Positions 1 to 64,000 are shown, counted from the stretch's first letter. The stretch is 64,000 nt of DNA from an uncultured Gemmatimonadales bacterium (GCA_963783385.1 CAWANJ010000009.1:32001-96000); one strand, 5' to 3'. Notes: generated by a model from the sequence alone, not told the origin. Numbers and translations are program-made.

Positions 1-11
1 CGAGGTACCGC

Positions 12-1181
12 ATGCGCCGCCTGAGCTCCTCGAGCCTCAAGATGTACCGCCGCTGCCCCCAGCAGTGGAAACTCAAGTACATCGACCGCCTCCCCGAGGC
101 CCCCAAGCCCTTCTTCAACCTGGGGACCGCCGTCCACTCCGCCCTCGAGGCCTTCTACCGGGGGAGGGTGGCGGGCCCGCCTCCGCTGGACGAGGTGCTC
201 GCGGCCTTCCGCGAGGCGTTCGACCCCGACGCCTATCCCACCGAGGAGGAGACCGAGCGCCGCCGGGCGGATGGTCTCGCCATGACCCGGGCCTTCTACG
301 AAAAGCACGCCGCCGGCTTCCGCCCCGCGCTCGCCGTCGAGAAGCACCTGTTCTTCGAGGTCGAGGGCGTCGCCTTCACCGGGTACGTGGACCGGATCGA
401 CAAGCTCGGCGAGGCGCGGATCGGCATCGTCGACTACAAGACGGGCGGGAGCTTCGACCTGGACCGGGTCAAGACCGAGCCCCAGCTCACCCTCTACCAG
501 CTCGGGACCGAGCAGAAGCTCGGGATGGAGGTCGGCCGCCTGGCGCTCTACCACGTCCCCTCGCAGACGGCCTTCCAGGTGGAACGGCACGGCGAGGAGC
601 AGGTGGAGCGGGTGCGGGGCATGGTGCGGGAGGCGGCCCGCGGGATCGAGGCCGGGGCCTTCGAGCCCAGGCCGGGCCACCACTGCCGCTGGTGCGACTT
701 CCAGCCCTTCTGTCCGGCCTTCGCCGACGAGTACCCGGAGAACTGGCTGCAGGAGCCCACGCCCCCGGCCCCCACGCACGCCGAGGCGGGGGCGCTGGCG
801 GACCGGTACGGGAAGCTGAAGGCGCGCGAGAAGGAGCTCTCGCGGGAGCTGGCCGAAGTGCGGGAGCGGCTGGAAGCGTTCTTCGAGGCCACGGGCGAGC
901 GGGCGGCCTCGGGGTCGGGCTTACCGGGTGAAGGCGAGCCGCAAGGAGGAGTGGCGGATCGGGGACGACGAGGGGCTCCGGGAGCTGCTGGAGCCGCTGG
1001 GGCTGTGGGAGCGGGTGCTCACCACCCGGGTGGACTGGCGGCGGAAGGCGGCGCTGGCGGAGGACGCCGACCTGCCGGAGGAGGTCAGGGAGGCGTGCCG
1101 GGAGCTGGCGAGCCGGAAGGTGACGTGGCGGCTGACGCCGGGGGAGGTGGAAGGGGAAGGGAGGGCGACCCCGAGGAGTGA
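12..1181 (+). CDS. PD-(D/E)XK nuclease family protein (RecB/Cas4/AddB-like, four Cys) with C-terminal coiled-coil extension; apparent frameshifts near 921 and 1160
   Basis: LSSSSLKMYRRCP, GTAVHSALE, GYVDRID..IVDYKTG, QLTLY and CRWCDFQPFC motifs. Coding continues in the 928 frame (KASRKEEWRI...); removing one T at ~921 restores G-Y-R-V-K. Confidence 0.85.
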   Translation: MRRLSSSSLKMYRRCPQQWKLKYIDRLPEAPKPFFNLGTAVHSALEAFYRGRVAGPPPLDEVLAAFREAFDPDAYPTEEETERRRADGLAMTRAFYEKHAAGFRPALAVEKHLFFEVEGVAFTGYVDRIDKLGEARIGIVDYKTGGSFDLDRVKTEPQLTLYQLGTEQKLGMEVGRLALYHVPSQTAFQVERHGEEQVERVRGMVREAARGIEAGAFEPRPGHHCRWCDFQPFCPAFADEYPENWLQEPTPPAPTHAEAGALADRYGKLKAREKELSRELAEVRERLEAFFEATGERAASGSGLPGEGEPQGGVADRGRRGAPGAAGAAGAVGAGAHHPGGLAAEGGAGGGRRPAGGGQGGVPGAGEPEGDVAADAGGGGRGREGDPEE

Positions 1182-1994
1182 AGCCGCCCCTGGCCTTCCG
1201 GGTTCAAGGACTTGCGATTCGCGCGGTGCCGCCTCGCTCTTCGGACGGTCGACGAGCTGGTGTCTCGAAGAGCCGACATGGCCGCCCAGACCGCGACGAG
1301 CAGCCGGAGCGCGCCGTGCGGCCCGATAGCCAGCGTCGCGACCGCGAGGACCAGGAGTCCGACGAGGATGAGCCAGCCGGCTGCGTGGTCAGGCGGGACG
1401 CGGTCGGCTCCGGAGCGGAGTCCGAGCCCGGGCGCGGGCGGGGAATCCCCATGGCGATGTCCGCTGGCGGCGGGTCGTACCGGCGGGATCCCTCGTCCGT
1501 CGCGATGATGCGGCTGCGTATCGAATTCTTCCTCGTCTTCGAGGAGGTCCACGATCGTGCCGTCCTGGAGGTTCTGGGCGAGCCCCGGCGACGCCAGATT
1601 GGTCGGCGTCCGGGTGATCGCGGCGTCCGGAAACTGCTCCAGCACCTGCCGGCGAAGGGACTCCAGGTCCTCCTCGGCGCAGGTCCAGTGGCCTTCCGTG
1701 CCCTCACAGGACGGGCACATGTGCCAGTGGTTGACGTCGTCCGGTGATGATCCCGCTGCCGTAACAGTCCGGGCACCAGGTCCGGTTCGGTCCAAGGAGC
1801 TGGTCGGCGAGGGCGCGGTGCGGGCCCATGGGCTTCAGCCCGTAGGCATACTGGTAGGCAGCCATGCTCTCGTGGCTGCTCCGGAACCAGCCGGCGAACT
1901 CGTGGAGGGTCCCGCACGTCTGGCACTCGGGCCAGCTTACCAGCTCGGCATGACCCGCGTGGTCGCAACGCGGGGTGAACATTCGGTGCGGCAT
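1085..1994 (-). CDS. Hypothetical Cys-rich (zinc-finger-like) protein with C-terminal transmembrane hairpin; frameshift near 1742; 3' end uncertain
   Basis: ATG at 1994 after GAGGAG. CQTCG and CPDCYGSG in ORF 1704..2042 continue into CPSCEGTEG and hydrophobic GWLILVGLLVLAVATLAIG in ORF 1085..1795. Confidence 0.5.
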
Positions 1995-2090
1995 CGGTGG
2001 CTCCTCTCTTCGACAGCCCGTGAGGAGCGGCAGGAAGCACAAAGAGCCCGCCCGCAGCGTGCGGACAGGCTCTCCTGCCGCGCTTTAGAA

Positions 2091-2118
2091 GGAGGTCTCG
2101 AGGGCCGGCGCGCCTTCA
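2091..2118. repeat. 28-bp intergenic repeat, copy 1 (GGAGGTCTCGAGGGCCGGCGCGCCTTCA)
   Basis: 27/28 identical to 17561..17588. Confidence 0.85.
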
Positions 2119-2222
2119 AGCTGCGGATGTCAAATCCGCGCCGACCGGCCGCTAGGGGCGGCCAGACAGGATCAGTCTACCCAGTGAGATTTGAGCTCGC
2201 AAGCCTGGCGCGCCCCTCAGGC

Positions 2223-2251
2223 TTGATGTGCGTAACGTAACGCGCTACACT
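2223..2251 (+). promoter_or_regulatory. Sigma70-type promoter of higBA with probable operator in the spacer
   Basis: TTGATG (2223-2228), 17 bp spacer, TACACT (2246-2251). The spacer holds the imperfect palindrome GTAACG..CGCTAC. The TTG start lies 5 nt after the -10 box. Confidence 0.7.
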
Positions 2252-2256
2252 TACCC

Positions 2257-2562
2257 TTGATCAGGACGTTCCGCGATCGCGCGACGAAGGCGATCTTTCA
2301 GGGCGGGTCGCTGAGCCCAAAGGAGGGCAAGCGAGCACGAAAGCGCCTGCCCACGCCGCTCTGGAAGCGAGCGCAGGCGAAGCTCGACCAGCTCGACGCA
2401 GCCGAGGAGCCGGGCCACCTCGCGACCCCCTCCAACCGCCTCGAAGCGCTCACGGGTGACCGGGAAGGGCAGTACTCGATCCGGATCGACCGGCAGTACC
2501 GGATCTGCTTCACCTGGCGCGATGGTGATGCCTGGGATGTCGAGATCGTGGACTACCACTGA
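2257..2562 (+). CDS. higB: Type II TA system HigB/RelE-family toxin (plasmid maintenance killer type)
   Basis: MIRTFRD..T..IF, PSNRLEALTGDREGQYSIRIDRQYRICFTW, ends EIVDYH. Confidence 0.95.
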   Translation: MIRTFRDRATKAIFQGGSLSPKEGKRARKRLPTPLWKRAQAKLDQLDAAEEPGHLATPSNRLEALTGDREGQYSIRIDRQYRICFTWRDGDAWDVEIVDYH

Positions 2563-2572
2563 GGAAGGGGAC

Positions 2573-2887
2573 ATGTCGTACGAGCGAGGCCAGCCGAAGC
2601 GGGCACCCACCCACCCGGGCTACGTGGTACGGACGGAGCTCGAGGAACTCGGCATGTCTATCACCGAGGCGGCCGGGCGCCTGGGCGTGGCCCGCCCGAC
2701 TCTGAGCCAGGTCGTCAACGAGAACCGGAGCGTGAGTCCCGAGATGGCTCTCAAGCTCGGCCGGCTGTTCGGGAACGGCACCGCCGTGTGGATGAACATG
2801 CAGACGGCCTACGATCTGTGGGCCGTGGAGCACGATGCGGCGGCGTTGCGGGACGCACGCCGCGTGGAACCCGTGCACGCCGGCTGA
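2573..2887 (+). CDS. higA: HigA/VapI-family antitoxin (XRE HTH)
   Basis: PTHPG..L, AAGRLGVARPTLSQVVNENRSVSPEMALKLGRLFG, WMNMQTAYDLW; directly follows the toxin. Confidence 0.95.
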   Translation: MSYERGQPKRAPTHPGYVVRTELEELGMSITEAAGRLGVARPTLSQVVNENRSVSPEMALKLGRLFGNGTAVWMNMQTAYDLWAVEHDAAALRDARRVEPVHAG

Positions 2888-2924
2888 GGTTTGGGCTCGG
2901 CGGCGGCTCCAGTGCCGCGCCCCG

Positions 2925-4004
2925 TCAGGCCGCCAGCACCCTCTCCCAATCCCGACCCAGCGGCACCAGCACGTCCTTCCGCACCCACACCTGTCCACCC
3001 GACGTCGCCACCTGCTCGTAGGCCCACCGGGTGATGCGAAGCGATGCGTCCCGGTCGTGGACGAGGCCCGCCTCATCGAAACGGCGCGGGAGGTCGTAGG
3101 CCGACTCCTCGTTCCTCGCCCTCCAGCGGCGGAGGTGGGGCACGGCGGCGAGGCGGTCGCCCTTGTGGCCGTTACAGCCCCGGTGGGCCAGGACGAAGTT
3201 GTGGGCCAGGTCGAAGGGGTAGCGCCGCCACGGCACGAAGTGGTCGACGGCGCTCGCGTCCCCGCGGAGACGTCCCTCGCAGTAGAAGCAGCGGTCACGC
3301 TGGACGTCCTCCAGGATGGTCCGGTAGGCGGAGAGGTCCCTGCGGTCGGTGCCGAACAGGAACTCGCGGAGCTCGGACGTGGGGCCCAGGAGCGCGTCGT
3401 TGGTGCGGCGGACGTGCGCGGTCCACGCGCCCTGCACCATGTCGGTGATGAGGGAATAGAACTCCCGGAAGCAGTAGGCGACGCCGGGGCGGAGCGTGAT
3501 GTCGCGCGGGTTCTCGGCCGCGCGGTCCTCGTAGAGGAAGTCGAGCCTGCGGCTCCCCACGGTCTGGAGCTTCCACAGGGGCATGCGCCGGACGGTGCTC
3601 TCCACGTTCCGCAGGAGCCCCGGCCAGGCGTCCGAGCCTTCCACGCGCCCCAGCCTGGGGTCGTACTCGGCCCGCGCCTCCCGGACCGCGTTCACGACGG
3701 CGGCCTGGCGGCCGGTGTTCTGCTTCAGCGGGCGGTTCGTGCCGGCGGCGGGGAAGGGCGCGGCCTGCCTCCAGTAGAGGCGCACGAACTGGTCGGCCAG
3801 CTCGCGGGTGGTGAGGGTCAGCGCCTCGCCCGACCCGTCCCCCCTGGTCACGCACAGGTCCGCGATGGCGTGGAGGAGCGCGTACTTGTAGGTGGCGGTG
3901 AACGTCCCCTCGTCCAGGAGGCGGCGGAGGTTGCGGAGGAAGGCGAGCTGCTCCTCGGCGGTCGGAGCTCGCGTTTCTCGACCGAAACCGGGATCACGAT
4001 TCAT
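2925..4004 (-). CDS. HNH endonuclease with N-terminal helical (TYKYALL) domain
   Basis: ATYKYALLHAIADL at the N-terminus; CFYC..VDHFVPW..NFVLAHRGCNGHKGD HNH motif. Confidence 0.9.
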   Translation of the reverse strand: MNRDPGFGRETRAPTAEEQLAFLRNLRRLLDEGTFTATYKYALLHAIADLCVTRGDGSGEALTLTTRELADQFVRLYWRQAAPFPAAGTNRPLKQNTGRQAAVVNAVREARAEYDPRLGRVEGSDAWPGLLRNVESTVRRMPLWKLQTVGSRRLDFLYEDRAAENPRDITLRPGVAYCFREFYSLITDMVQGAWTAHVRRTNDALLGPTSELREFLFGTDRRDLSAYRTILEDVQRDRCFYCEGRLRGDASAVDHFVPWRRYPFDLAHNFVLAHRGCNGHKGDRLAAVPHLRRWRARNEESAYDLPRRFDEAGLVHDRDASLRITRWAYEQVATSGGQVWVRKDVLVPLGRDWERVLAA

Positions 4005-4083
4005 GACCGCTGACCACCGAAGGGTCCAAACAGCGCAGCGGATCGCCCTGAAGGGCCGTGCGCTGCGCCGACTCTACGATTCC

Positions 4084-6073
4084 TCAGCCGCCCGTCTTCT
4101 TCACCAGGGGCAGGTCGAGGTAGGTGTCGTTCGACGGCGTGTGGTAGATGCGCATCGTGGCCTTCCGGTAGTCGCCGGGCCTGGCCCAGAAGATGTTGTT
4201 CACGAACGTCTGGGGGTTCCGGTCGTACAGCGGGAACCAGCTCGACTGGATCTGCACCATGATCCGGTGCCCGGGCCGGAACACGTGGTTGGCCGTGGGC
4301 AGGTGGAAGGTGTAGACCAGCGGCTGGTTCGGGGTGATGGGCTCGGGCTTCGAGTAGCTCTCCCGGTAACGCCCGCGGAAGATGTCCATGGACACGGCCA
4401 GCTGGTAGCCGCCCATGTCGGGCTGCTCGGCGTCCTCGGGCGGATACACGTCGATGAGCTTCACCACCCAGTCCGCGTCGGTGCCGGTGGTCGAGGCCAC
4501 CAGGTGGACGAGCGGCCGGCCGCTGATCTGCACCGAGTCGGTGAGGGGCTGCGGACTCGTACGCCAGGACGTCCGTGCGGCCCGAGAATTCCCGCTGATC
4601 GTCGACCAGCCACTGCGACCAGGTGGAGCGGTCGCGTTGCCCTGGGAGTAGATCGGCCGATGCCGGAAGGGGACGGGCTTGGCGGGGTCGGAGATGTACC
4701 AGTCGAAGGCCGAGTCCCCGACGGCCGGCTTCCGAAAGCCCACCTTCAGGCCGCCCTCCAGGTAGAGGGGCGTGGGGGTCACCGTGCAGCCGGACGCGCA
4801 GCCCGGAGGGCCACGACTGCAGCCGCTCCCAGCGGTCGGCTCCCGTGAGGTAGGCCGTGACCGGCGCGACGCTGTCGGGGGGCGAGCCGTCCTTCAGGTA
4901 GTGGGCCAGGAAGGGGGCCAGGATGTGGCGCTGAAAGTAGAGCGACGTGTTGGTCGGGAAGCGCAGGGCGCCCAGGGAGCTCCCGCCCTGGAGGTCCGCC
5001 TCCTGGCCGTGGTGCCAGGGGCCGATGACCAGATACACGCTGTCGTTGCGGGAGTCCTTGGGCTCCAGGGCGCGGTAGACCGCCGTGGCGCCGTAGATGT
5101 CCTCCTGGTCCCACAGGCTCTGGACCAGCATGACCGGCACCTTGAGCGGCTGCCTGGCCAGGATCGAGTCCACGGCCTGGAGCTGCCACCAGCGGTCGTA
5201 GTCGGGATGCTGGACGATCTTGCGCCAGAAGCCCACCTGCTCGAGCCCGTGCTCCTTCCCGAGCTGGCCGGCCGAGACCCCGTTCATGTACAGGTCGTAG
5301 GCGTCCCGGGTGTTGGTCCACCAGTGGTACTCGCCGGTGCGCGAGGCCTCCTGCTCGAGGATGTAGGGCATGTTCATCCCCCTCTCGCGGAAGGCGCCGT
5401 GGTGGAACCAGTCGTCCCCCATCCAGCCGTCCACCATCGGGTTCATGGGGACCACGACCTTGAGGGCGGGGTGCGGGTTCACGAGCGGCGTGAGGCTCAG
5501 GAACCCGTCGTAGGAGATCCCCAGGATCCCGACCTTCCCGTTCGACTCGGGCACGTGCTTCACCAGCCAGTCGATCGTGTCCCACGTGTCGGTGGACTCG
5601 TCGACCTTCGTGGGATTGAGCGGTCCGACGAAGGGGCGGTTCATCACGTACTCGCCCTCGGACCCGTACTTGCCGCGAATGTCCTGGATCACGCGGATGT
5701 AGCCGCCCCCCAGGACGGCCTCGAGCGCGGGGTCGTGGTTCCCCAGCCGCGGCCCCATCTGCAATGTGTAGGCGCGCGAGGCCCGGGCGTCCGCGTTGTA
5801 CGGGGTGCGCGTCATGAGCATCGGCGCGTCCTTGGCGCCCCTGGGGATGAGGATCACCGTGTGGAGCTTCACCCCGTCCCGCATGGGGATCATGACGTCC
5901 CGCCGCATGAAGTCGAAGCTGGAGTCCACCGGCGTGAAGTGCGCCGGCGTCTCGTTCGGCAGGGAGTCGACCGGGATCTTCTGCTGGGCCGCGACGGACT
6001 GGAGCGCGGTCCACGGGAGGATGAGAGCGGCCACGAGAAGGATGAAGCTGCGAGGTCGGGCCAGGCTGCTCAT
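4084..6073 (-). CDS. CocE/NonD family hydrolase (alpha-amino acid ester hydrolase/glutaryl-7-ACA acylase-like), secreted; frameshifts at ~4550-4800
   Basis: Signal peptide, IPMRDGVKLHT, RTPY, QDIRGKYGSEG, GISYDG nucleophile. C-terminal QSSWFPLYDRNPQ lies in ORF 4084..4782. Confidence 0.9.
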
Positions 6074-6194
6074 GCGCGTGCTCTCCGGCGCCAGGGGTAC
6101 GGGCCGCCGTGGAGGGACGACGCGGATCCCCGGGCGGTCGCCGACGGCCGCACAGGATAGGGCCGGATGCCGACCCCGGGCCAGACGCGCCGCG

Positions 6195-6581
6195 TCAGCC
6201 GCGCTCCCAGTACCTCGCCCTCCCCGGGATCACGTGGCGGATCCCGCCGGTCGGGTCCGGCACGTCGCCGCTCCAGCGGGGGATCACGTGGACGTGGGCG
6301 TGGTGGACGGTCTGGCCGGCGGCCTCGCCGTCGTTGACGCCGATCGTGAAGCCGTCGGGCTCGAGCTCGCCGGCGAGACCGTTCCGCACCTCGGCCACCA
6401 GCGCCCACACGTCCGCGCGCTCCTCGTCCGAGAGGTCGAACAGGCTCCCGGCGTGGCGGACGGGGACGACCAGGGTGTGGCCCTCGGAGAGAGGGAAGGC
6501 GTCGCGGAGGGCGAGCGCGTGCTCGGTGGCGCGGAGGACGCGGCCGGGCTCCGGGGCGCAGAACGGGCAGTCGCTGGGCAT
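6195..6581 (-). CDS. HIT family protein
   Basis: CPFC, DAFPLSEGHTLVVP.RH, GVNDGEAAGQTVHHAHVHVIPR. Confidence 0.95.
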   Translation of the reverse strand: MPSDCPFCAPEPGRVLRATEHALALRDAFPLSEGHTLVVPVRHAGSLFDLSDEERADVWALVAEVRNGLAGELEPDGFTIGVNDGEAAGQTVHHAHVHVIPRWSGDVPDPTGGIRHVIPGRARYWERG

Positions 6582-6665
6582 GACGAAAGGTCGCCCGGGG
6601 AGCGGGGCGGGAGCAAGGGGGCGGGGGCGCGCCCCCCGGCCGCGGTCACCCCGGGGGCGCCCGGC

Positions 6666-9554
6666 CTATCCTCCCGATCCGACGGTGCACGAGTAGGTGG
6701 TCTGGCCTCCGGTGGATTCCGGGAATCCGTCCGAGACGATCCGGAAGCTCGCGGTGAGACTCGCGGAACGCGGGTTCCCGGGATCGGCCACCGACGAGAT
6801 CATCACGGTCCCGCTGATAGTCCCCGCCACGGTCTGCCCGTCGTTGTCGGAGAGGACCAGCGGCAGGTAATCGACGCTGGTGTAATTCAGATCCTGGGCC
6901 GACAGCCCGAGGTTGCCGATCACGGTGCCCTGCAGGCTGCCTGTGGTGCCGATCGGAATCCCCGGCTCACCCGCCACGGGCGGGACCGCACTGATGCCGA
7001 GCGTCTGGCCCGACTGGGTGTCGTTGAGCGTGATCGACCCCAGGTAGCCCCCGCCGTTCACCACGAACTGGCCCGTGTCGCTGGAGTCGCTGCTGATCAA
7101 CGGGGAGCCCTCCAGCTGCACGGACCAGCCGCAGTCGCATCCGCCAATGTTGACGGTCACCTGGTCCTTGATCTCGGAGTTCTGCACGCTCTGTGCGGTG
7201 ATGATCGCGGTGCCGCCCGCGGGGGCGCTCGCGGGAGCCACGTAGAGTCCCGTCTGCGGGTCGATGCTCCCCGCGCTCGCGCTCCATGTGACCGTCGGGT
7301 CCGTGAGTCCCTTGACGTCGGCGCTGAACTGCAGGGTATCCCCCGGATCCAGGCAGGCGGTGCTCGGCGAGATCCTGATCTGCCCGAAGTGGATCGTCGC
7401 GGTGGCGACGCGCGGCTCCGTGGCGTTCGTGCGCGCCCCGGTGTTCGCCGTGTCCCGCACGGTGAGGAGATCGGGCTTGGAGGGGTCGGGATTCGTCGGC
7501 GCCGTATAGGTGACGGTGAAGACGTTCTCCGAGGTGGAGATGGGCTGTCCCGCGGTTCCCTGGAGCCCCGCCGTGTCCGTCCTGATTTGCTCCGGGTAGA
7601 AGGCGTCCGTGACCTCCACCTGGAAATCCTGCTGCGTACCGGGAGCGAGGAAGACCTCCGTGGGCGACATCGTCACCTGGAGCCGCTTGACGGTCAGCTC
7701 GGACTGCCAGGTGGCCTGCTGGCCGCCGAATCTGTCGGAGTTGGTCCTCACCACCAGCGTGGCCGTCCCCACCTTCTCGGGATCGTAGTGGATGCTGTCT
7801 CTCAGGGTGAAGGCGTCCCCGACGATCTTCGCCGTGGACCACTTCTGTGGCATCACCAGCACAGGCCCGAACAGCTCCGGCTTGAGGTCCAGGGCATCGA
7901 CTCCCGCGTTCTTGAGGATCCCGTCGGCCACCGGACCGGTCAGCACATACGAGAGCGCCGAGTTCACGTCCGCCCCGGCCACCTGCTCCGCGTCCATGAA
8001 CCCGTCCAGCGTGCTGGCGACCCCTGACGATTGCAGGAGCCCGTTCAGCAGCTCTTTGCCCAGGTCGTAGCCCACGTTCGAGGCCGTCGCGTTGAACAAG
8101 TCCAGGCGATCGGGACCGGGCTCGTCCTCCTTGAACGTGGGCCTACCGACTTCCCCGCTGGTCTGCACGAAGCTCGACGGAAGCAGGGCGGCCGTCCGGC
8201 TGTTCGAGGTCTGGAGGAGCCACACGACGAACCCCGCCACCCCCGCCGGAGTGCCGAGCCCCGGGACCAGGCCGACGGCTCCGAGCACCTGGCTCATGTC
8301 GCCGTAGAGCTTGCCGGTCGCTCCTTTGACCTGGAAGGCGGCGTCCGCCGCCTCCTGCATGCAGGCGTCGAGGAGTCCCGTGTCGGGTCCGGCAGGTCCG
8401 TTGTTGATCGCGTCCGGCGTGCACAGCCCGGCACCGGGCCCGAGACTCATCCGTGCCGCCGGCGCCCCGGCGCCGGACGCGGAGACCGAGGCTGCCAGGC
8501 TGCTCCGCAGCCCCGTGCGCGCCAGCAGCGGCTCGAGCAGGTCCAGCCGGGCCGCCTCGCTCGCCGGGGAGGTTCCGTCCGCGATCGCCACCAGCGAGCT
8601 GTCGTTGTCGGGATCGTTCAGAGCGCCCTGGGTCAGTGCGATGGGGATGAGCACCTGCGGCAGGTCCGCCGCGGGGGTGGCGAGCAGCTCCTCCCGGGAG
8701 GTGCCGAGGACCGCCTCCTGGGCGTCCAGGATCCCTTGCAGCTCGTCGGCGATCGCCTTCAGCTCGCCCGGGGCCGGATCCAGGGGATCGATCTGGAAGT
8801 CGAACGACGCGCAGGCGAAGGTCCCGTCGGTGATCGAGAGCTGCACCGGGCCGCCCTGGGGCGACGTGGAGGGATGGACGGGCACGATCAGCTCCGCGTT
8901 GCCCTGATCGTTCACGTCCACGCGCCCGAAGGAGGTCACGGTGTCGCCGTCGACCTCGGCGAGCGCCGCCAGGGGCGGCTGGAAGTCGGACGGCAGCTGC
9001 CCGAGCGCGACCCGGTCCAGGGGCTGGCCGTGGGAGGCGGCGGGCGAGAGGTCCGGGCATGCCACCGTCTGGTAGGGTCCGCTCGGGGCGCCCACCACGA
9101 CGGCGGAGAAGTGGTCGATCTGCGCTTCGACGGTGCCCGCCGCCTCGTCCACCGTGCTGGCCGGCGTCTCCAGCTGGGAGCCGAAGTGGAGCATGCGGAG
9201 CCGCGAGGCCTTCGCGTCCGGCGGCAGGTCGGCGGGATCGTAGGAGATCGTCACCGTGACGGGCTTCTGGAAGGTCAGGCCCTCGGGCCCCAGGCGGTAG
9301 GCCGTGCCGCCGACCAGCTGGAAGCCGTCCGGGGCCGTGAGGCTGTCGGCCGGGATGCGCTCGATCGTGATGTCTTCGCTCTTCGTCAGGGCTCCGGCAG
9401 GCACCTTCAGCTCGAGTCCCCTGACGGTCATCGACCCGCCGTCGGGCCCCAGCCCGTTGCTCGGTCCGGTCGGAGCCGGTCCGGTGGCGCTGTTACACCC
9501 CCAAACGAGGACGATTCCCACCAGGAGCACCGAAGCCAGACGCCGAAACGCCAT
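6666..9554 (-). CDS. Large surface lipoprotein with ZU5-like N-terminal domain and Ig-like repeats
   Basis: Lipobox VWGC; LKVPAGAL..ITI..YRLGPEGLTFQKPVTVTISY..IDHFS; later VTWSASAGSIDPQTGLYVAP Ig-like repeat. Confidence 0.75.
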   Translation of the reverse strand: MAFRRLASVLLVGIVLVWGCNSATGPAPTGPSNGLGPDGGSMTVRGLELKVPAGALTKSEDITIERIPADSLTAPDGFQLVGGTAYRLGPEGLTFQKPVTVTISYDPADLPPDAKASRLRMLHFGSQLETPASTVDEAAGTVEAQIDHFSAVVVGAPSGPYQTVACPDLSPAASHGQPLDRVALGQLPSDFQPPLAALAEVDGDTVTSFGRVDVNDQGNAELIVPVHPSTSPQGGPVQLSITDGTFACASFDFQIDPLDPAPGELKAIADELQGILDAQEAVLGTSREELLATPAADLPQVLIPIALTQGALNDPDNDSSLVAIADGTSPASEAARLDLLEPLLARTGLRSSLAASVSASGAGAPAARMSLGPGAGLCTPDAINNGPAGPDTGLLDACMQEAADAAFQVKGATGKLYGDMSQVLGAVGLVPGLGTPAGVAGFVVWLLQTSNSRTAALLPSSFVQTSGEVGRPTFKEDEPGPDRLDLFNATASNVGYDLGKELLNGLLQSSGVASTLDGFMDAEQVAGADVNSALSYVLTGPVADGILKNAGVDALDLKPELFGPVLVMPQKWSTAKIVGDAFTLRDSIHYDPEKVGTATLVVRTNSDRFGGQQATWQSELTVKRLQVTMSPTEVFLAPGTQQDFQVEVTDAFYPEQIRTDTAGLQGTAGQPISTSENVFTVTYTAPTNPDPSKPDLLTVRDTANTGARTNATEPRVATATIHFGQIRISPSTACLDPGDTLQFSADVKGLTDPTVTWSASAGSIDPQTGLYVAPASAPAGGTAIITAQSVQNSEIKDQVTVNIGGCDCGWSVQLEGSPLISSDSSDTGQFVVNGGGYLGSITLNDTQSGQTLGISAVPPVAGEPGIPIGTTGSLQGTVIGNLGLSAQDLNYTSVDYLPLVLSDNDGQTVAGTISGTVMISSVADPGNPRSASLTASFRIVSDGFPESTGGQTTYSCTVGSGG

Positions 9555-9763
9555 CTCTCCACCACCGGTTCCAGGAAACTGCAGACTGCCCGCGCCGGTG
9601 AGAGCGGGAAAAGAGGCCGGGACCCGCCACGGAGAGGTCTACCGTCTCGCGGCGGTCTTCCGGAACGAGACGCGCCGGTGGCGGCGGAGGGCGGGGCGGG
9701 GCACTTTTGGGAACGCCGAGCCCCCACCGGATCCCGTCGCGTCCGCCGCGAGGAGGCGCCGCC

Positions 9764-10579
9764 ATGACCCGACCCGCCTTCGACCCGTCTCTGGCCCTAC
9801 AGATCGCCCGGAACTACGAGCGCTGGTTCGTCCCCTCCATCGGCGCCCCGGTGGCCGAGGACCTGGTGCGCTCCGCGGCCCTGCGCGCGGGCGAGCGTGT
9901 GCTGGACGTCGCCTGCGGCACCGGCGTGGTGGCGCGGCTAGCGGCGGAGAGGGTCGCGCCGGGCGGAACCGTGACCGGGCTCGATCCGAACCCGGCCATG
10001 CTGTCGGTGGCCCGGGGCGCGGCGCCCCCCGGGACGGTCCTGGCATGGGTCCGGGCGCCCGCCGAGGCGATCCCGTTCCCGGACGGGAGCTTCGACGTCG
10101 CCCTGTGCGGCATGGGGCTCCAGTTCTTCGGAGACAGGGTGGCGGGCCTGCGGGAGATCCGGCGCGTCCTGGAGGACGGAGGCCGACTGGTCGCGAGCCT
10201 GCCCGGGCCCGAGCCGCTCCCGTTCGAGCTCATGGCCCGGAGCTTCGAGCGCTGGATCGGCCCCGAGGCGGTCTCCTTCGTCCACGCCGTGTTCTCGCTG
10301 CACGACGCCGGGGAGATCCGGGAGCTGGCCAGCGGGGCCGGGTTCACGGGGATCGAAGTGGAGAAGTCCGAGCTGGCGCTGGGTCCGGCGCCGCCGGCAG
10401 AGCTCCTGTGGCGGTACGTCGAGAGCACGCCGCTCGCCGCCGCCGTGGCCGGCGCGGACGAGGAGCTCCGGCAGGCCCTGGAGCGCGACTTCGTGAGCCG
10501 CTGCGAGCCCCTCACGGAGGACACCGGCGGTGCGCTGGCCGGGGCCGTGACCATGACCACGCTGATCGCGAGGGCCTAG
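9764..10579 (+). CDS. Class I SAM-dependent methyltransferase
   Basis: VLDVACGTG, GLDPNPAML, PFPDGSFDV; RBS GAGGAGG upstream. Confidence 0.9.
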   Translation: MTRPAFDPSLALQIARNYERWFVPSIGAPVAEDLVRSAALRAGERVLDVACGTGVVARLAAERVAPGGTVTGLDPNPAMLSVARGAAPPGTVLAWVRAPAEAIPFPDGSFDVALCGMGLQFFGDRVAGLREIRRVLEDGGRLVASLPGPEPLPFELMARSFERWIGPEAVSFVHAVFSLHDAGEIRELASGAGFTGIEVEKSELALGPAPPAELLWRYVESTPLAAAVAGADEELRQALERDFVSRCEPLTEDTGGALAGAVTMTTLIARA

Positions 10580-10664
10580 CCGGGACCGGGCTCGCCGTGG
10601 TCCCCCGGCACGGCCAGCGGTAGCTTCGGGAAGCGCATCCGCCCACCTCTTCCCGGAGGCCATC

Positions 10665-13322
10665 ATGATCCGACGCTCCCTCGCGGGCCGCGGGTTCCGG
10701 CTCGGCGCTCTCCTCCTGATCGGAACCTTCGGCGTGGCGGGCCCCGGCCGTCCGGCCCGTGCCCAGGACACGGCGACCGTTCAATCCGATTCCATGGTCC
10801 TGGCTTCGGAGACCTACCTCACGCCCCCCGAGGGGATCGCGAAGCTGGTCAAGGCGCCGTGGTGGAAGAACACGACGCTGGCCTACCCGAGCCCGGACCG
10901 GACCCACTTCGTGAGGCTGGAGAGCGAGGGGATGCCGTCCCTGGCCTCCTTCGCGCGGCCACACCTCAACCTGGGCGGGCTGCAGATCGATCCGGCCGCG
11001 AACCGCGCGCGGGCGCTGACCACGCGGGCGGCTACCGGCCTCGATCTCGTCGACCTGCAGGGGCGGGTGACCCGGGTGGAGCTGCCCTCCGGGGCCACCG
11101 TGTCCGATCCGGCCTGGTCGCCCGACGGCTCGCGCATCGCCTTCCTGGCGCACGCCGACCGGGCCACGCACGTGTACGTGGCCGACGTGGCGAGCGGCCG
11201 AGCCCGGGAGGTGTCGAGCGCGCCCGTCCTGGCCACGCTCACCACCTCGCTGGAGTGGCTGCCCGACGGGAGCGGCCTGGTGACGGTGCTCGTCCCGGCC
11301 GATCGGGGCGCGCCCCCGCCCGACCCGAAGGTGGCGACCTCGCCCGAGGTGCGGCTCACCCAGGCCGGCAAGAACCGGATGTGGACCTATCCGACCCTCC
11401 TCCAGACGCCGCACGACAAGGCGCTGCTGGCCTACTACACGACCGGTCAGCTGGCCGTGCTGGGGGTCGACGGCGGGGGCGTGCGGCGAATCGGGTCCCC
11501 GGCCATGATCGAGAGCTTCGACGCGGGGATGGGCGGGAAGTACTTCCTGGTCTCGGTCATGACGCGGCCTTTCTCCTACCTGGTGCCGGTGGGGCAGTTC
11601 GGGAAGAAGCAGGAGATCTGGGACGCGCGCGGCAAGGTGCTGGCGACCCTGACCACCACGCCGCTCGACACCGGGATCGAGCCGGATTCGGCCACCCGTG
11701 CGAAGCGGGAGATGGAGCCCCGCGATCCCACCTGGAGGCCGGACGGGGCGGGGCTCAGCTTCCTGGAGCTCGCTCCCGAGAAGGCCGAGTCGGACACGGG
11801 AGGGGCGCGCTCCGGCGGTGAGGCGGTCTCGCGCGGCCGGCGCGGGGACCGCGTGATGCTGTGGGCCCCGCCCTTCGACAGCGCCAGCCTGCACGCGGTA
11901 TTCGAGGCGCACGCCCGCATGACGGACGTGAACTACACCTCCGACCCCGACCTCATGCTGGTGACCGAGGGGAGCACCCGGCAGGGGCGTCCCCGGTTCG
12001 CGCCGAACGAAGGGGAAGGGCGTGGCGGGAAGGTGTACGCCGTCTACCTGAGCCGCGCCGACACGACGTACCCGATCGCCACCTACAAGGCGGGGGACTT
12101 CTATGGGCACCCGGGCACGCTCGTCACCCGCGGGGCGCCGCCTCGCCTTGGGGGCTACTACGCCCCGCGCGGGAGCGCCCACCAGCCCATTCTGGCGCAG
12201 CTATCCTCGGACGGCGGCAGCGTGTTCCTGGAGGGGACGCTGTACTCGAAGCAGCCCCTCGAGACGGGGCCGCGTCCGTTCATCGACCGGGTGGAGATCG
12301 CGACGGGGAAGAAGACGCGCGTGTACGAGGCGCCCGCCGGCTACACGTACGAAGACGTGGTGGCCGTGCTCGACGACGACGCCACGCGGCTGGTGGTGTC
12401 CCGGGAGTCGGCCACGAAGGTCCCGGACTTCTACCTGCGGGACGTCGGAAGCGGGAAGCTCACCGCCCTCACCCACAACACGGACTACGCCCCGGAGGTC
12501 ACCCACGCGCCCACCCGGGTCCTGACCGTGAAGCGGCTGGACGGGTTCGACCTGCGCCTGAAGGTCACCTTCCCGCCCGGCTACCACGGCGGTAGCCGGC
12601 TGCCGGCGCTCCTGTGGTTCTACCCGATGGAGTACACCGGCCAGGAGTCCTACGACGAGAGCAACCGGGATTACAACAAGAACGCCTTCTCCCGCCTGGG
12701 CGTGCGCTCCATGGTCTACTTCGTCGAGCTCGGATACGCGGTGGTCGAGCCCGACGCCCCCATCATCGGCGACGCGGGGGAGATGAACGACCACTACGTG
12801 AACGACCTCCGGAACGACCTGGCGGCCGTCGTCGACGAGCTGGACCGGGACGGGTACATCGACCGGCAGCGGCTGGCCGTGGGCGGACACAGCTACGGGG
12901 CCTTCTCGACGGCCAACGCACTGGTGCACACGCCCTTCTTCAAGGCGGGCATTGCGGGGGACGGGGACTACAACCGGACGCTGACGCCCTTCCGGTTCCA
13001 GACCGAGAGGCGCAACATCTGGGAGGACTTCGACCTCTACCACGCCATGTCCCCGCTGTTCTTCGCCGACCAGCTCAACGGCGCGCTCCTCATGTACCAC
13101 GGGCTCGCCGACCAGAACCCGGGCACCTTCCCGATCCACTCCAAGCGGATGTTCGACGCGCTGAACTACCTGGGGAAGACGGCGGCCCTGTACTACTACC
13201 CGTACGAGAACCACGGGCCGGCCACCCGGTCCACGATCCTGGACCTGTGGTCGCGGTGGGCGGCGTGGCTGGACCTGCACGTGAAGCACGCCCGGGTGGA
13301 GCCGGCCCGGCGGGTGCCGTGA
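10665..13322 (+). CDS. S9 family (prolyl oligopeptidase-like) secreted peptidase
   Basis: Signal peptide, WSPDG propeller repeats, GGHSYGAF nucleophile, [28 protein letters not shown]. Confidence 0.92.
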
Positions 13323-13371
13323 GGGCGGGGGCGGTGAGAGCCGGTCCGCACGCCATTCGAGAGGAGGCACG

Positions 13372-13695
13372 GTGCTGATCACGACGACGAACGATCTTCC
13401 CGGTTACGACATCGAGGAGGTGTACGGCGAGGTGTTCGGGCTCACGGTCCGCTCACGGAACCTGGGGTCCCAGATCGGCTCGGCCCTCAAGTCCATGGTG
13501 GGCGGGGAGCTCAAGGGGCTGACGAAGGCGCTGGCCGACAGCCGGGAGCAGGTGATCGGGAGGATGGTCGAAGAAGCGCAGGAGAAGGGGGCGAACGCGG
13601 TCGTCGCCATGCGCTTCGACACCTCGGAGCTGGGCAGTATGTGGACGGAGATCTGCGCCTACGGCACGGCAGTGCGGGTGCGCAAGAAGTTCTGA
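13372..13695 (+). CDS. YbjQ/UPF0145 family protein
   Basis: MLITTTNDLPG, GGELKG, GANAVVAMRFD, EICAYGTAV. Confidence 0.93.
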   Translation: MLITTTNDLPGYDIEEVYGEVFGLTVRSRNLGSQIGSALKSMVGGELKGLTKALADSREQVIGRMVEEAQEKGANAVVAMRFDTSELGSMWTEICAYGTAVRVRKKF

Positions 13696-13699
13696 CATC

Positions 13700-13856
13700 C
13701 CCTCGGACGACCGCTCCACCGGCGCCGAAGCGCCTCGAAAGCCTCGAGGTCGCTGAAGCGGCGGACGACATCCTGGTCGGCGGGGCTCTTCCCGGCGGAG
13801 CTCCGGGTTCGCGGCACGTCCTGCCGGCGTGCCTCCGCCTTCGACCCGGCGCTCAT
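13700..13856 (-). pseudogene. Possible N-terminal remnant of a CelD/BcsL-like GNAT gene
   Basis: ATG overlaps the DinB-family stop (ATGA). DVVRRFSDLEAFEALRRRW resembles such N-termini, then the frame runs into the convergent ybjQ-family gene. Confidence 0.3.
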
Positions 13857-14377
13857 GCGTCCAGCGGCACGCCGTAGTCGCGCACCAGCCCCCGCCGGTG
13901 CCAGATCTCGTGGCCGGCAATGATCCACGCACAGGCGCGCACGCTGATCGGGCTGTCGCTGGCGACTCCGGCGCGGGTCCATGCCTCCTCATCGTAGCCG
14001 CCGAGCAGAGCGATCGTGGCGCGGCGGAGCGCCGCCCACTCCTCCCGGAGCTCGCCCAGCGGCCGGCCGCCGGCGTTCGAGACTTCGGCCCACTCGTTCT
14101 GGTCCATGGACGGCATCCGGCTCCCGGCCGCGCGCGCGAACCACAGCGAGCGGAACGCGAACACGCGCTCCGTGTCGATCAGATGACCGACGACCTGGCG
14201 GACGCTCCACTTGCCGGGGGCGTAGCAGTACGTCTCGCGGTCGGGAGGCACGGACGCCAGCAGCGCCTGCGTTTCTTCCATCTGGGTTTTGAGCGTCCGC
14301 ACCACGTCTCCCTCGGGGACGAGGTCAATGTAGCGGGAGTAGTAGGCGGCGTGCTCGGACGGGTCTGGGCGCGACAT
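13853..14377 (-). CDS. DinB family protein
   Basis: YAPGKWSVRQVVGHLIDTERVF, IIAGHEIWH. Confidence 0.9.
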   Translation of the reverse strand: MSRPDPSEHAAYYSRYIDLVPEGDVVRTLKTQMEETQALLASVPPDRETYCYAPGKWSVRQVVGHLIDTERVFAFRSLWFARAAGSRMPSMDQNEWAEVSNAGGRPLGELREEWAALRRATIALLGGYDEEAWTRAGVASDSPISVRACAWIIAGHEIWHRRGLVRDYGVPLDA

Positions 14378-14460
14378 GGCCGTGGCCTCCGGTGTAGGTT
14401 GGGTGGAAGTGTAAGAGCGGGCGCACCGTCCGTGAAGGGACCCGCTCCGCGAAGCCGACA

Positions 14461-15420
14461 TTGGAGGATTCCCGCCCGGTGAACAGACGCCTCCTGCTCA
14501 CGGCCGTCGCTCTCCTGGTGGCCGCCGGCCTGGCCGTCGCCGCGTGGCTGTGGAGACCCGGACCACCGCCTCCGGGACCGGAGGCGGGGGCCGGCCCGAT
14601 GCGGCCCATCGCCACGGCGCACTACCGGTGCGACGGCGGCCGGACGATCGACGCCGCGTTCTACCGGGGTTCGGACACCGCCGCGCCCGAGCCCGGAGCG
14701 CCGCCCGCGCCGGGCGGCAGCGTCCACCTCGATCTCAGCGATGGCCGGGCCCCGACCCTGCACCAGACGATCTCCGCCGACGGGGCGCGCTATTCCGACG
14801 GCGACCCCTCGGTCCGGGGGAGCGAGGCGCTGGTCTTCTGGTCGAAGGGGAACGGCGCGCTCGTGCTCGAGCACGACGTCCAGAAGCGCTACATGGGCTG
14901 CGTCCGGGTCGCGGACGATCCGGGCGGCCTGCCGCGGGTGTTCGCGAGCGGCTCCGGCGGGTTCTCGATCCGCTATCCGGCGGACTGGACCGTCGATACC
15001 ACGTATCGATATACGGCGCTCGGGCCGGGTCGGGCCATCGCGGGCGTCTCGTTCACCGTGCCCGGCTCGCTCGCCGCGGGCACCAACCTGTCGGCCGGCA
15101 GCTACCTGAGCGTGGAGGACATCCCGGGATCGGATCACTGCACGGCGGACCGGTTCCTCGGGGAGGGGGTGCGCGATTCGGTGCGGACGGTGGGCGGCGC
15201 GGAGTACTCGGTCGCCCGCCGGACGGAGGCGGCGGTGGGAAACCGCTACGGGGAGGCGGTCTACGCGATCCCCGGGACGAATCCGTGCATCGCGGTCCGC
15301 TATTTCATCCACTGGACCGTGCTCGAGAACTACCCGCCGGGCGCCGTGCGCGCGTTCGACGAGCGGGGGCTCACCGACGCCTTGGACGCGATGCGGCGCA
15401 CGCTCGTCGTCGTCAGGTGA
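14461..15420 (+). CDS. Membrane-anchored MliC/PliC lysozyme-inhibitor domain protein with a second C-terminal domain (start may be GTG 14479)
   Basis: N-terminal TM; YRCDGG, TLHQTISADGARYS, LVFWSKGNGA, C-terminal Cys; then FSIRYPADW domain. Confidence 0.8.
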   Translation: MEDSRPVNRRLLLTAVALLVAAGLAVAAWLWRPGPPPPGPEAGAGPMRPIATAHYRCDGGRTIDAAFYRGSDTAAPEPGAPPAPGGSVHLDLSDGRAPTLHQTISADGARYSDGDPSVRGSEALVFWSKGNGALVLEHDVQKRYMGCVRVADDPGGLPRVFASGSGGFSIRYPADWTVDTTYRYTALGPGRAIAGVSFTVPGSLAAGTNLSAGSYLSVEDIPGSDHCTADRFLGEGVRDSVRTVGGAEYSVARRTEAAVGNRYGEAVYAIPGTNPCIAVRYFIHWTVLENYPPGAVRAFDERGLTDALDAMRRTLVVVR

Positions 15421-15608
15421 CCGGGGTCGAGCTCACGTTTCTGGCGGGGCTCCATGGCGGAGAAGGACGCCGGGGCCCTGGAGGAGGCCGTCGGCGCGCT
15501 GCGGTCCCGCTGGCGATGATCGCCGCCGACGTGAGGCTCGAGCTCGAGAAGGCCGGGGCTTCGATCGGGTTGGCCGACTTCCTGATCGCGGGCGTCTGCC
15601 CGATCGCC
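15417..15608 (+). pseudogene. Remnant of a PIN-domain (VapC-like) toxin gene
   Basis: AADVRLELEKAGASIGLADFLIAGVC (15522-15599) matches the VapC C-terminal pattern; the N-terminal LDT motif and final TxN motif are absent. Confidence 0.55.
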
Positions 15609-15609
15609 C

Positions 15610-17456
15610 CTACCGGTACCCCTTCGCCTGGAGCTCGAACAGCTCCGCGTACCGCCCCCCCAGCTCCACCAGCTCCTCGTGGCTCCCGTCCTCGGTCACC
15701 CGCCCGCCCTCCAGCACCAGGATCCGGTCGGCCATGCGGACGGTGGAGAAGCGGTGGCTGATGAGGACGGCCATCTTGACCCGCGGGTGAGGTCGCTGAA
15801 GCGGCGGAAGACCTCGTACTCGGCGCGGGCGTCCAGGGCGGCGGTGGGCTCGTCGAGGACCAGGAGCGGGCGTCGCGCATGTACGCGCGCGCCAGGGCGA
15901 TCTTCTGCCACTCGCCCCCCGAGAGGTTGGCGCCTCCCTCGAAGCGGCGGCCCGAGCACGTGGTCGTAGCGCTGCTCGAGGCGCTCGGAAATCACGTCCG
16001 GCGGCCAGGCTCTTCTCGGCGGAGGCCTCGATGCGCGGCTGGTCGTCCCTCGCCTCGATCTTCCCGACGGCGATGTTCTCGCGGGCGGTGAGGTCGAAGC
16101 GGAAGAAGTCCTGGAAGATCACGCCCACGGCCTGGCGCAGGGCTCGATGTCGTATTCGCGGAGGTCGACGCCGTCCAGGAGGATTCGGCCCTCGGTCGGG
16201 TCGTACAGGCGGGTGAGGAGCTTGGCGAGCGTGGTCTTGCCGGCCCCGTTCTCGCCCACGAGGGCGATCCGCTCCCCGGGGAGGATGCGAAAGGAGATGT
16301 CGCGCACGGCCCACGTCTCCGAGCCCGGGATAGCGGAAGCCCACCCCCTCGAACGCGAACCCCTCGCGGATCGGGTCCGGGAGCGGACGGCTGCCCGAGC
16401 CGGCGGCATTCTCGGCTTCGTGGCCAGGAAGTCGAACAGGTCCTGGAGGTAGAGGCCGGCCTCGAAGCTCCGGGCGATCGACATGAGGATGGAGTTGATG
16501 AGGCTCCGGCTCCGCTGGAAGGAGCCCATGAGGAACGTGAGGGTGCCGATCGTGATCGCGCCGACCACGGCCTCGTACACGATGAGGCCCACGGCTCCGT
16601 AGTAGGCCAGGGTGGAGAGGGCGGTGAGCACGGCGCCCGTCGCCGCGCGGTGCGCCGTCACCCTCCGGTTCTCGCCCACGTACTCGTCCGCCAGATCCGA
16701 GTACTTGCGGATGAAGTGGTCGGCGAGGCCGAAGAGCTTGACCTCCTTGGCGGGCCTGATCTCCGAGGTCACCCACCGGTAGTAGTCGAGCTTCCGCCGC
16801 TCCTGCGTCCACTGGAACATGAACGAGTAGGCGAGGCCCGCGTAGGCGGTCTCCCCCAGGAAGGAGGGGAGGATGGCGATGAACAGGATGAGGACGAGCC
16901 ACGGGTTGAAGGCGAGGAGCGCGGCGAGCAGCGAGAGGAGCGTGATCGCCTGCTGGCCCATGCCGAGCGTGTCGGAGAGGAGCGTGACCCGGTTCTGGGT
17001 CTGGCGGCGGGCACGCTGCATCATGTCGTGGAAGTCGGGGTCCTCGAACTGCTCGAGGTCGAGCGTCGAGGCGTGGCGCATGATGCGGACGGACATCTCG
17101 TTGGCGAACAGGTCCCCGAGCACGCTCTCCAGGAGCGCCGATGCCCGCCCGAGGAGGTCCGAGATGAGGGCCACGGCGAGCTCGAGGAGGATGAGCCGCG
17201 CCAGGTAGCCCCAGTCCGGCGCGGGGGAGCGGAGGTTCGCCACCACGCCGTCGATGACGAGCTTCCCGATCCACAGCATCACGACCGGCGTGAAAGCGGC
17301 CAGGACGCGGGCCGCCACGATCCCGGCGCCGTAGGCCGGCTTCGTGTCCCACACCATCTTCAGGAAGCGCGGCACGTGCCGGAACGCCTTGAGGCGCTCG
17401 CGCACGGGCGGCAGCGGCTCGCCCCGCCGGGTCCGGGGCTGGTAGAAGAGCTTCAC
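15610..17456 (-). CDS. ABC transporter permease/ATP-binding fusion (exporter); several frameshifts at 15770-16390
   Basis: Hydrophobic N-terminal permease domain, GENGAGKTT Walker A, LSGGEWQK signature, LDEPTAALD and ISHRFSTVR spread over different frames. Confidence 0.9.
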
Positions 17457-17560
17457 GAGGGGAATGTACGGCGGAGGGGGGGATGGTTCGACGGGGGCGG
17501 ACGATCAGGCGGGCGACGATGCCTGTCGCCGGAGCCCGGCTGGAGTCCCTAGACTGGTGG

Positions 17561-17588
17561 GGAGGTCTCGAGGGCCGGCGTGCCTTCA
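17561..17588. repeat. 28-bp intergenic repeat, copy 2
   Basis: 27/28 identical to 2091..2118. Confidence 0.85.
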
Positions 17589-17667
17589 CGCCGCATAGGT
17601 GCGATCCGTGCCGGCCCCCGGCACGGCATTCCTTCAGCGATCTCTCGACTCGGGCGGGGAGCGACGC

Positions 17668-18975
17668 ATGGATGTGACGGGGCGAGGACGGACGGCCCGC
17701 ACCGCGCGGTGGTGGGCGATCCGAAGTGGGTTTGTGGCGTTCGCGCTCGCCGGGTTCTCCCTGCTAACCTCCGGCCCCAGCCTCGCCCAGCAAGCGCCCG
17801 CCTCCCGGCGTTCCGGTACCCCTCCGTCGCCCGGGATCGGACCCGCGCGTCAGCTCGGCGTTCCCTTCCACGGGACGCCCGGCCGCAACGACGCGATCAC
17901 GGATGTCCCGGGCGTCGAGGTCGGCATGACGACGCTGATCCGGGGCGAGGGGAAGCTCGTCCGGGGGAAGGGGCCGGTGCGCACCGGGGTGACGGTCATC
18001 TTCCCCCTCGGGAAGGACGCGGTCGAGGGCGTGGCGGCGGGCCGCGCCGTGTTCAACGGGACGGGCGAGTTCACCGGCATGGAGATCGTCGACGAGACGG
18101 GGCTCCTGTTCGGGCCGGTGGCGCTCACGGGGACGGGCAACATCGCCGTGGTCCGCCAGGCGATCATCGACTGGAGCACGAGGCCGGGCTTCCTGCCCCC
18201 GCGCGAGTGGATCGCCCGGCTGCTGCCCGCGGTCGGGGAGACGCTGGACCTGGGCCTGAACGACGTGTTCGGGCACCCGATGATCCCCGAGGACGTGTTT
18301 ACGGCCCTGGACGGCGCCTCCGGCGGGCCGGTGGCCCAGGGGAACGTGGGCGGCGGGACCGGGATGGTCTCCTATGGCTTCAAGGGTGGCACGGGCACGG
18401 CCTCTCGGATCGTCCGGGTCGGGGGGAGGAGCTACGTGGTGGGCGTCCTCATCCAGGCCAACAACGGCGCGCGCCGGAGCCTCACGATCGCGGGCGTGCC
18501 GGTGGGCCGGGAGATCACCGACCTCCGGCCCCGGTTCGAGGGTCCCCGCCTGGGGGACACGACGGCCACCGGCGGGATCGTCAAGCACTCCCTCCTCGTC
18601 GTGATCGGCACGAACGCCCCGCTCGTCCCACACCAGCTCCGCCGCCTGGCCCGGCGGGCGGGCGTGGGGAGCGCGCGCCTGGGGAGCTTCGGCGGGAACC
18701 TCTCCGGGGACTTCGCGATCGCCTTCTCGACGGCGGCCCGCTTCGACGACCGCGGCACGCCTGTCACGGCGACGGTCCTGGACGACTGGAACGAGACGGC
18801 CATGAACGCGCTGTTCGAGGGAGCGGCGCAGGCCACCGAGGAGGCCGAAGTGAACGCGCTCGTGGCCGCACGCACCATGACGGGAGCCGACGGCAGCACG
18901 GTGTACGCCCTCCCGCACGACCGGCTGGTGGCGCTGCTCGAGAAGTACGGGAGGTACAGCCCGCCGGAGCGGTGA
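17668..18975 (+). CDS. P1 family peptidase (DmpA L-aminopeptidase/D-amidase-like), secreted
   Basis: NDAITDVPGVEVG, VRTGVT, GNVGGGTGM..GFKGGTGTASR, SGDFAIAFST, ATEEA. Confidence 0.92.
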   Translation: MDVTGRGRTARTARWWAIRSGFVAFALAGFSLLTSGPSLAQQAPASRRSGTPPSPGIGPARQLGVPFHGTPGRNDAITDVPGVEVGMTTLIRGEGKLVRGKGPVRTGVTVIFPLGKDAVEGVAAGRAVFNGTGEFTGMEIVDETGLLFGPVALTGTGNIAVVRQAIIDWSTRPGFLPPREWIARLLPAVGETLDLGLNDVFGHPMIPEDVFTALDGASGGPVAQGNVGGGTGMVSYGFKGGTGTASRIVRVGGRSYVVGVLIQANNGARRSLTIAGVPVGREITDLRPRFEGPRLGDTTATGGIVKHSLLVVIGTNAPLVPHQLRRLARRAGVGSARLGSFGGNLSGDFAIAFSTAARFDDRGTPVTATVLDDWNETAMNALFEGAAQATEEAEVNALVAARTMTGADGSTVYALPHDRLVALLEKYGRYSPPER

Positions 18976-19517
18976 GCCCTCCCGCGGGACCGCGTCGGCG
19001 GGCTTCCGCGATCCTCGCAAGGTCCTTTGCATTATGCGCGTGGAAAGACCCGAGCCTCGGGGAGTTCCGCGGGGACGCTTCTGTAACAATCGTTGCCGTA
19101 ATATGCTACTGAATAAGGACTTAGACATTGCAGCGATGAGAACCGGCATCCTCGGCCCCTTACCTGCCAGACGATCAGCCCGAGCGAACGGTCGATCTAC
19201 GGATCGCCGAACCGCCGGACGGGGTGGCAGAGGGTCGAAGCTGGGGTCACCACTAATCCCAGACTCGAGGCCGACAGCACCCTCTTCCACTCCCGTCCGG
19301 GCGGTCTTCGCTCGAACTTCCGCACCGCCGATCTCGCGGCTCGCGCATCCCGCTCACCGTCTCGCTCGCACGCCGGGACCTCCGCGTCTTGCGCTCGCCG
19401 GGCCGCCCTGCCGACACTCCGGAACCAGGTGGCCGAAGAGGCCGAACCGGACGTGCTCGTGGCGGCGCACGCCGTCACGGGAGCGACTTGATGACCCCCT
19501 ACTCCGGAGAGTGCGCG

Positions 19518-20033
19518 ATGCGGCTTTTTCTCGGCTTCCTGCTCGGTTCGCTGCTCCTCGTCGCCGCGCCGCCCGCTCGAGGCGCAGGTCCCGGGCTCCA
19601 CGCGGGACTCGGTGGCGAGCGTGCTCGACGACTTCCACGATGCTGCCTCGCACGCCGACTACCGGCGCTACTTCTCGCACTTCGCCCAGGAGGCGGTGTT
19701 CATCGGCACCGACGCCACCGAGCGCTGGACGGTGCAGGAGTTCCGGGTGTACGCGAAGCGCCGCTTCGACGCGGGCGACGGCTGGACCTACGTGCCCCGC
19801 GTCCGGCACGTGTACATGTCGCCGAGCGGGAACACGGCCTGGTTCGACGAGATCCTGGACAACGAGCACTACGGCGAGACGCGGAGCACGGGGGTCCTGA
19901 TCCGCGAAGACGGCGCCTGGAAGATCGCCCAGTACCACCTGACCATCCCCATTCCGAACGACCTGGCGGACCGGGTGGTGGCGATGATCCGGGAGGATGC
20001 GAAGCGGGAGCGGCGAAGAGTGGGGGACGCTGA
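19518..20033 (+). CDS. SnoaL-like (NTF2 family) secreted protein; frameshift near 19590; 3' end approximate
   Basis: Signal peptide, then LDDFHDAAS..YF..FIGTDATERW, AWFDE.L, WKIAQYHL. Confidence 0.8.
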   Translation: MRLFLGFLLGSLLLVAAPPARGAGPGLHAGLGGERARRLPRCCLARRLPALLLALRPGGGVHRHRRHRALDGAGVPGVREAPLRRGRRLDLRAPRPARVHVAEREHGLVRRDPGQRALRRDAEHGGPDPRRRRLEDRPVPPDHPHSERPGGPGGGDDPGGCEAGAAKSGGR

Positions 20034-20047
20034 GGCCGGATCCGGCC

Positions 20048-21077
20048 GTGAGTCCCGGAGGGAAGCCGGCGGGGCGAGAATCCCCTGGAGCGCCTGGTGC
20101 GCGACCAGGGCTTCTTCGTGCTGGACGGCGGCCTGGCCACCACGCTGGAGGCGCGGGGCCTCGACCTGGACGATCCTCTGTGGTCCGCCAGGGTCCTGCT
20201 GGAGGCCCCGGAGGCGATTCGGCAGGCGCACCTGGACTTTCTGGCGGCGGGGGCGGACTGCATCGTGACCTCGAGCTATCAGGCGACCCTCGAGGGCTTC
20301 CGGCGGCGCGGCCTGAGCGAGCCCGAGGCCGGGGAGCTGCTCCGCCGGTCCGTGCGGCTCGGGCTGGAGGCGCGCGACGCCTTCTGGAGCGAGCCCCGAA
20401 ACCGCGCAGGGCCGGCTCCGTCCGCTGGTGGCGGCCAGCGTGGGACCCTTACGGCGCTTCCTGGCGGACGGCTCCGAGTACGCGGGCGACTACGACCTGG
20501 ACGACGAGGGACTGTACGCGTTCCACCGGCCCCGGTGGCGGATCCTCGCCGAGGCCGGGGCCGACCTCCTGGCCTGCGAGACCCTGCCCTCCCGGCGTGA
20601 GGCCCGGGCGCTCCTCCGCCTGCTGGAGGAGTCTCCGGGGACGTGGGCCTGGATGAGCTTCAGCCTGCAGCGACGGCACCCGGATCAGCCGACGGCGAGC
20701 CGGTTCGAGGACGCGGTCCGCGAGTGCGACGCGGCGGCGGGCGTGGCCGCGGTCGGGGTGAACTGCACGGCCCCGTCCCACGTCGCGGGCCTCCTCCGCG
20801 CTGCGCGACGGGTCACGGATCGCCCGCTCCTCGCCTATCCGAATTCCGGGGAAAGGTGGGACGGGGTCCGGAAGGCGTGGTCGGAGGATCCGACGGCCCT
20901 CGACTGGGCCGCCGCGACCCTGGAATGGCGCGGAGGCGGGAGCCGCCGGGATCGGCGGGTGCTGCCGGGTCGCGGCCGGAGGACATCACCCGGGTGCGAG
21001 GCGCGCTCTCCCTCACAGCCCCGCCAGCCACTCGTCGTCCGAGCCCTGCACCAGGTCCTCGAACAGGTAGGTGCTGA
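20048..21077 (+). CDS. mmuM: Homocysteine S-methyltransferase; multiple frameshifts; ends approximate
   Basis: [58 protein letters not shown]. Confidence 0.88.
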
Positions 21078-21967
21078 GGTAGCGCTCCCCCGTGTCGGGC
21101 AGCATGGCGAGGATGGCGGAGCCGGGCTCCATCTCTCCGGCCAGCTCCAGCGCCGCCGCGGCGGTGGCGCCCGACGAGATGCCGCACGAAGATTCCCTCG
21201 CGCTGCGCGAGCTGGAGCGCCACGTCGCGCGCGCTCTCGTCGGTCACCGTGCGGATCTCGTCGACGATGTCCTCGTTCAGCACCTCCGGGATGAAGTCGG
21301 GCACCCAGCCCTGGATCTTGTGGGACTGGAACTCGTCCCCCTGGAGGAGCGAGGCCACGGCGGGCTCGGCCACGACGATCCTCGTCTCCGGCCGAGCGAG
21401 CTTCAGCACCTCGCCCACGCCGGTCAGGGTGCCGCCCGTGCCCCAGCCCGTGACCCAGGCGTCCAGGCGCCGGCCCGCGAAGTCCCGGAGGATCTCGGGG
21501 CCCGTCGTCTGGCGGTGGAAGGCCGGGTTGGCCGGGTTCCGGAACTGGCGGGCGTGGAACCAGCCGTGCTTCGCGGCCAGCTCCTCGGTCTTCCGCACCA
21601 TGCCCGAGCCCTTCTCGGCCGCGGGGGTGAGGATGACCCTGGCCCCGAGGGCGCGCATGATCTGGCGGCGCTCCACGGAGAAGGCGTCGGCCATGACGGC
21701 CACGAACGGGTGGCCGCGGGCGGCGCACATCATGGCGAGGCCGATCCCGGTGTTGCCGGAGGTGGCCTCGATCACGGTCTGACCCGGCTTCAGGGCGCCG
21801 GACTTCTCGGCGTCGTCGATGATCGCGAAGGCGAGGCGGTCCTTCACCGAGCCGGTCGGGTTGAACGCCTCCACTTTCACGAACACGTCCACGCCCTCGG
21901 GCGCGAGGTGGTGGAGCCGGACGACGGGAGTGTCGCCGACCGTGTCGGCGATGCTGTCGTAGATCAT
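21013..21967 (-). CDS. cysK: Cysteine synthase A (PLP-dependent); frameshift near 21190
   Basis: [48 protein letters not shown]. Confidence 0.92.
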
Positions 21968-22010
21968 GGTCCTCTCCGAAGGTGGATGTGGCGACGGCTG
22001 GCCGAGGGGG

Positions 22011-24164
22011 CTAGCGCGGCTCGCTGGCGGCGCTCGCCTGCGAGGCCCGTGCCGGTGCGCGCGGTGGCGAGGTGGGGACGGGGCCACGGTCGCGGAGGAG
22101 CTCCTGGAAGGCCGGCTCCTTCCGGAGCGGGTCCCAGACGGGGTCGACCCGGAGCCTCGCGGGCGAGAGTATGCCGCCGCTGGCCATGGCCAGGAGCTTG
22201 TCCAGGAGCTCGATGGCCTGCCGTTTCTCGCCCACCTGCGCGTACAGCTGGGCCAGGTAGGTCAGATAGCCGGGTCCGCTGACCGCGTCGCGCTCGACCG
22301 GCATGAGCTCGGCGGCGCGGCGCCCCTCGCTCACGGCCTTCTCGGCGTGGCCCAGCCCCGCCTCGGCGAAGCCCAGGGCCAGGTGGAGCTCCGGCTGGTC
22401 CGGGTGGGCCCCGAGGGCGCTTCGAGCGCGGGAGGCCACGGCCGCGTAGCTCGTCCTCGCGCCCGCCGCGTCGCCCGAGGCTCCCAGGGCCCAGGCGAGA
22501 TAGAGCTCACGGGGGAGCGCGATGTTATTGGGGTCGACCCAGCTGGCTGACGTATCCGCGCGTATCCTCCGGGCCGCCGCGGCGAAGTCCCGCCTGAACC
22601 ACTCGACAAAGAACTCGGCGCGGGCGTTGACGATGTACCGGTCGGTCCCGGGGGTGAGCGCCGCGTAGGCGGAGCCCAGCTCGTCCAGGTCCTCGCCCTT
22701 CCAGAAGAAGCGGTTCCAGAGGCGCACCAGGTGGATCTCCGAGCTGTCCCGCGCCACCCGGGCCTCCCTCGCGAAGACCGAGTCGGTCTCGGCGTAGCGG
22801 CGAAGCATCTGGTAGGTGAGCGCCAGCTGTGTGAGATTGTCGGGCTGGCGCGGATCCAGGAGGACCGCCTTCCGGAAGCCGGCGATGGCGGTCTCCCACT
22901 GCCCCAGCCGGCGGGCGATGGCGGCCAGGTCGACCTGGACCTCCGCGCTGCCGGGAAGGCTCCGGCGGGCCAGCTCCAGCTCCCGGCGCGCCCCGTCGTA
23001 GTCTCTCCGCCCCCAGTACAGGTACAGGGCCCGGGCCAGGTGGCCCTCGCCGAGGTCCGGCTGCAGGGCCAGCGCCCGGTCGGCGGCCGCCTTCGCCGCC
23101 GCCAGCCTGCCATCGGTCCGGTCGGGCGCGAAGAAGAACATCTCCATGTGCGCCTCGGCCAGCGCGGCGGCGGCCAGCGCGAAGGTCGAGTCCCGCGCCA
23201 GAGCCTGCTCGTACAGCCGAATGGCCCTGGGCATCTCCTGTGCGACCAGGGAGTTGTCATCCTTGGCGCGCTGGGCGTGGGCGTCGGCCCGCAGGTAGAG
23301 GTCGTAGGCGTTCGCGTCGGTGGTCGGTGGGGCCGTCACCCGCCGGCGCTCGGACGGCGTGAGACGGGCCTTGAGGGCGTCGGCCACCTTCTGCGCCACC
23401 TCTCCCTCCACGCCGAACACGTTGTCGAGTGTGCGCGTGTAATCCTGCGCCCACAGATGCGCGTCCGTGTGGGCGTCGATGAGCTGCACGTTGATGAGGA
23501 CCTGGTTCCCGGCCCGCTGGACGCTTCCCTCTAGCATGGTCGCTACGCCCAGCTCCTGGGCGATCTGCCGGAGGTTCCCGGGGCGGCTCCCGTACTGCTC
23601 CGTGGAGGTGCGGGAGATGACCTTGATGTCCCCGACCCCCGCCAGCTTGGTGAGGATCATGTCCTGCATGCCACCGGCGAAGTAGGCGTTGGAGCTGTCG
23701 CCGCTCAGGCTCTCGAAGGGGAGCACGGCCACCGAGCGGGCCGGGATGGAGTCGGAGGCCGCCGCGCCCGGCGACCCGCCGGCCGACGCGGCCCGGTGGT
23801 GGGGCCCGAACCGGCCCCAGGCCAGGACGACGACGGCCACGACGAGGCTGGCGATGATCGCGTTGTTGAGTCCGCGGCCCACCCGGCGCTCGGCCTCGCG
23901 CGGGCGGGCGGCCGCGGAGCCCTCGGGCACCGTGCGGCGCACGCCCTCCGGGGTGATCTCGAAGGCCCATGCCAGGACGAGGGCGATCGGGAAGAGGAGC
24001 GCGACCATCGCCACGAGGACCTTGAGCACCCAGGGAGGCGCGCCGAAAGTCGGGAGAAGGAAGGCGGCGAGCTGGAGGACGACCCAGCCGGCGGCCGCGT
24101 AGGCGACCGCGACCCGCACGACGTGACGCCGCTTGAGCTCGCGCAGCAGGTTGGAGCCGCTCAT
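22011..24164 (-). CDS. Membrane-anchored TolB-like/TPR protein, paralogue 1
   Basis: LRELKRRHVVRVAVAY plus TMs, SVAVLPFESLS, VISRTS, LEGSVQR, HLWA..Y, TPRs, DPVWDPLR.EPAFQ. Confidence 0.88.
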   Translation of the reverse strand: MSGSNLLRELKRRHVVRVAVAYAAAGWVVLQLAAFLLPTFGAPPWVLKVLVAMVALLFPIALVLAWAFEITPEGVRRTVPEGSAAARPREAERRVGRGLNNAIIASLVVAVVVLAWGRFGPHHRAASAGGSPGAAASDSIPARSVAVLPFESLSGDSSNAYFAGGMQDMILTKLAGVGDIKVISRTSTEQYGSRPGNLRQIAQELGVATMLEGSVQRAGNQVLINVQLIDAHTDAHLWAQDYTRTLDNVFGVEGEVAQKVADALKARLTPSERRRVTAPPTTDANAYDLYLRADAHAQRAKDDNSLVAQEMPRAIRLYEQALARDSTFALAAAALAEAHMEMFFFAPDRTDGRLAAAKAAADRALALQPDLGEGHLARALYLYWGRRDYDGARRELELARRSLPGSAEVQVDLAAIARRLGQWETAIAGFRKAVLLDPRQPDNLTQLALTYQMLRRYAETDSVFAREARVARDSSEIHLVRLWNRFFWKGEDLDELGSAYAALTPGTDRYIVNARAEFFVEWFRRDFAAAARRIRADTSASWVDPNNIALPRELYLAWALGASGDAAGARTSYAAVASRARSALGAHPDQPELHLALGFAEAGLGHAEKAVSEGRRAAELMPVERDAVSGPGYLTYLAQLYAQVGEKRQAIELLDKLLAMASGGILSPARLRVDPVWDPLRKEPAFQELLRDRGPVPTSPPRAPARASQASAASEPR

Positions 24165-24521
24165 GCCACTCCGGGGTGTCGGGGAGCGATCGCGGGGGCC
24201 GAAGGCTCCGGACCACCGACGAGGAACGTAGATTCGGCCCCAGGATGGCGCAATGTGGAAGGCCCCGCATGCTCCCCGGCACGCACTTCATTATTCGACC
24301 GGAGACGCGTCGCGGCGCGCCCGCGCTACGGTCGCCGATGCCCGTGCATCGCAGGGTCTTGCGGGAAGGATTCGGCGCACCTAGCCTTCAGGGTTCCCCG
24401 AATTCCTTGTCCCGGCCCAGCCGCCGCCGGCCACGTGGCCGACCCGGCACTTGACGAGGCTCTTCCGGCGCCGCTCCTGGCGCCGAGTCGCGTTCCCCAT
24501 TTCCCTACGGGAGGTGCCTGC

Positions 24522-25289
24522 ATGAGAGTCTTCCGCAACACGCTTCTCGCCCTGGTCGCGGCCCTGGCCGTGCTGGGCTCGACCCGGGTCCAGGCCCAGG
24601 CGCACAACGTGGCCATGGTGTACCGGTTCACGCCGGCGGCGGGCAAGACCGCCGCGTTCGAGAAGGCCCTCGCCAGCCACGCCGCCTGGCGAAAGCAGGC
24701 CGGCGATCCGTGGGACTGGTCGGTCTACCAGGTGCTGACGGGCGAACACGCGGGCAGCTACATGATCCGCTCGGGCGGTCACACGTGGGCCGACCTGGAC
24801 GCGTACGACGCCGGGTTCGGACCCAAGGGAAGCGCGCGCTTCCAGGCGAACGTCGAGCCGCTGGTGGGGTCCTGGACCAGCATGGTCACGGTCGGTGACA
24901 CGGCCCACGAGCGCCTGCCCGAGTCCGCGGGTGGCTATGCGATGATCTCGCTGTCCTTCTACTCCGTCAAGCCGGGTCATGGAGACCAGTTCGACGCGGC
25001 GGTCCAAGCGGTCCAGAAGGCCGTGGTGGACCAGAAGGCCCCGTTCCACTACGCCTGGTTCAGCGTCATGGACAGTGGGCTGGGCGGAGTGCGGGGGCTG
25101 GCCATCTTCCACAAGAACTGGGCGGACTTCCAGCCGCAGCACCCGAACCTGGGCGAGATCATGAACCAGGAGTACGGGCAGGCGATGGCCGGTCAGATCT
25201 TCGACGAGTTCAGCGGGTCCTACTCGCACATGGTGTCGCAGATCATGCGCGCCAGGCCGGATCTCTCCGTCATGCACGAGGGAAGCTGA
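24522..25289 (+). CDS. Secreted hypothetical protein with two dimeric alpha/beta-barrel-like repeats
   Basis: RBS GGAGG, signal peptide AQA; repeated F(T/S)..(AG/PG)K..FE/FD and WADLD/WADFQ motifs. Confidence 0.75.
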   Translation: MRVFRNTLLALVAALAVLGSTRVQAQAHNVAMVYRFTPAAGKTAAFEKALASHAAWRKQAGDPWDWSVYQVLTGEHAGSYMIRSGGHTWADLDAYDAGFGPKGSARFQANVEPLVGSWTSMVTVGDTAHERLPESAGGYAMISLSFYSVKPGHGDQFDAAVQAVQKAVVDQKAPFHYAWFSVMDSGLGGVRGLAIFHKNWADFQPQHPNLGEIMNQEYGQAMAGQIFDEFSGSYSHMVSQIMRARPDLSVMHEGS

Positions 25290-25398
25290 GACAGCGCGGC
25301 GCCAGGCTCGGTGAGCCCGGCGCCGCCTTCCGGGCTGGCTGACCGGCCGCCCGCGCGTTATCCTCGGATTTCATTCCATCCAAGATCCGGGAGGCTCC

Positions 25399-26325
25399 AT
25401 GCGCCGGACCCATGCCAGCGCCCTGCTGCCGCTCGCCCTCCTCGCCTTCGCCTGCTCCCGCCCGGCCGACCGGGCCGCGTCGGATGCCGATGTCGCGGCC
25501 ACCGCGCGGGTCGGCGGGTCCCCGCAGGAAGTCGCGCTACCACCCGCCGGTTCGGGCGCCGTCCAGGCCCTCGACGCGTCGCCCCGCCACGGGGAGTGGG
25601 ACATGATCCAGGTGGCGGGGGGCGACAGCGTGCGGGCCTGGGTCGTGTATCCCGAGCGGAGCGACGCGGCGCCCGTCGTGATCGTGGTGCACGAGATCTT
25701 CGGGCTCACGCACTGGGTGCGCGCGGTGGCCGACCACCTGGCCTCGGAGGGCTTCATCGCCGTGGCCCCGGATCTCCTCTCAGGCCAGACGATCCCGACC
25801 GACTCGATCGGCGACCCGCGCCGCGACGAGGCCGTGGCGGCCATCCGGAAGCTGGACCCGGCGCAGGTGGACCGGCGGCTGAAGGCGGCGGCCCGCTGGG
25901 CCACGGCCCTTCCCTCGGCCACCAAGAAGTACGGGATCGTGGGCTTCTGCTGGGGCGGCTCCACCGTGTTCGCGCAGGCCACGCGCGACCCCGACCTGTC
26001 GGCGACGGTGGTCTACTACGGGACCTCGCCGGACCGCGAGGCCCTCTCCCACGTGGAGTCGCCCGTCCTCGGACTGTACGGGGGCGACGACGACCGGGTG
26101 GTCTCCACCGTGCCGCCGGCCGACACGGCCATGCGGGCCATGGGGAAGACCTACGAGCCCCACGTGTTCGAGGGGGCGGGGCACGGGTTCCTGCGGGCGC
26201 AGGAGGGCCGCGACGGGGCGAACATGAAGGCCACCGAGCAGGCGTGGCCGCTCACGGTCGGCTGGTTCAGGAAGTACCTGGAGGGCGGGGCTTCCGCCTC
26301 GGAGTCGGAGACCTCGGGGAGCTGA
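25399..26325 (+). CDS. Dienelactone hydrolase family lipoprotein
   Basis: Lipobox AFAC, HEIFGL, GFCWGG, GAGHGF. Confidence 0.93.
   Translation: MRRTHASALLPLALLAFACSRPADRAASDADVAATARVGGSPQEVALPPAGSGAVQALDASPRHGEWDMIQVAGGDSVRAWVVYPERSDAAPVVIVVHEIFGLTHWVRAVADHLASEGFIAVAPDLLSGQTIPTDSIGDPRRDEAVAAIRKLDPAQVDRRLKAAARWATALPSATKKYGIVGFCWGGSTVFAQATRDPDLSATVVYYGTSPDREALSHVESPVLGLYGGDDDRVVSTVPPADTAMRAMGKTYEPHVFEGAGHGFLRAQEGRDGANMKATEQAWPLTVGWFRKYLEGGASASESETSGS
26109..26291 (+). repeat. 183-bp exact direct repeat, copy 1 (3' part of the DLH gene)
   Basis: Base-for-base identical to 32101..32283. Confidence 0.95.
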
Positions 26326-26383
26326 GGGGCAGCTCACGCCCGGCCCCTAAGGGCCGCCGCGCGGCGAGCCGGCTCGTCCCCGC

Positions 26384-26803
26384 TTACGAGCCCCGTCGAC
26401 CTCCCGGCGCCGACCGGGACCGCAGCCCCTCGCCGATCCGGTAGCGCGCGGCGAAGTCCTCGTCCACGCGGAACAGGTCGCCGAAGTCTTCGATGCGGTC
26501 GTCCTCGCTCAGGGACACCGCGCCGTGCTCGACGAGCTGTGACACGATGCGGCCGATGTCCTCCGAGGCGTGGATCCCCCAGCTCGCCAGCACCGTGTCG
26601 CCGAGGACTCCGAAGTACCGGGCCGCCAGCTCGAGCACGCCCTCGGCGCACTCGCGGGCGGTGAGTTGCCGGTGCTCGGGGAGGCGGGAGAGGGTGAGCG
26701 TGAGGCTTTCGCTCACCAGGGCGTAGGCCCGGGGGTCGTACCGGTGCCGCTCGACTCGGCGCCGCCGGGGCTCGTGGGATCGCTTCGCGGTCTCGTCGTC
26801 CAT
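26384..26803 (-). CDS. Minf_1886-like conserved protein, copy 1
   Basis: RYDPRAYALV, FGVLGDTVLASWGIHASEDIGRIV..LV, DRIEDF. Confidence 0.8.
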   Translation of the reverse strand: MDDETAKRSHEPRRRRVERHRYDPRAYALVSESLTLTLSRLPEHRQLTARECAEGVLELAARYFGVLGDTVLASWGIHASEDIGRIVSQLVEHGAVSLSEDDRIEDFGDLFRVDEDFAARYRIGEGLRSRSAPGGRRGS

Positions 26804-27132
26804 GGTCGCCCCGCGGTGGGGGGAAGGGAGCCGCCCGGTGCGGGGCTCCAGCTTCGCATCCGGCGTTCCGGCAGCGCTGCGAGATGCGTGGACACGATAA
26901 GTGCATGGAGGAGCGGTCGTTGCGGGGCGGCCAGTCGCGGGGAAGGGGCAGCGGGACGATCCGGCGCTCCCCTCATTCTGCCCGAGATGTGCATTCTGCG
27001 GGAGCCCCGGTCAGCCGCCCGCGACGCGGCAGGGCAGCAGGCGGGGCGGTGGCCGCCGCGGGGCTTAGCGGTGTGGGCAACGGCGTGGCAGGCGGGCGCT
27101 ATGGCTTCGGGGTTCGCGGCGGGCACCGCCCC

Positions 27133-27940
27133 TCACGCCCCGAGCGCCTCCAGCCACAGCCGCCGGACCTCGCTGGCGCCGCGGGCGGAGGGCTCGATCA
27201 CCAGGTGCCGCCAGTACCAGCGGGCCGCCGGGTCGGGCTCGGTGAGGCCGTGGCCGAGGAAGCGGTCGTGGATGGGGACGACGCTCGCATGCGTACCGCG
27301 GGCGATCGCTTCCACGCGGCGGTTGAAGGCCGCCAGCGCGTCGAGCTCGCGCGGACGAGCCACCCCGTCCCCCAGGTCGCCTGTCCCGTCGCTCGGGTCA
27401 TAGACCGTTCCCACCAGGATGGTCGCTGCAGGGAAGCGGGCACGGAGGTCGGCGACCACGCGCTCCAGGGTGCGGGCCGCCTCCTCGACGAGCTGGCGCG
27501 CCGGGCCGGGGGCTCCGAGGGGCAGGGCCCGCCGGGCCCACGCCCAGCAGCCCCACCAGGTCGTTCCCCCCGGCGGTGAGCGTCACGAGGACCGGCGCCT
27601 GGATCTCCTCCGGGATGCGTGGGAGCTGGAAGCGGAGCACGCTGGCGGTGGTGGCCCCATCCTCGGCCAGGGCCACATGCCGGATGTCAGGGCACAGCGA
27701 GACGAGATCCCGGCCAGCGAACGCCGGCCAGCGGCGGTCGTCGTTCCGGTGGAGGAGGGCGGCGGCGCCGAGCCCGGGCGGCATCTGCGGCAGGCGCTCG
27801 CGCTCGGCGGCGTCGAGGCCCGGGTAGAGGTCGATCGAGATGCTGTCGCCAAGGGAGAGGTAGGTGCGGAAGGCGGGGAGGAATGAGGGATCCTCCTCGG
27901 TCTCCGGCTGCCGGACGAGCGGGGCTCGGTTCACTTCCAT
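27133..27940 (-). CDS. SGNH/GDSL hydrolase, copy 1; frameshift at ~27500
   Basis: LGDSISID, DGATT, TAGGND, VYDPSDG, IEP.A.GA. Confidence 0.85.
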
Positions 27941-28361
27941 GGCTCCGGTCAGCGCTCGAGCCGAGGCACCTGCGCGAGAAGGCGGGCCAGCGTGCCGGCG
28001 CGGCGCGCGCGCCCCCGGAAGCGGGCGTGGGGGCCCAGCGACGTCAAGGGGAGGGCTCGTCCGGGGGATCGGCATCGAGTCGAGCCAGCCTGGCAGGCTC
28101 TCGCCCCGGGACTCCGCCGATCTGGCGGATGCGCATCGTGATCGGGCAGCCGCGTTGCCGCGTGCGACGGTCCGGCTCGAGAACGTCCTCGTCCCGTGAT
28201 TCCGCCACGTTCGGAGCCCCTGGGCGGCGTTTGTCGACCATTGACGTGACCCGATTCCAAAGATTTAGGCAGGGCTCAATTCGTGCGGTAGAGAGGAAGT
28301 ATCTACTCCACATTCGAATGAATGGCGCCCCGCGACCGGGGCGAACCTCCGGGAGGAACCG

Positions 28362-28682
28362 ATGGCTACCGACTGGACAGCCGACGTCAAGAAGTACGCG
28401 ACGAAGCCGGACGAGAAGGCGATCGCCGGCATCGTCAAGTACTGCGGACCGTCCCTCAAGAACCGGGACGCGGCGCTGGTCTCGTTCACCGACAAGGATG
28501 AGCTCAAGCGCGTGCGGGAGGGCTTCCTCAAGAAGAAGCTCGGCCTCACGAAGCCCGACGCCGAGCTCGACAAGGCGATCGAGGTCGTCGGCGGCAAGAT
28601 GAAGAAGGACCACACCAGGAACCGGGTCACCGTCTACTACCTGCTGGCGGAGCATTTCGGGAAGCTGCCGTCGCTCAACTGA
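28362..28682 (+). CDS. DUF2853 family protein
   Basis: GPSLKNRDAALVS..D..EL.RV...FLKKKLGL, RVTVYYLLA. Confidence 0.85.
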   Translation: MATDWTADVKKYATKPDEKAIAGIVKYCGPSLKNRDAALVSFTDKDELKRVREGFLKKKLGLTKPDAELDKAIEVVGGKMKKDHTRNRVTVYYLLAEHFGKLPSLN

Positions 28683-28792
28683 GCGCGGACAATGACGGCC
28701 GGGGGCGCGGTATGCCCCCGGCTCCAGGGCCAGGGGAAGGTGCGCTGCTCCCCAGGCCCACATCACCGGGATCCGAGCACGGGGAGGACACC

Positions 28793-29164
28793 ATGAGCAT
28801 CTTCGAGAAGATCCTGTCCAGGGTCTTCGGACCGGCGCCCACCGCCGAGCCCGAGACCGTAACCACCGGCGTGGCCACCGCGCCTCGGCCAGAAGTGTTG
28901 CCGATCTCGAGGGCCGAGGTCGAGGCCATGATCGAGAAGCTCGCGAGCGCGAAGAACCAGAAATTCAACTGGAGGGAGTCGATCGTCGACCTCATGAAGC
29001 TGCTCGGCCTGGACAGCAGTCTGGCCGCCCGCAAGGAGCTGGCGCGGGAGCTCGGCTACACCGGCGCCCTCGACGGCTCGGCGAAGATGAACCTGTGGCT
29101 GCACGAGCAGGTCATGCAGAAGCTGGCCGAGAGCGGAGGCCAGGTCCCCGACAGCCTGAAGTGA
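28793..29164 (+). CDS. DUF3597 domain protein
   Basis: MSIFEKI, NWRESIVDLMKLLGLDSSL.ARKELA.ELGY, MNLWLH..V. Confidence 0.9.
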   Translation: MSIFEKILSRVFGPAPTAEPETVTTGVATAPRPEVLPISRAEVEAMIEKLASAKNQKFNWRESIVDLMKLLGLDSSLAARKELARELGYTGALDGSAKMNLWLHEQVMQKLAESGGQVPDSLK

Positions 29165-29175
29165 GGGAGACGCCG

Positions 29176-29786
29176 ATGCAAGTCACGGACATCCTGGCCC
29201 GGCTGGGCGGACTGACAGTCGATGGCACGCGAGCTGGGCGTGAGCGAAGAGCAGGCGGCGAGCGGGACCGAGGCGCTCGCCCCTGCGCTCCTGGGCGGCT
29301 TCAAGAAGCAGGCGCAATCCCACCCGGCGGGCCTCGAAGGGCTCGGCGGCCTGCTAGGGCAGCTGGGCGGGGGCGACTTGCTGGAGAACGTGCTCTGGCA
29401 TCGCAGCCGACGGACGTGAGCCGCGGAAACGAGGTCCTCGGGCCAGATCTTCGGCTCCAAGGACGTGAGCCGGGCAGTGCGCGCAGCGCCGCGTCCTCGA
29501 AGACCGGGCTCGACCCGGCCCTGCTCAAGAAGATGCTGCCGATGCTGGCGATGGCGGTGGCCGGCTTCATGGCGAAGCAGCACGCGGCGTCCGCGGCGGC
29601 CCAGCCCCTACCGGCGAAGCGGCGAGCTCGGCGGCCTGGTGGACGGTTTCCTGGGCGGCAAGGGAGCCGGCGCCGCCGCGGCCGGGACAGGGGGCGCAGT
29701 GGGGGCTCGCCTCGCTGCTGGACCTGGACCGCGACGGCAACCCGCTCGACGACATCCTGTCCCTGGCCGGCAAGGCGCTGCGCTGA
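29176..29786 (+). CDS. DUF937 domain protein; several frameshifts
   Basis: MARELGVSE, LAPALLGG, GNEVLGQIFGSKDVSR, LKKMLPMLA, LDLDRDGNPLDDI. Confidence 0.8.
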
Positions 29787-29860
29787 ACGCGGGCGTCGCC
29801 GTATGAAGGACGGCCGGGTTCCGGGAGAGGCGGACGTCTCCGACGGGGAGGAGTGAGGAC

Positions 29861-30115
29861 ATGAGTTGGATCGTGACGCTGATCCTGGGCGGGATCGTCG
29901 GCTGGCTGGCCAGCATCATCATGAAGACGAACGCCCAGATGGGCATGATCGCCAACGTGCTGGTGGGTATGGGCGGCTCGGCGCTGGGCTACTGGATCGC
30001 GGGCCTCCTGGGCATGGCGCCGACGGGCGGGATCGGGCGCTTCATCGTGGCGCTGATCGGCGCGGTGATCCTGATCTTCCTTCTGCGCAAGGTCGGGATG
30101 TTTCGGAAGGCGTGA
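29861..30115 (+). CDS. GlsB/YeaQ/YmgE family stress-response membrane protein
   Basis: LILGGIVGWLAS, NVLVG..GS.LG, IVALIGAVIL. Confidence 0.92.
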   Translation: MSWIVTLILGGIVGWLASIIMKTNAQMGMIANVLVGMGGSALGYWIAGLLGMAPTGGIGRFIVALIGAVILIFLLRKVGMFRKA

Positions 30116-30128
30116 GAGCCGCCGAGGG

Positions 30129-32100
30129 TCAGTCCTGCTCGGTCGTCGAGCTGCTCGAGGCCGGCGGTGGGGGCGAGGCCTGACGCGTCAGCGTCTGGAA
30201 GGCCGGCTCCTTCCGGAGCGCGTCCCAGGTGGGGTCGATGCGGAGCCTGGTGCGGGACATGATGCCCCCGGCCGGGAGGTCCAGGAGCTGCCCGAGGAGG
30301 CCGATCGCGGCCTCCTTGTCCCCGACCCGCGTGTCGATCCACGCCATCCACACCAGGAACTCGGGGCCCGTCACGGCGTCGCGGCTCACCGGCATGAGCT
30401 CGAGCGCGCCCCGGCCCTCGCTCAGCGCCTCGTCCTTCCGGCCCAGCCCGGCGGCGGCCAGGGCCAGGTGGAGGTCCGCGTCGTCCGGCCGCTTCGCGAG
30501 GAGCGTCCGCACCCGGGCGCGAACGGCCGCGTAGCTCTCGCGCGCGGGCCCGGTCCGACCGGCCCGCTCCTGGGCCATGCCCATGTACAGGAGGCGGGGG
30601 AGCACGACGTTGTTGCGCGAGGCCCAGTTCGTCGTGGTGTCCGAGCGCGCCGCCTCCACCGCCGCGCTGAAGTCGCGGCGGAGGTAGGCCAGCCAGTAGC
30701 GGTCCGTCAAGGTGAGGGCGTAGTCGGGGCTCCCGGACTTCACGCGGGCGAGGACGGCGGCGATGGGCCCCAGGTCTCCCGACCGGTACACGGCGTTCCA
30801 TCCCCGGAACCCCTCATCGGAGAGTGTGTCGCCGTCGATGGCCAGCGCCCGTTCCGAGGCCGAGTCCGCCGCGTCGTAGCGCCGCAGCATCTGGTAGGTG
30901 AGCGACAGCTGGCCGTAAGGGCCGGGATCGCGCGGGTCGAGCAGGGCGGCCCGCTTGAAGGCGTCCACGGCCTTCTCCATCGCCCCCTGGCGGCGAAGGA
31001 TCGCCGCCAGGCTGAGCTCGACCTGGGCGCTGTTGGGCAGCGCTTGCCGGGCCAACTCGAGCTGGGCGACGGCGGCGTCGTAGTCCCGGTGGCCCCAGTA
31101 CTCGTATTCGGCCAGCGCCTGGTGGCCCTCGCCCAGGTCGGGCTGCAGAGCCAGGGATCGGTCGGCCGCGGCCTTCGCGGCCGCCAGGCGGGCCCCGGTT
31201 CGGTCCGGGGCGAACCAGTACATGGCCAGGTGCGCCTGGGCGAGCTCCGCCCACGCCAGCGCGAAGGTCGAGTCGCGAGCCAGCGCCTGCTCGTACAGTC
31301 GGATGGCCGGGGGCATCTCCTCCGTCGTCCGGCCGTTGTTGTCGGTCCCCCGGCGGAAGTGGGCGTCGGCCTTGAGGTAGAGCTCGTAGGCGGCCGCGTT
31401 CGTGGTCGGCGGGGCGGCCACGCGCTCGCGCTCGGACGCCGTGAGGCGGGCCTGGAGCGCGTCTGCCACCTTGCCCGCCACCTCGCCCTCGACCCCGAAC
31501 ACGTTGTCGAGCGTGCGCGTGTAGTACTGCGCCCACAGGTGGCCGTTCGTGCGGGCGTTGATGAGCTGGACGTTGATGAGCACCTGGTTCCCCGAGCGTT
31601 GCACGCTCCCCTCGAGAACCGCGGCGACGCCCAGCTCCCGGCCCACGCTCCGCAGGTCCTCCGGCTGGCTGCCGTAGCGCTCCGTCGACGTGCGCGCGAT
31701 GACCTTGAGATCGCCCAGACCCGCGAGCTTGGTCAGGATCATGTCCTGCATGCCGCCGGCGAAGAAGGCGTTGGCGCTGTCGGTGCTCAGGTTCTCGAAC
31801 GGGAGGACCGCGATCGAGCGGGCCGGAATGGAATCGGCCTCCGGGGAGGACCCGGAGGCCCGGTCCGCGGCCCCGGACGCGAAGTCGACCGCGTGTCCCG
31901 GCCCGAAGCGGCTCCAGGCGAGGACCGCGACGGCCACCAGGAGGCCGGCAATGATCGCCACGTTGAGGCCCCGGCCTACACCGCGGGCGACCTCCGGGGG
32001 ACGGGCGGCCGTGGTGCCCTCGGGCACCGACCTCCGCACGCCCTCGGGCGTGATCTCGAACGCCCACGCGAGGATCAGAGCGACCGGGAACAGGATCCCG
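30129..32100 (-). pseudogene. TolB-like/TPR protein, paralogue 2, lacking the first ~55 codons
   Basis: Collinear with 22011..24164 from ILFPVALILAWAFEITPEG onward; the upstream part is replaced at 32100/32101 by DLH sequence. Confidence 0.8.
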
Positions 32101-32299
32101 CGTGCCGCCGGCCGACACGGCCATGCGGGCCATGGGGAAGACCTACGAGCCCCACGTGTTCGAGGGGGCGGGGCACGGGTTCCTGCGGGCGCAGGAGGGC
32201 CGCGACGGGGCGAACATGAAGGCCACCGAGCAGGCGTGGCCGCTCACGGTCGGCTGGTTCAGGAAGTACCTGGAGGGCGGGGCGGCCGAGGGGGGCTGA
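32101..32299 (+). pseudogene. 3' fragment of dienelactone hydrolase (contains the 183-bp exact repeat, copy 2, at 32101..32283)
   Basis: PPADTAMRAMGKTYEPH..WFRKYLEGGA identical to the gene at 25399..26325; no 5' part. Confidence 0.9.
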
Positions 32300-32359
32300 G
32301 CTCCCGCAGCTTCCCCCGGGCGCAGAGGAGGATCGGCCGGCGGGCTCGCCCCCTCGCGG

Positions 32360-32779
32360 CTACGAGCCCCGGCGGCCTCTCCGTCCGGACCCCGACCGCA
32401 GGCCCTCGCCGATCCGGTAGCGCGCGGCGAAGTCCTGGTCCACTCGGAACAGGCCGCCGAAGTCCTCGATCCGGTCGTCGTCACCCAGGGAGACGGTGCC
32501 GTACGCAACCAGCTCGGACACGATGCGGCCGATGTCCTCGGACGCGTGGATCCCCCAGCTCTCCAGCACCGCGTCTCCGAGGGACCCGAAGTGCCGGGCG
32601 GCCAGCTCGAGCACGCCCTCGGCGCAATCACGGGCCGTCAGATTCCGGTGCTCCGGCAGGTGGGAGACGGTGACCGACAGGCTCTCGTTGACGAGGGCGT
32701 AGGCACGGGGATCGTAGCGGTGACGCTCGACGCGTCGCCGCCGGGGCTGGCGCTTTCGCTTCGCGGTCTGCTCGTTCAT
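32360..32779 (-). CDS. Minf_1886-like conserved protein, copy 2
   Basis: Close paralogue of 26384..26803 (RHRYDPRAYALV, SWGIHASEDIGRIV). Confidence 0.8.
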   Translation of the reverse strand: MNEQTAKRKRQPRRRRVERHRYDPRAYALVNESLSVTVSHLPEHRNLTARDCAEGVLELAARHFGSLGDAVLESWGIHASEDIGRIVSELVAYGTVSLGDDDRIEDFGGLFRVDQDFAARYRIGEGLRSGSGRRGRRGS

Positions 32780-33059
32780 GATCGCCCCGCGGTCGGGAGT
32801 CGGTCCGGACGTGGCGAGGATCGCCCGTCCACGACGCCACGTGGATCGCATCCGGCGTTCCGACAGGCGGCGGACGGGCGGACGATGGGATAAGTGCAGG
32901 AAAGGGCTAAGGTTGGGGAGCGGGCAGTCGAGGGAGGCCTGCGGGAGGTTAGGTCGCCGCTCCCCTCATTCTGCGGGAGACGTGCATTCTGCGGCGGGAG
33001 GGGCGGCGGGCGCGGCTTCCCGAATGCGGCCTCGCGAGCCCGTTGGCCGCCGTCTCCCC

Positions 33060-33915
33060 TCACACCCCCAGCGCCTCCAGCCACAGCCGCCGGACCTCGC
33101 TGGCCCCACGGGCCGCGGGCTCGATCACCAGGTGACGCCAGTACCAGCGGGCGGCCGGGTCGGGCTCGGTGAGGCCGTGGCCGAGGAAGTGGTCGTGGAT
33201 GGGGATGACGGTCGCCCGCGCTTCGCCTGCGACCGCCTCCACGCGGCGGTTGAAGGAGGCGAGCGCCTCGAGCTCGCGCGGGCGGCTCACGCCGTCTCCC
33301 AGGTCGCCAGTCCCGTCGCTCGGATCGTAGACCGTTCCGACGAGCAGCGTCGCGGCGGGGAAACGGGTGCGGAGGTCGGCCACCACCCGCTCCAGGGTGT
33401 GGGCCGCCTCCTCGACCAGCGCCGGCGGCCGGATCCCGGGCGCCGGGGGCGGGCCCGGCTGATCCCATGTCGAGGAGGCCCACCAGGTCGTTCCCCCCGG
33501 CCGTGAGCGTGACCAGGACGGGCCCCTCGATCTCCTCCGGGATGCGCGGGAGCTGGAGGCGGAGCACGCTGGCCGTGGTGGCGCCGTCCTCGGTCAGGTC
33601 CACGCGCCGGATCCCGGGGCACAGCGAGGTCAGGTCGCGGCCCGCGAACGCCGGCCAGCGCCGGTCGTCGTTCCGGTGGAGGAGGGAGGCGGCGCCGAGG
33701 CCCGGAGGCATGTTCGAGAGCCCCTCGCGCTCGGCGGCGTCCAGTCCCGGATACAGGTCGATGGACATGCTGTCCCCAAGGGACAGGTAGGTGTGGAAGG
33801 CGGGAAGGGGGCGGAGTTCCTCCGCGGCGTCCTGCCGCCGGCCGAACGCCTCCCGGCCGCCCTCGCGCACCTGCGCCAGGAGGTGGGTGACCGTGCTGGC
33901 GCGAGACTCAGCCAT
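33060..33915 (-). CDS. SGNH/GDSL hydrolase, copy 2; frameshift at ~33440; ECF-sigma-like N-terminal peptide
   Basis: LGDSMSID, TAGGND, VYDPSDG, WRHLVIEP; paralogue of 27133..27940. Confidence 0.85.
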
Positions 33916-34209
33916 CGACCCGGGAAGGAATCAAGCGATCTCCTCCGTTTCGGCTCGCTCCTCGCCCCAAGCGAGCGCGCCGGGCCATGGCGGTCAAGCG
34001 CCGCGCCGGGTGGGAATCGAAAAGCTCGGTGCGGATCGTGGGCTTCCGGACCTGGCTCGCGACCGTTCGGCCCGGGACGTCCGGGGTTGACGCGACACAA
34101 TGCCGGAAGGTTAGGTGGGACTCAAGTCGTGCAGTAGCGATGGGATATCCACTGCACATCCGAGTGAACCAGGCCCCGCGAGGACGAGGCCGACTTCCGG
34201 GAGGAACCC

Positions 34210-34263
34210 ATGGCTACGGACTGGACGGTCGACGTCAAGAAGTACGCGAAGAAGCCCGACCCG
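34210..34263 (+). pseudogene. 5' fragment of a DUF2853 gene
   Basis: MATDWTVDVKKYAKKPD matches the gene at 28362, with the same leader; similarity stops where the repeat begins. Confidence 0.85.
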
Positions 34264-34337
34264 GGGATAGGAATTTCGAGCGGCCTTCTGCCTACGAGGC
34301 AGGCGCTTCAATGGCAGAGTAGAAGGGCGTGGTCCGC
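34264..34337. repeat. Dispersed intergenic repeat, copy 1
   Basis: 67/74 identical to 37660..37733; contains the CTGCCT-N3-AGGCAG hairpin. Confidence 0.9.
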
Positions 34338-34541
34338 AGTCCCGGAGGGGGGCTCCTCCACCGCCAAGCGGGGTAGAATGACCAACGCCGAGGGGTCGCC
34401 GCAGTCCTTCTCCAGCCTCCCGGCGGGGACGGCCCCCTGGAGGCGGATGTCCTGGAGGGGGCGGGCCTCCGCTATCATTCGCAGTCCACACACCTCGCGC
34501 CGCGACCCGGCCGTCGTCTCGACGGCCCTCCAGGAGAGCCC

Positions 34542-35156
34542 TTGGCCCCCGACGACTGCCCTACCCTCGATACGGCCCTGCGGACCAAGCTGGCGAAGCT
34601 CAGCGACGAGGGGCGGGAGACCTGGACCCGCTTCGATCGCGAAGTCCGCAGCCGCCGCTGGCACCCCTTCATGCCCGCCGACTACGAGAAGGTCCTCCAG
34701 GCGCTGATAGCCCTGAGGAGGCCGGGGCTCCGCTTCCTGGAGTGGGGATCGGCCACGGGCGTCGTCGCCATCATGGCCGACCTCCTGGGCTACGAAGCGT
34801 ACGGCATCGAGCTGGACGAGGACCTCGTGGCAATCTCTCTCGAGATGGCCCGCCAGTACGGCTCCGGCGCCCGCTTCGTCGCGGGCAGCCTCCTGCCCAC
34901 CGGCTACACGTGGCGGCCCCACGACGGCGACGGGCGGCTGGGGACGGTGGGCGAGGGCGCGTCGGGCTACCCGAGGCTCGGGCTCTCCCTGGACGACTTC
35001 GACGTGGTGTACGCGTATCCCTGGGGCGGGGAGGAGGCCATGATGCACGACCTCATGCGGGCCCGGGGCGCCCGAGATGCGGACCTCCTCCTGCAGAAGT
35101 CCTCGGGAGACGTCGAGTCCTTCAGGAACGGGAAGCCCCGCAGGTGGCCGGGTTAA
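34542..35156 (+). CDS. SAM-dependent methyltransferase-like protein
   Basis: FMPADY, FLEWGSATGVV, YGIE, FDVVYAYPW. Confidence 0.8.
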   Translation: MAPDDCPTLDTALRTKLAKLSDEGRETWTRFDREVRSRRWHPFMPADYEKVLQALIALRRPGLRFLEWGSATGVVAIMADLLGYEAYGIELDEDLVAISLEMARQYGSGARFVAGSLLPTGYTWRPHDGDGRLGTVGEGASGYPRLGLSLDDFDVVYAYPWGGEEAMMHDLMRARGARDADLLLQKSSGDVESFRNGKPRRWPG

Positions 35157-35276
35157 CCCTCGGGGGCCTGGCCCTCCAACGCGGCTGTCCCGGGTGATCC
35201 GCACCGCCTCCTCCGCGCCGAGCCGGGTCTGGCGGTCGAGCTCATGCGCGGCTCGCGATCAGGCTTCGTCCCCCAC

Positions 35277-37445
35277 CTACGAGAGCTTCTGCAGTACCGC
35301 CTGGAACCGGGGATCACCATGGAGCGAGGCCAGGTCGGCGTCGTTCTCGACCCACCCGCGCAATCCGAATCCCAGGTTCACCGCCTTCTCCAGGCAGTCG
35401 AGCGCCTCGTCCCGCTCGCCCTGTACGGCAAAGAAGCACGCGGTGTTGTAGAGCAGTCCCGAATCCTCGGGGTCGGCCGCCAGCGCCCGCCGAGCCCATT
35501 CAAGACCAAGCTCCTTCTGCCCTCGGCGGGCCAATGCGACCGCACCCAGGTTGAGCGCCCGTGCATCCTCGGGGTTGAGTTCGAGGTGACGCTCGGTCAA
35601 CTGGAGCGTTCGGACATAGATCGCATCGCTTTCCGACCTGCGGCCCAGGCCCTCGAGGCACATGGCGAGAAAGTTGTGGGCGAGATAGTCATCCGGGCGG
35701 AGCCGGCATGCTTCCTCGAACTCCGTGACCGCCCGCGCGAGCTTCCCTTGTTGCAGGAGCGCCCGGCCGTAGAAGTAGTGCGCCTCGAACAGCTTCGCGC
35801 TGAGGCGAATCGCGGTCTCGAACTCCCGGTTCGCCTCGTCGAACTGCTTGGCAAACGCGAGCGCCAGGCCGCGGGAGGCGTGTACCTCGGCCAGCTCCGG
35901 GTCCAGCTCGATCGCCTTCCGGCTGGCCGAGTCGGCCCGTTCCAGGTGCGCCGCGCTGGCGTCCCAGTAGGTGTAGATGAACGCGGAGCAATCGGCGATG
36001 CCCGCGTGGGCCAGCGCGTAGTCGGGGTCGATCTGGATGGCGCGCTCGAACATACGCCGCGCGTGTTCGACCCCTTTCCGCCGCCACTGATGGAAGAACT
36101 GCCGGCCCCGGAGGTAGAACTCGTAGGCCTCCACGTTGGCGGTCGGGGCCTTCTCGATGGCGCGCTTGGCCTTGTCACTCAGGACGACGCGCAACGCCTT
36201 GGCGATGCTCTGCGCGATTTCGTCCTGAATCGCGAAGACGTCCTCCATGTCGCGGTCGTACCGTTCGGACCAGACGTGGTAGCCGTCGGCGACGTTGATG
36301 AGCTGGGCGGTGATCCGGAGCTTGTTCCCCGCTTTGCGCACGCTGCCGCCGAGCACGCTGCCCACGTTGAGCTGGCGGCCGATCTCCTGAACGTCCTGTT
36401 CCTTGCCCTTGAAGCCGAACGCCGAGGTTCGCGATGCGACCTGCAGCTCCTCGATCTTCATCAGCGCGTTGATCAGCTCCTCGGCCATCCCCTCACAGAA
36501 GTACTCCTGGTCGCGCTGGGGGCTCATGTCGGCGAACGGGAGCACCGCGATGGACTTGGTTGAATGGGACGCCGGCGCCGCCACCGCGGTGGCGGTGGGT
36601 GGCGTGATCATCTTGGGCGACCCCAGCGCCCGCGCTACCAGCGCCGCGGAGTCGAACCGCTCCGCCGGCTCCCGGGCCAGGGACCTGGTCACCACCAGCT
36701 CCAACTCACCGGTCACCTCCGTCCGCGTCGCCCGCACCGACGGCACCGGGTCGGTGAACCGCTTGGTGATCGACGCCTGCGGCGTCGAGCCCGTGAACGG
36801 GGCGCCGCCGGTCAGCATCTCGAACAGAACGCAGCCCAGGCTGTAGACGTCACTCCGGCCGTCGGGCTCGCTCTCGCCCATGGCCTGCTCCGGACTCATG
36901 TACGCCGGCGTCCCCACCGCCATCCCGGTCTGCGTCATTCGCTGCCCGCCCGCCGCACTCACGGCCTTGGCGATCCCGAAGTCGGTGACGATGGCCTCGC
37001 CCTCGTTGAGCATGACGTTTTCGGGCTTGATGTCCCGGTGCATGACCCCGTGGCGGTGGGCGTAGTCGAGCGCGGCCGCAATGTCCCGGCCCAGCTTCAC
37101 CGCGTCTTCGACGGGGAGTCGCTTCTCCCGTTCGAGGCGGTCCCGCAGCGACTCGCCCTCGACGAAAGGCATGACGTAGTAGAGCAGGGTGTCGGCCTGG
37201 CCGGAGTCGTACAGCGGGAGAATGTGGGGGTGTTGTAGCCGAGCGGCGATCTGGATCTCGCGCAGGAACCGCTCGGACCCCAGGCTGGCGGCCAGCTCGG
37301 GGTGCAGGACCTTGAGGGCCACTTCGCGATTGTGCTTCAGGTCCCGGGCGAGGAACACCGTCGCCATGCCGCCCCGACCGACCTCGCGCTGGACCTCGTA
37401 GCGTCCCGCGAGGGCTGACTGGAGGCGATCCTGTATGGTGGACAT
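35277..37445 (-). CDS. Ser/Thr protein kinase with TolB-like and TPR domains
   Basis: GRGGMATV, VALK, HRDIKPEN, DFGIA, GTPAYMSPEQ; then SIAVLPF, TPRs, DPRFQ. Confidence 0.95.
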   Translation of the reverse strand: MSTIQDRLQSALAGRYEVQREVGRGGMATVFLARDLKHNREVALKVLHPELAASLGSERFLREIQIAARLQHPHILPLYDSGQADTLLYYVMPFVEGESLRDRLEREKRLPVEDAVKLGRDIAAALDYAHRHGVMHRDIKPENVMLNEGEAIVTDFGIAKAVSAAGGQRMTQTGMAVGTPAYMSPEQAMGESEPDGRSDVYSLGCVLFEMLTGGAPFTGSTPQASITKRFTDPVPSVRATRTEVTGELELVVTRSLAREPAERFDSAALVARALGSPKMITPPTATAVAAPASHSTKSIAVLPFADMSPQRDQEYFCEGMAEELINALMKIEELQVASRTSAFGFKGKEQDVQEIGRQLNVGSVLGGSVRKAGNKLRITAQLINVADGYHVWSERYDRDMEDVFAIQDEIAQSIAKALRVVLSDKAKRAIEKAPTANVEAYEFYLRGRQFFHQWRRKGVEHARRMFERAIQIDPDYALAHAGIADCSAFIYTYWDASAAHLERADSASRKAIELDPELAEVHASRGLALAFAKQFDEANREFETAIRLSAKLFEAHYFYGRALLQQGKLARAVTEFEEACRLRPDDYLAHNFLAMCLEGLGRRSESDAIYVRTLQLTERHLELNPEDARALNLGAVALARRGQKELGLEWARRALAADPEDSGLLYNTACFFAVQGERDEALDCLEKAVNLGFGLRGWVENDADLASLHGDPRFQAVLQKLS

Positions 37446-37491
37446 GGACTGACAACCTATTCCCGGAAGTCCGGCATGGCGAGGAATGCGA

Positions 37492-37612
37492 TCCTATACC
37501 GCTGAGCGGAGCCTCGAAGCGAGGATGCCCGTGCAGTGAGACCAGGTCCGGGTCGTTCCCGATCCAACCCTCGAGCCCGAATCCACCCTGCACGGCCCGT
37601 TCGAGAGCCCTG
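37492..37612 (-). pseudogene. C-terminal remnant of a second kinase/TPR paralogue
   Basis: ALERAVQGGFGLEGWIGNDPDLVSLHGHPRFEA aligns with CLEKAVNLGFGLRGWVENDADLASLHGDPRFQA of the adjacent kinase. Confidence 0.8.
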
Positions 37613-37659
37613 GCCCGTCCGGCGGTTCCATGCGCGGCGGTCTCGTGCATGGCGCCGAA

Positions 37660-37786
37660 GGGATAGGAACTTCAAGTGGCCTCCTGCCTCCGAGGCAGGC
37701 GCCTCGATGGCAGAGTAGAAGGGCGTGGTCCGCTCGACAAGAGGAAATGGAGAGCCCGAAACAGCCGGTCAGGGGTCATCTCGGCC
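37660..37786. repeat. Dispersed repeat, copy 2 (longest; includes the symporter stop codon)
   Basis: Left 74 bp match copy 1; the right ~90 bp match 39305..39392. Confidence 0.9.
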
Positions 37787-39049
37787 GCGCGTGAGCGCTG
37801 TCGCGACCTCCATCTCCTCCGCCCCCGCCCAGCGCGCCACCAGCGCGGCCGCCACCATGTCGCCCGTCGCATTCAGCGTCGTCGCGAACACGTCCGGGAT
37901 CGCGTCAACGGCAATGAGGAGGCCGATCCCCTCGATCGGGAGGCCGATGGCCAGGAAGAGGGGCGCCAGCATCAGGAAGCCGCCGCGTGGGACGCCCGGG
38001 CTGGCGGCGGCCAGGAACACAGCCGCCACCCCGACGATGGCCAGGTGGCCCGGGCCCACGGGGATGCCGTAGAACCACCCCACGAACAGCGCCCCCATCG
38101 TCCAGGAGACCGGCGCCGCGACGTGGAAGATGGAGACGGCGAGCGGCAGCACGAAGCCCGTGACGCGCTCGGAGATCCCGAGGCCATCCTCGCACCCCTC
38201 GACCATGACGGGCAGCGTCGCGATCGAGGAGCTGGTGCTGAGGGCGATGAGCTGGGCCGGGAGCGCGGCCCGCGTGAAGCCACCGAAGCCCGTCCGTCCC
38301 GCTCCCGCGGCCACGGGATAGAGGAGCGCGATGACCGTCACGCAGGCCGCCGAGTAGAGGACGATGAATCCGACCACCGCGCCGGCGAGACCCACCCCGG
38401 CGTGGGCCGCGAGGGGCAGGAGGAGCGCGAACACCCCGACCGGCGCGGCCGCCACCACCCAGCGCACCAGCACGAGCATGGCGTCGGCCAGCGCCTCGAA
38501 GAAACCGACGAGGGTGGCGCGGGACCTCGCCGGGCTCCGCGCGATGGCCAGGGCCAGTAGCAGCGTGAACACGATGAGAGGCAACATGGCCCCGTCGGCC
38601 GCCGAGGCCACGGGATTGGTCGGCACGAGCGACACGAGCCAGGCGCCGAAGCCGGTGGGCACCCGACTGGAGGTGACCTGCGCCGCGGCCTCGGCGGCGC
38701 CGGCCGGAAGCGGGGGCCGCGCGCCGATGGCGGGAAGGAGCTTCGCGAGCGCGCCGGCGGCCGGGATGAACACGACGGCGACCGCTGCCAGGAGGCCCAG
38801 GAAGACCAGGAGCGTCCGGCCGCCGATCCGGCCCACGTCGCGGAGATCGGAAACCGAGGCCACGCCCGTCACCAGGAGGGACACGACCAGCGGGATCACG
38901 GTCATACGGATGGCGTTCACCCACAGCGTCCCCACCGGCGCCACCCGGTCGGCGGCGTGGAGGAGGACCGGGCTCCCGGAGGCCGCGATGGCCGCGCCGC
39001 CGGCGATGCCGGCGACCACGGCCCCCGCGACCCAGCCGCTCGACTTCAC
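37769..39049 (-). CDS. Dicarboxylate/amino acid:cation symporter (DAACS family)
   Basis: NAIRMTVIPLVV, PTNPV, STSSSIATLP, GFVLPLA, AVDAIPD.F.T.LN.TGD. Confidence 0.93.
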   Translation of the reverse strand: MKSSGWVAGAVVAGIAGGAAIAASGSPVLLHAADRVAPVGTLWVNAIRMTVIPLVVSLLVTGVASVSDLRDVGRIGGRTLLVFLGLLAAVAVVFIPAAGALAKLLPAIGARPPLPAGAAEAAAQVTSSRVPTGFGAWLVSLVPTNPVASAADGAMLPLIVFTLLLALAIARSPARSRATLVGFFEALADAMLVLVRWVVAAAPVGVFALLLPLAAHAGVGLAGAVVGFIVLYSAACVTVIALLYPVAAGAGRTGFGGFTRAALPAQLIALSTSSSIATLPVMVEGCEDGLGISERVTGFVLPLAVSIFHVAAPVSWTMGALFVGWFYGIPVGPGHLAIVGVAAVFLAAASPGVPRGGFLMLAPLFLAIGLPIEGIGLLIAVDAIPDVFATTLNATGDMVAAALVARWAGAEEMEVATALTRGRDDP

Positions 39050-39053
39050 GCTG

Positions 39054-39250
39054 TCAGGTCGTCGTGAAGCCCGAGAAGACGAAATGGTACGCCTGGGTCT
39101 GAGCGTCCCAGTCGGCCCGGAAAGCGGTGGGATGCCGGCCCCTGAGCCCGGGCACGCTCGGGATCGGATAGCTGAAGGACTCTTTCTGCAATGGAAGGGC
39201 CTTCGTCAGCATCGGCTCGAGGAAGACGGGTTTGCCGGCGTAGTAGCCGC
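39054..39250 (-). pseudogene. C-terminal gene remnant, TTHB210/DUF5602-like
   Basis: Own translation: GYYAGKPVFLEPMLTKALPLQKESFSYPIP..HPTAFRADWDAQTQAYHFVFSGFTTT*; no start codon upstream of the homologous part before an in-frame TAA. Confidence 0.55.
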
Positions 39251-39304
39251 CCGCCGGCCCAATGACAGGTCTGCCGATTTACATCGTGAGTCCAGCGGGC
39301 ATCA

Positions 39305-39392
39305 AGGCAGGCGCTCCGATGGCAGAGTAGATCGGCGTGGTCCGCTCGGCAAACGGAGAGCCCGAAAGAGCCGGTCAGGGGTCACCTCGGCC
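39305..39392. repeat. Dispersed repeat, copy 3
   Basis: AGGCAGGCGC..GATGGCAGAGTAGA..GGCGTGGTCCGCTCG..GGAGAGCCCGAAA.AGCCGGTCAGGGGTCA.CTCGGCC shared with copy 2. Confidence 0.9.
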
Positions 39393-39434
39393 CCACGGGG
39401 GCGCAACGAGCGCGGGTCCCGTCGGGGAGGCGCC

Positions 39435-41573
39435 TCAGTCGCCCGCGGCCGCCGGGTCGGCGGGCGACGCCGGCCGGTTCAGCAGCGCCTGGAAGGCCGG
39501 CTCCTTCCGGAGCGGATCCCAGTTCGGGTCGAGTCGGAGCAACGCGGGAGAGATGTCGAGTCCGGCCGGCCTCTCCAGCAGGCTGCGCAGCAGCTCGAGC
39601 GCCTGCCCGGTCCGACCGACGCGGACGTACAGCCTGGCCAGCCAGCTCATGTAGGCGGTGCCGCTGAACGCGTCGCGGCTCGTCGGCATCAGGCCGGCCG
39701 CTCGCCGCCCCTCGGCCGCGGCCTCGTCCCCAAGACCCAGCCCGGCCAGCGCGAAGCCGAGCCCGAGGTGCAGCTCCGCGTCGTCCGGGCGTCCCGCGAC
39801 GGCGGCGGCCAGGGCAGACCGGACCGCAGCGTAGCTCACCTTCGCGCCCGCCGTGTCGCCGGCGGCTTCCTGGGCCCAGGCCAGGTAGAGCCGCCTGGGG
39901 AGGACGACGTTGCTCTGGTCGCTCCAGCCGTCCGACGCATCCGATCGGGCCTTCTCGATCGCGGCGGCGTAGTCGCGCGACCACCAGTCGAACCAGAAGA
40001 AGTCCCGGGCGTCGCCGGTGTAGCTGGGGCTGGCCCGCGTCACCGAGTCGAGGGCGGCGCCCAGCGGGGCGAGGTCTCCGGTCCATCGCACCGTGTTCTG
40101 GCCGCGCCCGACGCGCTCGTCGGCCGGGTCCCGGGCCAGGGCGGCCGCCTTCTGGTAGGCGCGGTCCGCCTCGGCGTAGCGGCGCAGGGACGCGTAGGTA
40201 AGGGCGAGCTGGTCGGGAGCCGCGGCGCTGCGCGGGTCCAGTACGGCCGCCTGCCCGAAGGCGGTCACGGCCCGGTCCCACTGGCCCCGGCGCCGCGCCA
40301 CCGCGGCCAGCAGCATCTCGACATCCGAGCTGTTGGGCAGGGTGCTCCGGGCCAGCTCCAGCTCCCGCAGCGCCCCGGCGTAGTCGCGGAAGCCCCAGTA
40401 ATCGTAGAGCGCCAGCGCGTAGTGGGCCTCTCCCAGGTCGGGCTGCTGGCCCAGGGCCAGCTGCGCCGCCGATCGGGCAGCGGCCAGGCGGGCGTCCGTG
40501 CGGTCGGCGCCGAACCAGTACATGTACATGTTGGCGCGGGCCAGCGCGGCGGCGGCGAGCGCGAAGCCCGGGTCCCGGGCCAGCGCCTGCTGGAGGAGCG
40601 GGATCGCGACCGTGAGCTCGACGCGGGACAGCGCGTTCTGGTCGTAGGCGCGCAGCGCGTGAGCATCGGCCCGCAGATAGAGGTCGAGGGCGGCCGTGTC
40701 GGTGGTGGCCGTCGCCGTGACGCGCTGCTCCTCGGCCGGGGTGAGCCTGGCATTGAGGGCCGCGGCGATCTTCTGCGCCACCTCGCTCTCGACGCCGAAG
40801 ATGTTGTCCAGGGTGCGCGTGTAGCTCGCGGCCCACAGATGATGGTCGGTGCGGGCGTCGATGAGCTGGACGTTGATGAGCACCTGGCGGCCGGCGCGCT
40901 GCACGCTGCCCTCGAGGACGTTCGCGACCCCGAGCTCGCGCCCCGCCGTTCGAAGATCGCCCGGGTGGCTCCCGTACGACTCCGTGGAGGAGCGGGACAC
41001 CACGGTGAGGTCGCCGATCCCGACGAGGCGGGTGAGGATCATGTCCTGGATGCCGCTGGCGAAGTAGGCGTTCGCCTTGTCCTCGCTGAGGCTCTCGAAC
41101 GGGAGCACGGCGATGGACCGGGGCGGCATCGTGGCCGGAGCGGAGAGCGGGAGGTCCGAGGGCGTCGGCAAGGTCCGGCCCGCGGCCGCCACGTGCGCGG
41201 GCTCGGCCGTGCTCCTGGTGAGCCTCCAGGCGAGCAGGCCGATGGCGGCCACGACCATGGCGATGATGACCCAGTCAATGGGGCGCAGCCGACCCCGGCC
41301 CGAGGGGGCGGCCCTGGCTCCCTCCACGCCGACCGGCACCGTGCGGCGCACACCCTCGGGCGTAACTTCGAACGCCCAGGCGATCACCAGCGACACCGGG
41401 AGGAAGAGAAGGAACAGGCCGATCACGGCCCTGAGGGCCTGGGGCGGGGCGCCATAGGCGGGCAACATGATCGAGGCGAGCTGCACGAGGAGCCCGCCCG
41501 TGACCACGTAGGCGACGGCGACCCAATGGACATGGCGGCGGCGAAGCTCACGCAGGAAGCTCGACAGGCTCAT
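39435..41573 (-). CDS. Membrane-anchored TolB-like/TPR protein, paralogue 3
   Basis: FLRELRRRHVHWVAVAY, SIAVLPFESLS, YTRTLDN.FGVE, DPNWDPLRKEPAFQ. Confidence 0.88.
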   Translation of the reverse strand: MSLSSFLRELRRRHVHWVAVAYVVTGGLLVQLASIMLPAYGAPPQALRAVIGLFLLFLPVSLVIAWAFEVTPEGVRRTVPVGVEGARAAPSGRGRLRPIDWVIIAMVVAAIGLLAWRLTRSTAEPAHVAAAGRTLPTPSDLPLSAPATMPPRSIAVLPFESLSEDKANAYFASGIQDMILTRLVGIGDLTVVSRSSTESYGSHPGDLRTAGRELGVANVLEGSVQRAGRQVLINVQLIDARTDHHLWAASYTRTLDNIFGVESEVAQKIAAALNARLTPAEEQRVTATATTDTAALDLYLRADAHALRAYDQNALSRVELTVAIPLLQQALARDPGFALAAAALARANMYMYWFGADRTDARLAAARSAAQLALGQQPDLGEAHYALALYDYWGFRDYAGALRELELARSTLPNSSDVEMLLAAVARRRGQWDRAVTAFGQAAVLDPRSAAAPDQLALTYASLRRYAEADRAYQKAAALARDPADERVGRGQNTVRWTGDLAPLGAALDSVTRASPSYTGDARDFFWFDWWSRDYAAAIEKARSDASDGWSDQSNVVLPRRLYLAWAQEAAGDTAGAKVSYAAVRSALAAAVAGRPDDAELHLGLGFALAGLGLGDEAAAEGRRAAGLMPTSRDAFSGTAYMSWLARLYVRVGRTGQALELLRSLLERPAGLDISPALLRLDPNWDPLRKEPAFQALLNRPASPADPAAAGD

Positions 41574-41894
41574 GCGCGGGCGCATTCCCTGGAGGCGCGC
41601 CACGAGGCGGATCGAACCCAGGGGAGGAAGGCGTCCGTGCGGTTCTCCCGGCGTCGGGGGTGGCTCGTGTTGGCGCCTCCGGTCGCTCCCGGAGGACCGC
41701 CCCGCGGGAGCGCGAAACGGCGAGAAACTCTCGGTCGAAGCTAGCTGGGAAGACCGGGCCTCGCAACGAGTCGCGGGCCCCGGAGCGTCACAACGTCGGC
41801 CTCCATCCGGGGTGGATGTCCCGGCCCGGGAGAACGGTGGGGCGGCTTTGCGACACGGCCCGCACCCGGAACACGCGCTCCAGCAGCTCCGCCC

Positions 41895-44240
41895 TCACGG
41901 GGTGAAGGAGAGCCCAATGCTGCCGTAGTAGGTCGGGTCGTAGGGCGCGGGGATGATGTAGCCGTCGCCCGTGCCCCCGTCCTGCGGCTGGGCGATGGAG
42001 CCGTAGTCCGGTCCCACGAACACCCACGCGTAGTGCGCACTGCCGGTCAGGTTGTCGGCCCCGGCGGAGAGGTCCAGCTTCCAGTGCTCGTCCAGCTGCC
42101 GGCGGAAGCCGGCCTTGAGCCCGAGCAGCGAGTAGCTGCGCACGTAGGTCGAGTTGTCGAGGGTCACCGGCACCTTTCCCACGTAGCGGAAGGTGCCGTT
42201 CAGGTAGAGGCCCGTGCGGCTGGCCAGGTCGAGGCCGGCGCTGAGAACGTTTTTCGGCACCCGGGGCACCGCGCTGCCCGAGTAATCCGCCGAGCCCGGC
42301 CCGCCGCTGGCCGTGCTGAAGAAGCTCGGGAAGGTGGCGTCCGTGTAGGAGTAGGACACCCAGGGCCGGACCTGCGAGATCGGCTTCGTGGAGTCGGCCA
42401 CCAGCAGGTAGCTGAGCGAGGCCTCGAGGCCGCGGTTCCGCTGCTTGCCGGCGTTGGTCGTGAAGGTGACCGAGTTCGAGGTCTCCGACACCAGCTTGTT
42501 CGTGTTCTCGACGTCGTACAGGGCGATCCGGCCGGACAGGCGGTCGTTCAGCAGGTTCCCCTGCACGCCCACCTCGTACTGCACGGCCCGCTCCGGCTCG
42601 AGCTGCAGGTTCACCGAGCCGTCGCTGGCCACCACGCTGCTCAGGAGCGGCGGCGTGTAGCCGGAGCTCACGCTGGCGTAGACGGAGGCGTCTCCGCCCA
42701 GCTCCTTGTGGACCGCGATCCGCGGCGTGAGCACGAAGTCGAAGCTGCGGGTGTTCACCGTGGCCGTGTCGTTGATCACGCCGTTCTTGAGGAGGTTCCG
42801 CACCGAGAACTCGTTCCTCTGGAGCCCGGCGCCCACCGTGACCCGGAAGGCCTGCGGGAGCTGGAAGGACCAGTCGGTGAAGATCGACAGGTCGATCGCG
42901 TAGTCCTCGTGGTCGTTCGGGAACTGGATGCTGGGATTGGGCGGGAGGATGAACACGCCGTTCTGCTTGATGTCGGAGCGCTGGATCATGGCGCCCAGGT
43001 GTCCGCTCACGCCGAGGTTCTCGCCCAGCGGTCCAGAGTAGCCGAACACGGAGCGGGCGCCGTAGCTGATGGAGTTCGCGTCGTTGAACCCGTGCGCGAA
43101 CGGTCCGCGTGTCTTGACCCCCGTCCCGAACAGCGTCGTCTCGTTGGTGAAGTCGCCCGAGATCTGGATGCGGTCCCGCACGCCGCCGATGAACGCCGTG
43201 GCCGCCGTGTGGGAGTCGTTGGCCAGGTAGGCCGCGTTGCTCTCGGGCAGCCGGGCGTAGTAGGAGGCGCTGTCCACCTCGCCGGCGAGCGCCTCGTACG
43301 AGTTGTTGTAGGCGAAGAAGGTGGACAGCGTGTGCTTGTCGTCCACCCGGAAGTGGCCGCTGGCCCGCACGAAGTTCTTCCGAGAGTTCGAGTGCGGCCG
43401 AAACGCGTCGTACTCCTGGTAGCCATAGTTGACCGTGACGTCGGACCGGTCCGTGGCCGACTGGAAGGTCGAGTTGCTGCGCAGCAGCCCGTAGCGGCCC
43501 GAGGTCACCGACTGGCCGAAGGTGGTCCGGTCCGGGGGTGGCCGCTTCGTGGTGAGGAGCACCGTGCCGCCGATGAAGCTCCCGTACTCGCTGGAGGCCG
43601 GGCCCTTGATCACCTCGACGTTGCCCAGGGAGGCGTAGTCGATGTCGTCCATGAGGGTCACGCCGGCCGCGTTCGTGATCGGGATCCCGTCCAGGAAGAC
43701 CCGGTAGCCGAGGCCATTGAAGTTGGCGCTGTTCCCGACGCTCGGGTAGTAGCCGCGGATCGTGATGTGCGCGCCGCCGAAGGGCGTCCTCGACTGCATG
43801 AACACGCCCGGCAGGGTGTTGAGCGAGTTGGCCAGGTGGAGCTCGTCCCCGCGCTCCAGGTCCTGCTGGCTCAGCATGCTGACCGAGGGCGTCGGCCGGC
43901 TCCCCACGACCGAAATGCCCGGGAGCTGGACGGCCGTGGGGGCGAGCGCGATGTGCTGGGCGAGGCTCGGGTCCGAGACCGGCACGGTCTTCGTCGCGTA
44001 GCCCGCGGCCGAGACCGTGAGGCTGCTCAGGCTCCCCGGGACCGTCAGCGTGAAGGCGCCGGACTCGTTGGTGACCACGGCCACGCGCGTGCCGGTCGCC
44101 TCGACCCGGGCGCCGGGCAGCGGCTCGCCCGTGCGCTGGTCGACGACGGTGCCGCGCATTGTGGCCTGCGCGCGGGCCAGGGCGGGGAGGGCCAGGAGGA
44201 GCGCCGCCACGACGACGGCCGACCGACGGAGCAGGTGCAT
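41895..44240 (-). CDS. TonB-dependent receptor with N-terminal carboxypeptidase-regulatory-like domain
   Basis: Signal peptide, GTVVD..TGEPLPGA, ITIRG, LDGIPI, VEVIKGPASSEYG, LEPE..QYEVG, NAGK..RGLE, DNLT, aromatic C-terminal strand. Confidence 0.93.
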   Translation of the reverse strand: MHLLRRSAVVVAALLLALPALARAQATMRGTVVDQRTGEPLPGARVEATGTRVAVVTNESGAFTLTVPGSLSSLTVSAAGYATKTVPVSDPSLAQHIALAPTAVQLPGISVVGSRPTPSVSMLSQQDLERGDELHLANSLNTLPGVFMQSRTPFGGAHITIRGYYPSVGNSANFNGLGYRVFLDGIPITNAAGVTLMDDIDYASLGNVEVIKGPASSEYGSFIGGTVLLTTKRPPPDRTTFGQSVTSGRYGLLRSNSTFQSATDRSDVTVNYGYQEYDAFRPHSNSRKNFVRASGHFRVDDKHTLSTFFAYNNSYEALAGEVDSASYYARLPESNAAYLANDSHTAATAFIGGVRDRIQISGDFTNETTLFGTGVKTRGPFAHGFNDANSISYGARSVFGYSGPLGENLGVSGHLGAMIQRSDIKQNGVFILPPNPSIQFPNDHEDYAIDLSIFTDWSFQLPQAFRVTVGAGLQRNEFSVRNLLKNGVINDTATVNTRSFDFVLTPRIAVHKELGGDASVYASVSSGYTPPLLSSVVASDGSVNLQLEPERAVQYEVGVQGNLLNDRLSGRIALYDVENTNKLVSETSNSVTFTTNAGKQRNRGLEASLSYLLVADSTKPISQVRPWVSYSYTDATFPSFFSTASGGPGSADYSGSAVPRVPKNVLSAGLDLASRTGLYLNGTFRYVGKVPVTLDNSTYVRSYSLLGLKAGFRRQLDEHWKLDLSAGADNLTGSAHYAWVFVGPDYGSIAQPQDGGTGDGYIIPAPYDPTYYGSIGLSFTP

Positions 44241-44302
44241 GGGGGATCCTCTCGCGGGCGTGCACAGGGGTCGCGCGGAGCGGTGGGCCGCGCCGCGGGC
44301 TC

Positions 44303-44322
44303 ATTCATGAAAAATTCATGAA
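44303..44322. promoter_or_regulatory. Probable OmpR-family operator: direct repeat ATTCATGAA-AA-ATTCATGAA
   Basis: Two 9-mers with an 11-bp period, ~60 bp upstream of the TonB receptor start and next to the two-component genes. Confidence 0.7.
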
Positions 44323-44369
44323 CGGGAGGATAGAGGACGGGCGCAGGACGGGCAAGTCGGGGTCGACGG

Positions 44370-45827
44370 TCAGGCCGCCGGGGCGCCCTCCAGCGGCAGG
44401 GTGACGCGGAACTCGGTGCGGCCGGGCCGCGAGCCGGCCAGCTCGACGCGGCCCCCGTGCAGCCCGGCGATGCGGCGGCAGATGGACAGGCCGAGGCCGG
44501 CGCCGCTGGTCAGGGTGCTCGCCTCGCGGGAGCGCGCCGCGTCCACCCGGAAGAAGCGCTCGAACACGTGCTCGCGCGCCTCGGGCGGGATGCCCGGCCC
44601 GTGGTCGACCACCGACAGCTCGCAGGCGCCGTCCCGGGTCCCCAGCGACACCTCGACCGCGCTCCCCCCGGGCGCGTGCTTGATGGCGTTGTCCAGGAGG
44701 TTGAGGACGAGCCGGCCGAGCAGGTCGCCGTCGCCGACCACCGGGGCGGCCGCCAGCACCCCGAGCTCCACGCGCACGCCGCGCTCGTCGGCGATCGGCT
44801 TCACGGAGCGCGCCGTGTCCCGCACCAGGTCATCGAGGTCGAGGGGGGCCGGGCTCATGACGAGGTGGCCCGCGTCGGCGCGCGCGATGAGGAACAGGTC
44901 CTCGACGATACGGCCCAGGCGACGCGAGGCGTCCTGCACGATGGCCATGGAGGCCCGGTACTCCTCCTCCGGGCGTGCCTCGCGGGACAGGGTGACGTCG
45001 GCCTCGGTGCGCACGATGGCCGCCGGGGTGCGGAGCTCGTGGGACGCGTCGGTCATGAAGCGGCGCTGCTGCTCGAAGGAGCGCTCCAGGCGGTCCAGGA
45101 GGTCGTTGAGGACTCGGGCCAGCTCGCCGAGCTCGTCGTCGGCCACCACCGGGAGGCGCTCGTGCAGCGTGCTCGCCCCGATCTCCGCCGCGCGCGAGGC
45201 CAGGGCGGACACGGGCCGGAAGCTCCGGCGGGCCAGGAAGAGGCCGCCGGCCGCGGCGAACAGGATGATGAGCGGAATGGCGACCAGGAAGAGCCTGCGG
45301 ATGCGCCCCAGCATCGCCTCCACGTCGGCCAGCGAGTGGACGCCGGCCAGCCGGAAGCGGCGCCCTTCCTGGACCAGAGGCCGCACCAGGACGCGGTAGG
45401 CGCCCCCGCCGCGGCGCACGGTCGCCAGCCGCTCGCCGCCCGCCGGCGGAGCTCCCAGGGCCGAGGCCAGTGCGGCCGGCTCGGGCGGCGAGGGCGGCCC
45501 CCGGCGGGACCCGGCGCCGGCCAGGTGCGGGCTGGTGCCGACCACGTCACCGGCCCCGTCCAGGATGACGATGTCGACCTCGCGGAAGCGCACCTCGCGC
45601 AGCGTGCGCCGCATGGCCACGTCCAGGGACGGACCGGCTCGCCGCTCCGCTCCCAGCTCGCGCGCGAACACGGTGAGGGCGTCCGACATGAACGCGTCCG
45701 TCCGGGCCCGCACGGTGTGGGAGAAGATCAGGTAGGAGGCGACCGCGAAGGCGGCCAGCGGGAGGGCCAGGGCCAGCGTGTACCAGAGCGTGAGCCGCGT
45801 GCGGACCGAAGAGGGGAGGAGGCGCAC
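44370..45827 (-). CDS. Sensor histidine kinase (HAMP, heavy-metal sensor-like)
   Basis: SVRTRLTLWY, two TMs, DASHELRTP, NLLDNAIKH, DHGPGI, GAGLGLSI. Confidence 0.95.
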   Translation of the reverse strand: MRLLPSSVRTRLTLWYTLALALPLAAFAVASYLIFSHTVRARTDAFMSDALTVFARELGAERRAGPSLDVAMRRTLREVRFREVDIVILDGAGDVVGTSPHLAGAGSRRGPPSPPEPAALASALGAPPAGGERLATVRRGGGAYRVLVRPLVQEGRRFRLAGVHSLADVEAMLGRIRRLFLVAIPLIILFAAAGGLFLARRSFRPVSALASRAAEIGASTLHERLPVVADDELGELARVLNDLLDRLERSFEQQRRFMTDASHELRTPAAIVRTEADVTLSREARPEEEYRASMAIVQDASRRLGRIVEDLFLIARADAGHLVMSPAPLDLDDLVRDTARSVKPIADERGVRVELGVLAAAPVVGDGDLLGRLVLNLLDNAIKHAPGGSAVEVSLGTRDGACELSVVDHGPGIPPEAREHVFERFFRVDAARSREASTLTSGAGLGLSICRRIAGLHGGRVELAGSRPGRTEFRVTLPLEGAPAA

Positions 45828-45831
45828 GGGA

Positions 45832-46539
45832 TCAGCGACCGGCGTGCGCGCCGCCCGGGCCCTCGCCGCCCGCTTCCAGCGCGTAGCCGACCCCGTGGTG
45901 GGTGACGAGCAGCGGCTCCTCCTCCCCCTCGTCGATCTTCCGGCGCAGTCGGCTGGCGTACACGTCGATGACGTTGGAGTGGGCCTGGCTGTCCTCCCAC
46001 ACGTGCGCCATGAGCTCGTCGCGGGTGACCACCCGCCCGGCGTGGCGCGCCAGGTAGAGGAGGAAGGCGAACTCGCGGGCCGTGAGCTCGATGGTACGGC
46101 CGCCCCGGCGCACCGAGCGGCCGGGCGCGTCGATCGTCAGGTCGCCGACCCGGAGCGCAGCGTCCGCGCCCGCCTCGTCGCCACGTCGCCGGGTGAGGGC
46201 GCGCAGACGGGCCACGAGCTCCCCGAAGTCGAACGGCTTGGGGAGGTAGTCGTCCGCGCCCGCGTCGAGGCCCGCGATGCGGTGCTCGACCGCGTCGAGG
46301 GCGGTGAGCATGAGGATCGGTACCCAGTTCCCGGCTTCCCGCAGCTCGCGGCACACCTCGAGGCCGTCCCGGCCGGGGAGGAGGATGTCGAGGACGACGC
46401 AGTCGTAGTCGACCGCGCCGGCCATGGCCACGGCCTCGTCCCCGTCGGCGGCCTCCTCGACCTCCCAGCCGGCCTCGCGCAGCCCCCGCGCCACGGAGGT
46501 GCGGAGCTGGCGGTCGTCCTCGACGAGCAGGATGCGCAT
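45832..46539 (-). CDS. OmpR-family response regulator
   Basis: MRILLVEDD, LDILLPG.DG, GADDYLPKPF, LTAREF, NVIDVY..RLRRKID. Confidence 0.95.
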   Translation of the reverse strand: MRILLVEDDRQLRTSVARGLREAGWEVEEAADGDEAVAMAGAVDYDCVVLDILLPGRDGLEVCRELREAGNWVPILMLTALDAVEHRIAGLDAGADDYLPKPFDFGELVARLRALTRRRGDEAGADAALRVGDLTIDAPGRSVRRGGRTIELTAREFAFLLYLARHAGRVVTRDELMAHVWEDSQAHSNVIDVYASRLRRKIDEGEEEPLLVTHHGVGYALEAGGEGPGGAHAGR

Positions 46540-46601
46540 GAGGTGAAGGGTACGGAGCGGGGCGGGGCGTGTCGATCGTGCGACGCGCTCCGCGCCGGGT
46601 C

Positions 46602-49600
46602 TCACCCGCCCCGGCGGCCTCCGTCCGCCCGCATCTCCACGGTCTTCACCGGGGGAATCGGGTCGAGCCCCACGCCGCGGACCCGGTCCCGGAAGGGTCC
46701 GAAGGCCTCCCGCAGGACGCGGTTCGTCCGGCCGATCGCCTTCGACACGGCGCGCTGCCCCTGCTCGAGGCGCTTCCGCTCCTCGGGGTTGGGGGCGTAC
46801 CAGGCCACGTCGCTCATCCGGAAGGGCACGATCCCGATCTTGTTTCTCACGGTCACGCCTCCCGCGATCCCCTGGGGCGGGTGGATGGGACCCGTCCAGG
46901 CCTCCTCGACCGCCTCGAGACTGTCGATCACCGCCTTCCCGGCCTTCCGCAGCGAGTCCGCCGTCGAGCGGGACAACCCCGGCTGGTCGGGCAGGGCGCC
47001 CAGCACCTCGTTCACACGGATCCGCGCGGTGCGGAGGGCCTCGACGGCGTCGGCCGCGGCTCCATCCAGCCGGGCGACCTCGAGGAGCATGGCGCGCTTG
47101 GCCTCCCGCGCAGGCATGGGCGTGTCGATGCGCGGGTCGCCCTCCACCTTCAGCGTTCCGGTCGCCGTGTCGCCCCGGCTCACCACCCGGATCGTGAAGG
47201 TGCCGGGCAGCACGGCGGGACCCCGGCCCTTCGGGGGCACCGTGTCGGTGGGGGACTTCATCGCCTTCTCGAGCGCCGCCACCGAGCGCGGCTGGCGGGC
47301 GGGACCGTCGGTCGAGAAGTCCCACGTCCAGCGGCTCAGGCCCTCCCCGAGCTTCAGGCTGTCCTCGTACAGGACCGAGTCCCCCTGGAGGACCTGGACG
47401 GTGGCGCTCTTCGTGGGAACGGGCGGGACGGTGTCGCCGGCCGGGCCGACCTTCGTGTAGGCGTACGACGCGGTATCAGCGGACGCGGCGGCGCCCGACT
47501 TCGCGGAAGCGCCCTCGCGGGCCCCGTTCGCGCCGCCCTTCGCCGCCAGGCTGTCGGGCACGTGGGCCGCGATCGTGATCGTGGCGCCGTAGGGCGCGTT
47601 CTGTCCCTCGAACATCGAGCTCCCGGGCGAGTCGTAGCTCACGTTGAGGCCCTGCTGGTGCTCGATGGCCGTGCCCGGGTCGAACAGGTGGAGGTCGGCG
47701 TGGAGGAGGGACGGGTCGTCGGCGATGGCGCGCAGCGGCCGGACGTCGTCGATGACGTACACCGAGCGGCCGAAGGTGCCGATCACCAGGTCGCTCTCGC
47801 GTGAGTGGGTCGCGAGGGCATCCACCGGCACGCCATGTGGAAAGCCATATGTCCACTGGCTCCAAGTACTTCCACCGTTCAAGCTTAAGTAGAGTCCGAA
47901 CTCCGTGCCGAGCCACAGGAGCTTCGGGTTCACGGGGTCCTCGGCGATCGTGCGCGCCCAGCCGTCCACGCCCTCCGTCGGGAGCCGCTTCCAGCTCTTA
48001 CCGTAGTCGGTCGTCTCGTAGACGTAGGTCGTCCAGTCGCCCCGCATGTAGTCGTGGATGGCGGCGTAGGCGGTGCCGGCGGCGTGGCGCGAGGCCTCGA
48101 TGTGACTCACCCATGCGTTCCGCGGCTTGCCCGGCATGTTCCCCTGGACGTTGGTCCACGTCTTCCCGCCGTCTTGCGTGACCTGCACGTTCCCGTCGTC
48201 CGTGCCGGCCCAGATTACGCCCCGGCGCACCGGGCTCACGGCCAGGGTGAAGATGGTCGTGTAGCCCTCGGCACCCGTGACGTCGTAGGTGAGCCCGCCG
48301 CTCCTGTCCTGCTGCTGCCACGCGGGGTTGTCCGTGGTCAGGTCCGGACTGATCGGCTCCCAGCTGTTCCCGTCATCGGCCGAGCGGAAGACGAACTGCG
48401 CCCCCTGGTAGACCGTGTTCGAGTCGAACGGGCTGGTCACCACCGGGGCGTTCCAGTTGTAGCGGAGCTTCACCGAATCGGAGGGCGGCGCCGGCTTGAT
48501 CCAGTGCAGGTAGCCCGTCTCGAGGTCGTAGCGCATCAGGTTCCCCTGCTGCCACTCCGTGAAGCCGCGGCGGGGGTCGTTGGGATCGGGGATGGTGGCG
48601 AACCCGTCCCCGAAGCCGATCGACACCCACCGGTAGTTGCGGATCCCGCTCCCGCGCCACGTGTCCGCGGGGCCGCGCCAGTTCCCGTTGTCCTGGAGGC
48701 CGCCGTAAACGTGGTAGGGGACCTCGTCGTCCACGGCCACCTCGTAGTACTGGCCCAGCGGCAGGTTGGCGACGAAGCGCCACGTCTTCCCGCGGTCCTC
48801 GGAGATGTAGACGCCGCCGTCGTTGCTGTCGACCAGGTAGTCCGGGTCGTCGGGGTCGATCCACAGGGCGTGGTGGTCCACGTGGACGCCCTTGCCGCGC
48901 ACGATGCTCCGGAACGTCTTCCCTCCGTCGTCGCTGACGCTCAGGTCCCCGGCAATGTGGTAGACGCGGTCGGGGTTCTGCGGGTCGACCAGCAGCCGGT
49001 TGTAGTAGAAGGGACGGTTGCCCATGTCCCGGTTGTCGTTCACGGTCTTCCAGGTCTCGCCCCCGTCCTCCGAGCGGAGGAGCTGCGTCTTCCTGGCCTC
49101 CACGAGGGCGTAGACGATGGCAGGATTCGAGGGTGCGATGGCCACGTTGATCTTGCCTAGCGGGCCCTCGGGCAGGCCGTTCTTCGACGTCTCCCGCTTC
49201 CAGGTCTCGCCGCCGTCCCGGGAGCTGTACAGGCCGCTCCCCGGGCCGCCCGACTTGAAGAAGTAGGGCCACCGGCGGCGCTGCCACAGGGTGGCGATGA
49301 TCCTGTCCGGGTTGGACGGGTCCATGGCCAGATCCACCCCGCCCGTGGTGTCGTTGGCGGGGGCGAGGACGAGCGTCCAGTGCTGCCCGCCATCGGTGGT
49401 CTTGTAGATGCCGCGCTGGCCCCCCGCGTTCCAGAGCGGGCCGGTGGCCGCCACCCACGCCACCTTCGTGTCGTTCGGGTCCAGGAGGATCTGGGCGATG
49501 TGCTCGCTCTTCTCGAGCCCGACGTGCTTCCACGTCTTCCCGCCATCGATGCTCCGGAACATCCCCTTGCCCATGCCGACGGAGTTGCGCGGGTTGTCCT

Positions 49601-49953
49601 CCCCCGTGCCCACCCAGATCACGTCGTGGTTCTTCGGGTGGACGACGATTTCGCCCACCGAGAGGACCGGCTCCTCGTCGAAGATCGGGCCGGAAGGTGG
49701 TCCCGTTGTCGGTGCTCTCCCACACGCCGCCGGTGGCGGCGCCCACGAACAGCGTGTCGTGCATGCCCGGGATCCCCACCACGTCCCCGATGCGGCCGCT
49801 CATGGTGGCCGGCCCGATGGAGCGGGCCGCCATGGCGGAGAAGGCGACCGTGTCGGGCTTCGGCGCGGGCCGACGTCGGCCGAACATCTGGGCCGAGGCG
49901 GAGGCGGGGAACGAGGCGAGGACGAGGGCGAGGGTGAGCGTGCGCGGCTTCAT
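46602..49953 (-). CDS. Secreted BNR/Asp-box repeat (VPS10/sortilin-like) glycosyl hydrolase-like protein; frameshift near 49690
   Basis: RSIGPATMSGRI, many S.DGG.TW Asp-boxes, GGLQDNG, RYNWNAP, GTDDG, GTFGRS. Confidence 0.9.
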
Positions 49954-50154
49954 ACGCGGCTCCCTTGAGGTACCGTAGATTGGCCGGGTCGGGTGGGGGC
50001 ACGATGCGGCCGAGAGGCCGAAGGGGGCAAGCGGCGAACCGCCGGCCTCCGCGGCTTCCGGAGGCCGCTTCGCGGCCGTAGCTTACGGCGGAGACCCACC
50101 TTCCTTCGCCCCGCCTCGACGGGGCTCGTCCGCACCACCGAACGGGAGCGCCGC

Positions 50155-51672
50155 ATGGACCGCATACTGATCGGCAAGGGCGAGGGGCCCGTCTACCTGC
50201 TGGCCCCGTACGGGAACCGGCACGGACTCGTGGCGGGCGCGACCGGGACCGGAAAGACCGTCTCCCTCCTGGTGATGGCCGAGGGCTTCTCGCGTCTGGG
50301 CGTCCCCGTGGTGATGGCGGACGTCAAGGGCGACGTGGCGGGTCTGGCGATGCCCGGCACGCCGAACCCGAAGATCGACGAGCGGGCGGCGAGCATTGGA
50401 ATGGAGGACTGGGCGCCCGAGGGGAGCCCGGTCCTGTTCTGGGACCTGTACGGGAAGGCGGGCCATCCCGTGCGCACGACGATCAGCGAGATCGGCCCCA
50501 CGCTCCTGGCCCGCATGCTGGAGCTCAACGACACGCAGGAGGGCGTGCTGGAGGTCATGTTCCGGCTGGCCGACGAGCAGGGGCTCCTCCTCCTGGACAT
50601 GGACGACCTCCGGGCCCTGCTCGGCTACGTGGCCGAGCACCGCAAGGAAGTCTCGGAGCACTACGGACTGGTGGCCGGCGCCTCGATCGCGGCCATCCAG
50701 CGGTCCCTCCTGGCCCTGGACCGGGAGGGCGGCACGGAGTTCTTCGGAGAGCCGGCGCTGGAGCTCGCCGACCTGATGCGCACGGACCTGTCGGGCCGCG
50801 GCGTGATCAGCGTCCTGTCGGCAGACCAACTCATCCTCAAGCCCCGGCTGTACTCGAGCTTCCTCCTGTGGCTCCTCTCCGAGCTGTTCGAGCAGCTCCC
50901 GGAAGTGGGCGACCAGGACCGGCCGAGGCTGGTGTTCGTGTTCGACGAGGCGCACCTGTTGTTCGACGACGCGCCGCCCGCCCTGCGTCAGCGGGTCGAG
51001 CAGGTGGTGCGGATCATCCGATCCAAGGGGCGTGGGCGTCTACTTCTGCTCCCAGTTCCCCGACGACGTGCCCGACGAGATCCTGGGACAGCTGGGGAAC
51101 CGGATCCAGCACGCGCTGCGCGCCTACACGCCGCGCGACCAGAAGGCGGTGAAGACGGCGGCCGAGACCTTCGTGGCCAATCCGAACTGGACGTGGCCGA
51201 AGCCATCGGACAGCTCGGCGTGGGGGAGGCGCTCGTCTCGACCCTACAGGAGAAGGGCGTGCCCATGCCCGTGCAGCGAACCCTCATCTGCCCGCCGCGC
51301 TGCCGCATGGGCGCGATCACCGACGAGGAGCGCGCCGCGGTCCGTACGCGGAGTCCGGTCGGGGCGAAATACGACACGCCCGTGAACCGCGAGTCGGCCT
51401 ACGAGAAGCTGGCGGAGCGGGCCGAGGAGAAGGCGGCGCAGGCGCCCCCGCCGGTGGCCGGGGGCCGCGCCGGGGCGGCTGGCGGCGAGGCGGCCCGGGC
51501 CGGGAAGGATCCGGCCCGGAGCTCGCTCGGCGACATGCTGTGGGGGACCACCCGCCGCCAGGGGATGGTCGAGACCATGGCCAAGCAGGCGGCGCGAACG
51601 GTGGGAAGCCAGGTCGGGCGGCAGATCCTGCGCGGGGTGCTGGGAGGGATCCTGGGAGGGTCCAGGCGCTAG
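50155..51672 (+). CDS. HerA-like ATPase (DUF853/YjgR family); compensating frameshifts near 51030 and 51185
   Basis: [34 protein letters not shown]. The segment [29 protein letters not shown] is in another frame. Confidence 0.93.
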
Positions 51673-51708
51673 CGGGTCGAGGCGGAGCCGTTCCGCGGCG
51701 CTCGAACC

Positions 51709-54126
51709 TCACTTCCAGTGCATCCACTTTGTCGCCCACGAGGTGATCCCCAGGTGGCGCTTGGCCATGATGACCGGGCCTTCGATCCGGGCCGCCACGT
51801 TCTCGGGCACGCTGCCGAACACCAGCTGCTGCAGGATGCCCTCCCGGGTCGCGCCGAGCACGGTGAGGTCGTGCTGCCGGGCTTCGTCGATGAGAGCCTG
51901 GGCGATGTCGGCACCCTCGATCAGCCTCACCTTGACGGGGATCCCCGCCACCTGCTCCCGCGCCCGGTCCAGGCGCGCCGTGGCTTCGGCCCGGGCGTTC
52001 TGGTCCGCGTCGGGCGGAACCACGGTCACCAGATGGAGCATGGCCTCCCGCGAGCGGGCCACCGAGGCCGCCACCTCCGCTGCCAGGACCGCGTGCGGGC
52101 CCCCGGCCAGCGGCGCCAGGATCGAACGGACGTGCCCCTGGGCCCGTGAGGCGACCTTCTCGACGAGCACGTCGCAGCGGGCCCGGGTGATGATCCGATC
52201 CAGGTTGCTGCCCAGGACGAACTCGGTCCGCCGCGAACGGCCCCGCCAGCCCACGAGCACGGCGTCGGCCTCCGTCTGCTCGATCGTGTTGAGGATGGCC
52301 TGGGACACGTCGTGCCCGATCTTGACGGTCCCGCTCACCGGCACGTCGGGAGCTTCGCCCTCGGCGTACTCGGTGACTTCGTCCACCAGCGTCCAGTGCT
52401 CGTCGACGAACCTCCGCCCCTCCTCGAGCGGCGTCTGCCGGGGGACCGTGACGATCGCCATGAGAAGGATCTCCGCGTCCCGGTCTCGCGCCACGTCGAT
52501 GGCCGTGCGGACCAGCTGGCGCGCGTGGGCCGGGTTGGCGATCGGCACCAGCAACCGCCGCGCCCGACCCGCCATCGCCTGCTTGGTGACCACGCTGGGG
52601 GTCTCGGCCTCCATGCGGGCCAGCTCCCGGCCCTCCACGTACGCGTAGTAGACGGCCACCCCGAGGACGAACCAAGCCGCCATGACCGTCAGGGCGACGA
52701 AGCCTTCCGAGCCGGAACCGAGTCCCGGTGTGAGCCCGAGGGAGCTGAGGAGGAACGGCGTCAGGACGAGCTGGAGCAGGATGGCCAGCAGCGGCGTGAC
52801 CGGTACGAACGGGACCCGGAAGGGGCGCTCCAGCTCCGGCCGGTTCCGGCGCATGGCGATGAGCGCCACGTTCACCATCGAGAACAGGAGGATGAACATC
52901 ACCGACGAGGAGGCCGCCACGCTCTCGATCGGCAGCGTCATGGCCATCACGGCGATGAGGGCCGAGGAGGCGATGATGGCCACGTGGGGCGCCCGCGTGA
53001 GGGCGTGGATCGAGGACATCCCGTCCGGGAGGAGCTTGTCCCGGCTCATCGAGAAGGCGATGCGCGAGGACGCGTACAGGGTCGCGTTCAGGGCGCTCAT
53101 GGTGGCGGCCAGGCCGGCGATGAGGAGGAGGGGGAGCCCGTAGGGCATGAACTGCCCCGCCGCCTGGATGATTCCCATCTCGCCCAGGTAGCCCAGCACC
53201 TGCCACGTGGTGATGCCCACCTGTCCCGTGAGTCCCGCCAGCCCGAGGAGGTGCGGGTTCACTTCGATGCCGCCGATGGCGGCGAACGCCACCAGGACGT
53301 AGATGGGCACGACCACCACGAGGGAGTAGAAGATGGCCTTCGGGATGTTGCGGGCCGGGTCGATGATCTCTTCACCCGACTGGACGATGATGTCGTAGCC
53401 CTCGAAGGCGACGTAGGTGAAGCCCATCGCTGCGAGCACGCCGCCCATCCCGGTCGCGAAGAACCCGCCTCCCGCCAGGAACTTGGTCGTCCAGCCAGGC
53501 TCGCGGATCGTGGCCGCGGTGCCGAAGCCGATGAACAGGCCGAGGATGAGGATCTTGACGCTGGTGACGACGATGCCGGCCTTCCCGGTCTCCTCGGCCC
53601 CCCGGTAGTTCACGTAGGCGAAGAGCGCGACCACGAGACCGGCCAGGATCTTCTCCCAGGCGTGGCGGCTCATGCCCAGGAAGTGGAGGCCCTCCGTCCC
53701 CCCGAAGAACAGGATGCCGATGAAGGCCGTGAAGAAGGAGCCGAAGGTGACGGCGTACAGGGCGCAGGCCACGGCCTGGGCGAACCAGTTGGTCCAGCCG
53801 GTATAGAAGCCCAGCGGCCGGGGCAGGGACTCGGACACCCAGTTGTAGGCGCCCCCCGAGCGCGGGAAGCTGGCCCCGAGCTCCGCGTAGGCCATGGCCG
53901 TGAGGAAGGCCACGGCGGCGTTCAGGGCGAAGGCGACCAGGAGCGCCGGGCCCGCCAAACCCGCGGCGAAGCCGGTGAGGGCGAACACGCCCGCCCCGAT
54001 CATCGCCCCGATGCCGATGAACGTGACGCTGACCAGGCCCATGTCCCGGGAGAGCTCTCCCTCCCGGGGCGCCCCCGCTTCAGGGCGCTCGCCCGCCTCC
54101 CCGCCTGCTGCGTCCGGGCTCACCAT
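51709..54126 (-). CDS. APC-family amino acid permease fused to two universal stress protein domains
   Basis: GAMIGAGVF, YAELG..FPRSGGAY, AFEGY, SRIAFSM, RPFRVP; then LLVPIANP, LGSNLDRI..CDVLV, FGSVPENV. Confidence 0.9.
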   Translation of the reverse strand: MVSPDAAGGEAGERPEAGAPREGELSRDMGLVSVTFIGIGAMIGAGVFALTGFAAGLAGPALLVAFALNAAVAFLTAMAYAELGASFPRSGGAYNWVSESLPRPLGFYTGWTNWFAQAVACALYAVTFGSFFTAFIGILFFGGTEGLHFLGMSRHAWEKILAGLVVALFAYVNYRGAEETGKAGIVVTSVKILILGLFIGFGTAATIREPGWTTKFLAGGGFFATGMGGVLAAMGFTYVAFEGYDIIVQSGEEIIDPARNIPKAIFYSLVVVVPIYVLVAFAAIGGIEVNPHLLGLAGLTGQVGITTWQVLGYLGEMGIIQAAGQFMPYGLPLLLIAGLAATMSALNATLYASSRIAFSMSRDKLLPDGMSSIHALTRAPHVAIIASSALIAVMAMTLPIESVAASSSVMFILLFSMVNVALIAMRRNRPELERPFRVPFVPVTPLLAILLQLVLTPFLLSSLGLTPGLGSGSEGFVALTVMAAWFVLGVAVYYAYVEGRELARMEAETPSVVTKQAMAGRARRLLVPIANPAHARQLVRTAIDVARDRDAEILLMAIVTVPRQTPLEEGRRFVDEHWTLVDEVTEYAEGEAPDVPVSGTVKIGHDVSQAILNTIEQTEADAVLVGWRGRSRRTEFVLGSNLDRIITRARCDVLVEKVASRAQGHVRSILAPLAGGPHAVLAAEVAASVARSREAMLHLVTVVPPDADQNARAEATARLDRAREQVAGIPVKVRLIEGADIAQALIDEARQHDLTVLGATREGILQQLVFGSVPENVAARIEGPVIMAKRHLGITSWATKWMHWK

Positions 54127-54791
54127 AGCCGCAACGATAGGCCCGTCGGACGCCTGCGGCCAGCGCGACGCGGGCCCGTCGACCTGGCCGCGCTCCCGAG
54201 GAGCGTCGCGAGCGTCCCGCCTCTCTGGCGTGGGGGGTCCGCACATTGGGGAGCGTACGATCCGTCGGTAGCGGAACGGGCCGGAGCGGACCCGCGTTGG
54301 TGCGGTGGGCGCCACCATGGCATCTTCGGCCACTTGCGAAGTGGCACCCGCACTCTGACGCGTGAGCGTCGGGCGGCGTGCCGACGACCCCGGCTGCTTG
54401 CACCCTTTCTCACAACCAAATTGTTCACACGTCTGCATTTAGTGACGCGGTCCCGCACCGATCGGCGCGCCGGCTCGGCGGAGGCCGGCGCGAGTGCCAA
54501 CCGCGCGCAGACTGGACTTTGCGGCCCTCAATCCCTTCCGGGCACGACTCTTCCACCCCACGACGCGCCTTTGCGGCTCTTGACGTCGCCGCGTACCGCC
54601 GGGCAGCGTCGCACGGGCGTCCGCGTGACACCCGTTTTTTCTAAATATCTGTTTGCATTCAGCTCGGGCGGCGTCCTCCGCCGCCCGACGCCTGCCGTCT
54701 GACGAACGCCGGTTCAAACCGGCGCCGTAGCCGCAGAGGTCGTCGGTCCTCTGCGAAAACGAACGATGTCCACCTTCGATGGGAGTCGTGC

Positions 54792-57377
54792 ATGCGTGGG
54801 TGTGTGGTTGAGAAGATCCGACTCGTGTCGCGGTGTGCGCTCATTGCGGGCGCCTCCCTCGCGTTCAGGGCCCCGCCCGCGCGGGCCCAGGGTGCGATCA
54901 CCGCCTCGCTGGTGACGCCCAACCCGACCCCGTACGTGTCCGACCTCCAGACCCGGCCGAGCTGGGTCATGCTCACGGTGACCAACTCGAGCGGGGAGGA
55001 CGTGCGGGCGCAGGTCACCGCCTCGCTGAGCCGCAGCGGCGGAGACGTGCTGGTGGCGACGCTCGGCCCGGCGCCGGCGCCGTTCATGACGATTCCGGGC
55101 AACGCGGCGGCCCCCGCGACGACGGTGATCACGGCGCCCCGGCTGGCCCCGTGGAGCCAGTTCGCCTATACGGGGGAGGCCGGCCAGCAGATCCACGACA
55201 CGGGCCGGCTGCCGGATGGGGACTGGACGCTGTGCGTCACCCTGACGGGCCTCGTGGGCACTCAGACCCAGCGGCCCCTGCCCGACGTGACGGCCTGCTC
55301 GACCTTCATCGTCCGCTACCCCGAGGCTCCCCAGCTCCTGCTTCCCACGAACGGCAGCGACCTCACGCTTTCGACGCCCGTGTTCCAGTGGGCCCCGGCC
55401 ACGGGCGTGGACGGGGCGTCCTATCGCTTCCGCGTCGTCGAGATGATCCGTGGGCAGACGCCGCGCGAGGCGGTGGAGGCCGACCGGCCCGTGCTGGAGA
55501 CGACCCTGTACCGGCAGACGGCGCTGGTGTATTCGCCGGCCGCCTACCCGCTGCGGGCCGGAGCCTGCTACGCGTGGCAGGTGCAGTCCGTCAAGCTCCA
55601 GGGGAGCGACGTGCAGCCGATCCTGGCCCCGGTGGGCACGAATCAGGGACGCAGCCAGATCTTCACGTTCTGCTACCGTCCGCCCCACGTGGCCCAGCTC
55701 CCCGACTCGCTGCCGTCCGACACGACCGCGGGGCCGGGTATCGCGCTCCGGCTGCCGGCGATGGGCGGATCCGGCGGCGGAGGGCCTCCGGCGTACGGCT
55801 CCCGAGCGCGCGGTCCGGGCGCGGGTCTCCAGGCGTCCCAGGGGGCGCCGGCGCCGATCACCGCCACGGGCGACATTACCGCGTACGGCGAGCTGTACGG
55901 CCTGTCCGGCACCGGGGGGCAGCCGGCCCGACCAGACCAGACCGGGCGGATCCAGGTCAACACCACCCTGTCCATGGCGAACGGCCTCGTGCAGGTCCCC
56001 CTCCAGGCCCTCGTCTCCACCGACCAGGTCAGCTTCCGCCAGGAGATCGACCGGCTCGGGGTCAGCCCGACCTGGCGCGATTACACCCTCCACGCGGGCT
56101 ACTACACGCCCCGCTTCACCGACCTGACGCTGTCCGACGCCACCCTGCTGGGCGGGGGCGTCGAGGGGCACCCGGGCGGACTCCGCTTCTCGGCCGGCTA
56201 CGGCCGCGCGCGCCGCTCCATCGCGCCCGACTCCGGTCAGCTCGTGCAGCCCGAATACAGCCGCGTCATGGGCGTGGGCCGGGTGGGCTGGGAGGCACCC
56301 TCGGGGCTCCTGGCCGAGTTCACGGTGGTGAGCGCCCGGGACGACCCGAGGTCCCTGGGGCTGTTCGGGGACACGACCTCGGCGGCCTCACCGCAGGAGA
56401 ACCTGGTCCTCGGCCTCCACGGCAAGGCGCCCATCGCCGAACGGCGCCTGTGGCTCGAGGTCGAGGGGACGCGCTCGACGTACAGGGCGGACCGGCGGGC
56501 TATGGGGGACGCGACGGCCGACGTGGCCGGCTCGGTGGGGCTCACCTGGCAGGTGCCGACGTGGTCGGCCGGCGGGAAGGTGACCTACGTCGGGCCGGGC
56601 TACCACGCGCTCGGCAACACCCAGCTCCAGTCGGACCAGGTGCGCTACGAGGCCACCGGGCAGCTCCACGAGGGGACGGTCTCCCTGGGGCTCCAGGCCG
56701 GGGTGCAGCAGAACAACCTGGACCACACGCTGCAGAGCACGACCAAGCTTCGCGGGATCTACAACTTCACCCTGAGCTGGCAGGCCACGCAGCAGTTCGG
56801 CCTGGACGGCAGCGCCAGCAACATCGTGAACGACGTGCAGAGCACCGACCCCATGCTGGCGCTCAAGAACGTGAACCGCTCCTTCGTGCTCACCCCCCAC
56901 GTGGCCTTCCAGACCGGGCAGGCGCAGAATGTCCTCACCGCATCGGGCACGTGGCAGACGGCCGACAACACGTCGCCCGGCATCACGGGGCTGGAGGACA
57001 CGCGCACGGGGAGCGCCATGCTCGCCTACACGGTGAGCTTCCCGTCCGGGGTGTCGCTCACCGCGACGGGTACCTTCACACAGGTCGAGGTGGACTCGCT
57101 GAAGACGAACCTGACCACGCTGTATCCGGCGCTCTCCTTCCCGCTCGTCCAGGGTCGCCTCAACACGATGCTCGGCCTGCAGTGGACGTGGAGCGGAATC
57201 GCGGGCTCGTCCTACGATCATGAGGTGTACCCGCAGCTCAACGCGTCCTTCGCGGTGTCGCCGCGCCAGCAGGTCACCCTGCAGCTCTCCCACCGGCACT
57301 ACGCCTACGGCGACGCCATGCCGGGCGCGACGTTCAACGAGAACCAGGGGAGCCTGACCTGGAAGTACACGTTCTGA
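54792..57377 (+). CDS. Secreted protein: TANFOR-like/Ig-like N-terminal module fused to a predicted outer-membrane beta-barrel
   Basis: Signal peptide ARA-Q; PYVSDL..LPDGDWTLCV, PQLLLP..PVFQW, YAWQVQ..NQGRSQIFTF; C-terminal ~480 aa of amphipathic strands ending LTWKYTF. Confidence 0.7.
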   Translation: MRGCVVEKIRLVSRCALIAGASLAFRAPPARAQGAITASLVTPNPTPYVSDLQTRPSWVMLTVTNSSGEDVRAQVTASLSRSGGDVLVATLGPAPAPFMTIPGNAAAPATTVITAPRLAPWSQFAYTGEAGQQIHDTGRLPDGDWTLCVTLTGLVGTQTQRPLPDVTACSTFIVRYPEAPQLLLPTNGSDLTLSTPVFQWAPATGVDGASYRFRVVEMIRGQTPREAVEADRPVLETTLYRQTALVYSPAAYPLRAGACYAWQVQSVKLQGSDVQPILAPVGTNQGRSQIFTFCYRPPHVAQLPDSLPSDTTAGPGIALRLPAMGGSGGGGPPAYGSRARGPGAGLQASQGAPAPITATGDITAYGELYGLSGTGGQPARPDQTGRIQVNTTLSMANGLVQVPLQALVSTDQVSFRQEIDRLGVSPTWRDYTLHAGYYTPRFTDLTLSDATLLGGGVEGHPGGLRFSAGYGRARRSIAPDSGQLVQPEYSRVMGVGRVGWEAPSGLLAEFTVVSARDDPRSLGLFGDTTSAASPQENLVLGLHGKAPIAERRLWLEVEGTRSTYRADRRAMGDATADVAGSVGLTWQVPTWSAGGKVTYVGPGYHALGNTQLQSDQVRYEATGQLHEGTVSLGLQAGVQQNNLDHTLQSTTKLRGIYNFTLSWQATQQFGLDGSASNIVNDVQSTDPMLALKNVNRSFVLTPHVAFQTGQAQNVLTASGTWQTADNTSPGITGLEDTRTGSAMLAYTVSFPSGVSLTATGTFTQVEVDSLKTNLTTLYPALSFPLVQGRLNTMLGLQWTWSGIAGSSYDHEVYPQLNASFAVSPRQQVTLQLSHRHYAYGDAMPGATFNENQGSLTWKYTF

Positions 57378-60300
57378 TGGGGGGGCGCGTGCTGATGGGG
57401 CTGATGGGACTGATGGGGCGGACGGCGGCGGGCGCGCGGGCGCGCGGGCGCACGATCGCCCCCGCGGGGCTCGCGTTGGTGGCGCTCGCGGCCGCGAGCG
57501 CACTCCCGGGCGGGCCGTCGACGCTGGAGGCCCAGCAGCCCACGATCACGGTGAGCGTGACCGTGCCGCAGCCCTCGGCCGACTGGCAGGCGTGGAGCAC
57601 GAGCCCGTCCATCGCCATGGTCGTGCTCCAGACCACCCTGCGGCAGCCGATCGCGGTGACCTCCTCCTTCAGGCTCCTCAAGGACGGTCAGCCGCTCGGC
57701 GAGGTGCCGGGCAACATCCAGCAGCTCCCCGCCGGGAGCCAGATCCTCAGGACACCGCAGCTCGCCGCATGGAGCCGCATGCGGTGGAGCGACATCGGGG
57801 CCTCCGTGCAGCGCAGCGGAACGCTGCCGGCCGGCGCCTACCAGCTGTGCCTGGACATCATCCCGCCACCGCCGAGCGCGGACATGTCCATTCGTCTCAT
57901 GACCATCCACCGGTGCGCGAGCTTCACGCTGACGGCTCCGAAGGTCCTGTCCACGCCGCCCATGACCGTCAACCTGCCGCCGCCCCACCTGATCGCGCCC
58001 GCCAGCCGATCCGAGTCGCGGCTGCCGCAGCCGACCTTCCAGTGGACGCCCGTGGTGTCGCGCGACCACCCGCGCCCGACCTACGTGCTGCGCATCGCCG
58101 AAATGCTCCCCGGGCAGACGCCCGAGCAGGCGCTGAACGCCGGTCGGCCCCTCCTGGACCGCGAGCTGATCGGGCGCACGACCTTCCCCTACCCGGCCTC
58201 GGCCCCGAAGCTCGAGCCCGGCAAGACGTACGCGTGGCAGGTGCAGGCGCTGGCCATGCCGAGGGCCGAGGCGGGCGGCGTGAAGCCGCTCGGCATGAAT
58301 CAGGGACGGAGCGAGATCTACACCTTCCGCCGACCGCCGGTGCGGGTGGCGCGGCAGAAGCCGCAGCCGACGGGTCCCACGGCGAAGCCCGGCCTCCTGT
58401 ACGACGCCGCGCTGTCCGGTCGGCTCCTGTATACGTTCCAGCCCAACGGCGTACCGAAGCCCCGGCGCGTGTCCACCTACCTGGGCCAGCCTCCGACGGG
58501 GACGATCTTCGAGATGCAGGGCCAGCCGGGCGGGGGGCACCCGGTCGGCGGCGGGAAGACGGGTGGCCAGCAGGGCGGCCAGGGGGCCGGCGACCAGTCG
58601 GCGCCGTCCGGCGGGCCGGTGCATCTCCAGGACGCTCCGCACACGGACCCCCTCGCGGGCGTGACCGTGCGCCTCCTCGTGCATTACCGGACGGGCGACC
58701 GGTGGGTGCGCGGCGGGACGCTGGCGGCGGGCGGCAAGACGTACACGGACAACGGCAAGGTGGTGGCCAGCGCCCGCACGGCGGATGACGGTCGGTTCAC
58801 CTTCTTCTTCCACGACGACCTGCCGACGGGCCTCATCGCCCTGCACACGACGGTGTCCAGCGGGAGCGGCGAGTTCGGCTTCCACGAGAGCGGCGCGAAC
58901 CTGGCCCGCTTCTACACCCTCGAGGTCGGGGACCCGCACTACGCGAGCCCCTCCGACGAGCTCGAGAAGGGGCAGGGGGGCACCGGCGACGTGGGCACGC
59001 TCGTGGCCCTGGTGCGGAGTTACCGGCTGCAGGTCCGGGTCACACGGGCGGGCACGAAGGCCACGAAGACGGGCCTGCGGGTGCAGCTCCTCCGCCCGTT
59101 CCGGGCCGCCGGCGTGCCCGCCAACGAGGGCGACGCGCCGACCCCTCGCGGGAAGTACGGACTGTTCGAGATCATCGGGCAGGGCGTCACGGGCAACGAC
59201 GGCACCGTGACCTTCCGCCACCTGGTCAAGAACGTGGGTCCCGCCGACCGTTACTCGGTGCGGGTGTCCAGCGACCCCAACAACGTCAACGCGCGCTACT
59301 ACCCGGCGTCCGTCCCGGTCAGCCATTCGATGCCGCTCGATGATCCCGAGGGTTGGGACGATGCCGTGTTCAACGAGGGCTACAGGTCCGACCGGGTCTA
59401 CCGGGCCGACGTGCCCGTGTCCCCGCAGCCCCCGGAGTACTTCGGGACGGTGATCCGGGCCGACACCAGGAAGCCGGTCCCCGAGGCGCTCATGGTCCTG
59501 GTGCAGCACGGCGTGGGAGGCTCGATGATTTTGCATGCCGTGAAGCCTTCGGACGACGGGCAGTTCGTCATCAAGGGCTTCCAGGTGAACCGGAAGTACG
59601 TGGTGTACGTGCACGCCCCCGGCTTCCGTCCCGACTCCAACGTGTTCATGCCGGACTCGGGGGTGGCCACCCACTTCGACCACCAGCTCCGGCCCGACGC
59701 CACCGTGACGCTCTCCCTGGTGGACGAGAACGGGGCGCCCGTGCCGGGGCGGGTGCGCGTGGGCAGCGGAGCCCAGGTCGAAGCACAGCCGGTGTACGGG
59801 AACGACCAGGGCCAGGAGCTGCGGGCGGGCGCCGGTGGAGTGGCGTGGTACACGCGCGGCTCCGGCGGCGCGACGGGTGGCCAGACATCGTCGTCCGGTC
59901 AGACTCCGACGTCCGGCCAGGCGCGACGGGCGGGGACGTCGACCTCGGCGGGCGGCATGACGCGGACCGGGAGCGCGGCGCAGGCCGCGAGCTCCGGCCT
60001 CGTGCACCTGCAGGCGTGGCGCGTCACCCTCCCGGCCAACTCGGGAACCCAGACCGTGCACGTGGACGCGGGGCCCGATTACTTCCCGACCGACACCACC
60101 CTGACGATCCCGAAGGGGGCCTCGGACCTCGGCCGGGCGGTCGTCTACCTGCGCATGCGGCGGCTGCACGTGAAGGTGGTCGCCCTCGAGAAGGCGCCCG
60201 CTCCGCCAGCGGGCCGGAGGCGGCCGACCCGGGGCGGCATGCGCATCGTGCACGTCACCAGCGGCGCCTCGGAGTCCCCGATCGAGGGGGCGGTCGTGAG

Positions 60301-63202
60301 CCTCCCGGACGAGCCCGGCCAGCTCTCGGCCACCACGGACGGCTCGGGAGACGTCACCTTCGAGTGGAAGGCGACCTCGCCCGACTCGATCGCGCAGGTG
60401 ACGGTCCGAATCGAGCCGCCGGCCGGCTCGGACTTCACGAACGCCTCCGCCCAGGTTCCGGTGCCCGAGAGCCGCACGCCCCGCACCTCGGTCCTGGGAC
60501 TGCTCCGGGGCGCCACCGTGCAGGGGACGGTGTACGCCGGCGCCGGCACGGACTCGATCGTGGCCGGGGCGCGGGTGTTCATCCCCGGGGCGGGCCCGGG
60601 CGGGACCGACCTGTCGGACTCGACGGACGCCAAGGGCCACTACGCCCTGCACGGAGCGCCGGCCGGGGCTCACTGGGTCCGGGCCGGGAAGGCGGGCTCG
60701 CACTTCACGGGTGACTCGGCCCGCGTGGCGGCGAAGGCGGGAGCGTCGGCGACGCAGGACTTCCACCTGACCGGGGTGGATGGCCTTCCCACGTCCCTCC
60801 TCGGCCTCGCGATCGAGGTGCAGAGCTACACGAAGACGGCGCAGGGCGCGGTCCTCAGCGGCCGGTTCACCGACGTGCCCGGCAACGACGCCTTCGCTCC
60901 CCGGACGCAGGGACTGACCCTGGCGTTCGACAGCGTGACCGTGACCGGCCAGGGCAAGGACGCCGCCCCGCCCGGCGGCACGGTGCACGTGGTCGACAGC
61001 GACCTGCCGCTCTCCCTGTATGGGACCTACCTGGTCCGGCAGCACGCGGAGGGCGGCCTGACGGTGGAGGACCGGGGGCAGGGGCAGGGCGCCGTGGTGG
61101 GTCCGGCGCAGCTCCTGTCGGGATCCTTCTCCCTGACCACGGCCGAGCTGACCTTCCGGGATTCACTCTTCCTCCTGTCACCCGGGGCGAGCGGCACGGC
61201 CGCCGCCCGGGTGGCCACGCTCGAGGCCGGCGGCGCCTCGCCGGCCCCTTCCGGCGGCTACGGGATCGGGACCTCGCAAGGGGGCGACGCCGGACTCACG
61301 CTGTACGGGTTCGGGGCCGACGCGGCGGCGGCCTCCTCGCGCCTGGCGCCCAAGGCGCTCACCCTCAATGCGACCCTCCACACGGCGATCCCGGGCGTGA
61401 AGGACCTGGCGATCCACGTGCCCGACCTCACGGTGACGCCCGGTCAGGGAGCGGGCGCCGGCCTGCAGCCGGCGAAGGGCGACCAGGCGCTGTCCCTGTC
61501 CCTGGGCGCGTGGACGCTGGAGTCGCCGAGCTGGTCCCTCGGCAAGGGGCGGCTGCACCTGGTGCAGGGCGTGGTGCGCGTGCCGATGATCCAGGGCCGC
61601 CCCAACAGCGACATCGACTTCCCGTTCACCGGCCTCGAGGTCACGCCCACCAGTCTCGAGGGCGGGAAGTTCGGAGGCGGCCCCCTCCTCCTGGGCGGGT
61701 TCGTGCCTCTCCAGGTGAAGGGCGGGGTCACCTTCGTGCGCGACACGCCGACGGGCCCATGGAAGCTATTCGGGGACGGCGGCACGATCGCGGCGCTCCC
61801 GGGCATGGCGTCCACCGACGAGATCCACGTGCAGAGCTTCGACTTCCTCTCCAACGGGAAGAAGAGCTTCTCGATGGAGCCGGGGACGTCGGTGCGGCTG
61901 TACGGCACGGGGGACCTGGCGATCTCGAACCTGGGGATCACCGAGTCGTCCGTGAGCTTCGCGGGTGGGCTCGACCTCCACGTCCCGGGCCTGGACCCGC
62001 AGGCCGTGGTCGTCGACTACACGCGTCCCGCGTCCGGCCACGCGCCGACCTTCAAGTTCAACCCGATCGACATCCAGCCCTTCGACATCGGTGGCGCGAA
62101 GGTGTCGGTGCACCAGGGGACCCTCGACGCCTCCGGCTTCCAGGGCAATGGGACCGTGTCGGTGCCGGGCAAGTTCACCGTCGCCTCGCACTTCACTCGC
62201 TCGCCGCTCGGTCCGAACCAGAAGATCGAGGCGCTCCCGCTCCCGCACGCGACCCTCGATGTGGGACAGGTGGCCATCTCGAAGCTCCAGGGCGGGGCGA
62301 AGGTGGCGGCAGGCAAGTGGGCCACGGACTACCAGGGCCACATGGACGTGGGCGGCCAGGTGTCCGGCGACGTCACGATCGGCGTGGAGGGGACCGACGT
62401 CACCGCGGGGACGGGCGGGCTGGCGGTCAAGAACATTCCGACCCCGTTCGGGAACATGGCGATCACCATGAACTTCCCTGAGCAGCGGCTCGAGGGCTCG
62501 GTCCAGATGGACAAGGACATCGCCGCCGGCGCGCACGTGAAGGGCACCACCGAGATGGTCATCAGCGGCAAGCCTTCCGACCGCTATTGGTACCTGTTCA
62601 CCGGAGCCGCGTTCTCGCTGAAGACGCCACACATGTCGGGCACGGCGGCCCTCCTGATCGGCTCGGCGACCCTGAAGGCGGATCTCCTGGCCCGCTACGC
62701 CAAGTACGGCCGCCGGCCGGTGCCGGCCCAGTTCCACGTGATCAACGGATTCTTCATGGAGGGCGAGGTGTCGATCCCGGTGCCGATCTGTCCCAACGGC
62801 GCCTTCGACATCGGGGTGGCTAGCGTCGAGGTGTGGTGCAACGTGTGGGGCGACGTACGGCTGGGGGCCAATTTCCAGCAGGCCAACACCTACTTCGTGG
62901 GCGTCGGGGCGGGGATCGACGCGGGCATCAAGGGCGGGGTGGGCATGGGGCTGTGCGTGCACGTGGCGGCGGAGGTGAAGGCGGGCCTGGACGGGGAGGG
63001 CGCCTACCGGAGCGATGGCGCCTGGTACGCCCGGGGCGACGCCAACCTGGACCTGAACGGGAGCGCCTCCTACGGGGTCGGCCTGGACGACGTGTGCCTG
63101 GACCACACGACCAGCGTCCACATCGGGCTGGGCGCGGAGGCCCAGCTCGGCTACGACTGGGCCCGGAACGTGGGGCCGCACGCGAAGGTGTACTTCCGAT
63201 GA
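57377..63202 (+). CDS. Giant (1941 aa) secreted protein: TANFOR-like module, prealbumin/carboxypeptidase-regulatory-like repeats, long Gly-rich beta-strand C-terminus
   Basis: LPAGAYQLCL, PHLIAP..PTFQW, YAWQVQ..NQGRSEIYTF; repeats such as TADDGRF, TGNDGTV, SDDGQF, TDGSGDV, TDAKGHY; TGATG overlap with the upstream gene. Confidence 0.75.
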   Translation: MGGRVLMGLMGLMGRTAAGARARGRTIAPAGLALVALAAASALPGGPSTLEAQQPTITVSVTVPQPSADWQAWSTSPSIAMVVLQTTLRQPIAVTSSFRLLKDGQPLGEVPGNIQQLPAGSQILRTPQLAAWSRMRWSDIGASVQRSGTLPAGAYQLCLDIIPPPPSADMSIRLMTIHRCASFTLTAPKVLSTPPMTVNLPPPHLIAPASRSESRLPQPTFQWTPVVSRDHPRPTYVLRIAEMLPGQTPEQALNAGRPLLDRELIGRTTFPYPASAPKLEPGKTYAWQVQALAMPRAEAGGVKPLGMNQGRSEIYTFRRPPVRVARQKPQPTGPTAKPGLLYDAALSGRLLYTFQPNGVPKPRRVSTYLGQPPTGTIFEMQGQPGGGHPVGGGKTGGQQGGQGAGDQSAPSGGPVHLQDAPHTDPLAGVTVRLLVHYRTGDRWVRGGTLAAGGKTYTDNGKVVASARTADDGRFTFFFHDDLPTGLIALHTTVSSGSGEFGFHESGANLARFYTLEVGDPHYASPSDELEKGQGGTGDVGTLVALVRSYRLQVRVTRAGTKATKTGLRVQLLRPFRAAGVPANEGDAPTPRGKYGLFEIIGQGVTGNDGTVTFRHLVKNVGPADRYSVRVSSDPNNVNARYYPASVPVSHSMPLDDPEGWDDAVFNEGYRSDRVYRADVPVSPQPPEYFGTVIRADTRKPVPEALMVLVQHGVGGSMILHAVKPSDDGQFVIKGFQVNRKYVVYVHAPGFRPDSNVFMPDSGVATHFDHQLRPDATVTLSLVDENGAPVPGRVRVGSGAQVEAQPVYGNDQGQELRAGAGGVAWYTRGSGGATGGQTSSSGQTPTSGQARRAGTSTSAGGMTRTGSAAQAASSGLVHLQAWRVTLPANSGTQTVHVDAGPDYFPTDTTLTIPKGASDLGRAVVYLRMRRLHVKVVALEKAPAPPAGRRRPTRGGMRIVHVTSGASESPIEGAVVSLPDEPGQLSATTDGSGDVTFEWKATSPDSIAQVTVRIEPPAGSDFTNASAQVPVPESRTPRTSVLGLLRGATVQGTVYAGAGTDSIVAGARVFIPGAGPGGTDLSDSTDAKGHYALHGAPAGAHWVRAGKAGSHFTGDSARVAAKAGASATQDFHLTGVDGLPTSLLGLAIEVQSYTKTAQGAVLSGRFTDVPGNDAFAPRTQGLTLAFDSVTVTGQGKDAAPPGGTVHVVDSDLPLSLYGTYLVRQHAEGGLTVEDRGQGQGAVVGPAQLLSGSFSLTTAELTFRDSLFLLSPGASGTAAARVATLEAGGASPAPSGGYGIGTSQGGDAGLTLYGFGADAAAASSRLAPKALTLNATLHTAIPGVKDLAIHVPDLTVTPGQGAGAGLQPAKGDQALSLSLGAWTLESPSWSLGKGRLHLVQGVVRVPMIQGRPNSDIDFPFTGLEVTPTSLEGGKFGGGPLLLGGFVPLQVKGGVTFVRDTPTGPWKLFGDGGTIAALPGMASTDEIHVQSFDFLSNGKKSFSMEPGTSVRLYGTGDLAISNLGITESSVSFAGGLDLHVPGLDPQAVVVDYTRPASGHAPTFKFNPIDIQPFDIGGAKVSVHQGTLDASGFQGNGTVSVPGKFTVASHFTRSPLGPNQKIEALPLPHATLDVGQVAISKLQGGAKVAAGKWATDYQGHMDVGGQVSGDVTIGVEGTDVTAGTGGLAVKNIPTPFGNMAITMNFPEQRLEGSVQMDKDIAAGAHVKGTTEMVISGKPSDRYWYLFTGAAFSLKTPHMSGTAALLIGSATLKADLLARYAKYGRRPVPAQFHVINGFFMEGEVSIPVPICPNGAFDIGVASVEVWCNVWGDVRLGANFQQANTYFVGVGAGIDAGIKGGVGMGLCVHVAAEVKAGLDGEGAYRSDGAWYARGDANLDLNGSASYGVGLDDVCLDHTTSVHIGLGAEAQLGYDWARNVGPHAKVYFR

Positions 63203-64000
63203 GGACAGGGCGGGGGTCAGCGCGGGGGATCGGCGTGTCGCACGCGGCCGGGCGCGGAGCAGGGCGCACGGCCGCGCGCCGCAGGCGCGTGACCGCGGCG
63301 GGGATTGCCCTCGTCGGGGCCCTGGCCGCGGGCGCGGCGGCCCCGGCCCGACTCGCCGCCCAGAGCGCCACGGCCGCGCGGGCGGGCGACACGATCGCGT
63401 TCGCGAGCCCGCGTGGCGCGTACGTGTGGATGAAGGGCACCGTGGTGTCGGCGGCCCACCCCGTGGGCGGGGTGGTGGCGCACCGGCTGGAGCGCTCGCG
63501 TCCGGGGGCATCCTGGGGAAAGGTGGCCGACGTGAGCGCCGTGCCCGACGCGCGCAGCTTGTTCGCGCGGCTCGACTCGGCCACGAGCCGCGCCGTCGTC
63601 CGATCGCTGGGCCAGAAGGACGAGGCGAGCGCCTGGAACTACATCGTCCGGAACCCCAGGGCCGACTCCCTGGCGGCGATCCTCGGAAACGACGACGTGC
63701 GTCTGGCGCTCGGCCTCTACGGTCTCGATCCGTCGCCCCGGAACGGCGAGACGTGGCGCTACCGGGTGAGCGACGTGGACGCGGACGGGGCCGTCTCCCA
63801 CCCCGTGGTGTCGAACCCGGTGAGCTTCCCGGCCCGGGCGAGCTTCGATTCCGTACATGTGGCCGACAGCCGGGGCGCCGACTCGGTGGTCGTGGTCCGC
63901 TGGTACGTGGGCGACGTGGGAACCCGCGCCAAGACGGTCGAGATCTGGCGGCGCGCGGGACGGACGGGCGAGTTCGAGGAGGTCGACTCCGTGGCGGTCA
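63199..64000 (+). CDS. Secreted fibronectin type III-like repeat protein, 3' end outside the window
   Basis: Open from ATG 63199 (ATGA overlap) to the window end. Signal peptide ..LAA-Q, HRLERS, LALGLYGLD..GETWRYRVSDVD, VVRW..VEIWRR. Confidence 0.7.
   Translation, partial: MRTGRGSARGIGVSHAAGRGAGRTAARRRRVTAAGIALVGALAAGAAAPARLAAQSATAARAGDTIAFASPRGAYVWMKGTVVSAAHPVGGVVAHRLERSRPGASWGKVADVSAVPDARSLFARLDSATSRAVVRSLGQKDEASAWNYIVRNPRADSLAAILGNDDVRLALGLYGLDPSPRNGETWRYRVSDVDADGAVSHPVVSNPVSFPARASFDSVHVADSRGADSVVVVRWYVGDVGTRAKTVEIWRRAGRTGEFEEVDSVAV

Follow-up and report, generated by a model that had tools for sequence, protein, structure and literature searches.

Two-partner secretion and CDI systems combine a barrel protein (TpsB or CdiB) with a giant protein (TpsA or CdiA) that carries an N-terminal TPS domain. 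The barrels of MtrB, the ushers and LptD are built of 24-26 strands and either hold some other protein or lipid or pass it on, and PorP/SprF outer-membrane proteins have as partners giant T9SS type B cargo proteins encoded next to them, SprB being one example.

In 2020, Jana, Salomon and Bosis (PMC7073777) described TANFOR proteins as a polymorphic toxin class of Bacteroidota, found almost exclusively in Bacteroidetes and recognized by an RPS-BLAST match of at least 90 aa with E < 1e-7. According to that paper, T9SS cargo is enriched near TANFOR genes and T9SS is present in over 95% of TANFOR genomes, export of TANFOR proteins by T9SS being offered there as a hypothesis only. Only 9 papers contained the word TANFOR in a whole-word search of full texts. 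The genes flanking TANFOR genes were counted here in rows 198-212 and rows 1-15 of the paper's table. In rows 198-212, the upstream gene encoded a domainless protein of 547-564 aa in 15 of 15 cases (with a signal peptide in 14 and a -17 overlap in 6), and a protein of 641-671 aa was encoded downstream in 12 of 15, seven of these 12 having Fn3 matches. In rows 1-15, the immediate upstream gene encoded a PKD lipoprotein of ca. 450 aa in 14 of 15 cases; this lipoprotein is not barrel-sized, which counts against the reading favoured below.

The window analyzed here is a stretch of 64,000 nucleotides from an uncultured Gemmatimonadales bacterium (GCA_963783385.1, CAWANJ010000009.1:32001-96000). For its last part, the original prediction had been a translationally coupled, TANFOR-like secretion or surface operon in a host outside the Bacteroidota. 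The features of this part are as follows.

54439..54791, no strand: intergenic region between a divergent amino-acid permease/Usp gene and gene 1, presumed promoter region (ORF map)
54792..57377, + strand: gene 1, 861 aa; signal peptide, TANFOR-like N-terminal module, disordered linker and predicted outer-membrane beta-barrel (translation; AlphaFold2; 21 homologues)
54888..55682, + strand: N-terminal module of gene 1, residues 33-297 (BLASTP against gene 2; alignment; secondary structure)
55683..55847, + strand: linker of gene 1, residues 298-352, Gly/Pro/Ala-rich and disordered (pLDDT below 50)
55848..57374, + strand: predicted beta-barrel domain of gene 1, residues 353-861, with ca. 25 long strands and the C-terminal sequence ...WKYTF (DSSP; Foldseek; profile)
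57377..63202, + strand: gene 2, 1941 aa; signal peptide, N-terminal module, beta-sandwich stalk and conserved C-terminal beta-rich region (translation; 19 homologues; Pfam)
57533..58336, + strand: N-terminal module of gene 2, residues 53-320 (BLASTP against gene 1; alignment)
60515..60772, + strand: CarboxypepD_reg domain of gene 2, residues 1047-1132 (Pfam PF13620, 6e-14)
60794..63199, + strand: C-terminal region of gene 2, residues 1140-1941, including 1701-1900 (conservation in 100-residue blocks; AlphaFold2)
63199..64000, + strand: gene 3, first 267 codons, continuing beyond the window; signal-peptide Fn3-repeat protein of ca. 690 residues (translation; full-length orthologue L001:13416-15497)

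Three overlapping genes on the same strand, running past the window edge, had been predicted and were found. Genes 1 and 2 overlap by one base (ttcTGATGggg, with the TGA stop at 57375-57377 and the ATG at 57377-57379), so that the TGATG lies at 57375-57379 and its predicted start at 57374 was one base off. Genes 2 and 3 overlap by four bases (cgATGAgg, ATG at 63199-63201 and TGA at 63200-63202). Because stop and start codons overlap, co-translation of genes 1-3 is suggested. GC content at the third codon position was 0.93 in genes 1 and 2, the two complete genes, versus ca. 0.55 at the second position, as expected for real genes in DNA of 70% GC. Promoter and terminator scans of positions 54300-64000 returned no sigma-70-like or terminator-like sites.

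A module of ca. 265 residues is common to the N-terminal parts of genes 1 and 2. Residues 33-317 of gene 1 and 54-340 of gene 2 are 29% identical (BLASTP, E = 1e-29), and every motif listed in the original prediction is visible in the alignment. The module follows hydrophobic leaders ending ARA-QG in gene 1 and LEA-QQ in gene 2. In the secondary structure of the AlphaFold2 model of gene 1 it consists of two beta-sandwich subdomains (ca. 36-175 and 181-295), the first of which contains two Cys, C116 and C137, that are invariant in the module alignment. The second subdomain is Fn3-like in pattern only, hhalign of the module against gene 3 giving a non-significant probability of 1.6%.

Beyond the linker, gene 1 ends in what is modelled as a large outer-membrane beta-barrel, bearing out the barrel assumed beforehand for this operon. 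The whole model had a mean pLDDT of 74.5, and the barrel, of ca. 24-26 strands, reached pLDDT values of 70-93. Foldseek matched the model to the barrels of MtrB, ushers (FimD/PapC) and LptD only; the best match was 6r2q_B (E = 1e-9, TM 0.36/0.45), and the usher matches had TM-scores of about 0.3/0.45-0.48, within a range of 0.28-0.48. No Pfam or NCBIfam family was matched by gene 1, no named protein occurs among its 21 homologues, and neither the module profile nor the barrel profile found any match among PDB sequences (0 and 0).

For genes 1-3 of the window, the CarboxypepD_reg domain of gene 2 was the sole family found above cut-off with Pfam and NCBIfam; it is present in all 19 members of the gene 2 family, and a weak fn3 match (6.6e-4) was also seen in gene 2 with Pfam. 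Conservation in this 19-member family was highest in block 1701-1900, where the top-residue frequency was 0.71-0.75 versus 0.41-0.67 elsewhere. The C-terminal region was modelled with a pLDDT of 64, confidently only for residues ca. 1300-1620; long beta-hairpins were predicted for the last ca. 260 residues with a pLDDT of only 45-65. This C-terminal part holds four conserved Cys, and the protein ends ...VYFR, as do several Gemmatimonadota barrels. Foldseek of the C-terminal model gave no meaningful fold match (TM at most 0.15), its sequence profile returned two chance matches and no relative among PDB sequences, and a search of the Atlas with gene 2 retrieved its own cluster only.

The 267 residues of gene 3 inside the window had no Pfam match by themselves. 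The full-length orthologue of locus L001, 84% identical over the shared part, matched Pfam fn3 (3.5e-8) and Fn3 chains of the PDB, in agreement with the Fn3-like character first attributed to gene 3. Orthologues of gene 3 have ca. 690 residues and were found in 13 of 14 related loci.

These 14 loci belong to 13 related genomes, 12 of which are of Gemmatimonadota lineages by their titles. The host had been taken for a probable member of this phylum, and such titles accompany 13 of the 14 loci; among named proteins, the nearest comes from Candidatus Palauibacterales. Co-occurrence of the three genes, proposed as a check of the original prediction, was complete, since barrel, giant and Fn3 gene are kept together in 13 of 13 related genomes. 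They occur in two orders, barrel-giant-Fn3 in six and giant-Fn3-barrel in seven. In the permuted order, ATGA or GTGA overlaps join the Fn3 gene to the barrel gene in 6 of 6 loci examined and the giant to the Fn3 gene in 4 of 6. No other neighbour was conserved among the related loci, gene 3 being followed by the barrel (in clade B) or by unrelated genes; in the close relative L001, gene 3 is the last gene of the operon and a MATE efflux gene comes next.

The relationship to TANFOR was assessed with TIGR02542, whose curated cut-off is 67 bits. Window genes 1 and 2 gave no match even at E ≤ 10. Among 24 module-bearing sequences, six matched, all below the cut-off, collinearly and within the module's first half: a bridging protein, P0056 (3.7e-9, 36.6 bits, residues 28-158 against profile positions 3-141 of 145), the gene 2 orthologue of locus L005, the best among orthologues (2.3e-4, 21.1 bits), and four others at 0.07-0.15. 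TIGR02542 was nevertheless the only family that recurred on this half of the module, its matches spanning profile positions 3-142 of 145. The position also agrees, the first subdomain standing after the signal peptide at residues 36-175 of gene 1 and ca. 54-190 of gene 2, as the TANFOR domain of ca. 147 residues stands directly after the signal peptide in proteins of 1,400-2,600 residues (PMC7073777). So does the neighbourhood. The window encodes an 861-aa protein with a 509-residue barrel, a giant and an Fn3 protein of ca. 690 aa, and the Fn3 domains that accompany TANFOR proteins are represented by the fn3 match of the gene 3 orthologue; rows 198-212 of the table list a domainless signal-peptide protein of ca. 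550 aa, a giant and an Fn3 protein of ca. 650 aa, often with a 17-nt overlap, and one giant there likewise carries CarboxypepD_reg (PMC7073777). By size and position, the 547-564-aa proteins of these rows are candidate members of the barrel family of the window.

Differences from the described TANFOR loci were also seen. The host is of the phylum Gemmatimonadota, the module copies of the window lie below detection by TIGR02542, the barrel protein has a module copy of its own, and gene 2 has neither a variable C-terminal toxin domain nor an immunity gene; the word 'barrel' is absent from the main text of PMC7073777. Taken together, the sequence comparisons support, if only remotely, that the three window genes are distant relatives of little-studied Bacteroidota TANFOR clusters. 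The TANFOR-like character originally assigned to the operon thus held for 6 of 24 module-bearing sequences and for the sizes and order in the table, and did not extend to matches above the cut-off or to the window's own two copies.

The barrel is part of a large family. Its profile found 2,594 representative clusters at 50% identity, and 0 of 27 representatives scanned had a Pfam or NCBIfam match above cut-off. The Atlas clusters nearest to the family are mostly from Bacteroidota; for the 150 barrel representatives listed, the Bacteroidota affinity rests on the Atlas, amino-acid composition and four plasmid records. An N-terminal extension of over 200 aa was present in 25 of 169 proteins with a barrel match, and in 24 of these 25 it contained the module. 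The occurrence of the module on the barrel protein in the window's lineage was read as a sign, by domain fusion, that module and barrel work together.

The four Bacteroidota plasmid records contain a barrel homologue each, and a module-bearing giant lies in the fetched stretch of three of them, two with giants that are toxins. In Runella, the barrel is followed by a 2151-aa module-bearing giant and a 719-aa gene 3 homologue. In Persicobacter, the order is barrel, 1563-aa giant, 693-aa gene 3 homologue and a module-bearing PT-HINT giant, and in Emticicia, barrel, module-bearing giant with a WHH nuclease and SUKH immunity gene. The genes of Bergeyella are fragmented: the barrel and gene 3 models match ORFs, and similarity to the module occurs elsewhere on the record (tblastn). 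The Runella cassette adjoins a giant with a T9SS type A sorting domain, and in Persicobacter the barrel gene is immediately preceded by SprB/Por_Secre_tail, CHU_C and PorP/SprF-OmpA genes. Such a setting, amid T9SS cargo and a PorP/SprF gene, implies that T9SS may do the export in these bacteria, and it counts against assigning a role in export to the barrel.

No characterized system was found to match the three-gene unit, in keeping with its description as uncharacterized from the outset. The likeness to two-partner secretion lies in a barrel gene beside a Sec-exported giant whose N-terminal domain could be a recognition element, and the order barrel, toxin, immunity gene of Emticicia resembles that of cdiBAI. 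However, the barrel of the window has ca. 24-26 strands rather than 16 and is accompanied by a third conserved, Fn3 subunit, the N-terminal domains are Ig-like, and Pfam and NCBIfam gave no Omp85/POTRA or TPS match. The MtrB, FimD/PapC and LptD barrels were the best structural matches of gene 1, but the similarity is of the generic barrel kind, with 7-12% identity and no family model matched, usher families of Pfam included; an usher plug and a cytochrome gene are absent from the system, and no chaperone gene belongs to the conserved unit. Like PorP/SprF and its cargo, the window pairs an outer-membrane protein gene with a giant surface protein gene in the FCB group, and a PorP/SprF-OmpA gene adjoins the barrel in Persicobacter. 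By contrast, the barrel has ca. 510 residues versus 273 positions in the Pfam PorP_SprF model, neither gene 1 nor the 27 barrel-family representatives matched PF11751 or TIGR03519, and the giant lacks the type B C-terminal domain of SprB-like cargo. T9SS sorting domains (TIGR04183/PF18962, TIGR04131/PF13585) were likewise not found in genes 1-3 or in full-length L001 gene 3, with the same libraries that did detect them in the Persicobacter neighbours.

On balance, and by a modest preponderance, we favour the view that the locus contains, in its Gemmatimonadota version, an envelope cassette of three genes on which many TANFOR loci of Bacteroidota are built as well, the barrel being the outer-membrane partner of the giant. 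Such a cassette would comprise a large barrel, a Sec-exported giant of ca. 2,000 residues with a TANFOR-like N-terminal module, and an Fn3-repeat protein of ca. 650-700 residues. The barrel would be a partner dedicated to the giant, would recognize its N-terminal module in the periplasm and would then deliver the giant to the cell surface or keep it attached there; the Fn3 protein would be a third structural subunit. Binding, topology and export or anchoring by the barrel are parts of this proposal, as are the roles assigned earlier to the three proteins, which would be those of anchor or translocator, passenger and accessory. Within this explanation, gene 2 encodes a surface protein with a structural or adhesive function and not a toxin. 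A stronger version, in which the family of ca. 550-residue barrels would be the dedicated translocator of an unrecognized pathway of the FCB group, similar to two-partner secretion, with the TANFOR-type module as secretion or docking signal and the Fn3 protein as third subunit, is put forward tentatively and is less likely than not. If true, TANFOR polymorphic toxins would leave the cell by a barrel route and not by T9SS, and the pathway would extend beyond Bacteroidota, into Gemmatimonadota.

A rather unlikely competitor takes the giant and the Fn3 protein as T9SS cargo and the barrel as a surface anchor or shuttle like PorP/SprF or PorV, with no translocator function. It draws on the T9SS cargo found beside the cassette in Runella and Persicobacter, on the cargo enrichment and T9SS frequency above 95% reported for TANFOR genomes (PMC7073777), and on a review according to which T9SS may exist in Gemmatimonadetes. 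It is opposed by the failure of genes 1-3 and full-length L001 gene 3 to match any T9SS C-terminal domain or PorP/SprF model of Pfam or NCBIfam, by the lack of a T9SS component in a Pfam scan of 31 window ORFs, and by the 0 occurrences of 'Gemmatimon' in the TANFOR paper's supplements (PMC7073777). The beta-hairpins of the last ca. 260 residues of gene 2, their high conservation and the ...VYFR ending shared with several Gemmatimonadota barrels could also speak for self-export or anchoring through a C-terminal beta-domain, as in autotransporters, gene 1 then being an unrelated porin-like protein that shares an Ig-like domain. We hold this to be improbable: the low C-terminal pLDDT, the four conserved Cys and the TM-scores of at most 0.15 do not fit it, hhalign against the barrel profile gave a probability of 0.1%, no autotransporter family was matched in Pfam, and the strict co-occurrence, the coupling with the barrel gene and the 24 module-barrel fusions would be left unexplained.

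That gene 2 is a TANFOR-class polymorphic toxin with an unrecognized toxin domain seems very improbable, even though module-bearing giants of Emticicia (WHH with SUKH) and Persicobacter (PT-HINT) are polymorphic toxins. Block 1701-1900 being the most conserved is the opposite of a polymorphic tip, and this reading of gene 2 was rejected because its C-terminus is conserved. Moreover, no small gene follows gene 2, whose stop codon is overlapped by gene 3, and after gene 3 come only the clade B barrel or unrelated genes. Pfam and NCBIfam found no toxin family in gene 2 or its family members; the original prediction had likewise seen no toxin domain or immunity gene, and reading on past gene 3 in L001 led to the same result.

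Under the favoured reading, with the barrel as the giant's outer-membrane partner, the cassette exists outside Bacteroidota with a large unclassified outer-membrane barrel as its constant partner, and the TANFOR-like module would have been fused to the barrel repeatedly in evolution. The barrel is thus a concrete candidate for the export or anchoring step of TANFOR proteins and represents a family of thousands of clusters that merits a name. Should it only anchor T9SS cargo, a surface module of three genes that is widespread would still have been usefully annotated.

Among the barrel family, protein P0177 is a LysM-barrel fusion, which suggests that the N-terminal extension of the barrel is periplasmic. 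Such a location says nothing for the passage of anything across the barrel and is compatible with docking.

The three overlapping genes at the end of the window, hereafter the cassette, encode a barrel protein, a giant and an Fn3-repeat protein, respectively:

54792–57377, forward strand: gene 1, ORF of 861 aa
57377–63202, forward strand: gene 2, ORF of 1941 aa
63199 to window end, forward strand: gene 3, ORF with 267 aa within the window

The ORFs and both junctions of the proposed three-gene operon were read as in the original prediction, save that the TGATG at which the gene 1 stop and the first ATG of gene 2 have one base in common lies at 57375–57379, one base off the coordinate first given; at the second junction (ATGA, 63199–63202) the gene 2 stop is overlapped by the gene 3 start. 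Codon-position GC (GC3 of 0.93 in both complete frames) indicated that genes 1 and 2 are real genes. A scan of 54300–64000 revealed neither sigma-70-like promoter nor intrinsic terminator motifs. In L001, the locus of a close relative, the full-length gene 3 orthologue (13416–15497, 694 aa) begins in an ATGA overlap with its gene 2, as in the window, and is followed by MATE efflux, SIS-domain and Na/H exchanger genes, and therefore the operon ends at gene 3. This orthologue matched Pfam fn3 (3.5e-8) and Fn3 chains of the PDB, so that the Fn3-like character ascribed to gene 3 holds for the full-length protein, whereas the 267 residues in the window matched no family in Pfam or NCBIfam. Leader peptides of the three proteins and their orthologues, in the window and in loci of permuted gene order (clade B), end in A-x-A or AAQ followed by Q, G or S (ARA-QG, LEA-QQ and LAA-QS, for example), which looks like a lineage-typical signal-peptidase site.

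Genes 1 and 2 were predicted to share an N-terminal module, and residues 33–317 of gene 1 were indeed aligned by BLASTP with residues 54–340 of gene 2 (E = 1e-29, identity 29%), in an alignment containing every motif originally listed. Seventeen copies of this two-subdomain module, from the window and related loci, showed 32 invariant columns; two Cys are among those of the first half, and the second half has FxW, YAW.V and G.N.G.S...F. A 2380-aa member of the gene 2 family (P0042) carries four extra partial copies (residues 30–548) ahead of a full one (553–805), so that its TANFOR-like part is expanded in tandem.

A 5.8-billion-protein set contained 21 homologues of gene 1 and 19 of gene 2, named only 'hypothetical' or 'carboxypeptidase-like regulatory domain-containing protein' and ascribed to Candidatus Palauibacterales, Gemmatimonadota or Gemmatimonadales. 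Scanning one genome per GTDB species yielded 14 related loci, two of them pieces of one MAG, hence 13 genomes. Thirteen loci carry titles of Gemmatimonadota lineages and the remaining one is called 'uncultured bacterium', in agreement with the non-Bacteroidota host proposed, and the expected co-occurrence of all three genes was found in 13/13 genomes. Six loci have the order barrel-giant-Fn3 of the window, and in three of these the barrel protein retains the second subdomain alone; seven others are ordered giant-Fn3-barrel, with a barrel protein devoid of the module. In the permuted order, the Fn3 and barrel genes overlap by ATGA in 6/6 loci examined, and the giant and Fn3 genes by ATGA or GTGA in at least four of the six. 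Such linkage and coupling, maintained through a rearrangement, speak strongly for the three products working together. No further neighbour proved to be conserved across the set when all flanking ORFs were clustered. In-frame stops within the gene 2 module of L004 (11309–12115), and the splitting of genes 1 and 2 of L012 across two frames each (at about 10832 and about 16565), represent either pseudogenes or errors in long-read MAG assemblies.

TANFOR corresponds to the model TIGR02542 (PMC7073777). The predicted TANFOR-likeness was borne out, as a remote similarity, in relatives but not in the window itself, whose proteins gave no match to TIGR02542 at E ≤ 1 and whose two isolated modules gave none at E ≤ 10. 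TIGR02542 was the sole recurring family among 24 module-bearing sequences, matching six of them, in each case on the first subdomain and collinearly over almost the whole 145-position profile: P0056, a collected homologue (3.7e-9, 36.6 bits), the gene 2 orthologue of L005 (2.3e-4, 21.1 bits), L013 (0.071), Persicobacter (0.084), L008 (0.11) and L007 (0.15). All six lie below the 67-bit cut-off and thus outside formal TANFOR membership. The same one of 18,950 models was hit six times at the same place, which is not due to chance, and P0056 was also retrieved by the module profile (7.5e-17). We conclude from these alignments that TANFOR and the first subdomain are remotely related.

The published TANFOR table was counted in rows 1–15 and 198–212, from 2 of its 20 parts (PMC7073777). 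In rows 198–212 the upstream protein is of 547–564 aa and free of conserved-domain matches in 15/15 cases, with a signal peptide in 14/15 and a 17-nt overlap in six; the first downstream protein is of 641–671 aa in 12/15, with Fn3/COG3401 in seven of these 12, and one giant contains CarboxypepD_reg (PMC7073777). In 14 of rows 1–15 the directly upstream gene instead encodes a PKD lipoprotein of about 450 aa (PMC7073777). From size and position, we infer that the 547–564-aa proteins are members of the barrel family. The words 'barrel', 'porin' and 'Gemmatimonad' are absent from the text of PMC7073777, and 'Gemmatimon' from its supplements. The cassette is very probably homologous to that of TANFOR loci.

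The structure of gene 1 was modelled with AlphaFold2 (20-sequence alignment, mean pLDDT 74.5):

N-terminus: signal-peptide helix
Residues about 36–175 and 181–295: two beta-sandwich domains
Residues 298–352: Gly/Pro-rich disordered linker
Residues 356–861: barrel of about 25 long strands ending in ...WKYTF (pLDDT mostly 70–93)

Foldseek matches of this model in the PDB were solely very large barrels, at 7–12% identity, including MtrB (6r2q_B, E = 1e-9, TM 0.36/0.45), the FimD/PapC ushers and LptD, a likeness that the model places at the level of fold class, not family. A profile from 13 barrel domains, searched against 1.84 billion representatives, retrieved 2,594 clusters at E ≤ 0.001 (1,830 at ≤ 1e-10 and 760 at ≤ 1e-30), mostly stand-alone proteins of 530–600 aa. 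The barrel part of 27 representatives, taken from the 150 listed, never reached a Pfam or NCBIfam cut-off, the best matches being BBP2 (22.9 bits, cut-off 26.2) and OMP_b-brl (19.2 bits). The family is thus large and unclassified. Its Atlas neighbours are clusters of hypothetical proteins of about 545 aa, commonest in Bacteroidota (score 0.97); DUF6029 also lies near (score 0.92), a relation that is only a lead.

The barrel profile matched 169 of 200 collected proteins, and in 25 of these more than 200 residues precede the barrel. This extension is the module in 24 cases, one of them in a protein named as Candidatus Eisenbacteria. Such repeated fusion argues that module and barrel act together. 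In the remaining protein (P0177, 866 aa), three N-terminal LysM domains stand where the others have the module. LysM binds peptidoglycan, and its presence in this place suggests a periplasmic location for the N-terminal extension of these barrels.

Counterparts were sought by tblastn of one barrel representative against PLSDB plasmids, which gave four records, read with HMMs from our own alignments and with Pfam. Three of them are laid out as follows:

Runella sp. SP2 pSP2_2: barrel (565 aa), 2151-aa giant, 719-aa gene 3 homologue (1.8e-36), PKD protein, giant with T9SS type A sorting domain
Persicobacter sp. JZB09, upstream of the barrel: SprB/Por_Secre_tail protein, CHU_C protein, 714-aa protein, PorP/SprF-OmpA
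Persicobacter sp. JZB09, cassette: barrel (599 aa), 1563-aa giant, 693-aa gene 3 homologue (1.6e-37), then a second giant of at least 1967 aa
Emticicia oligotrophica pEMTOL03 (L015): SprB-repeat giant, barrel (614 aa), 2719-aa protein, SMI1/KNR4 (SUKH) immunity gene

The Runella 2151-aa giant contains the module (41.6 bits) and CarboxypepD_reg and is weakly and collinearly similar to the middle and end of gene 2. In Persicobacter, the second giant carries the module (67 bits), fn3 and PT-HINT, and the body of the 1563-aa giant resembles that of TANFOR-positive P0056. The Emticicia 2719-aa protein has a full module at 37–287 (44.6 bits), fn3 and a C-terminal WHH nuclease; the gene 3 model found no homologue among the ORFs of this locus. 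In the fourth record, Bergeyella porcorum, genes are fragmented: ORFs of the stretch examined matched the barrel and gene 3 models, the Emticicia module matched elsewhere on the record by tblastn, and SprB, sorting-domain, deaminase and PKD pieces are annotated nearby. Judged by sequence, the cassette, or a barrel plus module-bearing giant, recurs in Bacteroidota, where some such giants are polymorphic toxins. The Emticicia gene (L015, 13833–22448), annotated 'HNH endonuclease', encodes one that is WHH-tipped, bears a TANFOR-like N-terminal module and is accompanied by a SUKH immunity gene. Since neither TIGR02542 nor the TANFOR list of 2020 picks it up, the class of TANFOR toxins probably extends beyond the listed members; the Runella plasmid giant is likewise absent from that list (PMC7073777). 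The P0056 body (618–991) shows weak similarity (E = 1e-4, 22% identity) to DUF6603 domain-containing proteins of Betaproteobacteria, on Mycetohabitans plasmids NZ_CP132742.1 and NZ_CP062180.1.

In the mechanism that we consider most likely, all three proteins would be Sec-exported, judging their leaders by eye, with the barrel going into the outer membrane. The giant would dock through its TANFOR-like module, either on the barrel or on the module copy fused to it, and would then be threaded outward or kept at the surface; the Fn3 protein would be an additional subunit. We give even chances to the barrel being a dedicated translocator or anchor; its nearest functional analogies are presumably two-partner secretion and sheath barrels such as MtrB. 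Export by the T9SS, with the barrel merely an anchor, is supported by T9SS-rich surroundings in Bacteroidota and by a review passage that allows for T9SS in Gemmatimonadetes, and weakened by the absence of a recognised sorting domain from genes 1–3 and the full-length L001 gene 3.

Two further alternatives concern gene 2, which contains CarboxypepD_reg (residues 1047–1132, Pfam 6e-14, kept in 19/19 family members) and weak Pfam matches to fn3 and bMG3, and had no match in NCBIfam. Export of gene 2 through its own C-terminus has just a low-confidence model in its favour: in residues 1140–1941 (AlphaFold2, 13 sequences, pLDDT 64) only about 1300–1620 are confident and beta-rich, the last ~260 residues being modelled as long hairpins (pLDDT 45–65). 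Fold matches of this model were meaningless (TM ≤ 0.15), and the region had no PDB relative by sequence. That gene 2 is a cryptic polymorphic toxin is argued against by its conservation, which increases toward the C-terminus (top-residue frequency 0.71–0.75 at 1701–1900 vs 0.41–0.67 elsewhere).

TANFOR giants are a kind already known, whose 2020 description was computational apart from a test of one toxin domain (PMC7073777), and are rarely named in the literature by whole-word full-text search. New are the cassette in Gemmatimonadota, a non-toxin form with a conserved tip, the fusion of module and barrel, and the barrel now recognised as a constant partner.

Elsewhere in the window, two ORFs of gene-like GC3 (6666–9638, reverse strand, 990 aa; 2925–4073, reverse strand, 382 aa) had no Pfam match at E ≤ 1e-4. 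Upstream of the cassette lie:

41895–44240, reverse strand: TonB-dependent receptor with CarboxypepD_reg N-terminus
44370–45827, reverse strand: HAMP histidine kinase
46602–49658, reverse strand: BNR/sortilin-repeat protein
49993–51672, forward strand: HerA-like helicase (Pfam HerA_C, 3.4e-178)
51709–54438, reverse strand: 909-aa fusion of amino-acid permease and two universal stress protein (Usp) domains

The first three families also flank the L002 cassette, which reflects only local synteny between close relatives. The helicase gene stands alone between the BNR/sortilin-repeat and permease/Usp genes, with no partner nuclease next to it; the permease/Usp gene is divergent from gene 1.
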